Below are positions 1-64,000 of a stretch of DNA of 64,000 nucleotides, in pieces. The DNA comes from Azolla caroliniana. Lineage: Eukaryota; Plantae; Polypodiophyta. A model generated the notes under the pieces. The model saw nothing but the letters and a program-made list of their open reading frames with translations, did no database searches and had not been told where the DNA came from. The translations under genes and the position numbers were made by a program. Every line of letters starts with the position of its first letter. Within the stretch, counting starts at the first letter, position 1. Location: assembly GCA_043228905.1 (NCBI GenBank), contig JBHGNT010000007.1, forward strand, positions 2,604,001-2,668,000, written 5' to 3'.

Positions 1-467
1 TCCGTCACATAACTCCAATATCCATGTCTAAGCAAAATAATAAACACGCTATACATCGAATGTGCTCAAAGAGCACTTTTATACAAGTCCTTAAAAGGAC
101 TGACACAAGTACCGTCAATACGTGAATGCTCATAAATGAGCTCCTGCATTAACTCCCAAATATATTCCTTCGTGGAATATCTTTCCAACGGCCTTCCGGC
201 TCCTGCCAATCCAACCTTGCCGATCAATCTCTGTTTGATCCGGCCCTCGACTTCTTCAGCCGATCCGGCCCAAGTTGAGATTGCTTGTTCAACATGATGG
301 GTATAAAGGCAATATCTATGACCTTCTATACCCTCCCAAGTGTGAAAGGAACATAATTATAATTCAATTAATTAAATAAAAAGTATAATGGTGAATTTAA
401 AAACTTATAGAAGAGTTTAGGGTTTTTGGCCCAAGTTGAGGTTGCTTGCTCAACGTGATGGGGTATG

Positions 468-1085
468 TGACAGGAGCTGCACGCTCCCTATACGCAACGC
501 TCGGCCACAACCAAGCTTAGAATCATACACAGAAAACGGGAAATAGATGTTCGACACAGAAAGAGAAGAGTACACAGGATGTTTACATGGAAAACCCAAA
601 CTAGGGAAAAAACCACGGCAGCCCACAGGCTGCAAACTATCACTATGTTGGAATGTACAACAGTGAGTTCACGGAGGCAACGACCTCGTGCTCACGATCT
701 TCGCCATAGGCGGCGGTTACAATCAGAGGCAACGACCTCTTCTTCTCTCTCTCACTCTCTGTACACTGTTACACACTCTGGTCTCGCATAGACAAGAATA
801 ACAACCACAGAATAACAACTACTAAAAGTTTTCCCTAAGTCATATTTATACTAATATGACTTTTCGGCTATTTACAAATATAGCCATGATGGACTCTCAG
901 AAACATATTTACGAATATGTCTCTTCATCCGGTTCTCACCGGGTCTGTACCGTCCGGCTCTCCGTAGTCGAATACTCCTCATCCGGTCTTCACCGGGTCT
1001 GTACCATCTGGCTCTCCGTAGCCGGGAGTTTGTTCATCGGCACTGGTCTTCTCCCTTCCCATCCGGAGGGACCTGTCTCCCAACA
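468..1085 (-). repeat. 3' LTR of the Copia element
   Basis: Matches 5163-5783 with about 20 substitutions and one 3-bp indel (counted by eye). Contains two 54-bp internal repeats. Confidence 0.95.
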
Positions 1086-1095
1086 AACTCCCCCT

Positions 1096-4000
1096 TCACT
1101 CCGGCATGGGGTGTCTTACCAGTCTGATCCTCTTCCGGCATGCATCCAGCTTGTCGGGTATCAACACTTTGGTCAGCATATCTGACCCATTCTCGGACGT
1201 GTGGATCTCCGTCAGTGCAAACTCCTGGTCATCTACTCTTTCCTGGATCCAGTGATATCTTCGCTGGATATGCTTCGTTCGGGAATGGTAGGCCGCATTC
1301 TTAGCAAGGTGGATGACACTTTGTCTGTCGCAATAGAGCCGGTATTCATCTTGTCGGATACCGAGCTCTCCGATGAAGTCCTTCATCCATAATATTTCCT
1401 TGCCAACTTCCACAGCCGCCATGTACTCTGCCTCCGTGGTTGACAATGCAACCGTCTTCGGCAGCATCGACTGCCACGAAACAGCTCCCCCTGCATATGT
1501 CATTACATACCCGGATGTAGACCGGTTGGTATCCACATCAGCCGACATGTCCGAATCGGTGAAACCGTCAAGTTGAGGTTTTCCGGAGCCGAATCGGAGA
1601 CACATATTTGAAGTGCCCTTCAAATACCGGAGTATCCATTTGACCGCGTTCCAGTGCTCCTTGTCGGGATTGCTCATAAACCGGCTCACCACTCCGACTG
1701 CGTATCCTATATCCGGTCGGGTACACACCATTGCGTACATCAAGCTCTCGACGGCAGAGGCATATAGAATCTTCATCATATCCGCCTTCTCTGCTTTCGT
1801 CTTCGGGCTTTGCTTACCGGATAACCTGCAGTTTGCCGGAAGTGTCGATCCGACCGGTTTCGCGTCTGACATGTTGAACCGGTAAAGCACCTTTGTCACA
1901 TACTTCTCCTGTGACAACCACAATTGCTTCACTGACCGGTTCCGGATAATATGCATCCTGAGCATCTGTTTTGCCGAACCCAAGTCTTTCATTGAGAAGG
2001 TCCGGTTGAGGGCCTTCTTCAGCATCCGTATTTTGGCTTGGTCCCGTCCGACGATCAACATGTCGTCCACGTACAGAAGGAGTATCAGGAAGTCGCCTCC
2101 TTCGAACTTCTTCACAAACACGCAGTGATTGGCCTGCGTCTTGTGGTACCCTTGATCGGTCATGAAGGAATCGAACTTCCGGTACCATTGTCGGGGAGCC
2201 TGCTTTAGTCCGTACAGGCTCTTCTTCAGCCGGCATACAGGTGCTCCTTCCCTTTCTCCACGAATCCTTCCGGTTGTTGCATGTAGAACTCCTCTTCAAG
2301 GTCGCCGTGAAGGAATGTCGTCTTCACGTCTAGCTGCTCTACCTCGAGGTCCATGCTTGCCGCTATACTCAGCACCGTCCGGATGGAGGTCATCTTTACT
2401 ACCGGGGCAAATATCTCGTCGAAGTCCACGCCCTTCTTCTGTTGCAACCCCTTCACCACGATCCTGGCTTTGTATCTCGGGGGGTTGCCAGCATCTCCCG
2501 GTTTCAACTTGTAGACCCACTTATTTCGGAGTGCCCGCTTCCCTTTCGGCATCTCCACCAATTCGTACGTATGGTTCTCATGCAGGGAATCCATCTCGTC
2601 CTACATGGCACTTAACCATTTTCGGCTGTGAGTGTCATCCTTTGCTTCTTCGAAGCTTTCTAACTCCCCCTCATCGGTCAGCAGAACATGCTCTGCATCC
2701 GGAAATCTTCGAGGTGCCCTTCTCTCTCTGAGAGGATATCTCCGTCTCTGGGCTTCGGTATCCGGCTCCTCTATTTACTCTTCATCTGAATCTGATTCAG
2801 GGTCTTGGCCGGTTCCGGTTTCAGCTTCCTCTACTTCTCCTTCTGCCGGTTCGATATCCTCACCGTAACCGGCTGGCTCCTCGAGTGCTAACCGATCTCT
2901 TGCCGGTTGGGTCTGTTCATTGTAGAGTCTATCCTTACCGCTCGACTCAGAGTTCATTATCTTCTTCTCCAACTCCCAGTCGGCAAGCGTCTTGTCCTCC
3001 ATGAAGATAATATCTCGGCTCCGGAATACCTTCTTTTCGACCAGGTCCCACACTCGGTAGCCAAACTCATCGTCACCGTAACCGAGGAATATGCATGGCT
3101 GGGTCTTTGGATCTAGCTTTCCTCTTTAGTCCTTAGCTACATGCACATACGCAAGACACCCGAACACCTTCAAATGTCGGTAGGATACTTCCTTACCGGT
3201 CCATACTCTCTATGGCGTGTCTCCGTCCAAGGGTACTGAGGGTGATCTATTTATCACATATGTCGCCGTCGACAATGCCTCAGCCCAAAACTTCTTGGGT
3301 AGTTTTGCATGCGCTAGCATACTCCGGACCTTCTCCATTATGGTCTGGTTCATCCTCTCGGCCAGTCCATTTAGTTCCAGCGTCTTCGGCACGGTAAATT
3401 CGAGCCGGATTCCCTTCGAGCGGTAGTACTCCTCGAACTGCCCCCGGTATTCTCCTCCGTTATCTGCTCAAACCGCCTTCAGCTTCCAGTCGATTTCTCT
3501 TTCCACTCTCGCGTGGAGCTCTTTGAAGACGGATAGCACCTGATCCTTCGTCTTCAACGGTGTGGCCCACAGCTTCCGGTTGTGGTCATCTATGAACGTC
3601 ACGAAGTACTGCGCTCCGGCATGTGATTTCGTGTCTACTTGACACACATCCGTATGCACCAACTCCAGTGATGCATTACGTCTCATCAGTGGTCTTGGTC
3701 GGAAAGAGGTCCAGTTTTGCTTACCAACCAGACAATCAGTGCACTTCTCCAAATGCACGTTCTTCAATGGAATGAGGTTGTCGTCTGCAAGCCTCTTCAT
3801 CCCCTTCTCGCTCATGTGACACAGTCTTTTGTGCCACAGCTCACCGGCAGTGTCGGATGCCACGTTCACTTCCTCCGAACATAACCGGGCATTCATGAGG
3901 TATAATGTGTTTACCTTTCGGGCCCGAGCCACAATCAGGCTCCCTTTGCTGAACTTCGTGACACCGTTCCGGATGCTACCCGTCTAGCCTTCATCATCTA

Positions 4001-5133
4001 GCCGACCGGCTGATATCAGGTTCAGTCGGAACGTGTCGAACATCCTTCAGCAACAACTTGCATCCGGTTGGTGTTGATAGCCACACGTCTCCTATGCCGA
4101 CAATTCTACATGTACCTTCATTCCCCATCCGGACACAGCCGTGATCACCAGCTGAGTAGGATGAGAAGCATTTCCGGTCCGGGGTAAGGTGGAACGACGC
4201 TCCGGAGTCTACCACCCAGGTCATCTCGTCGCCGGCAAGGTTTATCTCACTCTCCTCGGTGATGAGCATCAACTCTTCTTCACTTGCCGCGATTGTCATC
4301 GTTCCCTTCCGGTCCGGCCCCCTCCGGTCTTTGTTGTTCCGGTCCGGGGTCCGCTTCGAATCAGTACCGTCGGTCTCCTTATCTTTTCGGAAATGCCGAC
4401 AGTTCTTTTGGAAGTGTCCCGGCTTGCCGCAATAGAAGCAAGTAGGCCTCCCCCTTGACTTTGACCGTGTCCCTGACTTTTCCCGGTTCTGGGGACTACG
4501 GTTTCTGTGTCTTTCGCGTTTCGATTCAGTAAGGAGCGCTTTGGAGTCGGAGCTCGTATCCTTATCTTTCCGACGCGCCTCCTCATCCAGCAAGCTCGAC
4601 TTCACTCTTGCTAGGGATAGCCGTTTTCCTTCCGGCCCGGCGTTGCCCAAAGTGACAACCAACGTCTCCCAGCTATCCGGGAGGGAACCGAGCAGGAGTA
4701 GTGCTAGTACCTCGTCGGCGAGAGGTACTTCCAATGAAGTTGCCTGGTGGATCAGCCCCTGGAAGGCATGCATGTGCTCCGCCATGCTGGAGCCATCTTG
4801 GTACCGGAGTCTTACTAGCTTCCGGAATACCGAAACCTGATTAACAACATTTTTGTTCTGAAACATAATGCCGATCTTCTCCCAGAGCTCATGAGCCTTG
4901 CTCTCTTCATTGAAGTTGTTGTATAGGCTCATGTCGATGAAGCACCGTATGTACGTCGTTGTCTTCATGTGCATCACCTCCCATATCGCGGCGTCGATTT
5001 TGTCTGGTCTCTTGTCCCCGAACTGAACCGGCAGCCAGAGGTCTTTAACCACGAGCATGTCGCTCATCTTCGACTTTCATACTGAATAGTTGGAGCCGGT
5101 GAGCTTGAACATGCCTCCCAATGAATCGTCCAT
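1096..5133 (-). pseudogene. Copia gag-pol, broken by stops and frameshifts
   Basis: ORF fragments contain the zinc knuckle CFYCGKPGHFQKNC, protease WVVDSGAS, integrase LWHKRLCH/LVHTDV/NGLAER, RT YVDDML and RNase H SDMSAD/STTEAEY. Confidence 0.95.
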
Positions 5134-5162
5134 TTTCTGTGTAGTTTTGCTCTGATACCATT

Positions 5163-5783
5163 TGACAGGAGTTGCACGCTTCCTATACGCAACGTTTGGC
5201 CACAACCAAGCTTAGAATCATACACAGAAAACGGGAAATAGATGTTCGACACAGAAAGAGAAGAGTACACAGGATGTTTACGTGGAAAACCCAAACTAGG
5301 GAAAAAACCACGGCAGCCCACAGGCTGCAAACTATCACTATGTTGGAATGTACAACAGTGAGTTCACGGAGGCAACGACCTCGTGCTCACGATCTTCGCC
5401 ACAAGCGGCGGTTACAATCAGAGGCAACGACCTCTTCTTCTCTCTCTCACTCGCTGTACACTGTTACACACTCTGGTCTCGCGTAGACAAGAATAACAAC
5501 CACAGAATAACAACAACTACTAAAAGTTTGCCCTAAGTCATATTTATACTAATATGACTTTTCGGCTATTTACAAATATAGCCATGATGGACTCTCAGAA
5601 ACATATTTACGAATATGTCTCTTTATCTGGTTCTCACCGGGTCTGTACCATCCGGCTCTCCGTAGCCGGGTACTCCTCATCCGGTCTTCACCGGGTATGT
5701 ACCATCCGGCTCTCCGTAGCCGGAAGTTTGTTAATCGGCACTGTTCTTCTCCCTTCCCATCCGGAGGGACCTGTCTCCCAACA
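5163..5783 (-). repeat. 5' LTR of the Copia element
   Basis: Adjacent to the PBS. Direct repeat of 468-1085. Confidence 0.95.
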
Positions 5784-6903
5784 GTATGAAGGCAATATCT
5801 ATGACCTTCTATACCCTCCCAAGTGTGAAAAGAACATAATTATAATTCAATTAAATAAAAAAGAAGTATAATGGTGAATTTATAAACTTATAGAAGGGTT
5901 TAGGGTTTCCGGCCCAAGTTGAGCTTGCTCGCTCAACATGATGGGGTATAAAAGCAATATCTATGACCTTCCTTCTATACCCTCCCAAGTGTGAAAGGAA
6001 CATAATTATAATTCAATTAAATAAAAAAGAAGTATAACAATGAATTTATAAACTTATACAAGGGTTCTTGATCATTTTAACATACTCCCTAGACCTAAAG
6101 CTTACACATTTTTCTCTCCTTAATCATTCTCCTAATTATATAAGAACCTAATCTTTGTATCTCTAATAACTTGTACTTGTCTAAGTGGATCAATGGAAGT
6201 TCAACCGAATCGGTGACTTATTGTCTTTCATTCTTTTGTCAAGTGTGTGGAAACATGGTAAAGTCTCTTGATGCTTAAGTATTTGCACCTTGATGAAAGG
6301 GGATACGTGAGCATTTATTAAAATATGTGGGCCTCTTCTCTCACTATAATGGGGAGGGGAGTGCTCACTTCGGGGTTCGCTCATTTGTTTTGGAGTTTTG
6401 AGAGGATTGTGAACTTCCCCTTCTTCTCCTCTTTTTCTAGGGTTTTAGGTAGAAGAATTCCTTCTTTCTTACTATTAGAGTTATTTTAGCATTCCATCTA
6501 AGTTAAGAGGGAGAGTGGATATTGGGCTACTTCTTCCTAGGTTGAGTTTAGGGTTTAGGAGTCATCTTCTTCTCCTTCTACTAAATTTCCATTATGGTTG
6601 TGAGAAAGAAGGGTTTCTTCTTGTTTGGGAGAGGAGTGTAGGATATGAGGGAGGATGTACTCAAAGAGAGAGAAGATTCAATACGAGAGTAATGGAACAC
6701 CACATCAACAAAATGTGTGCTAACATCAGTCGTGAGCTCGCTGCACCGAAACTGAAATGTATGTAGACGCACATTTTCATGCTATCGAGTATTCAAATTT
6801 TCTTAATGGTATTTTCAATTCCTCGAAGAGACAAAGAGAGGAAACTAGTTGAAATGGTAATTTGCAAGAAGTATGATAGCTTGTTAGATGGGCATTATTA
6901 TTA

Positions 6904-7195
6904 GGGAAAAGTACCAGGATACCCCTGGAAGTTCGTCTATTTACCAGAATGGCCCTGGAAGTTCCAAATTTACCAAACTACCCCTATGTCCAACAAATTA
7001 CACTTTATAAAGTAATTATACACTCAAATCTTTGATACATAGGGCTAGTTCGGCTCCATTTCTTCCATCTTTGGTAAATAGGGCTTGTAGATTTGAGTGT
7101 ATAATTACTTTATAAAGTGTAATTTTTTGGACATAGGGGTAGTTTGGTAAATTTGGAACTTCCAGGGGTATCCTGGTACTTTTCCCTAATATCCC
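6904..7195. mobile_element. Mutator-like MITE with long TIRs
   Basis: Runs GGGAAAAGTACCAGGATACCCCTGGAAGTTC ... GAACTTCCAGGGGTATCCTGGTACTTTTCCC with ~100-bp inverted arms. The 9-mer TTATTATTA flanks both sides (6895-6903 and 7196-7204). Confidence 0.8.
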
Positions 7196-7390
7196 TTATT
7201 ATTATTAAACCATCATCTCCACCATGAAGGGTGAACACATATATATATATATGCATAATTTTCATATAGAATGTTTTTCCTACATATTATTAATCCATTC
7301 ATAAGAAGGAGACAAATACAAGTTTACATGTTTACTTAGTCCAAGAGATGAATTTTGGCCTTGTAATGGACAATATAAAATCTCCTCTAT

Positions 7391-7421
<31 letters not shown>

Positions 7422-7506
7422 ATTTTTACTTTTGATGAATGGGTAAATATCTCTTTTTGTTGTTAACCAATTGTCTCATGGGCCAATTTTGGCCTTAGAA
7501 GACGTT

Positions 7507-7512
<6 letters not shown>

Positions 7513-7566
<54 letters not shown>
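7513..7566. repeat. (CT)n microsatellite
   Basis: Read directly. A shorter (CT)n lies at ~7392-7414. Confidence 0.95.
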
Positions 7567-7569
<3 letters not shown>

Positions 7570-8640
7570 AACTAGAGGATAGCCTACTAGAGGCATTAAG
7601 AATGAAGTGGTAAGATTCTAAAATCTCAAATTTGGAATATTGCATTGCAAATGTCAACCCCTAATACGGTAAAAATGCCAAAATGTATCCAACTGCATCT
7701 TACTACTGACATGAGCCTTAGCTCTTGTAGAGCCTTAACATATTGTCAAACTCACTCACACAAGTTAAGTGTCAAGATAGCATCATGACATCATCGGCCA
7801 AGTATGAAGATATGTAAGGATACAAAGAAAATTGTGGAGGATCAATATCACTTACTTTTGAATGCGCAATATATATATAAGGTAATTCGAGAGAAGTATA
7901 ACGACGTGTTAGGCAAGCATGAAAATTGAAGTCGTACTCAAATCTCCACAAAGAAAGATGAGCACAAGTTTGATGCATTCTTTTCACATAGAGATATTTT
8001 ACTAAAAAATAGTGACCCCCCATATTAGCAAGGATACGTGATGTTTATTTGGTCAGTCAAATTTGGCGTCCTTGTGGATGATAAAAAATGTATTCCAATC
8101 TCTGTCCCCATTCCATTGTTTACTCACATTAATACCATTGTCCATGCCAATGATGCATACAACAATTACTTACCAATAGGGCCATGGCATAAAAAAATGA
8201 GACGTATGAAGGTATGCAATGAAGATTGAGTGGATCACAAGTCTCATTCACTTCTCACATGTTCAACATATAACATGATTCATAGAGATGATGGTGACTT
8301 GTTAAGTGGGCATCAACACAAATTTTTATGTGTAGTTCCTACTCTATGTTGGTGCAAGAATATCTCCTCTACCAAAGATTTATCTTGGGTTTACCCTAAT
8401 CTAGTTAATTGTTAAATGCTACATGATCTTCCCCTATGCAACTTTCACATCTTGATTGATTAACCTATTGTCAATGCCATTATGGTTTTTCTTAAAACAT
8501 TATACTTTATTGGATTTCATATCATAAAGACATCTCCATCCGGTAATGTCATAAGTTAGTACAAAGAAAAAGAGAAAATTTTCACAATGAAAATGTCTTA
8601 TTTATTTGAGATTTTATATGTGGAACATAGGTCCTACATT

Positions 8641-9829
8641 TCAAGTCCATTGGCCAGGGCCAGCATCCTCATAGGTGGAACCGGCACCAATTTGATCAAT
8701 CCACACTTTACGAGTCGATTGGGTACCCACAAGTCCACCATCGTTAGTCCAACTAATCGCATTGAGACCGATCCGTAAATTCAAAGGGGTGTCATCTGCA
8801 ACAGTGGTGGCGATGTTAGATACATCCAAGACTTTTTCACCATCAAACCAAACCTTGTAAACGCCTGTGGCACCACTTTTCCATGATGCATAGATCACAA
8901 CCCGATGCCAATCATCGGCAGACACTGTCGCTAGGTTGGGGAACACAGTGGCTGTTGCACTACAAGGTGAGCCTGTGTTCACTCGAGAGTATAGTTGATT
9001 GCCTACCAACCAAATCCGACTAGTGGGAACAAGCTTTGTACATCCAAAGTTAGCTCGAAATTGGGCCAAGATGTAGCTTTGACTTGTGAACTCCCAAGTA
9101 GGTTGAAGTCTAAAAGCAAAGCCATAGAAACCCTCGTCTCCACGACTATATACGCCATTCTTCACGACCTCTGATTGATAATCCCCATCGTAAGATGCAT
9201 CATATATTTGTATGCAACGTATTGATGTGGTTCCTTTGTAAGCCTCATTAGTCACCTCTTTCACTGACCCAAGGTTGTCCTACAATGTTGTGCGTAGATG
9301 TTTAAGGTTATCCATAAATCAATCAATCAATATAAAATCAAATAAAATGTACCATTCTACAAGGTTATAACAATCCCCACAATAATTGTAGGATGAATTT
9401 ACAATTTAACATGCAAAGTCTAATGTCTAAGGTTATCTTTTGTCCATATTCCAAATTTGACTCCAATCAAACTTATTCTTCTCTAGCACAAAGAAAAAGT
9501 AACTCACGCAAAATTATAACTTGCCCATGAGGGTATCATGGATGGGCTCATCATAGAACTAGATTCTTTAGTCTTGGCAAGGTTGAGTGTAAAATATCAC
9601 TAGAATCTTATTTTTACTTTAGACCTCCATTAGATAGCTAATTATGAGAAAGATTAAAGCACATTAATTATCATTTGTGATTGGTTTACATTACCTCTGT
9701 GATAGCATCCCAACCATTGAGGTTACCTCTATTGTGAAAGAGGACGGTTGCTTCTATCGATTGCACAACAACTATCACCACTAACGTTAGCCACATAATT
9801 GGCCCTAATCCTTGCTTTCCCATCATCAT
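8641..9829 (-). CDS. Secreted PL20 (glucuronan lyase)-like protein, 2 exons (9829-9695, 9279-8641), ~257 aa
   Basis: Exon 1 encodes MMMGKQGLGPIMWLTLVVIVVVQSIEATVLFHNRGNLNGWDAITE (signal peptide plus mature N-terminus). A GT-AG phase-0 intron spans 9694-9280. Exon 2 has SEV, GFYGFAFRL, SYILAQF, PNLATVSADDWHRVV, YKVWFDGEKV, NIATTVADD and GTQSTRKVWIDQI, colinear with my recollection of Trichoderma reesei TrGL. Confidence 0.85.
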
Positions 9830-9894
9830 GATTGAATTCAATCTTAATTTCTATTGCTTGGATGCTCTTGCTCTTCTCATAGCCTCTTTACATC

Positions 9895-9910
9895 TTTATA
9901 TATATATATT
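9895..9910 (-). promoter_or_regulatory. Putative TATA box of the PL20-like gene
   Basis: TATATATAAAG on minus, about 70 bp upstream of the ATG. Confidence 0.45.
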
Positions 9911-12900
9911 TGGCCATTGACTTTTCTAGAGATAGAGATAAAATTTTAGTATGGTGTTACAAAATATAAATTCAAAGATTTAATGTGATCTAATTTGTGT
10001 TGACATTAACCTCACTTTGTATTTCAGTTAGCTCCCACTTGTGAAGAGCCTACCACAATGTCAATCAAGTTATGTCGTGTAATGCAATTGTCTAGGTTAG
10101 AAACCTATGAACTATAACGTAACATAGACGATGTAGTTTCCTCCATAGGTGGAGTTTGGTTTCAATTATGACATAGTGGGGGATATACCTTTTCTCTCTT
10201 ATTTTACCCTCCACTAGATTGTATCATTATATGCTTTGTATACGCTTATTGGATTGATAATGGAAACTATGGTGTAGTTTTTTTTTTTTAACATGACGAT
10301 GTAGAGTGTTATTCACAAGGTTTACATTGTGATGTCCTTGTGAGCTTTAGAAACCGTTCCTAGACTTTAGCAAAGTTTCACAACATTGACTTTCTTAATC
10401 AATCACTTCTGACTTACAGATCACATTTAGTCATTATCCATTGAGTATCTGTTGCTTCATTCTCATCTACAAATAGCTTACAAATATCAAAGTTAGGAAT
10501 GGAGTAAATAAAATATTCCATGGGTCGGTTATGTTCCTTAAAATGTCTACTGATTTGCTACTCCAATTCCCAAATTTGTTGACATAATTGGTAAAGTTTT
10601 TTTATGACTCACGGAGGTTACCAGTACCACCAGTACCACTTTCTCCCAATTCTACTATTTAATATAAATTTAATTACTTTTTGATATGATAAATAAAAAT
10701 GGTTTTGAGACCAACTAACTTTAAAGGTTAGCTTACCTTCTGGGTTTCTGTTCGCTATGTGACCAGTGTTATTAGCTCCATCTAGTTAACAATGAAAAAG
10801 GATAATCTGAAAATAAAAAATAACTTGCATATGATGAAATCAACCCAATTTTTGGTGCTCTCTTTTCTCTACATGTGAAAGGAACTCTTCTTTAACTTAA
10901 TGGGCAAATGATGAGAATTGAATTTACTTCATCCGTTGGGGAAAAAAGGCATTGAACTGTTCAACTATACATACAAAATCCTCTACTCTACGTATTGTAC
11001 ATTACATAATATGCTTGGTTTATTCACCATGATGAAATAATATTAATAAGCACTCCATCACATTGTGTCGTGTACTTAATATTTTTGTTAATTTTAGTAG
11101 GAGTTAGTGTTTGGGAAATGTTTCCACTAAGAGGATACTATGAGAATCTACAAACTTAATGGATTTTGGTTTAAAAATTATTACGAGTTGTGCTCCTTTG
11201 ATAATTAGATTTAAGCTCAAATTTGAATTCCTAACCGTACCATTAATTTCTCAAACTATTCTAATAATTTGTAGGAATTAAGGCATATTTGAGCTAAAGG
11301 AAAATATCCTCATCAGTGGAAAGAAACATCCACCCATCCAAGGTTTTTGAAAATGTCACAATGGTGAATAGAAAACTTTTACCCGTCAACATATATAAAG
11401 GATTGCTTATGTTTGTCATCCATGATGTACATATAACATTGTAAAGGACATGTCCAAAACAATTATATTTCAACTTGTAGGTTTGTAGTTATACTAGTGA
11501 TTAATAAGGATAATTCTTGTGATTTAGATACGCTATTAATGCATAAGTAGATTAAAATTTTATTTTATATTTGATTTTTATTTAATGAAAATAGCTTGCA
11601 CGAGATGTTGACTCATTATAAGGTGCAACTTTTGTTTTATTTTTTTGTTGATTTGGTTGGAGGGTTGGAATTTTCCACATTGTCAATTTATATCAAAGCT
11701 ATATGCATGAAATTTCATTGATGCATTACGCGATCATTTGTTGGTCGCACATGTACACACACGAGATAAAGATTTATGTCAAAGTACTATGTTAAAGATT
11801 TGGAAAATTGCATGCACGCACACGAAAGCAACAACAAGTCTTATGCAAAAAAATTAGGAAAGATGCATTGCATTGAATAATGAAGGAAAAGATGATATCT
11901 TATTATGAAAGATGAGAAATTGTCTTAAAAAATAGAGCACGACAAGGCTTGGAAAGATTTTTGTAATCAAGTTGAATGGGACCAATCTTCTCCATGGCTA
12001 ATGAAACTTTAAAGCATAGTCTCTACTTCATTCCTATCATTCGTTGCATCCGTGGTGATGTTTGTGATCATTTGTACACCAAATGAGATCAAATTTGAAG
12101 AGGTGTTATGTGAAGTAAATGGTGTAAAACTTCGAAGAGTAAGAAGAATACAAGAATTGTATCATTGCCAACAGCAATGAATATGTCATGAAATTTGTGC
12201 ACAATATCATATTTCTATAATATTATGTGAATTTATGTTTCCTTTGTGATGGATTATATCATCCTTCTATAACGTTGAGTAAATTTTATAATCATTTTTA
12301 TTATAGCAAGCTATAATATTATGTGAATTTATGAAAATGTCTTATATCTGTGCTTTGGACAATAGGCAAAAAAGTCTAGAATGTCGATAGCTACCAAGTA
12401 GAAATTTGTCATTCCAATGAGATTGACAAGCTTTAAGAAAGTATATGTCCCATGAAATGGTAAGTTGCACACATCAAATCCTAAGGGTGCTCCTTGATTA
12501 AAAATTGAAGCTCTAAAAACTAAATTGATTGAATCTTATTGCTATACACGACGTGAAATCTTCCATGCCTATAACATTTGCACCAGCATGCAATGACTTG
12601 TGCTCGACCATTATTATTCTTGATCAATGGATGGATATATGAAGATGACTATCCAAGTTATAACCTTAACTTTATGCGTTTTGCGTGGCATATATCCTCA
12701 TGTCAAAATAATCAACTTGAAGCCATTTCTACTAAGATCATGACCATTTCAAGTTTTCTAAAGTAAGTTCTCCAAGTAAACGAGGTTCTAATTTACACAC
12801 CTAGCACATGAGATACCAAAGCATCTCATTCCAATCAACATGTCCTATTTCAAATTGGACAAAGGAAATTCATTAGAGATATCTATTGAAAACTTTCTAA

Positions 12901-13654
12901 ACATTTCTTAGGGTTACAGCAATTGTAACAGGTGTTGAAGAACAACGATTTCCCAAGATCTTGTGATGCAAGTCAATGAAATTTTGGTTTATAACCTACA
13001 TATCTTCAAGGAGGAAGCAAATAATGTAAAGCAATTGATAATATCAAAGACCGGTTGAGTGATTGTCGATGATCTACTACGAAAGACCCCAAAGGAAGTT
13101 TTGAAGACTATTCTTTGTGTTTAATTGGCGTGTGCACAAAATAATAGTCATTATTTGCTTTATGTTTGTTTCGCATGTCAAAGACCAGTTTAGTGATCGT
13201 GGATAATTTATTGCAAAAGAGTTCGAAGGAAATATTAAAGGCTGTTCCTCATGTTTGTTTGAAGGAATTATCTTTACCTACATAGTACAAACATTGGACT
13301 CTTGGACTATTTTGTATATTGCATTTGGCCATTTTCATTTTAATACCAATGGAGTATATTTTTTTCGAAAAAAAAACAATTTCTTAGAGTCATTTTGTAC
13401 ATGAGATTATGTTTTTAGGAACAATACGATTTGATTAAGAGATTCAACCCATGGCCATGCACATTTAGGTGATTTAGCAAATAGTAAAGGCATGTGATTG
13501 TTGAAGCACATTTAGAGCCAATTATCTCCTTACCAAAATTTTGAAGAACATAATAAACAAACCACACAAGTTCACCAAATAGATTAAGAAAACTTTAAAC
13601 ATTGTTATGGTTCCAAGGCACAATATATAGCTACAACAACTAATGCGAGTATCA

Positions 13655-13905
13655 TATCAAAATGGATTAGAGATATTGATTGAATTACTACACCAGCATG
13701 GATTACAGCCAATGATCATATAATCCAACCAACATGGATTAGAATAGTCGATCAAATGAACACGTCAACAAATTGAATCAAATGAGCAATCTGCATGGAT
13801 TAGACCCATCGATCAATTGAACGCATCAACATGGATTTAAACCCATGGATCAAATGAATACATCAACATTGATTATGCCCATAAATCAAATTAACATATC
13901 AACAA
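13655..13905. repeat. Degenerate ~35-bp minisatellite (about 7 units)
   Basis: Recurring atcaacatggattagacccatcgatcaaatgaac-like unit. Confidence 0.7.
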
Positions 13906-14285
13906 GAATTGGATTGAATCAACACTTCCTATTGATTGAATCAATATCTCAAGCATGGTCTAGAAATCTTTGATAGGTCTATTTTAATAATGCCACCCCA
14001 AATCCATTAACAAACAGAACATATGAAATGGGTTGCCAATTGTAGAAATATATTGATTCTAAACAATGAACAATTTGTGAGACTTATATATGTAACCTCA
14101 TGTTGGTGATCTCAGAATTAAGCTTTCAGTTTAAATGCATAAGCCTGAGCATTATCCCTCATCAGATTGAAATGGCCAAATCCTGACAAGCAAGGAATCT
14201 CATTTATATATACAGAAGAAGGGGAGGAAGAAGAAATCAGTTCATTTGGAGAAAATGAAGAAATGCCATGGATAGAGAATCATGA

Positions 14286-14325
<40 letters not shown>

Positions 14326-14397
14326 TGCGGATGCTCACTTCTGCAGGAGATGGAATGAATAGGAATTCGTCTTTCCTTTAATAAATAGTTGTGAAGA

Positions 14398-15096
14398 TCA
14401 TCGAAACCTCAACATGCTGCTTCTCGACTTTGCTTCACATCTGTGTGTATTATTATCATCATCATCAGAGGAGGAGGAGGAGGAGGAGGCGGCGGAAGGG
14501 GAAGCAATTGCAAAGCTTGAGTTTGTAGATTGTACAGAAACGCTGATTTCCTTCCTCTTTTTGTGGTTCACTTTCTTCGGCTGAGAAGAAGAATGAACTT
14601 GCTTATCGCCCCTGCATTCACCGTGAATTACATATGGCTCTCGCTCATTATGCAGATCTCTGATTTCTGAGCCCAGACCGTCAGAAACCCTGATTTCTTG
14701 CTCCACGGTCTCAGGATCCCCAGTTTCAGTGTGCGGAGATGTGCGAGATCTGAGACAAGACAATGTAACCGACTGAGAAGTAGCACCACACTTGAATCGT
14801 TTGCGTCTAAATCGAAGGGATGCAGCATGTGGATGCACATCTTTCTCCTCGGCGAAGATCTGGAGAGATTTCCGAGTTGAGATGGAGCTCGACAGGAGAA
14901 TGTGAGAAGTGACATCCTGAAGAGGAGACCGTGGGAAGAATCCCTGAGGCAAAGGGCTTCTTCCATTTCTCTGACAACAATCCATCGACGAGCCCTGAGT
15001 CTGGTACAATGGAAGGAACGGGCAAATGTTCTCCTTTCCAATCTCCATATCCATATCGACATCCATAGCCATAGCCATAGCCATAGCCATCTTCAT
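14398..15096 (-). CDS. UVI4/OSD1(GIGAS)-like APC/C inhibitor, paralogue 1 (232 aa, intronless)
   Basis: Motifs GKENICP, RSPLPQGFFPRSPLQDVT, RKRFK, KKRK and C-terminal SSMLRFR. Confidence 0.8.
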   Translation of the reverse strand: MKMAMAMAMAMDVDMDMEIGKENICPFLPLYQTQGSSMDCCQRNGRSPLPQGFFPRSPLQDVTSHILLSSSISTRKSLQIFAEEKDVHPHAASLRFRRKRFKCGATSQSVTLSCLRSRTSPHTETGDPETVEQEIRVSDGLGSEIRDLHNEREPYVIHGECRGDKQVHSSSQPKKVNHKKRKEISVSVQSTNSSFAIASPSAASSSSSSSDDDDNNTHRCEAKSRSSMLRFR

Positions 15097-15296
15097 CCTT
15101 ATTCTCTTGTCTGCCTCTGTGTGTTTGTTGCTGCAGGCTGTTAGAGATACAGAGACAGAGACATAGACGGAGCTACCGGAGCAGTGAGCTGCTGCTTATT
15201 CCTCCATATCTGCTGCTTATTACAATTTACGCCATAGCTGCCTACTTATTATTCACTCCATAGCTGCTGCTCTGTGAGTGATGTAGCAGAAAGAAA

Positions 15297-15363
15297 GCGC
15301 GAAAAGGCGTTTCCTTCTCCTTCCCTGTTTCTCTTTCTGTGGTCCAAATTTTGAAATTCAAAA
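15297..15363 (-). promoter_or_regulatory. E2F site plus CHR-like palindrome, paralogue 1
   Basis: GCGCGAAA at 15297-15304 (TTTCGCGC on the gene strand) and TTTTGAAATTCAAAA at 15349-15363. Confidence 0.75.
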
Positions 15364-15506
15364 GTCGAAAGTTTGTCCGCGAGATCTACTCTTGCACACT
15401 AAACGCTACTAATATAATAAATGCTCCAATATACCATTTCATGCCTATTTTGGTAGTTACCCCTAAATTTGGAGCCATTTTTGGACATGTAATGATGTAT
15501 CACCGG

Positions 15507-15528
15507 TATGTGTATGTGTATGTGTGTA

Positions 15529-15621
<93 letters not shown>

Positions 15622-15895
15622 GTGTCCGTGTACGTGTATGTGTCCGTGTATGTGCATGTGTGTGTGTGTGTGTGTATTTGTATTTGTATCTGTATCTATA
15701 TTTGTATTTGTATCTGTATCTGTATCTATATCTATATCTATATCTATATCTATATCTATATCTATATCTATATGTGTATGTGAATGTGTACATGTACGTG
15801 TATGTGTATGTGTATGTGCATGTGTCTGTGTAGATGTATGTGTAGGTGTCGGTGTCAGTGTCAGTGTCTATGTACTTGTACATGTATATGTGTGT
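15507..15895. repeat. Compound microsatellite (TGTATG)n/(TG)n/(TATATC)n
   Basis: Read directly. It produces spurious low-complexity ORFs. Confidence 0.95.
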
Positions 15896-17289
15896 AAATA
15901 AACTATCTATACTAGTGTTTTTGAAGGTGCCTCTGGTCTACAAGCATGTTCCATAGTCACGTGATCTTATCGAGTCACTTGATGGTAACAATACTTCTTG
16001 CTCTGTTGTCTTTCACATAGCGGTAGCATTCGCCACGAATAAATTCACACTATTTATCATGCGCTCAATTATGATCAAACAATCTGCAAAATGTACACTA
16101 TGTATAGCAACTTTATGAGTAGATATACCTACAAAACAAAATGCCTCAGTAGGTGGCATGAGCTATTTAATGAACCGCAATTTAGTGATAGTATCCCAAA
16201 TTTCTCTATATGTGCTGCATAGAACTGAGGCTGGCATGGTGCATTGGCAAAGAATAAATAAGGCAATCGATGCATTACTCTACATAAATATCGAAGTTAA
16301 TTTGAACATTGAGATTGAGCAAATAAACATAAAGGTCATTAATAAACCCCAAGGAATGCTTGATTATCAATGAAAGCAAATTTAAATGGTTTGAACTCTA
16401 CACATCTATAACCTCAAAGGGCTAAGACTTCATTGCAACAATGTTCTAAGGTCGAGATTATCTCATGTAATCCTCCAAGGGCACGTTATAGAAAGACCCC
16501 AACCTACAATTCCAAGATAGAGATGAATGGTGCAAGCATTAGTCATTTCAAAATTAGACAATATGTTTTTCTAAGGACACTAACCAACATTTGGAACAAT
16601 GCTATAAGGAAAATTGTTTCATCAAGAATATGAAGTGTGACAATCAAACAACTCATGTGCCTTCGACATAACAACGAACATTCCCAATACAAAAGGTGTG
16701 ACAAACACACAACTCAAATTGCATCCCATTCATTGAATGATTGAAAAGGGGTAGTTTGGATATTATGAAAACCACCAAGCAATATGAGCAAGTAAAACTA
16801 TGCCTTTACGCCTAGGATTCAATGAGGTTGTTTCTAGATTACAAAAAACTACTGCAATTGATGACCTACACATAATTCTCCAATATAGCAAGAATTACCC
16901 AAGATATAACATTTCCATATCAATATGGGTGTAGGATTCAAATGATGGGTAGATCGGATAATGCCAAATGACAAAATATGTGATCGATAATGCCAAGGAC
17001 ATACAAGAAGAGTGTTCGTGTCAAAACCCACAATATGATTAGGCAATGGATGAAGCAAGACATGAAAACACATTGATTTGTTATCATTGTATTTGATTCA
17101 TTTGGATTGAAATTCCTCAGGTTAGGTTCGAATGTGTGTACAGAATAATTTTGGAGCAGATGAAATGCTCCATGAATGGAATCAAGAGTCATGGAGAAGA
17201 TGACCAATACATAGAATGAGACAGAGACAGAGACAGAGACAGAGAGTGATGCAAATAAAGAATTCCGTTGACAGGACGAAATTCAGATT

Positions 17290-17985
17290 TCAGCGGAACT
17301 TCAAAACACTGCTTCTTACTTTTGCTCCAGATCTCAGCATGGTATTGCTCGAAGACGCCATAGGTGAGCTTGAATTTGCAGATTGTACAGAACCAGTGAG
17401 ACGCTTCCTCTTCTTGCTGATCATCTTCATCTGTGGCGGAGTAGAAGGTGAAATTTTGTCCAATGCTTCTTGATCAATTAGATCGGATGAAGCGGATGAA
17501 GGCATCACCAGCAAAGAAGAAGAAGAAGAAGCGGCTTCACCATCTGGTCTGCGTTCTGTGTGAATTATATCCAGTTCACTACGACGATGTAGACACGGCA
17601 TAACCTCACTTCCATTCTGCAGAGATGAACATAGCTTGACATCTGAGCACGAGGACAGGGAATCTGCATCAGGCTTGAAGCGTTTGCCACTCGATCTAAG
17701 TGAAGGAGCACTCGAGTCCAATCTAAGGTCATCAGAGGAGCTCTGAAGGCAGTGCAGACACGAAGCTTCAGCGTTCAGAAGGGAGGGCGGGTCAGGGAAG
17801 AGAACATGATGAGTGATGTCTTGGAGAGGAGATCGGGGGAATCCATACGGCAAAGGGCTTCTCCTTCGTCTTCTCTCGAAAGATTGCTTTGATAGGCTCT
17901 GAGACTGACACAATTGAGCGAAGGGGCAGATGTTCTCCTTTCCGAGATCCATGGCCATGGTGGGAACAGGCACATCCATCTTCAT
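17290..17985 (-). CDS. UVI4/OSD1-like APC/C inhibitor, paralogue 2 (~231 aa)
   Basis: MKMDVPVPTMAMDLGKENICP, RSPLPYGFPRSPLQDITHH, KRFK, KKRK and tail SSVLKFR. The start was placed at 17985 by alignment to the paralogues. Confidence 0.8.
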   Translation of the reverse strand: MKMDVPVPTMAMDLGKENICPFAQLCQSQSLSKQSFERRRRRSPLPYGFPRSPLQDITHHVLFPDPPSLLNAEASCLHCLQSSSDDLRLDSSAPSLRSSGKRFKPDADSLSSCSDVKLCSSLQNGSEVMPCLHRRSELDIIHTERRPDGEAASSSSSLLVMPSSASSDLIDQEALDKISPSTPPQMKMISKKRKRLTGSVQSANSSSPMASSSNTMLRSGAKVRSSVLKFR

Positions 17986-18158
17986 GCTCTTTCTGGGATT
18001 GACAGAATGTGGGGGAGAATTGAGAAGGCGAGGGAAGAAGAAGAAGATGATTATGATGAAGAAGAAAACAGATACAGAGAAATGGCGGGGTGGGGGAGGG
18101 ATCGAAGGACTGTGCAGAGAGGGATGGAGGAGCTGCTGATAAAATAGAGAAGGAAGAA

Positions 18159-18221
18159 GCGCGAAAGCAGAGCAGAGTTTTCGTTTGGATTCATTTTTTT
18201 TGGAGGTTTTGAAATTCAAAA
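18159..18221 (-). promoter_or_regulatory. E2F site plus CHR-like palindrome, paralogue 2
   Basis: GCGCGAAA at 18159-18166 and TTTTGAAATTCAAAA at 18207-18221. Confidence 0.75.
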
Positions 18222-18449
18222 CCAAAAGAAAGAAACACCACATTTGGATGAATTAGAGTACATACATACATGCATACATTAACATACATAAATATGAGTG
18301 TAAGTATGTACATACATAAGTAGTTCTGCTTCAAAATTTGGACATCATTTCTTACATACATACATACATACACATATACATGCATACATAAATGTGAGGA
18401 CAAAGTATGTAAGTAGTTCTACCTCCAAATTTGGACACCTTTTCCTCGA

Positions 18450-18669
18450 GCCAAACCCAAACTGGTTAAAGGCTTAATCAGTTTAGCCAAACTGGTTGCT
18501 CAACTAGTTTAGGCTTCACCGATTTGGGCAAACCGGTCACCGCCTTAACAAACTTTAGGAACGAGTTCGGCTCAAGTTTGAAAACTTCCAAACTAGTTAA
18601 GGCTTAAACGGTTTGGTTCGGACAAGGCCAAACCGGTTAAAGCCGAAACCAAACCGTTCTTGATTCCTA
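18450..18669 (-). mobile_element. Probable terminal fragment of a DNA transposon (hAT-like)
   Basis: Clustered AAACCGG/AAACTGG/AAACGG subterminal motifs ending in ...ccgttcttgattccta (TAGG start on minus). Confidence 0.45.
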
Positions 18670-20767
18670 TATGTGTCCACCACAGAAGTCACATCTCATG
18701 GGTATGTACATCTCATCATGGGTTGAGGTGTTTATGACATGGCCAACTCATGACTGAAAGTACACGAGCTTCAGGAGGTCCTTAAAACAAAATCCCCAAA
18801 AGAAACATTTGAGAGAGCGATCACTTGTATAGAAGATAATGATGTTGTCAAACGTTTTTTCAAATTTTCATAAATAGAGTTGTATTAATTACAAAAAGGA
18901 AAACAATTGCAAATCAAAGACAAATTACCTTGAGATCTCAATGAAAATCTTATAGACTCAAGAGATTGTAGGCCAAAAAGGCCAAACATGAAAGGCAATA
19001 TATATGTATAGGATGTGCTACCAACTCACATACATATTTGGATCTCCTTTGGCAATAATACCCTTGAAGTTTCCGAGAACAAGAACTACCAAATTAACTG
19101 ACCTTTCCATTGCCTTTATAACCATTTGCACCCCAATATGTGCCTCAAATATGAAGGACAAACATGTAAGTACTAAGGACATATGACATGTGGTAGTTTG
19201 GGAGAGCCTTAGGTATTGGGATACATAAAGAAGACTAGCAAACCTCTTCATTATGACATCTTGTGACATTGTTGAGACTTTATCAATGAGACAACGCTAT
19301 TCTCTTTCGTACCCATCCATATCAACATCCATATGGCAATATTTGGTGGTATAGGACACTACCAACATTTGATTCATCTCTTTCCATCACTCAAGAGTGA
19401 TTCGTGTGGTGAAGCACCCTTAACCCAATATTTTCTTAATTTAAATGTTCTTTGTTTATCATTGGTATTTGATTCATAACATAAGCCCTCAATCAAGACA
19501 AACATCTTAGCTCTAATTGGAAGGTGGCACTACCAGCCAATCTCTACCACATGTTGTCACCATGCTTTGACCTTATCATCCCAATTCTCTCATAATCCTC
19601 TATGGCAATCTATGCTATCCACTCCCACGTGTAATTTAACTTAATATAGATGCCATTTGTTTTTACTTTGTCAGATACACCAATTTCCCACAAATGGGGC
19701 CAATTAACCTCAAGCAAAGGCTTAAAGAATTTTGCAAACAATTGTAACACTTGTTTATAACTAATGAAAGGATATGTTCAGGAGAAAAAAAACTGTTGTG
19801 TTTGTTGATGAGGGGAATGTTTCCTACCTTGACACACATAAGTGGGTTCCTAATCCTTAATATATGTAATGAGAAGCTTTATTCTTGATAAGGCTTTAAA
19901 AACCAGCCAAATCATTCAACCTTGTCCATTAAGGGGTGGTTGTGCTTCCAATCAAATTCCTTCATGCTTTTTATCAAATAATAGCTAAATTCGAAAACAT
20001 TGCTTTTGGCTTATGCCTTAAATGACCTCGAGGTCACAATTTTGATAAAAGTCTAAAATAAAGCCAATGTTTTATTTATCTCCACAATCAAGGAAACATT
20101 TTTTGTTATTTACAACTTTGGTTCTCAACAATTACATAGGGCCACAGTTTGTTTCCATGTTGCTCAATCAAATGTGGTGCCTAAACAAACTTACGGCCCT
20201 TTCACAAATTTTCAAAGTACATATCATGGAGAGAATTAACAAATTCAACAAAAGAGCAAATGTTTATAGAGTCATTCATCAAGATTTTTTGACATTGAAC
20301 AAAACATCAAACCCATCAAGATAGCCATGACCTATCTTATAACTATACCACCATGTGTGCTCATTTGGAATAAGAACTTGTTTAATCACAATGCTTAATT
20401 CAATCATGCTAAGTACAAGGATTGTTAGGCTTCAATCAATTTACATATCAATGCACGTGAGATTGAGCAAATAGACTGAGACCACATAATCTATCAAGAA
20501 CATTCATTTGCACTCTTAAAATTAGGTTTTGAATCATTTAAGACACCTATACAATTAAAACATGTAAGCTTAAGAATATTTCTGCTCATTAAGTTGATGA
20601 ATAAGATAGATATTTCTCAGGGTAATGTTAAACCCCTGCATTGCATAGGATCTCAGATTTAAGATTCCATTCATGCAATTAGGGTCATCAAGAATATGAC
20701 CACTACAGAGAGATGTGGAATGAACCATGAAGTAAAAAATCATCTTTGACGGATCGTAGCCAGATCT

Positions 20768-21394
20768 TTAGCGAAACTTCAAGACATTGCTTCTTGGCTT
20801 TGCTTCAGATCTCGGCGTATTGTTGTTAGCATTTGAGGAAGCTACTATGGAAAAGCTTGAATTTGCCGATTTCACAGAGGAACTAATTTGCTTCCTTTTC
20901 GTACTCAACACATTTTCTTTTACATCAGAAGATGGAGATGAAGAATCCCGCGTAAGTGCAGAAGAAGAAGAAGATTGACTCAGGTTGCTGGTATATCCTT
21001 TAATTACTTTATGTTCGCTTTCACGATCCCTGCAAGAACTAATCCTAATTCCAGTCTGCAAAGACGGGAAGGGTTCGAGACACGTACACGAGCTTGACTG
21101 AGGAGAGTCTATGGACTTGAATCGCTTGATTCCACACTGCGAAGAAATTGCTTGCGTGATCGGATGCTTCTCATCAGAGAAGATCTGCAGACAATTCAGA
21201 GCGACGGGACTGGTAAGAATGTGATGAGTGATATCTTGGAGAGGAGATCGCGGGAATCCGTGGGGCAACGGACTCCTTCTGCTGCTGTGGGGCGACTCCA
21301 TTGGAATGCTCTGAAGATGAGTCTTGGATTGGGGCAAATGAGACAACGGGCAGATGTTCTCTTTTCCGAGGTCCATCGCCACAGCTGCAGACAT
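20768..21394 (-). CDS. UVI4/OSD1-like APC/C inhibitor, paralogue 3 (208 aa)
   Basis: AMDLGKENICP, RSPLPHGFPRSPLQDITHH, KRFK, KRK and tail SNVLKFR. Confidence 0.8.
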   Translation of the reverse strand: MSAAVAMDLGKENICPLSHLPQSKTHLQSIPMESPHSSRRSPLPHGFPRSPLQDITHHILTSPVALNCLQIFSDEKHPITQAISSQCGIKRFKSIDSPQSSSCTCLEPFPSLQTGIRISSCRDRESEHKVIKGYTSNLSQSSSSSALTRDSSSPSSDVKENVLSTKRKQISSSVKSANSSFSIVASSNANNNTPRSEAKPRSNVLKFR

Positions 21395-21561
21395 ATTTCT
21401 TCTACAGCTCTCTCCCTCGCTCTCTCTCTCTCTGACAATTGTGAGAGAAGAAGAGAAATGCAGAGAAGGAGAGAGAGTGTATATGTGTGAGCTGCTGCTG
21501 CTTAGATTTCCATGGCTGCCTGCACAGAGAAAGCTCCTGTTGAAATAGATGAAGAAAGAAG

Positions 21562-21596
21562 GCGCGAAAAACGTTCTGGTGGTTCGAAATTCAAAA
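21562..21596 (-). promoter_or_regulatory. E2F site plus CHR-like element, paralogue 3
   Basis: GCGCGAAA at 21562-21569 and TTCGAAATTCAAAA at 21583-21596. Confidence 0.75.
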
Positions 21597-24500
21597 AGAA
21601 AAGAGAACCAATAAGAAGAAGAAGAAGAAAAATGAATGTGTTTTTCTTCTTCGTTTAATCAAAAAAATAAAAATAAAAATATGTATTAACTGCAGACACT
21701 TTTGGGGGGTTAGTTGCCTCTAAATTTGGAGGCATTTTTGGACACCAAATAAAAAGAGCCCCCAAACAAATTTCACCAAAAAAATGATTCAAATGGCTCT
21801 TTTCTCTCCAGTTCATAAATTATAATCGTAAAGACGATGAATATACATATGTATATGTACATAATAACTGAGACCATCAAACACAACTCTGGTTTCACAC
21901 ACCAAGACCGTGTCCCGGGTTTTTGTCATCGTAGTTGCAAAACTGATTTCCTGGTCGTAGTTGCAAACTTGCAAGTTGCAAGTAATTGAGACGCATGTTT
22001 TTGTTCTTGATTTGCGTGCTAGACGTCTTATTGAACCATTCTTGCTTGTTCCTCCCACCAGCCCACGACTGGACTCCAACCGGCTTATGACAACTTGAAA
22101 AGAAATTGCAGTAATCTTGGATAAGAAACCTACTGCAATGAAATGGGATCCCCATAAACATACCACTAGATTGAGCACTAAACAAAGTGAATTCATATCC
22201 AATGAAAGTCTTTGTTGATTCTTCGACTGCTAGAAATAAATGATGGAAATTTATCATTATGTTTTCGACCATTTTGAATGTAGGGTCATTGTTTTCACAT
22301 CCTTTACTCGATGATGATTAATACCCACCACTACTACTCACATTGCCCACAATAGAGTGTGTGCTTGCCCAATCTTGTTGTTCTGGTGTGGCATGTACTA
22401 AAGGAGAAAAACATGATAATGTTAGGTTCCAATTATCATGAGAAGTAAAAAAATGATAGAACAAAGTAATAACAATCGATAGCTCAAACGGTGTGTTAGG
22501 CACTTTTATAACAACAAAAGGGTTTGGGGTTTGGTACCCATTAAAGACAAACTCAAAGAAATAGAAAAGCTCTAATGAGTGATGACAATTGAAGTGTGTG
22601 CGGCATGCACGTTTGATCAAAGCACACATCCTTGCAAAGGTGAGGATATGCCACACATTTACATACATATACAAACATTAGTAATAACACACATATTTGT
22701 GACAATCCTATCTTCCGTCTTTCAAAACCCTTGGGAATCCCACTCAAACTCACACCCCTATCGCAAATTCTTGCGACATTGCAACAATCTAACACGAGGA
22801 AATTCAATTTTTTATGGCATTGACCACACAATATATTACACGTGCACGTAGATTGGATTGATGCATGAGCAAGCCATCACAATCACCAAAAGTGTTCTCT
22901 TATATATTCAATCATTGATTATTATTATAATACTATAGGAAAGCAAGATTATACATAGTGACACAATGTACATGCATGTATACACGATTATAGACAATTA
23001 TGCTACATTGTGGCTTGCTTACACATGCTTATCTAAAATTTACAGAAATATATTCTAGTAGACATTATTCATATCTTATGATGTTCGTATTAACTCACAC
23101 TGACTACTTTACTCACAATGTTATCCATTTAAACTAATATACTTGACAAACATAGCCACACTCAAGAGCAAACGAGTTATTATCCTTCAACATAATTCAA
23201 AAACATTTGAATGATCGATTGAGATTCGTAAATGATAAGCTTTGGAAACCCTACAACTAATAAATGCATGTATCTATTCAAACATTTGGAGTTTGAGTAT
23301 AGTTCACACACAATCTTTATTTTTCATATTGAGACAATGACATTCAAGCACTTGAACCAATTTGAATAAGATATGGTTTATTGTTTCCATGTGTTATGGG
23401 CGAGTTTGGAGGTTCGTTATGAGCCAATGTTTATCAACATTGTTTATAACAACGATTTCCCAGTTTCTTTTTTATGTGACATTTGAATCCATCGCCTTGT
23501 ACCATATGTCATCTAGTTTTACTATACCTCCTCTTGTATTATAAAACCAAGAATCAACTCCATTGCAAACCTTCACCCGCAATAATTGATGTTTCGCATG
23601 AATAATTTCAAAATAATATCAATTATTTTATTGATAAGGTGATCATTTAGGAATAAGGCCAAGTGCTTGCCCTTCTCCATGCTAAATTCTAATATGTAAT
23701 TACTAATAACATAAACATCTTGCATGATTATTGAGGTATTGTATCCTAGTCTAAGGTTGGGACATGTATATAAACCTTACCTTCTACATACACTGATGTG
23801 GTAGACATGATTGACCTTCGGTTTTGATGATTGGTTTCCCTCTAGATTTGAAATTTACATTGGTCTCTTACATGCTACCATAACTCGAAACAATATTTCA
23901 ACTCAGCTCTGGAATTCCCTTATTGTTCAATGTTTCCCATGTTTTGCTCGTCTATATTCCAATGGATGAAGTATTAAAGCATTGCCATGTGGCTAAAATA
24001 AATTCGTGTCTTTCCAAGCCAATTGCTCTTTAAAAGAAAGGGAGCGTGTGTAAATCTAATGTCAAAATATGATAAATAATCTCTTTTAACTGCACTTCAA
24101 GTTGAGAGAAATGAAAGACCTAAATGGCGTGAATTTTTGCTCTTTTTGGATAATCAATGTTCTTGCCATTGTTTACCAAGGCCTCCATTTGAAGTGTATA
24201 ACACTTCTCCTTTTTACCTTCTCATGTTGGTCGAGCATATCCATAAAAAGTTACAAGGAATTCGAAACCCAACAAATTTTTCCATCTCTTTGCCCTTGAT
24301 GGCTCCATTAAATTCTATACTTACTAACTTTTTGGTGTCTCTACATACACAATATATATATATATATATACATATATGTATAAATGTAGATGAGATTATG
24401 ATTGTTGGAACATGTATAAATATTGATATTATATGCATCCAAAATGTGACCACTTTCTTTTATCAAACACTTATTAACTAGTAGTGGTAACAATTCATTG

Positions 24501-25311
24501 GCAAATGGTAAAAGTAACATCCACCTTTCAAAGGTGATATTCTCATCAATCAATACACAATGTTACAAGGCCATCAGACACCCGTGTTGCTTTATGGACT
24601 CCATGACACCCTCACACTCTTTTTTATCAATACAATATGCAATACAACCCCAATTCTAACTATTTTGTTTTCTTTGATGATGTCAACAAATTATGTATGT
24701 TTAGCTTTTACCTTAGGTGTTCTCTCTAAATCTCTCGAGTTAGTTTATGCATCATGTGTGAGCTAGGGCACACCTCGTTGTACTTATCGCTTGAGAGGTC
24801 GGGAGAAATCTCAAATCACATGTTCAAGAGAATCACAAACTAGGTAGTTGTACCAAATCGATCTCCCCTAGCACTACACCAATGTATGACCAATTACTAT
24901 TGGAATATAGTGTACAATCACACAACGTAACCTAGATGGACATCACGTTGCCAAGCAAGACACATCGCCGATAAGTGCGTGGACAACGTGATGTGAAGGC
25001 TGCATTCTTGTTGCGAAACACAAACATATATGAGATTGGCGAAGCAACAGGGGAATTAGGCCCTTGTAAAATTAATGCTTCTCGTGAGAGAGGGCAGATT
25101 GTATTGTCCGAGGGGGGGGGGGGTGGTCATGGGTTCAAATCAAACCCTACACTCCATAGTGGCATATAGTAGTAAATTAAGTGGATATATGTATGGAGTA
25201 ATAAAGAGATGAGAAAACTCGGATTCGAACCCAAGACCTTTACAATAGAGAGAGAGAGAGAGCCCTGAGATCTCATCTCAAAATTTGAACGGGAAAAAAA
25301 GAAGAAGAGGA

Positions 25312-25450
25312 TTTGAATTTCGAGCGACCAAAATATATTTTGAATTTCGAATTTCAGCGAAAAACAAAACCCAAACAATCTTTCGCGCGATCTTCTTCTT
25401 CTTCTTCTTCTTCTCCTTTTAACAGACCTTCTCAGCGATGGCGATATAAA
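25312..25450 (+). promoter_or_regulatory. CHR-like elements, E2F site and TATA box, paralogue 4
   Basis: TTTGAATTTCGA at 25312, TTTTGAATTTCGAA at 25338-25351, TTTCGCGC at 25381-25388 and TATAAA at 25445-25450. Confidence 0.75.
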
Positions 25451-25609
25451 CAAGCAAGCTCACTCACACAGCCTCAGCCACTCTCTCTCTCTCTCTCTCT
25501 CTCACTCTCTCTGTGTATCTTCTTTCATCCTGTGCTTCTTCAATACTCGCCGAAACATCTTCTTCTCAAATTCTCTTCACATTAGCCTTGCTCACCAGTC
25601 CAATTGAAG

Positions 25610-26305
25610 ATGAGAAATCCCATGGCTATGGACCTCGGCAAGGAGAACATCTCCCCTTTCACTCATCTGTATCAGATTCAGACCCGGAGTCTTTCGGTTA
25701 AGTCGTGCCAGAGCGGCAGCAGCAGCAGCAGCAGAAGAAGAAGCCCTTTGCCTCGGGGTTTCCCACGATCTCCTCTCCAAGACATTACTCATCACATTCT
25801 TTCCCCCTATTCCAGCCCCATCTCTTTCAATTCTCTGCAAATCTTACCCTGTGGCCAATTTTTGGACACTCAATCAACTCAGTTTGGATCCAGAAACAAG
25901 CGGTTCAAGTCTGATGCTGCGTCTCAGTCTCTCCGGCTGTGCACATCGTCACAGACCGAAATTGAGATCTCTCAGGGCGTGGATCCAAAACTGAGTGCTT
26001 CTCACGCTGTTGACCCAGAAATTAGTGCAATGGATTCTCTGGATTGCGAAAGAAAGGTAGATGCGATCCGCGTGGAATGCAGTCAGAATAATGGAGCTTC
26101 TTCATCTGCACAGTTCGACTCTTCTTCTGTTGAAAATGGCGAAGCGTTGCTTACGCTTCCTTCTCCACAGCAGAAGACCTCGAGCAAGAAGAGGAAGCAA
26201 ATAATGGTTTCTGTACTACCTACGAGTTCAAGCATTTCTACGGAATCTGTGAACACAGACAGGTCTAAAACAAAAGCAAGGAGCAGTATTATGAAGTTTC
26301 GATAG
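25610..26305 (+). CDS. UVI4/OSD1-like APC/C inhibitor, paralogue 4 (~231 aa, inverted)
   Basis: MAMDLGKENISP, RSPLPRGFPRSPLQDITHH, KRFK, KKRK and tail SSIMKFR. The first ATG is at 25610. Confidence 0.8.
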   Translation: MRNPMAMDLGKENISPFTHLYQIQTRSLSVKSCQSGSSSSSRRRSPLPRGFPRSPLQDITHHILSPYSSPISFNSLQILPCGQFLDTQSTQFGSRNKRFKSDAASQSLRLCTSSQTEIEISQGVDPKLSASHAVDPEISAMDSLDCERKVDAIRVECSQNNGASSSAQFDSSSVENGEALLTLPSPQQKTSSKKRKQIMVSVLPTSSSISTESVNTDRSKTKARSSIMKFR

Positions 26306-28486
26306 TATTTATATTCACGCACTAAAACATTCTTCATCATCTCGGTGAATATATTTATATCAAGGACTTCATACTCTCCTCCATTGAATTCTGTACAGAT
26401 AGATTGCATAAGATTTTCCTTCATCACACAAAATTTCAAATGAGATTGAGTTATTTCAATCGAATTAATGTTGTCGTGGATCTACATTCAAGACAATACT
26501 TACCTGTTTTCATTCAACACCTAAGCTTTAACGGTAGCTCATTGAGTCACTTTAATCTAATGAGAATTTACCTTTTTGTTCATGGAAATGCTTAACGTAT
26601 CAAAAATTAAAGCTTTTAAAGATGATGTATGTCAGAGTTTTCTATCAAGATGCAATGCAAGGTCAACTGTTTGATGATATACTCGGAATCATAAATTTGT
26701 ATCTAGATTTTGTTAGTTTTAATTTCCGTTTGCTTCCAGGGATGTGTTTGATTCTACTTGTTATGTAATTTATAATGTGTTTTATCCTTTTTTTCTGTAT
26801 TCTTTAGTTTTATTTTAAAATGTTACTTGTTACTACATATTCGTAAACATGGATGGGATTGGGTCATTAAGTAAACCCTAAAACGTTGTACAACAAAATT
26901 TGAGCTTTGCTCGATGGGGAAGGAGACACGTGTTTCTGTATAGTGTGCAAATTCAAGCTTTGCCATGGCGTTCATTAATTCTGCGCTGTTTCTACTAGTA
27001 ATTTATGTGAGCTACTGCATGAACAGACTACTTTCTGAAATCCTTTTAGCATCTGAAATCTTCTTCATAAATCGCGCAATTGGTGTAGTTTTTTGACCTA
27101 ATTACCAAGTCTTACATGCCCAATGTCAGAACGAACATTTATAAAGCCATCGTAGCAGGCGCATATAAACAGGATTACATCTATATAGATTTTCCTGCAG
27201 TAAGATGAATGGAAAGAGCACATTTGTAAAATTTTCACGATGATCATTGCCGAATAGTTTTGTGAGTATTGATCAAGCCTGAACAAAGATGAACCGAAAG
27301 TACGCCAAAACCATTCCAACCCAGAGGCTTCACAATATTTTCTCTCGGATATATATTTATTTGCAGGAGATGTTTAATTTATCTCATCATTCTTGATCAA
27401 AGAATCACAGAATCAATATCTTCAGTGCAGGGATTGAGGTTTGTATCGATATCTATATATTGGGAAAATAATTAAATCGGTTGTAATGGAAGGAGATGAT
27501 AATAGAAAATCTAGAACGATCTTGAGATTTGTTCTCTGCGTTTCTTATAAGTTCATCATAATCTGATAAATTGAACTAACAGAAAGAGGAAAGGGTGTGT
27601 ATCCAACTGATAATACTAATAATAAAATAAACACAAAAAATAAAAAAACATTTTTAAGTTTTATTATTTGATCAATTCAACGAATATTTTTGAGCATAGT
27701 AAAATTGAAAAAGAATTAACAATTTAATTCTGAAGGAGGAAGAAGAAGAAGAAGAAGAATGGAATCAATCAATCAATGCATACATATAGATAATAAAGAA
27801 ATTTAATTTCTGCGCTTAAAATTAAAGATACAAAATTTCTTCCATTTCATCAGTTAGGCGAGCAATGATGGCGGAATCAAGCACATCCAGTACTCAGAAT
27901 GTACACTCCTTTGCAAACTATGGTTAGGGTTTCCGAGTGAGCGCGAGGAAATTGCACGGTGAAGGAATCAAAGAGGGCTGAATCGTGCTCTTAGGGTTCA
28001 AAGCTGCACACAGTCTGATTAAGAAAACTGAGTATATGACATATATATTATTATATGTATATATACCTATAAGAAAACTCTATATATATATATTATATAT
28101 ACTCAGTTTCCCATTTTCAACTCATGGCCTTTCTTCCTCGTCTCCAATGGATTTTCTGATTCGCCTGTGCGTATAATTTAAATTCGTCACGCGATTTCAA
28201 AGTGATGAATTAACCATTGGACGTTTTAAATCACAAATTAGTTGTGGCGCTCTTTGAATCAAGCCCGTCTCCTCTCTCTGCATTTGATCTTTGGGGGGTT
28301 AGTCAATTCACATCCAAACTTCAACCATGCCAATCCAAAGAAAGACAGAGGGAGGAAATGTAGTGTGGTTACATGACTATGCATCCGATAGAGAGTCGGG
28401 TGTTAGAATTAATGCAGGTACGACATTAAGGGTTTGAATATTTGCATCAGTGAATGATGGCATTTTACACCACCTTCTCATGTGTA

Positions 28487-28534
28487 AACCCCAACCCTAA
28501 CCCTAACCCTAAACCCCTAAACCCCTAAACCCTC
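28487..28534. repeat. Short interstitial telomere-like tract flanked by an 11-bp direct repeat
   Basis: Mixed CCCTAA/CCCTAAA/CCCCTAAA units. TCTCATGTGTA occurs at 28476-28486 and 28535-28545. Confidence 0.8.
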
Positions 28535-29221
28535 TCTCATGTGTATCATACAATTTAGGACATAAAAGAGTAGTACTGGGATAAACTAATCAACATTCAG
28601 TTAATGCCTACCGGAATCCCGAAGAGAGGTGAGCGGGTGTTTTCGGAAATGTTTTAGCCGAGGTTTAAGGGAAGGGAAACACGATAAAACCTATAGCTAG
28701 CTAGCAAGCTATTGGTAATGCTAGCAAATTGCCCAAGAACTACGTTTAATGTCTTTTTCCGCGACCGAAGATCCGTTTTTTCTTTATTCCCCAGCATGCC
28801 CTTGGCCACTATCTGGCAAGGCAAATCGCATGATTGGCATCATCTACCTTCTTCTTTTTTATTAGATCGGACTCGGGATCTAAGCAATTTCCTGCACATT
28901 TCTCCTCTCTTTCCAAAAATGACCTAGGGCCATGGCCCTGCCAAAATAAGGAGAAACTCAGGGGCATTTTTGGGAAATAGAGGAAATTGTCGAAGCAACT
29001 GTTGTACAGGCCGAACAAAAAACACGAAGGAAAAATGCGAAAGGCTTTGGCAAAAATATGTAAGGAGAACTCAGGGGCATTTCGGGAAATAGAGGAAACC
29101 GTCGAAGGAATTAACGAAGGAAAATACATATGTATGTATGCGAAAGGCTTTCATTTTTGAAAGAACAGAGAGGCAGCGACAGAGGAGACTGACTGTGGAG
29201 GGAAGAGGCACTCGAGAAGCT

Positions 29222-32200
29222 ATGGAGGATGAATGGGTTCCTTCTACACCTTCGTCTTCTTCCTCATCTCCCCCACCATTTAGCCTGCGGATTGTTTCCA
29301 TGGATTACTACATGGCTCCCCCTGTCCCTGAATTGGATGCTTGCTATTCTTCTCTACAAGGTCAGCTTACTCCCCCCCCCCCCCCCCCCCCCCCCTCTCT
29401 TCCTACCCTACCATGTCTTTCCTCACAAATCTCTGCAACAAGACCAAACAGGAATTTTTTTTATATTTTTTATATTTTTTATCCATCATTTCTTTACTTG
29501 ATCCTATTTTATTTTAATATTCAGGACAACCCATCGCAGAGGTTCCAGTTGTGAGAATATTTGGACCTACCATTTCTGGTCAAAAGATGTGCTTACATCT
29601 ACACAAGGTTAGCTCTGATCTCTCTTTTCTTGAAGGATACTTTATCTTATTAATTTGAAGTTATCTGTTTTCTCTGTTTTTCTAGTACAGAATTTTGTTG
29701 AACGTTTCTCTTTGTTACACGAACATTTCTGTTCTAGTTGAGTGGTTCTCTTCTTTTAGTTGAAGATGTCACTCTGTTTTTTTTTGAATATTTCTCTTAG
29801 CAAGAGACTATTACGAACAGCCTGTGAGCTCATCCTAATATTTAGCTAGATTCATAAGATTTGTATGAATAACTGGACAGAGATCAAGTTTTACGAACAA
29901 AATTCCTCACATTTTTAGTTCCTACGATCTTAATAAAGCGATTTTCTATAAGGTCAGTGATATTCCTCACAAATTTGGTACTTAAAGCTCAAATGAGGAG
30001 GTTACATGAAGGTAGAAAGTTACCAGATTTCAGGGTAGACGAGTGAAATTGCTCACATTTTTGTACATCAAAGCTCAATTGAAGATACATTCTATGAATA
30101 TCATCTGTCTTCTGGGTAAAAACAGTGGAATTCCTCAGATTTTGCTACTTATAAACTCATTAAGCATGAAGATGGAAGCCTTCTTACCTAATTAATCGTA
30201 TTAACAATGATATTTAACTCATATGTCTTCCTTAATGGAGTGTTTCCATCATGAAAAAATCTCATATCACAACTAATCAACTACTCGAACTGATTCATGA
30301 TGAACCGTTTAACCATATGGGAACAGAACTTCAATTCGGATATGTTATGTTAGCAATTGGATTCACATGTCTCATTTCATGGTATGGATACTCGTTGATA
30401 AACTTGAAAGAAATAAACTGAAACAGGCAGAAAGAGAAGAAAGGTTGGCTTCCACTGAAGTGATCAATATACAAGAAATCTGAAGTCTCTTCCATCAAGA
30501 TTCTTACAGAGGATCAACAATATTAAGCTTATTTGTTACATGGAATTATTTCCTTTCAATGGAAATAAGAAAAATCAACACCTTAGAATCGTGACATCTT
30601 TAACAACCTGTTTTTTCCAATATATGTATTCAGATTGTCCTCTCTAGAAAAAAGAGAGAAAAATTACCTTCCCATATTCTTTCTTTTCCAACATGTGTAT
30701 AGAAGCCCTGTAGTTTATACATATCTCTTCTTCTCCAGAAAAAAGAGAGTTTTTTTCTCTACTGTAGGCTTTATTCAATATGCATGTACACACACACACA
30801 TAACCCCATTTTTTCCAGAAGAAAAATAGAGAAACTTTTTGTTACAGGCACTTCCATTAGTGTGTCTGTTCTGCCATATAACTGACTACATGTCTCATAA
30901 AATCGAGTGTTACATCTCCTTTGGTCCAGAAAACGAGAGTTTTTTCTCTTCTGCAGGCTTTCTTCAATATATATATATATATTACAACCCTGTCATTTCT
31001 AAAAGAAAAGAAGAGAAACGTTTTGTGACAGACAACTTCCATCAGTATGTCTAGGCTGCCATATAACTAAGCTGCACATCTCATAAAGTGGAATGACAAA
31101 GTAGGTATAGCACAGCATAGATGAATGATTGAAGTACATCATGAACCACACCTATGGTCGATGCACTGGAGAATGAAGATACTCGATCTGGTTTTCTAGA
31201 GTTTATATTATCTCCAGGTTATGACCTATATTTTGTATGGTGATCTTGCTTTCTGCAGGCTTTTCCCTACTTATATGTACCATACGATGAAGATCTGCCT
31301 CAGGATACCACTGCAGGTAGGATTTCTTTGTGTCTTTTTCAAGATATGAACATTCTACTTTTTCATGTAACTAATATTTGACATTCACAAACAGCTTTCG
31401 GATTTGTTCGAAGCTTAGCAGCTGCAATTGAAAAGGCACTCAAGGTAATGCATTCTTGATTGTACATATTTCAATACCTGCTGTAGAGTTTGGCCATAGC
31501 CCTATACATTATCTTCTTTGCCCCTAGGGGAAGTTTTCATGTGGATAAATAGGCTGACAACCCTTGTTGTAGACTTTGTGATCTTTTGATGCTATTCTGA
31601 TAGCTTCACTTGTTAATATTGCAGCTTGCAAGCACTGTTGGTGCAAAACGACAACATGTATATAGTTGTAGTCTTGTCCGAGGAAAGAAGTTTTATGGAT
31701 ATCACAGTGACGAACAACTCTTTGTCAAGATAATGCTGTATGCAAAGATTCATGCCAAATATAAGCCATATTTATTATGAGTACTAGATGCATTTACAAT
31801 GCAGTGACCTGTTAAAATTGACCAGAAAAGAAAAATACTAGTTTTAAGAGAAGCTCAAGACATATTTAACAATTTCCTTTACCATTTTATACTTCAAAAA
31901 ATTAGGTTGATTTGCATTTCCAAGCACTAGACTGCATGAGAAGAAATGGTTGGAATGATACAAAAGAAAGTGAGATGTGATATAAAATTTGCCATTAATG
32001 ATGTGGGAGGAGGTTCAGAGTTATGCATATGATGCTAGAGTGCGTTTTATGTCTTGGTTTCTCAGTGAATGCTCAACATGCTTGAATGTACCCTTGGTGT
32101 CTCTCTCAGGATCCATGTTTTGCCTATATTTATCGCCTCCATCTTCTGTGATATATGGAGAGAGGAAAGATTATCAGTCACACAGTACAAACTTTGGAGT

Positions 32201-35200
32201 TATTCCTCTAGTTTGGATCCTTTTTACGCCCATTTTTGTTGGTCATTGGCTATATTGTTAGTGTAGATTGAGTTACTGTATGATTAGTGATCCAAAATGC
32301 TTTTCTAATCAGGATTAGACTGTATGATTAGTGACTCAGTATGCTTCTCTAATTGATCATAATCAGGATTTTGATTAGTTTCAACATGGTGCTAATTAAG
32401 ATGGCATGTTTGGTAATTTTTTCTACTTTTTGGGGTTTCTCCAACACACTCCACTTTTCTCTTAAAAATGACCTGGATAGAATATTTATTTTATTTTTAT
32501 TCAAAACAAATATAAAATCTGCATCATGTTATAAAATGTGTCCTTCAAGATTATTGGATTTTCTATTGATATTGATTATCTTCTTGATTATGGACATAGG
32601 TATCATCCTCAAGAAGTTCTGCGTCTCAGCACGCTTCTTCTGGTAAGGACTATTGTGCTAATCTCACTATGATTCAGGGAAACAATTTACGTGCAATCAT
32701 CTTTTGGTTTTTCGATATGAGAAACTTCTTATGCTTTTCTATTGTTACAAGATTAGTAGTGGAGAATCTTGTTTCCCAGTCAGTTAGAAATTGAAAATCA
32801 AGTTATAATTTGAGAAGTGAATTTATTATCTGCATGTCAAGTAATTCAGTATTGAATGCTAATGTTTCTCTTCCACAAATAAACAAATCATCTGTTCAAA
32901 ACGTTTTTTATATACTTAACTAATTCTATGAATTGGCGGTGAACAAATTGTTGTTTGTAATTACATTTTCAGGGTGGTGGCATTTTAAACCGACCATTTC
33001 AACCATATGAATCACACATTCCTTTTCTACTACAAATTATGGTGAATATACTTTAGAGTATTTGTGTGCACATTTTCTTGGTAAATTTAAATGATAAAAT
33101 CATATAAATATAGCCTGATGCAGATCGACCATAATTTAGCTGGAATGGGGCATATCCATTTGGCTGACATTAAATTTCGATCACCTTTGTTAAAGAACAA
33201 ATTCTCCCAACTTCATACTTCTGGCGTGATAAACATAGTTGAGGAGCTTGTGTCATCCAGTAAAAGGATAATTGATCAGTCACAAGATCTATCTAGCAGT
33301 CCAATTGGCTTATGGTGCACACCACTGAGTGGATACGAAAGAACAACACTACAGAAGCAGAGCACGTGTGAGCTGGAAGGAGACACATCGGTGGAAGGTA
33401 CATAAAGTGTTAGCAATAGGTCTCTGAAACATTTTGCGGAAGTTGAAGACTGAGTATATTTTCAACCTTTGGAATTACAGCAATTCTGAATCATAAGGAC
33501 CTTTTGTATATACCTTTGGAAAAAGCAGGCCCTGAAATCAAAATGGTCCAGTCACTAATACCGATATGGCAGGTGATTGCTTGTTATGGAAATGCTATTC
33601 TGTATTTACTTGACACCAATTCTAATCTCTTCTGTACATGTTTGCCTTCTATGATGGAAGGAGCTTGATATCAAAGTCAATTCTACTATTGTCAACAATG
33701 AAAAGAAATTCTCATATGAGCGAGAAATCCCAGGTTTGCAGTCATATGTAGAAGACTTCAAGAGAGTGCTTGAAACCATCTTGGTTGCTCGTGGAAAATC
33801 ATCATCTTGCAATGAAGACGAAAGTTTTCTTAATGCTAGTGAACTGCATAAAGAGGACATTGGTATGAGTGCAATCTCTAATGTTGAGAAGAATGCTTTG
33901 CTTTTGTGCACTCAGGCAGCACATTCGAAAAGCTGCTTGCTGACAGATGAGAACAATTTCAGGTCTAATTCTATAAAAGAAGAGGATGCAAGTCTTCTTA
34001 ATGAAGACATGATTAACCATCAACTTACTCAAAATTTTCAGGTAAGTTGGTTCATGTATTATAGTTTGTAGAATTTGTGTAATTATATAAAAGAAGATGC
34101 AAGTCTTCTTAATGAAGATATGATTAAGCATCAATTTACTTAAAAAATTCAGGTAGGTGGTTTTGCAGTATTATAGTTTAGTTAAAAACGGGTTTTTTTC
34201 CTTCTTGCCTGCAGCTTAGCAGATTGTCTAGAAGTCAGCATTTTTCATTTAGACAATTGTCTTCAGAAATACCCTCACATTTGCAGGATTTAGTATAAGG
34301 ATAGGGATGGTTCTGGAGTGTTACATGATTCCCTCTAGATAGAAAGAAAAATATATTATCATCTATTAGATATTGAAATCTGATCATGATTACAAATATG
34401 GGCAAATTCAAATCATTGATATGAAAACAAAATAAAAGCTCTTGGTTTCCTGTAGATCCTTGATAATAATCTTAATGCATGCGGATTATGGTTTAGTGTT
34501 AGACACGATGAAGTTCACTGAGTGTATCTGGGTATCCTTGACGATCAGACATGGTGAGCAATGAGCTTCATGATCTGGTGCTGTATGAACCATGAGCCTT
34601 ACATCCTGGTACTCGTGCCGTCCATTGTCGTCAGCATTTCTCTGCTTGCTCTATGATGACTCCTCGAAAAGTTTTCAGTGGAGGTGCAGGCCCATGGTTG
34701 AAGTCAGTCATCTGTGACTGCCATTGCATCCCATGTGGCAATACAAGGGTTGATTCCCTATCTTCTGAAGCTCGAGCAAGCACCTCTATGGCCTCAATCA
34801 TATAGTGAAAGAAAGCCTATATCACTAGCATAAAAATATATATGAATTGTGGGACCATGAGGTTCTTACCATCTCCATAACCATCTCATCAATATAGAGT
34901 CTGAAGTGGAATGGCCTTCAGACAAGGTGAATTATCCTACATTCCAGATACTTGCCTGAGGTTGGCCAGTTTGAGTAACCATCATAATTGCATAGTTCCT
35001 TGGTTGGAGGGTTGGTGTGTATCACCAGAAATTTAGATTTTGTACAATATTGTCCATGATCCTGATTCCATTCATTGGGGGGTCCCTCTGTAGGCATTTA
35101 TGTACCTCAGTTCCCAATGTTTGGGGTCAATACAACGGTTTTTGTCTTTTTCAGGTGGTCTTTTTACAGTGATAGCATAGTCCTTGTATATGTGAAACCA

Positions 35201-38200
35201 GGAATGAGTCTCCTTGTACATACATGATATGCTATTGTATGTGCCATAGATCTCTGTACAGGTAATAGAGACAGGCACACTCTTTGCATCCATAATTTGG
35301 TGTATGTGTGTCACAGAGAGAGCAGTGTGTATGTGTGTTACAAGAAAAAATATGCATGTTTGTATTATAGGATACAGATGAGGAGGCACTAGATCTTCTA
35401 AGATGGATGATAAGTTCACAACAAGAGGATGCTAATGATAATGAGAAAGTTGATGATGAAACATCTTGGAGTCAAGTGTTCCAATGTGCTGATGAGGCAT
35501 TAGCTAAAGCGCTTTCAGATTATGAACTTTCCTCGCAGCAAGAATGTCAAGCAATTATTGATTGCTTAGGTGAAGAAAAGGATGCTTGTAATGACGAGCT
35601 TTCAGACTATATAGTGACAGAACAGAGAGATGTTTCTTTCCAGATACCCCAGATGGATGGCTCTTGTGATGAAATGGACATTCAAGGAATTACTGAAATA
35701 AATGGAGAAGAGCAAAGTCATACAGTAATAAATGAATTTGGAAAATCATCTAATCTGAATTCCTCCATGCATGAGAGTAGTGATCAATTGGGATGGGGAC
35801 CATTCTCTGTGAAGCGCCAAAAACAATTCAATGTAAAACAGAATATGAGTGCCTCAAGTTCAGAGGATAATGTAAATGTATTGGAAGAAGTATATGATAG
35901 CTCTCATGAAGAAAATATTCTCTCCTATAAAGGCCAATCATTACGCGATCTTATGCGCAAGAAAAGAATGAAAAGAAAACAGATGTATGCTGTTCTACCT
36001 GAAAGTCTGGTTAGTGCTGAGGAAGGCCTAGCTGGAAATAAAAGAGATAATGATGGTTGTGACCATTGCCATTTGACACCATCATTGGAGATTAAACATT
36101 CAGCTGAAATACATAATGAATTGAATGTACAAAGATTCAAGGACACTCATACAGGATGCAGACATGATTCAAATAAAACAATGGAACCATTTGATGGTTC
36201 TTTGAGATTTGGAGTTCTTCCTATTGTGAAAGCAGGTGTTCTTTGCAGTACTGTAGCATGTAATTCGATCAAGGCATCCAATTCAGCGGAAATACCTAAC
36301 TTAACTATTCAGAAACCTAATATTGAACTTAATTCAACCAAAATATCTTATTCAGCAACTCAGAAACCTAATATTGAACCTAATTTGCATGAAATACCCA
36401 ATTCAACAACCCAGGAATCTAATTCCAAAGAATGCGATTCACCTGTGAAGACTCCTAATATTGTTGCAAACTCATCAAGAATTTCATGTACTGATGATAC
36501 TAGTGGTTATGTTTACATTGGAATGGCTGACACCCACATTGATGATGCTGAACTTGATTTGGTTGGTAGTGTGGAACCAAATTTGCGTAAATCTTCTGAT
36601 CTATTCACTTGTCCTGCACAAACTGCATCGGAGGATGAAAACATGCCTGTTGCTTTAACTTTTTCCAAGAAACCACCTAGTGCAGAGCATATGTTGAATA
36701 CCTTAAGAGACTACGACCTCCCATTAGTTGATCATGAACATGCCTTCTATGGAAAACAAGAGGATTTACCAGGTCAGCGTTCGGTAATGGCAGGCATGGT
36801 TTTTGAAGGTATTACATATGATTCTTTATTGATATTTAGATATCTTGTTTGTTGGAGAATGCACAACTTATCGTGTAAAAAAATGTTACTTTTGGATCAG
36901 TAATGTCTAAGCAAGTGGATACTTTGCTTCCATATCAGTTCGGAAATGATACGAAGGATGAATGTTCTTGTAGAACATATGCTGCTGCTAATGCATGGAT
37001 TCCATCGAAGGAAGATAACTCCATAATATTACCTTCACATTTCCAAAATGATGGGACTCTTTTATTCATGCTTTCTCCAGTAAAGCTACCGCCAACTTCA
37101 CAGGAGATTTATCATTGGTTGAGTCACCGCCGACATGAACTAGAAAATGCAAGAGTATGCGATCACAGTGATAATTGCTCTCAGGATAACTATACAGAAG
37201 CTGAAGATGCATCACAACCTAGTCAAACAATGAGGCCCTCTTCTCCCAAATATGATGAGACAGTCATATCTTCCAGCTTCTCAGATAACAGCATTATAAG
37301 AGAAGCTAATAGTGAACAGTCTGGTAATCTGGGTTCAAGATCAGCTCCAAGTTTCTATAATTCTCAACATTCAAAACTAGGACCCACTATAGAAAGGCAA
37401 TCCAAAAAGTATTTTTTCGAAGTACCTTATCAGCAAAGCAGAGAGGATATATCACAAATTTCAGGTGCCACTGCACAAAATGATTTCACTCCTACAGGTT
37501 TCAAAGATCCTGCCAGCAGTGGATGTGGGCAACAAATTTCTGTGATGAGCATTGAGGTCAAAATTTCTAGTTCTTTCTATGGTTATCTGAATCAGTTTAA
37601 ATGTGCTCTATTAGTTAAATGTTATTTATATATCCATAGATTTTTGCAAGCACTCGGGGAGACCTAAGACCTGATCCTCGGTACGATATGGTCAATTGCA
37701 TCATAGTAGTTCGGCAGAATGATACTGATGATCAGAATGTTCATACCACAGTACTTCTTTGTGATGAAACATATGGAGGACATAGGTTGGTGGCAATTGA
37801 TAACATTCTTTTGCAAAATTCTTGCTGTTATGTTGGTGTAAATGTGCTTTCTTGTAAACAGGAATGCTGATGCTCTTATCAGCTCTGAAGTAATAACCAT
37901 GAAAGAAGAGGTCTCTTTATTACAAGCATTTATTTGGCTTGTTCGGATATATGACCCTGATATCATAGTTGGATGGGAGATTCAAGGATTCTCACTAGGA
38001 CTTCTTGCTGAACGGGCGGCGAATCTTGGGATAGGTTTGCTGAGGGAGATATCCAGGCTCCCTATTGGTAGAACAGAAGCATATGCCATGGAAAATATGG
38101 CAAATGGAGAAACTGGGAATAATACTTTTGCTACTGCTCGTATTGAGGCAGCCCTTGTAGAAGCATCCATTATAGATGATGAGTGGGGCCGGACACATGG

Positions 38201-41200
38201 AAGTGGAATACATGTGAGTGGAAGGATTGTCTTAAACCTTTGGCGGATCATGAGAGGTGAAATTAAACTAGGGATTTATACCCTAGAAGCTGTAGCTGAG
38301 GCTGTTTTGAAGAGGAAAGTACCTTTGATTCCATGGCGTACATTGATGAGCTGGTTCTCAAGCGGTCCTGGAAGAAAACGGCACTTGTGTATAGCATATT
38401 ACATTGATCGAGTAAAATTAAATCTTGAAATTATGAATCAACTGGATTTGGTGAGATGAGAGAATCAAATATATTTGATAATTTTTGTGGGTCAAGATTT
38501 TTCCTTGTTTGGTTGATGAATTTGATTCACTTGATCTCCTTTCTTCCATTTTAGGTTAATCGCTATTCGGAGCTTGCACGTATCTTTGGCATTGATTTTT
38601 TTTCTGTTCTGTCTCGTGGATCACAATATCGAGTTGAGTCTATGATGTTTAGGCTTGCTCATTCCCAAAACTATCTCATGATTTCTCCAAGTCGGCAACA
38701 AGTAAGTGCTTTATTTTATTGTTGTCTATTCATGGAATTTCTAATAGATGTTTATGAATGGAGAGATGAATTAGATAACGTATGCCTGCATTAACACATT
38801 GGATGCACTCGTTCTTAATGTGGATTGTGTTAATTAGATGGTTTGGTTCAGCACCTGTTGTATTTTTTATACATTTCTGTACCTTCATCATGCTCTTAAA
38901 AATATGTGTTAGTGTTTGTTTTCACATATGTTCTTCAATCCTAATTATTTTTTTCTGTATATCTATGTAGGTGGCATCCCAACCAGCTATGCAATGCCTT
39001 CCTCTTGTAATGGAGCCAGAATCAAGGTTCTATACAGATCCAGTGGTTGTACTAGACTTCCAATCTCTGTACCCATCTATGATGATTGCCTACAATTTGT
39101 GCTTTTCCACTTGCTTAGGGAAAGTTGTACCAGATAATCCAAAAGTCTTGGGTGTCACATCATTGAATTTGGAATCCAGAATTTTGAAGGACCTTAAAGA
39201 TAGCTTGACGTTCACACCCAATGGGATAATGTTTGCATCTTCTAAGGTAAAATCTGCTTCCCTGAAAAAACTGGTAGCATGAGTAGTTACATGTTGTGCA
39301 CACACATATGTGCATATTACTTGTGATTGATTAATTTGATATAATCACGACTTTATGTAGTTGCAATGACTTCTTTCCCTTGGTTGGGCAATATTGTCTG
39401 TGTGCTCATTCCAGGTTCGTCCTGGTGTTCTGCCAAGGTTGTTAGATGAGATTTTATCAACTCGTATAATGGTAAAGCAGTCGATGAAGAAGCTGTTGCC
39501 AAATGAGAAAATCTTACAAAGAGTATGGATAGCTTTGTTTTGTCTACTATCAGTTCTATTGCACTACCACTCTTTTTTTATATGCTCACCAGGCTACATG
39601 GTTGGTTTCCTAAGAATCTTCTAAAATGTACCGAAAAAATGTTGGTTGATACATTTTTTGTTGCTGTCAGGTGCTGAATGCAAGACAATTAGCATTAAAG
39701 CTAATTTCAAATGTAACATATGGCTATACTGCAGCAGGGTTCAGTGGCCGCATGCCTTGTGCCGAGCTTGCTGATAGTATTGTGCAATGCGGTCGCTATA
39801 CCCTTGAAACTGCAATCAATTTTGTGAATAACAACAGAGAATGGAATGCACATGTTGTTTATGGAGACACTGATAGGTATATGGCATTGTTCACATGCAT
39901 GTAGTTTAGTTTGCTTGTGCATTAATCAGTCATAACATTATTGTTGATAAGTCTTTGTGTTAGGCCTTCTTATTAACATAAGCTATTGCTGTCCAGCATG
40001 TTTGTTTTGCTTAAAGGCCGCACAAGAGAGCAGGCGTTTAAAATTGGTGAGGAAATCGCTGCAGGAGTTACTGCATTCAATCCTCATCCCGTGACTTTGA
40101 AAATGGAAAAAGTTTATCATCCATGTGTACTACTCACTAAAAAACGATATACGGGTTATAGTTACGAGACTTCTAAACAAGTCACGCCAAAATTTGATGC
40201 AAAGGGAATTGAGACTGTACGGAGAGATAGTTGTGGTGCTGTAGCTAAAACCTTGGAGAAATCATTAAGAATCCTCTTTGAATCTCGGGATCTGTCACAA
40301 GTGAGTAAAACTGCTATTACAAAAAGCATTGCCATTAGTTGGTGTTTTCTCTCTTGTTTCAACATTCATATTATGACTTGATCAATTTTTTTTATGGATT
40401 TTTATCTCTTTCTCCTCTTGCATGTGATGATTTCTATTATTTATTGATTTATTCCTTTCTTTCCCATTTAATGACATGATTTTTTTTTCTTAGTATCATG
40501 AAGCTAGGAACTATTCTTATGTGCAAAGTATTAATCACTACCTCCGAATTTTTGCTAATAGGTGAAATCTTACCTTCAGAAACAGTGGGGAAAAATTTTG
40601 AGTGGCCGTATTTCTATTAAAGATTTCATATTTGCCAAGGAAGTGCGGCTAGGGACTTACAGTACAAGATCTTCTGTTATACCTCCAGCAGCAATAGTAG
40701 CAACAAAGGCAATGTCCATTGATCCTCGTGCGGAACCACGGTATGGAGAAAGGATATCTTACCTTGTTATTCATGGAGAGCCAGGTGCTCGCCTTGTTGA
40801 CATGGTCATTGATCCATATGCTATGTTGGATGTGAATTCTCCATTTCGTCTGCATGACACGTATTACATAACAAAGCAGATCATTCCAGCTCTTCAAAGA
40901 GTCTTTGGTCTTGTGGGTATTGATCTAAACCTTTGGTATAATGAGATGCCTCGTCAGTTGAGACGTCCAATCACTAAGTCTCATGTGGTAACATCTTCAT
41001 TTCTAAGAACTAAAAAACTGCACATGATTCCTGAGATGGATACTGAACAACTAAAATCCTCCAAGCACACCATAGATCATTACTATCTTTCACAACATTG
41101 TGTAGTATGTGGACAGCTCATTCAATCATCGAATGTGTTGTGTGAGAACTGTTCAGTCGATCGAACAGTAGTTGGGATGAGTATCTTGGGGAGGTCTTCT

Positions 41201-41480
41201 CGCCTGGAAAAGGAGTTCAAGCATTTGCAAGCAGTATGTATACATTTTCACATTAGCTATTAAATCCAATGAAAATGGATCAACAATCCGTGTCATGAAT
41301 TTTAGCTCTAATAATAATATTCTTCTTCAGATATGCAAGCATTGTGGAGGTGGGGATGAAATTGATATTGAAGAGGGAGTTGGCTGCATTTCTCTTGCTT
41401 GCAAGGTCTTCTTTGAGCGCAGTAAAGTCCAGAAAGAATGTAAAACAACAGGGGCTGTCAAGGATCGAATTAGGCTATAG
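29222..41480 (+). CDS. REV3: DNA polymerase zeta catalytic subunit, 21 exons, ~1997 aa
   Basis: Exons: 29222-29360, 29525-29607, 31259-31316, 31395-31444, 31625-31737, 32600-32642, 32973-33041, 33124-33397, 33481-33572, 33661-34041, 35371-36808, 36901-37556, 37640-37785, 37862-38450, 38555-38701, 38971-39246, 39415-39522, 39671-39876, 39997-40300, 40562-41233, 41331-41480. All introns are GT-AG and the total is 5994 nt in frame. Motifs: [59 protein letters not shown] and the C-terminal CysA/CysB clusters. Confidence 0.95.
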
Positions 41481-43169
41481 ATTGATTTTAGAAATGAATT
41501 TAATTTATTAGTTTGAATTTCACTTGAGCTTGATCTTGAAAAAGGTTGAGTCCAGTATTTATTTACATCTACATTAATAGATGTTGTAAATAAGAGTGAA
41601 GTCAAGGTGATGTTACATGTATAGAATTTGTGCTACCACTATAAAGAGTGACCTTTCTAACTCACCCAACATAAATGTCCATCAGTTGTAGATTAGCTTA
41701 GGGAGGGGAGTGTATGAAAACATAAATAGTTGAAGCCCACCTATAATGGTCTCGCTTGTAAAGGGGATGGATGTGATGAACAGGATGAATATAAAAGTGC
41801 CAAGCAGCGAGTTTACTCAACATACGTGCATATGAATTTCAATAGAGATTCAAATGCTACATTGTGAACTCCATTTGAATTATTTCTATACTGGAGTTTA
41901 TTTGAAGTTTTGTTCACACTACGAGATCCTCACCTCATATATTTATGTCATGGTATTATGTAGGATGGCATGAAAGTAACCTTGCGCGAGTTTATTTCCT
42001 GCTTGATTTGAGAATCGTAGGTTGGGATGAGCAAAGTTGGATATGAATTATTTTCTTGTGCATGTTGAGATGGTCTGTTGAGTTTGTAGATTGGGAGCTC
42101 AGTTGTAATGATTGCTGGTGATCCAGTCGCAGAAGCAACCCCATAGTGTTGCACTTTCGCAACTTTCTGAAATTGCAGTCATGATAATCTTTGGTCAAGA
42201 AAACTGCTGACATTGAGAAAAAAGTAAGGGTACCAAACTACTTTGTTTGGATATAAAATTTAGAAATTTATAATATCATCTACTAGGTGTAACTGTTTCA
42301 ACAATGTTCTAAGCTTTGAGAAGGCTATGTTGTTTATTAATCTTGAGTTGTAATAGTAGAGACATGTATGTGATGTGTTGAGATTGTTCATTTTTTTGCA
42401 TGACGATATATGTATATATATATATGGTTTGATAACGATTTCAAGAAATTTTGCAAAAATGCTGTAAGGTTCATAGACTGTTGCATCATAAATATGAATT
42501 TGATATGGCAATATTTATTGTAGATGCTATTCATGCATCTAGCTCTCAGGTACATATGAAGGTGATTATGTGACATCGTGAATGTTATATAATTATAATA
42601 TTATTGGTCATCATTATGTGTTGAGGAAAGCTTGCATTGGTTTTTGTACCACATACAAGGTTAGGGATCATTACAAATTCAATGGTGGAGGTCTAGGGGC
42701 ATGATTTGCTAAACTTGTGCATTTCTCATATGGTGCGTAGTGGCTCTTAAATAGAACTTTTATGTTGCCACATCTATAATGTAATAGAATGGGCAATATA
42801 ATTATATTATATCATATTGATTCCCATGTTTGTTGTGTTTATTATGGTGAATTATATGTTTTTAGACTTTGTTGAGATCTTCATGATAATTAATCTAGAT
42901 GGAATCTTAATTTAAACATGAATAAGAGCAAGATCCCATGTTCATTGAGTTCTCCAACAATTAGAGGGATATCACATTTAGAATACGTACCATCATTGTT
43001 GTGTTCATTTAGTTCAGTGACTACATAGCATTATTTGAGGGATACACACCATAAATTTTGTGTTCATTTGTTTGATCACATGTAGAACACGTAACATAAA
43101 TTTTGTGTTTACTTAATTCTCTTGCCACATATAACATAGTTCATTTAGTTCTCCAACAATCAGGGGGAT

Positions 43170-44820
43170 ACACACCTTGAGCCAAAATAGGTTACTCAAA
43201 AGTATTAATGGCCGCAACTTCATAATTTTGTTGAGGACTATGTATGTACCTGTGATGTTAATTTAAGAGGCCTCAACATTGCCCATATGGGTTGTTGCAA
43301 CCATTGTTGATTCAAGAGGATCCATGGAAATCCATTTTTTTGGATTTCATTACAACTCTCATGTTTTCAAAAGGTTTTATGACATTATATTGGTGGTGAT
43401 AGGTTTGTTAAGATGGCACATTTCCTTCCATGCATCAAGGCAACAATAAGGCGAGTTTTCGCAAAGGGCCAACACGACTATCATCTTGGTGTGTTGTTTT
43501 AACTTCCAAGAGTCAGTCTTGAGTTTTGGAGGGTTGTCTTCTTCATGACGAGCTAGCTACATTATTGGGGTGTCATACAATGACAAGTATGCTTCATATT
43601 TCAACACTTAAACCATCTATGTTTATATTCCATGAAAATAAAGAAGACTCGAGGCCTTCTTAAGATTAACTAGAGTTAATCCGCACCTATTTACTACACT
43701 AATTAAGAAATATGGATGTCACTCTTAAATAGATTACTAGATAAGATGTATGGATATCCTAAGATACATAGATAAAAATGCCCAATAGTAGAGGCAAAAT
43801 GAGTATTGTAAGGGAGATCCATAGTTATAGCACCAAAAGTCGTCTTTTAATGTGATATCTTGCTCCTTAAAGAATCTCATTCACATTACAAGCCCTTTGG
43901 GCATTGGAGATTGCCACATTATAAAGGATAGTTCCTACAAAAAGTGCATATAAGTGTGTTTCTCACATAAAATCTCACATTATTTTCCATATGGTATTGT
44001 TAGTGATCATGGACAATAGGTCATCTTGATGTTTTGGAAGCACCTACTCGTGTCACTCAAGGTATCATCTAGCAAGTGAATGTCAAATTGAACATACAGA
44101 TTAAACGTTGACTAGTACCCAAATTGTTTGATCAACTACCAACAACATGATTGAGCCAACTTCTTGCATTTTGAGGAACTTGGTTCAACAATTTAACATA
44201 TTATCCTACAAAGCATACTCCATTTGTTGCAAACACAAAGCTTTATCCTTATTGGATGATGCTTAAACATTAAAAAATCTCCAACAATCCTATTTATCCT
44301 ACAAACCATACTTCATTTGTTGCAACCAAAATCTTTATACCTATTGATGATGCTTAAACATTCGAAAATATCCAACAATCCTATTGTAGAGGAGCATCTA
44401 CTTAAACGCTAAGAGATTCAAGCTAAAGTTTTTCACTATTTGTGTTGTTTAAAGTTTGCAACTAAGTTAGTTGCATATTGCCATCACTTTGATTCATCAC
44501 CAGAGACACCTAAGTTTCTAGATGGGAATCATCTATGGTTGTTACAAGCTAATGTGAATACCAATAGGCCATATGCCAACTAGAATATGAATGTCTTCGT
44601 CCATTTTGTAATCACTTCCTTGATCAATGATGTTGTGTTCCATGATCTACATCTTTTGTTCACATTCACATTTCCACTGAATATTCCATGTATCAATATG
44701 GGAGGCCTATGCTTTTGATTCCATTCTACATAACAATGTTTATCCTCCAACCCTAGTTGAGATTGTGATGTTCCATTTGATGTACCTATTGACTTTCTCA
44801 CTTTGAGGGGGGAGGGGTTG
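43170..44820 (+). mobile_element. Highly degenerate Ty3/Gypsy integrase remnant
   Basis: PWKSIFLDFIT..KMAHFLPC traces at ~43320-43435, an FHVS motif at ~44685 and a G-rich PPT-like tract at ~44805-44818. Confidence 0.65.
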
Positions 44821-45499
44821 AACGAGGATTTCCTGATGTTGATGTACTATGGATTCATTAGGTTCTTTGTCACTTGTTGGATGGTAAACTTGAGTTACAA
44901 AGTGTGCCATACCATCAATGTAGTGAGAGAGAAAGAGAGAGAGATTTCATTATTGTAGGTCAAATATGACCTTTGAGACAAAAAAATTACATTTCACCCA
45001 ATACATAGTATATAACGATGAGCAGAACTACCTATAACCTACACACATGAAGTCATGTAATCAGTGACATTGTTTTAATCACCGATTCATTGATCCTCTT
45101 CGGCACTCCCAACCTTTAAGTTCTTTGATGATGGTAATTGATCACTTCCCGTGATGAACTTCTTTGATAGTAGCCACTAATATTTTTCCCAAATTTGTCC
45201 GGCCAAAAATTGGGTCTATGTGGCATGCCCATGACATACCAAGCTTAGTTTCCAAAAATTTATCCCACCCAAATTGCTTGTCAAAGCAAACACTCCTTGA
45301 GAGCCAAGAATGTGAAAGATGTATACTTTCCTTTTCTCTAATTATATAATGTAATTGTTGCTTCTTGGGTTGAATCATTAGAGGTTTTTGTATACAATTA
45401 TTATCCAAAGGGAGAACCCTAGAGAACAAGTCATCGTATGGAAAGCAAATCAAAAGGCATAGCAAGCAACGACCTATGGGACCATAAGTGCTTCACGAT

Positions 45500-47087
45500 T
45501 GAAACTAATGTTTTGGAATTGTAGAGGATATCCATGGAATAAGGGTTTAGGACTCAATGATGTAGCTCAAGGTATGGATATCATATTTTTGGTTGTGCAA
45601 AACGTATACCTAAGATAGACGGTTACCTCATAAAATCGATATGGCCTCAGTCCAAAGGGAATATTGGGCGTGTCGGGATAACATGTATCTACCATGAGAG
45701 CTTAGATAATTCTATCAAAGTATGCAAATATGATGACTATAAGAGATACATATGGATAGAGGTTAATTTGGGGAAAGAGAAGTTGTATATATTTGCATGT
45801 TACATTCCTCATAAAGACTCAAACTACTATAGTAGGTTTGGGTTAGATTGTGACGGTTCTTTTATAGAATTATGCCATGATATACTTTCATTTGAGAATC
45901 TTGGTAAAGTTTTAATTATGGGAGACTTCAATGCAAGAGTTGGAAATTTCCAAAATGTGGAGACATTTGAAGAAAATGTAGTAGAACATTGTCTATTGCA
46001 TGACTTAGAGGATTGTGTCATGTCAGATTATGGAAAACTTTTGATACATATGTTAAATTGTACAAACTTGATTATCCTAAATGGTATAAAGGGATTCCCA
46101 TTGACAAATGTGCTCACATGTTTACCATCCTCGGGTGGAGGAAGTGTGGTTGATTACGCATTAATGTTGGCATGTGATCTATCAAATTTGGTGAACGTGT
46201 TTAAAGTTGGTTCTCTATCTCCGGACTCAGACCACAAGCCATTGTACTTAGAGCTTGCAATTCCACATTTCACCAATAGATGCCATGGAGTGAAAGATGA
46301 AAAGAGATGTATCAACCGACCTTGCTACGAAAAAGCTAAGATGTATGCAAATGAAGTGGAGAACCATTTGTTAAATTTTTCTCTACGCAACGATGTTAAA
46401 GAAAATTGGCAACATTTGAAGGATATTATCCTTAAGGTTGGGTATCAATACTTTAAGAGGCATGTGGGTGGGCATAAGATATGTAGTTTTCCATGTAATT
46501 CTTGGTTCGACGATGAGCGTAAGATGTATCTCAAATGGTTTTAGTCCATAGAGGGGTAAAATGAAAATATTGTTGCATGGCACATATATAAGAAAGTAGT
46601 GAGGAGAAAGAAAAGAGGACATTTCCAAATGCAAAAGATGAAAAAGAACAACTTGTTTAAGCTCAAACCAAAATTAGCATGGGGCCAACTCAAGGGCAAG
46701 AAAGAAGATGTGAACGACCACTTTACAAATGAAGAGATGTTAGACTATGTACAAAGGCTATATATGCATGAAGGTGTGGCTCCTATGTATCGATATTGAT
46801 GATGTCAATAAGGGAATAAAGAAAATGGCGAGTGGGAAAGCAATAGATGCAACATACGTCTCAAGTGAGCTTGTAAAATGGACAATGCCACATACTCGTC
46901 ATTGGATAATGACAATTATAGATCAAGCTATAAAACAAAGATTTTGAAATGGTTGGCTTATGAATTGGATTAAACCAATATTTAAAGCTGGAGATAAGAA
47001 TCAAGTATCAAATTATCGTACAATAATGGTGAGCTCAACTATTGCTAAATTATATAACACTATTATAGAGCAAAAGATAAGCACATC
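45500..47087 (+). mobile_element. LINE retrotransposon, 5' part (AP endonuclease and start of RT), degenerate
   Basis: WNCRG, CYIPH, MGDFNAR, SVVDY, SDHKPL and NYRTIMV. Continues at 54471. Confidence 0.85.
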
Positions 47088-47414
47088 TAGGAACACGTTC
47101 ACGTTCACAAGTGGAAGGATCACGCACAAATAGAAGGATAAGGAATATTCCGTCTGATTTTGGGGCTTTTTTGGCCATTTCACAAAACTTTACCAATGCA
47201 AAATTGGTGCCCTAGGTCATGGCCATCTACATGTGTAGCTATTAATATCCCCACCTTGAGTTCTTACAAGTTTCCTTGTCACCTGAGTTATGCTCGTGTT
47301 GTCATCCTTAGTTCCACATAAATGTTTCTCTGTTGTAGATGAACCAAACTATGAAGATCAACATTAAGTGCTTGAAGTGGTGATTAAAAACCACGAGAAT
47401 ATTTTATAGACCAC

Positions 47415-50400
47415 GTAAATGGCATTTGCAAGGTTTAATTACCATCAACACAATTATTAATGGTTCTTTGTTAATCAATGAAACACATATTCACCATAAG
47501 GTATTTTGTTGTGCAACATACTTCTTTGTAGTATCGATATGCATCTTTTTCTCTTGTAAAAACAAAGATTTTAGTACAATTCGAGTTCATGTTTAAAAAC
47601 CCTCTATTATTTGAAAAAAAGAAGATTTCTAAACATGAACTTGATACATTGTATCGAGTTGATGTAAAAAACGGAGTTTTCATCACAATTACATACAATG
47701 TATCAAATTCATGTTCAAAGTTTTTTCCTCGGATTTAAAAAAATAAAAAAAATAAAAAAATAAAAAAATAAAACTTGAGTTGATGAAAAAACCAAAATTT
47801 TCACCACAATTCAATAAAATGTATCAAGTTCATGTTTAAAGTAATTTGTTTTAATTTTCTTCAAATTTTTTATTTGGAAAAAAAACTTTAAACATGAATT
47901 CAATATATTGTATCGACTTGTGATGAAAACTCTATTAGAAACAACAAAATAATTTCAAAGCAACTACTTTTAGTTGCCACATTAACTCTACACCACATCT
48001 AGATTAGTTACTATTATTAACTATTACTGTTTTATTTTTGTTAGTAACTGTATTTTTCAAACACATCCAACGTTCCCTCCACTTCCTCTATTATATAAAG
48101 AGGAAACCGGGAACATTAGAGTGTGGTGTTAGTATGCTCTACCTACTGTAGCAATTATCCCTTGTAGTTGTATTCCAACCTGTAATCCCATCTTATTATC
48201 TATTATATAATAGTTGCAATTCTCCTCTTTTCTGTTCATGTATCTCTCATTTCCTTACATGGTATCAGAGCGTCAGTAGTACGAAGCTTGAAAATATACC
48301 TCCCGCTCCATACTCTACTTCTGAAAAAAAAACAAAAAGAGAAAAAAGAAAGAAAGAGAGAAGAGAAAACGAGACAACAACCTCAACATATGGCAAGCTC
48401 CACTCAGGCACGAAAATACTTGGTAGATAAATTTAATGCAAAGGACTACATAATTTGGAAACCAAGGATGGAGCTACTACTTAACTTGGAGGAGCTACTT
48501 GAAGTCACCACGAGAACCTGTTAAGCACCAAAAGGCACACAATCTAAATGCTATGGAAAGAATGGAAAAACAAAGATAAATGGGCAAAACTTGAAATATT
48601 GCTACATGTAGAAGATAGGCAGGCGGATGCCATTCGAAAACTCACAACTGCAATAGAAATGTGTTCCAAACTAAAATAGATGTTTGAACCACAAGATGGT
48701 ACTACTAGAATCCATACTCTTGCTACCCTGTTTCACATGTGTGTTTTGCATGAAGAAGAAGATGTTCTTACCTTCTTGGATACCTGGGAGAGATATCTTG
48801 AAGAAGCCACCGCTGCCGGAAATGAAATCTCAAAAGAAATGAACATTGGGCTCTTATTGAGTAAACTTCCAGAATCTTGGAATACTTTCATCACTATGAA
48901 TAGCCAGGGTAACTCCTTATCTAATTTGATTACAAAAGTTCATCATGAAAATTTACGACGACAACTTAAAAATTCTACTCCATCAATAGCAATGACTATT
49001 GTAGTCAACAAACCACAAAAATTGTCATATAACAATCGCTACAAGCTTAGATCTGACAATTACAAATACATTAAAGTCTCTAATTCGAGAAAGGGAAATG
49101 AACCATAGAGAACTTTATCAAAACAACATGGTCGAGGCTTCAAACTAGTTTGCAGATATTGCAAGAGAGAAGGTCACACCGAGAGGGTATGTCGATTCAA
49201 GAAATTTGCTGAAAATAAGAAACAACCACAAGCCACCAATGTCATCTTAGAGGATAAATCTGATGATAAATCAAAATGCTATTCAGAATCAAGAGGTGAT
49301 TATGACGACATGTTAGAAGAAGGAAACATTATTCAAGTATACCATGTTACTGTAGAAGAATTGAAAACAGATTATGGCACATGGTACCTGAATAATGGTG
49401 CTACACACCATCTCACCTACCGCAGAGACTGGCTAGAAGATTATCAAGTTTTCTCCAATCAGTTGCAGGTGATTTTTGGTGATAAAGCAAAGAAATCTGC
49501 AATCGGTAAAGGTACAATTAAAATCAAACTTTCAAAATATCACCAAATTACTATTCATAATGTGTATTATGTGCCTGGATTGGCAAAACATATGTTATCA
49601 ATCGGACAAGCTACAGTAGATGCACTTACAATTTAGTTTTGCAGAGATAAAGCAATTCTATAATTTCAAGATGGTAACTCATCCATTCAGATGGTTTGTC
49701 ATAAAGAACAAAATTTGTATCCAGTCCATAATCAATCAACATATGCGTTCGTTGCACCTGTGCAAACAAAGAAACAATCAATGGCCTCAACTATATATTT
49801 ATGGCATTGTTGTTTTGGTGACATGAATATTTCAACACTTTAGTAGTGTCAACAACTAAAAAGAATGAAAGGATTACTAGAAATAGGCTTCAAAGCTATT
49901 TCTATATGTGAAAGTTGATTGTTCGGAAAGATGTCCCATCATCCATTTGCCAAAAGCAAGGCTGTTATAGAATTCCCACTTCAACTTGTTCATACAAACT
50001 TGTGTGGGCCATTTCCTGTACCGTCTCTCTCTAGAGCAAGGTATTTCATTTCATTTATTGATAATACTACCAGATTCACAGTAGTCAACTTCTTAAAACA
50101 GAAAAGTGAGGCATTTGCAACATTCTGTAAATTTACAAACAACTTGTAGAAAATCAAACATGAAGAACAATTAAAAAGGTGAGAGCGATAATGGTGGAGA
50201 ATATGTATCCCAAGAATGGGAGATTTTTTTCGACAAAAATGGAATAATTCATCAAAAAACAATACCCTACCACAACAGAATGGCATTGCTGAAAGAAAGA
50301 ACATAATGTTGTTAAATGCTGCTCATAGTCTGCTCAAAACGGGACAAGGGAAACAATGGTTTTGGGAAGATGCAATCTCCACAACCTGTTATTTGCAAAA

Positions 50401-53400
50401 TAGGACTACTCACACTACATTACAAGGCGAAATTCCATTTACATTATGGTATGGTGACATACCTGATGTTTCCCATCTCAAAATTTTTGGTACAATAGCC
50501 TATGTATATGTAAATCCACATCACAAATCAACGCTGGATGATAGATGCTTCAGAGGACGGTTCATTGGGTATGGGGAGCAAAATGGTCTCAAAGCATACA
50601 AAATATTCAACCCACAAACAGGTAAAACAGTTTACAGTAGGTCAGTAAAATTTGATGAGTTGTCCCTTGAAGAGAGAAATGGAGATACTATAACTAGTGA
50701 AGATGAAGAAGATCCCGGATGTCTACCACACTTGGCGGAAACTGAGCACAACCATATTTACCCGAATGAGTCGTCTCGGATTACATCTCCTGATGATGCA
50801 GCAAATGAGTCTCCATCACAGATGCACACAAAATCCCAACATCAAGGGACAACCATTGAGAACTGAAGCCCTCGTGTTTCATGTCACAACAACCCTACTG
50901 CATGCTCTCAGCCTGACACGCTAAAAATAATAACCTCATCATCTCCATTAATGGCGGAGAAACGATCTCACAAGTACCAGAAAACAAATGAGAGTAGGAA
51001 TACTTACTGCCGTAGCTGATCTCGACCGCTACTTTATGTAGCTGTCGTAATGGCGCCACTGCCTAGGTGCTCGAAGGAAAACCCACACAAAAATGATAGA
51101 ATGACAGAATCAGCGAGTAGAGCAAAAAAGGGGAACACTAAACCTGTGCAAGAACTCTATGAAACTACAGCTACCATCGACGGGTATTTTGAATCTATCA
51201 TCGACTCTGACATTTCAGCCTTTGCCACATATGTCGAAGATGCAAGCATCGATTTTGCTCCTATTCTAACTCTAAAACAGGTTCTCCAAAGCAATGAAAA
51301 GGAAAGATGGCTACAAGCAGTACAAATCATGGTAGATGCACTGTACAAAAACAAGACATGGAGCTTGGTTCCAAAACCATCAAAATCAAATATTATTAGC
51401 TATAAGTGGTTATTTACAAAAAAAATTGATGCTCAAGGCAATTCTATTCGCTTCAAAGCTCGACTGGTAGCTAGAGGATTTACTCAGATTCCAGGGGTTG
51501 ACTATCATGAGACTTTCTCTCCAACACTTAAACTCACTTCTCTTCGTCTCATATTTGCCATTACTGCATATTTAAATTTAGAACTCCATCATGTATACAT
51601 TAAGACAACTTTCCTACATAGAGATTTGAAGGAGGATATCTACATGGAGCAGCCGCAATACTTCAAGATAATGCACATCCTGACTATGTATGCAAATTGC
51701 ATAAACCTCTCTATGGCTTGAAGCAATCACCGTATCAATGGTATTCCAAAATCCATACCTTTCTACTTCACAAGGGTTTTATGTAACTACAATCAGAACC
51801 AACATTGTACATTTGCAAGCAGGATTCCAATTTCCTCTTATTAGGAGTTTATGTGGATGACTTACCAATTGTTGGTACCTCCCAACATGACATTCTTCAA
51901 ATTGTCAAGGAGTTACAAACTTCCTTTCCCACCAAGCACCTTGGAGAGCTTGAATACTTTCTTGGTCTAGAAGTCAAGCGCAAGCACAGTATGGGAATCC
52001 TCTCCATCTCCCAGAATGAATTAGTTGATGGTATTCTTCAAAAGTTTGATATGATGGATTGCTCCTCCATTGCTACTCCACTCACTGTTCCTTGCCATCT
52101 ATCTAGTTCTGACTCCCCCCTCTACTCCAGAAGAAGTTGCTTTTATGAAGAATATACCATATCGCCAAATTCTTGGTAGTTTGCGGTACTTAGTGAGCTG
52201 CACCCACCATGACCTATCATTCTCCACAGGTTTTCTATCACGTTTTATGGAGCATCCATGCCCCCGTCATTGGGAAGCCTTGAAACGTGTCCTCCGATAC
52301 TTAAAATACATGCGTGATATGACCTTCTCTTACAAAGCCTTGCCCACCTTCTCTAAAGGTGGAATGGTGGCTCCACTACATGGCTGGAGAGATGCAGACT
52401 AGGGTGGTGACAAAGATACCTCACGATCTACATCCGGATATCTCTTCACATTCAATGGTGGTGCCATCACATGGAAGACAAAGAAAAAATCTATTGTGGC
52501 ATTGTCCTCCACAGAGGCTGAATATTTTGTTGTCACCTTGGTTGCCACATTTTTTATGAACTCAACATTATCCACATTAATGAGTTCCAACTTTGGTGTG
52601 ATAATAAGTCATGTTTACAATAGCACAGAATCCAAAGATCACTGAACAGAACAAGCACATTCGGGCCCACTATCATTTTTTGTGCGAAATATACCATTCG
52701 CCTTGATTATACTCCTACCCTCCACATGTGGGCGGATTTCTTGACCAAACCAGTGCCTGCTGTCAAACATTGATCTTGTTGCCAACATGTTGGACTCAAA
52801 TGTGGTGCTAGAGTTACGGGAGGGTGTTAAAAACAACAAAACAGTTTTAGAGCAACTACTTTTAGTTGCCACATTAACTCTACACCACATCTATATTAGT
52901 TACTATTATTAACTATAATTACTGTTTTATTTTTATTAGTAACTTTATTTTTCAAACACATCTGACGTTCCCTCCACTTCCTTTATTATATAAAGAGGAA
53001 ACCAGGAATGTTAGAGTGTGGTGTTAGTATGCTCTAGTTGTTGTAGCAATTAACCCTTGTAGTTGTATTCCAACCTGTAATCCCATCTTATTATCTATTA
53101 CATAGCAATTGCAATTCTCCTCTTTTCTGTTCATGTATCTCTCATTTCCTTACAAACTTGGTTTTTTCATCACTTCAGGCTCTAAATAAATAAAAACAAA
53201 ATAAATAGAAAAACCAAAAACCAAAAACCAAAAACCAAAACTTTAAACATGAACTCCATACATTGTATCGAGTTCATATCGAAAAGTCAAATTTTCAACA
53301 CGAACTCGATACAATGTATCAAATTCATATTTAAAGTTTTTTTTTCCAAAAAATATAAAAAATAAAACAAAATAAATTTGTTTTGAAAAAATAAAACAAA

Positions 53401-53825
53401 TTACTTTAAACATGAACTCGATACATTGCATTGATTTGTGATGAAAAATCTAGTTTTTTTCATCAACTCAAGCTCGATTTTTTTAATTTTATGTTAACAA
53501 ATCTAAGAAAGAAAACTTTGAACATGAATTTGATATATTGTATGGAATTGTGATGAAAACTTTGTTTTTTACATTAACTTGATACAATATATCGGGTTCA
53601 TGTTTAGAAATCTTCTTTTTTTTTCAAATAAAAGAGGTTTAGGGTTTACATGAACTCGAATTGTACTAAAATCTCTGTTTTTACAAGAGTAAAAGATGCA
53701 TGTCGATACTGTAAAGAAGTATGTTTCAGAACAAGATGCCTTATGGTGAACATGTGCTTCCTTGATTAACAAAAAACCATTAATAATGGTGTTGATGGTA
53801 ATTGAACCTTGCAAATGCCATTTAC
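47415..53825. repeat. Foldback-type long inverted arms (~47415-47930 versus ~53240-53825)
   Basis: GTAAATGGCATTTGCAAGGTT.. pairs with ..AACCTTGCAAATGCCATTTAC. The internal unit tttaaacatgaactcgatacattgtatcg is repeated. Confidence 0.8.
47933..53154 (+). mobile_element. Second Ty1/Copia element (short LTRs, degenerate)
   Basis: LTRs 47933-48259 and 52825-53154. TSD AACTC/AACTT. PBS TGGTATCAGAGC at 48260 and PPT GGGAGGG. Fragments of gag, WYLNNGATHH, LVHTNLCGP, ARLVARGF and YVDDL. Confidence 0.93.
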
Positions 53826-54470
53826 TTCACAAATTTTGTAGGGGAGTTCTCAAAATGAAGAAGAGGCGAGCATTGTGGATACCTTGATAACTATGTGATA
53901 TGTTTAAATTGATATATTAATGTTTAATACATCTAAGTTTGGCAGTTTTGATAGTTTATGAATATCATCTACATTTTAGGAGTTATGGATTTATCAAAAT
54001 TATTTATGAATATTGTATACATTTCTTGAGTTCTGAATTTATGGATGTTAATGAGCACTAAATTTATAGATGGTGGCATTAAGGATTACAGTGTTACCTC
54101 TTATACATAAAACATTTTCAAGTCTAACAATAGATGTAACTTCCACTTCTGGAACCTACATCTCCTCAAGATGGTGAAACCATTAATCTTAACTTGTGCC
54201 TTGAGTTAACCATTATGATTTTCTTTAAGTTAACTACATTTCATATCTGCAAACCATCAACATTTAACCATTTATTGAAAAACTATTCAAATTTAGAAAT
54301 TATCATTTTGAAACTTGTTAAATCTCAAAAAATTAGCAAATTTTACATGTTATTTAAAACATGTGATACTAGTGTATCAAGTTCCTGAAAATTGCCTAAA
54401 ATCGCAAGATATAAAAGGAATCTAAAGTGGAATGTGCGATCCTTCCACTTGTGAATGCGAACGTGTTTAG

Positions 54471-55815
54471 GCTGAAAGTACAAGCAAAAGAGCACTTGGG
54501 CAAGCATGATTTAGACCAAAACACTCCATTGTGGATCATTTGGTCACATTGAGAGTAATCATGGAAGGGAGTTGACTACAAGGAAAAACACTTTATTGTT
54601 GTTTTGTTGATTTAAAGACAGCTTTTGATACTGTACCATGAAGTGAGCTTTGGAATAGAATGGTAGAGATTGACATGCCATTAGAGTACCGAGTTGCTGT
54701 TGCATGCCTATATGAACAAGTTAAATGCCAACTAAAAATGGATAGTGGATTCTCAAAGCACTTTTTAAGTAACATGGGGATCAAGCAAGGATGTCCACTA
54801 TCACCCACACTCTTTGGCTTATGTATTGATAAATTAGAAGAAGTGGTGAATAAAGTTGCAAGAGAAGAAGGATTGAATGCCCTCAACTTGATGCAACATG
54901 TTATCTTATTGCTTCTATATGTAGATGATGTGGTACTCTTCTCATATGTTGACAGTATGCAAAATTTACTTGTGGTATTAGAAGAATTTTCCCATAGTAG
55001 TGGACTAGTAGTGAATGTGGAGAAAACAAAAATGACGGTAGTACAAACCATCCAACCTCATTATTACCCTATGCTCACATATAGAGGTGAACATACAAAA
55101 TTTGTTCAAAGCTTTAAATATATTGGTATTGATGTACCCGACACAAATAAATGGAGGGCATGCTTTGATTCTAGGCTCCAAGCCGATTGGAAATTGTATT
55201 ACCTTTTGGAGAACCAATGCAACCAAAGTGATACTTGTGGATGGGACGTAAAACTAATGTTGTTCAATGCCATGGTAACTCAAGTATTGCTTTATGGAGT
55301 AGAAGTATGGGGTGGCACCATCTCTCTTAATGCATGGAATGAGATTCAGAAAATTCAAAGATGTTTTTAAGGAGGCAATTAGGAGTTAAATGCACTACCT
55401 CTTACCAAGTTATGATATTGGAAACAGGTGTTCGACCCATAGAACTATTGGCACTCCAAAGAGTATATAAATACATTACAAAAGTCAAGAATATGCGGAA
55501 TCATCGATTACTACATTTTGCTTGGAATGTTGGATGTAAACTACAAAAGAATCATAAAAGTAAGATTCTCTCATCCGTTTGGGTTGTTGACATAAGGAAA
55601 TGGTTTAGAAGATGGGGTTTGGATGATCTTTTAGACCTTTCGGGCAATGATATGCAATATGTAATGATTAAGGAAAGATTGGTGGAATGATTAAGATGAA
55701 GTGGGAAGATGCTAAGAGGACAAAGCTAGATTACTAATTGCAAATGTCAACCCTGAATGTTGGTCTCAATATAAAGCAATAATGCCTATTGATTGTATCC
55801 AACCTTATCTCATTG
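54471..55815 (+). mobile_element. LINE 3' part (reverse transcriptase)
   Basis: CCFVDLKTAFDTV, GIKQGCPLSPTLF, LLYVDDVV, FKYIG and LLYGVEVWG. Confidence 0.9.
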
Positions 55816-55816
55816 C

Positions 55817-56928
55817 CAATGCTTGATTTTACCCTTGCTAGGGACAACTGCTTTCCTTCCGGCCCAACGTTGCCCAATGTGACAACTAACATCACCCGAC
55901 TATCCGGGAGGGAACCGAGCAAGAGCAATGCGAGTACCTCATCGGCGAGAGGTACTTCCAACGAGATTGCTTGATGTATGAGCCCCTGTAAGGCATTCAT
56001 GTGCTCTCTGCCATACTGGATCCGTCTTGGTACCGGAGCCTCACTAGCTTCCGGAATACCGAAACCCGATTAATGGCATTCTTGTTCTGGAACATGATGT
56101 TGATCTTCTCCCAGAGTTCATGAGCCTTGCTCTCTTCATTGAAGTTGTTGTACAGGCTCATGTTGATGAAGCACCAGATGTATGTCGTCGTCTTCATGTG
56201 CATCAGCTCCCACACTGTGGCGTTGATCTTATCCCGTCTCTTGTCCCCGAACTGAACCGACAACCAAAGATCTTTAAACACTAGCATGTCCCTCATCTTC
56301 GACTTCCACATTGAGTAATTGGAGCCTGTGAGCTTGAACATGCCACCGAACGATTCTTCCATTTTCTGTGTTGTTCGCTCTGATACCAGTTTGTGAAGAA
56401 TAGCGCGGAATATTGCTCGGCCACAACCGAATCTTGAATCACAGAAATAGGAATGAACGAGAGAGTACACATGATGTTTACATGGAAAACCCTAATAGGG
56501 AAAAACCACGGGAGCCCACAGACTCCAACTATTACTATATGAGAGAAAATACAAACTAGAGGCATAGAGGCAATGACCTCATGGTCGTGATCTTTGCCAA
56601 ATGGCGGTTACAACAGAGAGCGCTTGTAGCCAGTTTGTCGCTCTCTCTCTCTCTCTTTGTCGCTCTCTGTACAGTAATTATGCACATACAAAACTATGAC
56701 AAATCACACATATATGTGTTTGCCCTAGGTCATATTTATACTAATATGACTTTAGGGCTATTTACAGATATAGTCCCAATGGGCTTACTTAGAACATATT
56801 TACAAATGTGTCCTATCATTCGGTGAGTCATGTCATCCGACACTTGCCGGGTTCTCTTCATCCGGTTCTCACCGGGTACTCCTCATCCGGCTCTTTCGAT
56901 CCCATCCGGAGAGACCGAAATCCCAACA
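55817..56928 (-). mobile_element. Truncated Copia (5' LTR 56392-56928, PBS and gag) related to the element at 468-5783
   Basis: Gag is near-identical to 3994-5133 (DLWLSVQFGDK, LLLGSLPDS). PBS at ~56377-56388. The LTR ends in ..cccaaca. Confidence 0.9.
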
Positions 56929-57840
56929 ATCGACCCCCACTAAACAACACATCCTCTGACATGTGCCGACGTGGGAAGTAGTGGAGAATTCCGGGTTGAG
57001 CCTTACTTGTCTTCCTCCGCTCTGTCGCCAATCCAATCTACCTCCGACTCTTCGTACTCATCAATGTCCTCATCCTCCATCTCCGGATCTGGTCTTGCAT
57101 CTTGCCACTTCTTGAAGGCCTTGACCCGCTTCCCCGCAACTGGCACGACCATCCTCATCCCGCCGATCTCCGAGAGGTGGTACGTGGCATTGTCGTTGGC
57201 GCTCGTCACTACGAACATCCTGAACCACCTTCTTGCGAATTTTCGTGTCGACTGGTGCTGGTTGTCGAGGCTACTATCGTAGACTAGCACCCAATCACCT
57301 TCTTTGATCTTCCTTGGTCGTAGTCGGTGGACCTGGTTGAACCGTTCCTTGTTCTTCATCTGCACCTCCTTCACCCTCTCCCTTGCTCGCTCCACGTCTT
57401 CCGGAAGTCTCTCGAGTTGTCAAATTCGCACGGCCAACGACTCTTCCGAACTCATTTCATCCTACCAGTTGACCGCCATCCACGAAGTGATCGTCCTCTC
57501 TACTGGCATGATCGGCTTTAGTCTGAACATAAGCTTGGCTAGCATGTACCTTGCTATCGAACTATACGTAGTTCGGTTGGCCCACAACGCATACAACAGG
57601 AGTCGTGGCCAAATTCCAACTTGGCCATTACATGCGCATACTATGGCCTTGACAATCAGCCTGTGCCCCCGCCAAACCTTTCCATTGGCCTCTAGATTAT
57701 ATGTGTCGTGAGAGAGAGTTTGACCCCTAATCGGTCGAATAGCTCCATTGCCTTGTGTGCATCCAACTCCCCTTGGTCGGCCACAATTATTCCCACGCAC
57801 TCGTACCAACAGATCACATCTGCAATGAGGAACCAACTGT
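56929..57840 (-). mobile_element. Ty3/Gypsy integrase C-terminal fragment
   Basis: ADQGEL, YNLEANGK, ALWANRTT, GDWVLVYDS and NATYHLSE. Confidence 0.8.
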
Positions 57841-60800
57841 TGTCCGTCGGAATAGTAACTGATGGACAAGAGCGTAGGAATAAGAAATAATATAAGATCA
57901 TAACGCATGTAACGGTTCACGCAGGACGCGTGAACGGCTAAATAGACCCTGCGTATATAAAGGGCAGAAAACCTCTGATAGAGGGGCGTGTAATTTTGGA
58001 ATGTAAAGGAACGTATCATAATAGAATTCTATCTTCTCTGAAAGTCTGTGTATAGCTACGACTAATCTACTATATGTCTAGAATACTTGAGCGTGTAAGA
58101 ACGTAAGTGTAACCATTGCTAAGGAGTCGGTTGTAGCTGTCTCCCTTATACGCTGATAGGTTACAGGGAACATTCCCCTACACATTACGCATAGACGCCT
58201 ATTCGTTGTTCCACAACCACTTGGGGGTCTAGGTCGAAGGACTAACCGCAAACCGTGTTCCTAAGCGGTAACACTTTTGGCATGCTTGGTGATCTGTGTC
58301 TTCTCACAGACGAGCAACGACGAATGGATGTTTAGCCGTAGACGCCCTAGAGAACCAACACGACAAGACCGACCAATAACAAGGTTCGTCACACGCCAGG
58401 CAGAAGAACGCACACGGTAAAAGCCTCGCCTCAACGACCTCAGTACTACCTGTCGTGATTACAAAGGTGAGTCTTCGCTCTCCAAATACCTCGACGAGAT
58501 GCGGGGAATATGCTCACCACAGCCACCCTGTGGTCTTTCCCGACCCGCCGTAGCCCTCAACATGGCCTTTGCCTACCCCCGCTTTAACGGCGAAACCGAC
58601 GCCGCAACCCATATTCGCATGTTCCTTAATGTCTGGAATGCGAACCACATGGCGCAGAGCCTTTTGGAGGCGGTAACGCAGTAGTCCAAAATGACGGAGT
58701 TCGGGTTAACATTGGATGGGCGAGCGGCGTTTTGGCATTCACAGATGGATTTACCAGCAATCACAACCTTTGATCAACTGCAGTCCGCTTTCTTGCAGTT
58801 CTTCCATCGGAGGGTTCCACAACGCGAAATCCTCGGACAGTTCTACACGATTAAGCAACTGCCGACCGAGACGATCGCAGATTTCAGCTTACGTTTCCAA
58901 AATCTACGGCGGAAACTAGAATGGAGCCCCGCGGAGGACTAGGCTCGAGAAACATTTCTAGCAGCATTACGCCGACCCATCTGGGCAACGCTCAACAACA
59001 ATAGCATGAAAGGGGAAACGACGGATATGGTCATTGAACGAGCGTTACAGCTCGAGTTGGACGAGGAGGAGGAAAGGTTTTCTATGTCCTCCTTACGACA
59101 AGCGTTACCCTAAGATGAGGAACGCTAGTTTCGTGAAGCAATCCAGTGCACGATTTGCTTGAACTCGGGGCATTCCGAAGTGGAGTGCAATATGCGAATC
59201 CACTGCCTAATCTACCACTCGAAGGCTCACACAGTCGAACAATGCGAATACAATATGTTGAACAGAGCCACTCCCGCAGTTCGCAGCATGGACACCCAAC
59301 GTCCACCATGTCGGACTGAACAAAGGAGGCAAGAAGACCGACCACAATATGTGGATCGCAACCCACGAGATGACCAGCACCACCGGAATTGCCGAAATCA
59401 CAACGACTCCGAGGAAGACGAACCAGAGGACGAGGATTATCGTGGACATCCGAGTTATGCTAAAGGGGGCCGGTGCTACGAGAATCATCGGCCGACAAAC
59501 AAACGGGGCGGCTTCAATGGTTATCGTGGTAAGCCGTGGCAATATCAAGATCACCGACGTTACGACGAAAGCTCGAGAGATGAGCGACACCAGGAACAAC
59601 GACGAGACCAACAACAACCACCGCGTGCGTTTCGACAAACAAGGCCGGACCGCGGGGAGCAAGTAGCACTAGGGGAGCGGCACACACCACCAGGAGCCGA
59701 GAAGGGTGAATCAAGCATACATTGTTTTATTTGTCAGCAGCCCAGACATTATGCCACGCAATGCCCAACACGCAAGGGAAAGGGGCCCGTCGTCAATACG
59801 ATTACGGCGGAAGTGCAGCAAGTCACGACACGCCAGCAAACAAAAACGGCTGATTGGGCTACGCAAGACGAGATACGACGACAAGCCAAGGCATGGGTGG
59901 AAAAAGCAAACGCGACCAATACAGAGCGTATGCGGAAGGAGTCCGCGAACACGAGGGAGTGAGCAGAGGACGAAGGACAGGTTCCGGACCCCATTTGGCA
60001 GGCATTAGCAGGTTGCGAGATAACGTTAACCATGGAGAAACTACTGCAGCTAGGCCCACGCTTCCGCCAAACCATGGAAGAACGGGTGACAGGCATACCC
60101 GAGGTGAGCGTTGCTACAAACCTTACAAACATTAGCGACGGACCGCCGGTAGTGGATCCACACAACCTGGCTATTACATTAATATTACACGGACAGGAAA
60201 TTCCTAGATGCGTAATCGATGGCGGCTCAGGCGTCAATGTAATTAGCGCGAAAACTTGCAAGCAATTAGGCATTTCAGAATGGGAGGCTTGCCCATTTTG
60301 ACTCCGAATGGTAGATACCCGCTCAGTACGACCATTGGGGTTAATTTGCAAAATAGGCATTATCGTGGGCGGACATCGTTTCGACATCTCGGCGGTCGTC
60401 CTCGCCTTGGACGCCCCAGGGGCGTACCTAGTGCTTCTAGGCAGACCATGGCTTCTGGCAGCAAATATCAAGCAGAGCTGGCAACACAAGTGTGTCAGTT
60501 TCCGACACGGACACACCAAGGTTCGCGTACCTACGGAAGGAAGCACGCCACAACCCAAGGGTATAACACCATTATACGCAGAAGATATAAATATGTTGGC
60601 TGGGGTGGAGGATGCAGAATTGGAGGCATATCTAGATGAGCACCCATGGATCATTCCGTTGTTCGAAATCGATGTCATCGCAATCGCGGCTGGATATGCC
60701 ACGACCACTATTCTCCACAACAAGGCTTACGAACCAAACCTAGAGTCCATAGTGGAACTTAGCAGAGCACGGGCGGCATTCGAAAGGGAAATGGAGATTT

Positions 60801-63800
60801 CACGACGAGTCACCACGTCTGCCCTGGAAGAAGTAAATGTGGGTACGGAGTCGGAACCCCGTTTCCTCTCCATCGCAAAGGAATTAAGGCCGGACCAGAG
60901 AAACACAATGATCGCACTACTCATGAAATATAAAGATGTGTTCGCTTGGGCTCACAAGGACATGAAGGGGTTAGATCCCAAGTTCTATCAGCATAAGATC
61001 AATTTAGCAACAAATGCAAAACCCTTCCAGTAGCGCCGCTACCGCATGAACCTGAACTACGCGACCCGTGTGAAAGAAGAAATTGACAAGCTCCTGAAGG
61101 CGGGGTTCATACGGCCAATTAAACAAGCACATGGTTAAGCTCGATAGTGGTCGTTCCAAAGAAAAACGGCAAAATACGGGTATGCGTAGATTACTCAAAA
61201 TTAAACGTCGTAACCATTACGGACGCATTTCCGTTACACTTCACCGATAGCGTACTAGACGCCGTCGCGGGACATGAGATGTATAGTTTTTTAGATGGCT
61301 TCAGTGGGTATAACCAGGTACGCATGCATCCTGAAGACCAAGAAAAGACGGCATTTGTCACGGACTGGGGAGTCTATGTGGCAATCGTCATGATGTTCGG
61401 ACTAAAGACGGCGCCGGCAACATTTCAACGGACAATTACGGAGATCTTTGGGGAATACATTCTGGCGTTCATGCAAGTTTTTTTAGACGACTTTGCGGTA
61501 TATGGGAGAACAATAGACCATTTTACGCACGTACAACTATGCATGGAATGTTGCTGCACTGCACGCTTAAGCCAGAATCCCGCGAAATGTGCTTTCGGCG
61601 TGACCAACAGGACTCTCCTAGGCCATATAGTTAGCAAGGAGGGAATAACGGTCGATCCGAACAAGATCTCCTCGATTACACAAGCCAAAACTCCGACAAA
61701 CGCTAAATCGCTCAGCCGGTTTTTAGGACAAATACGGTGGCATAGTCGGATGATACGATATTTGGCAAACTTCTCCACGCCGTTGCATGCTGTCGTACAC
61801 CGGACTCCTTTCCAATGGACTGCAACGGAGGATAAGGCCTATGAGGCACTTAAGATAATGCTCACACAGGCCCCCGTCGTACAACCCCCAGTTTGGGCGA
61901 AGCGATTCCATGTGTTCGTCGACGCCTCAGACATAGCAATAGGAAGTGCACTAATGCAGCTCACCGAACCAAACTAGTACCGGTCAATGTACTACGCTAG
62001 TTGTAAATTATCAACAACAGAGCGTAACTATTCCACAACGGAGCAGGAGGCGCTAGGGATGATCTATAGCATCAATAAATTCCGGCATTATTTACTAGGG
62101 AGGAAATTCACGTTCCACATGGATCATTCAGCGCTGCTATATTTGGTGGAGAAACAAGCCTTGACGGGGAAATTGGTGCAATGGATGCTGCTGCTCCAAG
62201 AATTCGATTTCGTAATCCAGCACTGACCAGGGGCGCAACACGCAGTGGCGGATTTTTTGAGCAGACTCGAGAATGGAGAAACAGTACAGAAAGATGACGA
62301 CGATTTTCCGGACGCCGACATCCTGCAGGTAGCAGCACTAGCAGAAAGAACGGAATCGACCTTTCCGGACCGGTGGCTTATGGAAATGACGTACTTTTTG
62401 ACTACGGGACTGCCTCCACCACAATTACACACGAACGAGAAGAAACGACTAGCCGTCCGAAGCTGTCACTTCTGCCTCGTAGAAGGAGTTTTATATCACA
62501 AAGGAAGTGACGACATTTGGCGACGTGGGGTATGTCAGGATGAGAAGGAAGCAATTTTACGGGAGGCGCACTGCGGCATGGCAGGTGGCCATTACACGGG
62601 CGATGTTACAGCCTGGAAAGTATGGCAGGCGGGCTTATGGTGGCCAACAACGCAAAAGGACGCATCCGAGTATTGTAGAAAGTGTGATTTGTGTCAACGG
62701 ATGCGCCAGCCCGCGGAGGGCGCAAGGATGCCACACCAGCTTGTATTACCGCTAGACCCCTTCCAAAAGTGGGGATTGGATTTTGTGGGCCCCTTCACAC
62801 CGGCGGCAGCTCGTACGGGCAATAAATACATATTGGTAGCTATGGATTATTGCACCAAGTGGGTAGAAGCAAAGGCACTACGTGAAAATACGGCGGCCGT
62901 TACAGCCAGATTCCTTTACGAGCATATCTGGTACCGGTTCGGCTGTCCGATTTGTTGGGAGACAGGTTCCTCCGGATGGGAAGGGAGAAGAACAGTGCCG
63001 ATGAACAATCTCGGCCGAGGCCGAAACCGGAAGAGAAGTACCCGGCTACGGAGAGCCGGATGGTGCAGACCCGGTGTGAACCGGATGAGGAGTACCCGGC
63101 TACGGAGAGCCGGATGGTGCAGACCCAGTGTGAACCGGATGAGGAGCACCCGGCTACGGAGAGCCAGATGACGCAGACCCGGTGAGAACCGGAGGAAGAG
63201 ACATATTCGTAAATATGTTTCTGAGAGCCCATCGTGGCTATATTTGTAAATAGTCGAAAAGTCATATTAGTATAAATATGACTTAGGGCAAATATGTGTT
63301 GTAGTGGTTGTCATTTTCTTGTTGGTGCAAGAAGAAGAGAGAGCACGTAGCAGTGTACAGAGAGAGAGAGAGAGAAAGAGGTCATTGCCTCTGTTGTAAC
63401 CGCCGCCTGTGGCGAAGATTGTGAGTACGAGGTCGTTGCCTCCGTGAACTCATTGTTTTGTACATTCCAACATAGTGATAGTTTGCAGCCTGTGGGCTGC
63501 CGTGGTTTTTCCCTCTTTGGGTTTTCCACGTAAACATTCTGTGTACCTTTTCTCTCCTTTGTGTCGCGTACATTTGTTTCCCGTTTTCTGTGTATGATCC
63601 TAAGCTCGGTTGTGGCCGAGTGTTGTGCATAAGGAGCCTTGAGTTCCCGTCACGATTGAGCTCATCAGTGACCAGGGGAGTCACTTTCTCAATAGAGTGG
63701 TTCGGGAACTAACACATCATTACGCCGTAGTCCATAAAAAGAGAACGCCATATTATCCACAGGCGAATGGGTTAGCGAAATCCACCAACAAGACGTTGCA

Positions 63801-64000
63801 GACCATCTTGAAGAAAATCGTCAATGAAAATAGAACGGACTGGGATACCAAATTACAGAGTGCGTTATGGGCGTACAGAACCAGCTACAAAACAAGCATA
63901 CAGTCAACACCGTTTCGACTAGCGTTTGGGCTGGAGGCTGTGATGCCGGTCGAATTTCAGGTGCCCAGTTTGCGAATTCAGGTACGAGACCGACTATCGG
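57841..64000 (+). mobile_element. Ty3/Gypsy element (5' LTR 57841-58273, degenerate gag-pol, runs off the window)
   Basis: TG..CA LTR followed by PBS-like TTTGGCATGC. Zinc knuckle CFICQQPRHYATQC, protease IDGGSGVN, RT FLDGFSGY/FLDDF, RNase H VDAS and integrase [21 protein letters not shown]. Confidence 0.93.
62953..63652 (+). mobile_element. Solo LTR of the first Copia family inside the Gypsy integrase
   Basis: Reverse-complement homologue of 468-1085 with TG..CA ends. TSD CGATT at 62948-62952 and 63653-63657. Integrase RFGCPI/ELISDQGSHF rejoins across it. Confidence 0.95.

Follow-up and report, generated by a model that had tools for sequence, protein, structure and literature searches.

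The window analysed here is a stretch of 64,000 nucleotides from the fern Azolla caroliniana (contig JBHGNT010000007.1, positions 2,604,001 to 2,668,000), in which a gene derived from the PL20 glucuronan lyases, hereafter the window copy, occupies positions 8641-9829 of the minus strand. Its two exons give a spliced product of 257 aa with no internal stop, in agreement with the intact open reading frame described by an earlier interpretation of the DNA (the sequence-only reading). The coding part of exon 1 (9695..9829, minus strand; 45 codons, phase 0) comprises a predicted signal peptide and the first 18 mature residues, and is covered by spliced contigs of sequencing runs X12, X6 and X14, while exon 2 (8641..9279, minus strand; 212 codons and a TGA stop) encodes the bulk of the PL20 beta-jelly-roll. 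The exons are separated by a phase 0, GT-AG intron of 415 nt with 31% GC (9280..9694, minus strand), delimited by the spliced contigs and 92% identical in an orthologous locus (L050). At the joint 9278/9694, contigs skip exactly 415 nt, with ends CT..AC on the plus strand, in three of four runs (X12, X6 and X14, from three studies and organisms A, C and E), whose labelling as RNA is a guess, the joint itself having spliceosomal ends. Contigs of the fourth run (X11, probably DNA) read through the intron, and the joint is absent from the listed joints of four DNA runs. The proposed GT-AG intron and its 9694/9280 junction are thus confirmed by splicing.

The N-terminus of the product is hydrophobic (Kyte-Doolittle peak of 3.06, residues 11-21), and the hydrophobic stretch ends at IEA/TVLFHN, a junction that is the same in the aligned moss and fern homologues. 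From hydropathy and alignment with homologues, a signal peptide is predicted at residues 1-27 (9749..9829, minus strand), with a likely cleavage between IEA and TVL; judged by its hydropathy, the product would be secreted. A TATAAA motif located 66 nt 5' of the ATG (9895..9900, minus strand) had been taken as a TATA-like box; the motif is present, but it constitutes weak evidence, as 83 copies occur in the window and the one at 9900-9895 is the end of a TA run. The longest spliced contig starts at 9856. On the other side of the gene, an AATAAA motif lies in the 3' UTR (8601..8606, minus strand), and contigs of the spliced runs end at 8534-8540.

A Copia element with gag and reverse transcriptase domains recognised by Pfam (1096-5076, minus strand) confirms the plant TE announced beside the gene, and a LINE-like endonuclease (weak Pfam match) and other degraded retroelement ORFs are found on the plus strand at 45561-46544, 48680-52179, 54642-55370 and 59129-63171. 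A high-copy, MITE-like repeat lies at 10136-10281, about 300 nt 5' of the window copy, with a depth of 1400-2300 against 16-27 in four DNA runs; joints suggest that it is absent from this site in organism E. Four divergent ORFs, at 14398-15195, 17290-18252 and 20768-21658 on the minus strand and 25586-26305 on the plus strand, share a C-terminal L/M-K/R-F-R tail and two motifs, RSPLQDIT and a DLGKENICP-like one, and presumably resemble the UVI4/OSD1 inhibitors of the APC/C. They are paralogous and may reflect a local family expansion in the fern. The ORFs of the sequence-only reading are thus present, but their UVI4-like label comes from motifs, Pfam matching none of the four. A long compound block of dinucleotide and hexanucleotide microsatellites (15300-15930) separates two of them. 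Further on, REV3 (DNA polymerase zeta) extends from about 29200 to 41263 on the plus strand, its identification being secured by database matches: the best named matches of its last exon are Adiantum (64%) and Ceratopteris (62%), followed by Taxus (61%) and angiosperms. Since these best matches are ferns, and since the window copy groups with Ceratopteris in the PL20 tree (99/97), the host is a fern, and the surprise expressed at a PL20 gene in relation to seed plants does not apply.

A nuclear gene under purifying selection

The whole stretch, or part of it, is contained in 20 runs, which come from 10 studies, out of a list of 23; 8 were examined. DNA of the window copy is present in six related organisms at a depth equal to that of its flanks; in organisms A, D and E, the gene with its intron and both flanks is spanned by single contigs, and it is also covered in B and F. 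In the independent run X2, the contig bearing it has a depth of 17.9, and neighbouring contigs as far out as 18 kb have depths of 11-20. Its GC3 (0.40) falls within the range of four host ORFs (0.26-0.49), far from the 0.96 of a bacterial homologue, and tblastn found a single PL20 copy in the window. As a side observation, run X12, whose organism code is that of the likely source, departs from the window at some 3% of positions; X6 carries a different code yet matches it fully in the pieces compared, a discrepancy that may reflect mislabelled samples, hybrids or homeologues.

Comparison with the orthologous locus L050 reveals 15 synonymous and 4 non-synonymous differences (dN/dS 0.08, p 6e-7). 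Exon 2 differs from run X14 by 14 synonymous and 9 non-synonymous codons (26 of the 27 differences of the exon-2 region being listed), and from run X12 by 13 and 2 codons, respectively. The gene is therefore maintained under purifying selection.

A contaminant, a chimeric contig or a decaying pseudogene is hardly credible under these conditions. In its favour, no single contig or long read reaches from the gene to its nearest plant neighbour, contigs being broken at repeats; against it stand the depth in X2, the single contigs of A, D and E together with the coverage in B and F, the splicing in three studies, the host-like GC3 and, for a pseudogene, the dN/dS of 0.08. The window copy is a genuine nuclear, intron-containing and spliced gene of its host, as the sequence-only reading had argued when it set contamination aside.

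Fold and active site of the encoded protein

Exon 2 matches PF14099 with an E-value of 3.8e-48 (164.6 bits, cut-off 29.9), and its only sequence match in the PDB is 2ZZJ, the glucuronan lyase TrGL of T. reesei (E 1.3e-59). An AF2 model of exon 2, built on a 74-row alignment, reaches a pLDDT of 94.7 and is predicted to fold as a beta-jelly-roll superposable on 2ZZJ (TM 0.96; Z 33.1, with an rmsd of 1.1 over 211 residues); the second-ranked structure comes at Z 17.7, hydrolases of GH131 and GH16 have the same fold at Z 14-15, and a search of the ESM Atlas returned fungal PL20 clusters only. The assignment to PL20 proposed from the sequence is thus sound, provided that the gene counts as derived from the family and not as an active member of it. 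Compared with TrGL, the window copy has 47-48% identity and keeps E55, Q91 and W204, as well as the Asp at position 222, which binds calcium in TrGL (PMC3764139); it differs by R51D, H53Q, Y200N, D206N, I93R, M111R and N202I, by a shortened acidic lid loop, and by being a plant gene with an intron. Cip1 of T. reesei (3ZYP) also has a lyase-like jelly-roll (Z 16.3 to the model) and lacks convincing lyase activity (PMC3764139), but it belongs to a separate family, with 15-18% identity.

The catalytic residues of TrGL are R51, H53, E55, Q91, Y200 and D206, as listed in PMC7601620, which cites the structure paper and from which their roles are taken second-hand. In jelly-roll lyases that proceed by syn elimination, a tyrosine acts as sole base and acid (PMC11920209). 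According to the alignment with 2ZZJ, the window copy carries D78, Q80, E82, Q118, N218 and N224 at these six positions, only the Glu and the Gln being kept. The motif R51-x-H53-x-E55 is replaced by D78-x-Q80-x-E82 (9169..9183, minus strand), and Y200-A-N202-S-W-H205-D206 by N218-A-I220-S-W-T223-N224 (8743..8763, minus strand). The family alignment further places I115 where the family has Asn, Q118 at the retained Q91, and R120 at the family I93 (9055..9072, minus strand), and R133 (9016..9018, minus strand) where a Met is found in all 238 family rows. In the cleft, W222 (TrGL W204) and R144 are retained, and R120 and R133 are two new arginines. None of the listed differences between orthologues (L050, X14, X12) changes a diagnostic residue; N224 and R133 are kept through codon changes, in run X12 for the latter.

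These replacements have no counterpart in the family rows scored. Conservation was scored on 238 rows, obtained from 271 by removing 4 rows of the divergent clade and 29 distant ones, and not de-duplicated: H53 and M111 are found in 238 rows, Y200 in 237, R51 and I93 in 236, and D206 in 234, and the residues of the window copy at R51, H53, N88, I93, M111, Y200, N202 and D206 occur in none of them. The window copy alters 9 of 46 near-invariant columns, against 0 in Ceratopteris, Ceratodon, Riccia and Oleiharenicola, and an intact PL20 copy of the host only lacks 3 exon-1 columns. The changes affect 4 of the 5 near-invariant residues listed for TrGL but 5 of the 41 other columns (Fisher p 0.0035), and 7 of 17 polar columns compared with 2 of 29 scaffold-type ones (p 0.008, for a grouping chosen post hoc). 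As judged from these alignments, the catalytic residues are selectively replaced while the scaffold is kept. With four of the six TrGL-listed residues lost, the window copy is probably inactive as a glucuronan lyase; the sequence-only reading had not spotted this replacement. Another deviation was noticed with the clade of P0085, P0093, P0096 and P0122, which includes a Candidatus Didemnitutus protein: 29 of the 238 rows retain H53, Q91 and Y200 but have a Met at E55 and an Asp at R196, and perhaps represent a PL20 subfamily with another specificity.

Intact paralogue and origin of the plant PL20 genes

The host has a second PL20 copy (P0002/P0107/P0108, locus L029), 66-67% identical to the window copy and 84% to the Ceratopteris protein, which harbours all six TrGL-listed residues. 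Its intron acceptor precedes EHYG at the same phase-0 site, so both paralogues share the intron position. In the three spliced runs, loose contig ends read DSINQ joined to EHYGT, which we interpret as the spliced intact copy, and both fern copies therefore occur in the same samples. Contig depths of the intact and window copies in these runs are 210 vs 12, 512 vs 4-10 and 109 vs 24, although contig depth cannot rank genes. The paralogues diverge by a dS of 1.16 and a dN of 0.25, so the duplication is old. Within the fern clade (99/97), the window copy has a stem branch of 0.99 and the intact pair one of 0.064, and the window copy is placed as sister to the intact copy of its host with a support of 94/53 only. 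No further protein of the divergent type was found among the 33 sequences placed in the tree out of 209 matches in a 50%-identity library. P0105 (139 aa), a member of the divergent cluster, ends in unrelated residues, which a contig end, a frameshift or an assembly error may explain.

Homologues were found in the fern Ceratopteris (61% to exon 2), the moss Ceratodon (57%) and the liverwort Riccia. These intact proteins of seed-free plants (KAH7281604.1, KAG0558699.1 and KAL2628671.1, respectively, and L029/P0002/P0108 of the host) share family and clade with the window copy, but they retain all six TrGL-listed residues and are annotated only as hypothetical protein or polysaccharide lyase. No algal or seed-plant name appears among 104 matches, nor among 120 listed of 544, most rows being unnamed; as the REV3 search illustrates, the database is rich in seed-plant proteins, and Adiantum, also represented in it, has no PL20 among the matches listed. 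In GTDB, a search for the exact pattern recovered 26 loci, namely 24 of Myxococcota, one of Opitutaceae (Oleiharenicola, 79% to Ceratopteris) and a distant one. This near confinement of the close GTDB homologues (L002-L025) to Myxococcota, which are predators of microbes, fits an attack on microbial glucuronan. The nearest named microbial relative is the protein of Oleiharenicola sp. Vm1 (WP_415910647.1), 80% identical to the intact copy of the host and included with the plants in a 97/93 clade; in contrast to the window copy, it is intronless, with a GC3 of 0.96 and an intact active site. Inspected by eye, the genes around it form no obvious glycan-utilisation cluster.

Two unrooted trees, a FastTree of 271 rows and an IQ-TREE mixture-model tree of 71 hand-picked rows (200 being omitted, including distant long branches), agree with each other; two unnamed rows were counted as plant and six as fungal by tree position alone. 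One clade (99/97) unites the window copy with Ceratopteris and the intact copy of the host, another (97/93) contains all plant rows and three Opitutaceae-type rows, and the fungi form their own clade without plants (99/85), the plant rows lying among those of bacteria and fungi. The presence of the family in Ceratopteris, Ceratodon and Riccia indicates that the transfer is likely ancient and not private to the host genome: land-plant PL20 genes would likely stem from an old microbial acquisition, in one event followed by losses or in two, and a bacterial donor is favoured by these comparisons. The candidate horizontal transfer holds as regards an integrated gene of likely microbial origin, but not as a lineage-specific event, as orthologues exist in a fern, a moss and a liverwort. 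Nor is a "fungal-type" gene demonstrated: the Penicillium row compared is 74% identical to the intact copy, against 80% for Oleiharenicola, and in the best tree plants lie outside the fungal clade and do not nest in it, even if a sister relation to fungi is not rejected (a clade of plants and fungi without Opitutaceae is 10.5 log units worse, AU p 0.339).

Instead of one early acquisition with losses, bryophytes and ferns may owe their genes to two transfers, with an Opitutaceae-like donor for the ferns; alternatively, the gene of Opitutaceae may itself come from plants. These scenarios together fall somewhat short of an even chance. The maximum likelihood tree groups ferns with Opitutaceae (82/84) and sets bryophytes apart (84/59), Ceratopteris is closer to Oleiharenicola (76%) than to the moss (73%) or the liverwort (67%), and the bacterial sister is rare, Verrucomicrobia providing 1 of the 26 GTDB loci against 24 from Myxococcota. 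On the other hand, the trees are unrooted, and a plants-only clade, which the AU test does not reject (p 0.483), costs a mere 0.76 log-likelihood units.

The sequence-only reading had taken the gene for a fungal-type one, possibly at work in defence or in symbiosis with Mucoromycota fungi; on this view, the window copy itself would be a functional glucuronan lyase derived from fungi. Such a role is improbable. The PF14099 match, the TM of 0.96 to TrGL, the retention of E55, Q91, W204 and the calcium Asp, the occurrence of glucuronan in Mucorales walls (PMC7601620) and the unrejected clade of plants and fungi (p-AU 0.339) speak for it, but H53Q and Y200N affect positions invariant in the family, and the best tree sets plants apart from fungi (97/93, 99/85). 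An action against Mucorales would suit the intact sister better than the window copy.

Possible functions of the window copy

Taken together, the window copy is likely a secreted, disarmed pseudo-lyase of PL20 fold, paralogous to an intact, putative glucuronan lyase. As far as sequences can tell, it combines the features of a pseudoenzyme: loss of catalytic residues, a scaffold that is kept, purifying selection and a residue-intact paralogue. Our preferred reading, to which we give a probability of roughly 0.58, is that it would act as a lectin, sensor or decoy with affinity for an acidic glycan or for a protein, and would be unable to perform His/Tyr beta-elimination. Early land plants would have gained a glucuronan lyase from microbes, and a duplication in the fern lineage would have left one copy with the His/Tyr beta-elimination machinery. 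This intact sister, once secreted, would cut microbial beta-1,4-glucuronan of walls or exopolysaccharide in the apoplast, while the window copy, having lost Tyr and His, kept Q118, E82, W222 and R144 and gained R120 and R133, would bind its target at the plant-microbe interface without cutting it, the target being an acidic glycan or some protein directed against the enzyme. Its ligand may not be glucuronan, since three cationic or aromatic contacts are lost (R51, H53 and H205).

Secreted paralogues that keep the scaffold and lose the catalytic residues are known among plant and pathogen pseudo-CAZymes, as in the GH18-derived XIP inhibitors, chitinase-like lectins and the decoy PsXLP1 of Phytophthora. 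These differ from the window copy in having other folds and in deriving from native enzymes, not from horizontally gained ones.

Alternatively, the remodelled cleft (D78, E82, Q118, R120 and R133) may run a different reaction or cleave another polyuronide. The substitutions are radical, lie in clusters and have since been conserved from one organism to another, and hydrolases with this fold exist in GH131 and GH16 (Z 14-15). The absence of Tyr or His at the known catalytic positions, a fold that resembles TrGL (Z 33) much more than it does any hydrolase, and a residue set unmatched in any family member among 267 rows make this neo-enzyme rather unlikely. A GH16-like hydrolase acting through D-x-Q-x-E was also considered and set low, the catalytic residues of GH16 being on another strand. 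New chemistry is nevertheless conceivable because some jelly-roll lyases use other catalysts, such as the Lys of Aly36B (a reference title in PMC11920209). Moreover, Cip1 and the viral lyase vAL-1 have a cleft-floor Arg where TrGL has a Met (PMC3764139), which may, in our opinion, correspond to the change from M111 to R133.

Returning to the binding reading, Marchantia may indirectly support the idea that the family faces microbes: Mp4g01700, a core gene tied to PL20 by its IPR025975 annotation, is given as "up" 1 and 3 days into infection by Phytophthora and also figures in the Colletotrichum table, with noisy replicates (PMC12890914 supplement). Glucuronan itself occurs in bacteria and in Mucorales (PMC7601620).

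Other microbial genes are known in seed-free plants, for example GH88 (PMC12890914), Tma12 and SHC (PMC6786969), aerolysin-like and PAD genes (PMC9477723) and a fungal FB lectin (PMC12513842). As proposed for PL20, these are old transfers, patchily distributed in mosses, liverworts and ferns, linked to defence and sometimes duplicated, but the parts of these sources that were available describe no duplicate losing catalysis under purifying selection. Literature searches, with large HGT catalogues outside their scope, yielded no paper on PL20 in plants. PL20 terms were not found in the main texts, as far as available, of PMC12448838, PMC6786969, PMC9477723 and PMC12513842, nor in the supplementary files obtained for PMC12513842 (one small file), PMC11906373, PMC11228847 and PMC6786969, although the list of 1,809 HGT families (PMC12513842 Supplementary Data 8-11) may include the family. 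Microbe-to-plant transfer of CAZymes is thus a known theme, of which the PL20 case is apparently undescribed.

What would such a pair of genes mean for seed-free plants? In mosses, liverworts and ferns, the intact copies suggest an activity in defence or symbiosis that has so far received no study, since glucuronan is a microbial polymer and plants had no known glucuronan lyases in the searches made. A broader and doubtful proposal is that seed-free plants possess an undescribed, microbe-derived system cutting glucuronan in the apoplast (PL20, perhaps together with GH88, which is co-distributed), that seed plants have lost it, and that one fern lineage made its duplicate a non-catalytic glycan receptor or decoy; if true, a horizontally gained enzyme would have been re-tooled as a plant lectin managing microbial partners. 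The window copy is a natural experiment on which residues of the PL20 cleft can be swapped while the fold stays, and the pseudoenzyme and its intact sister form a directly testable pair. It may represent a new glycan-binding protein, and would illustrate how a transferred gene is re-tooled rather than merely kept.
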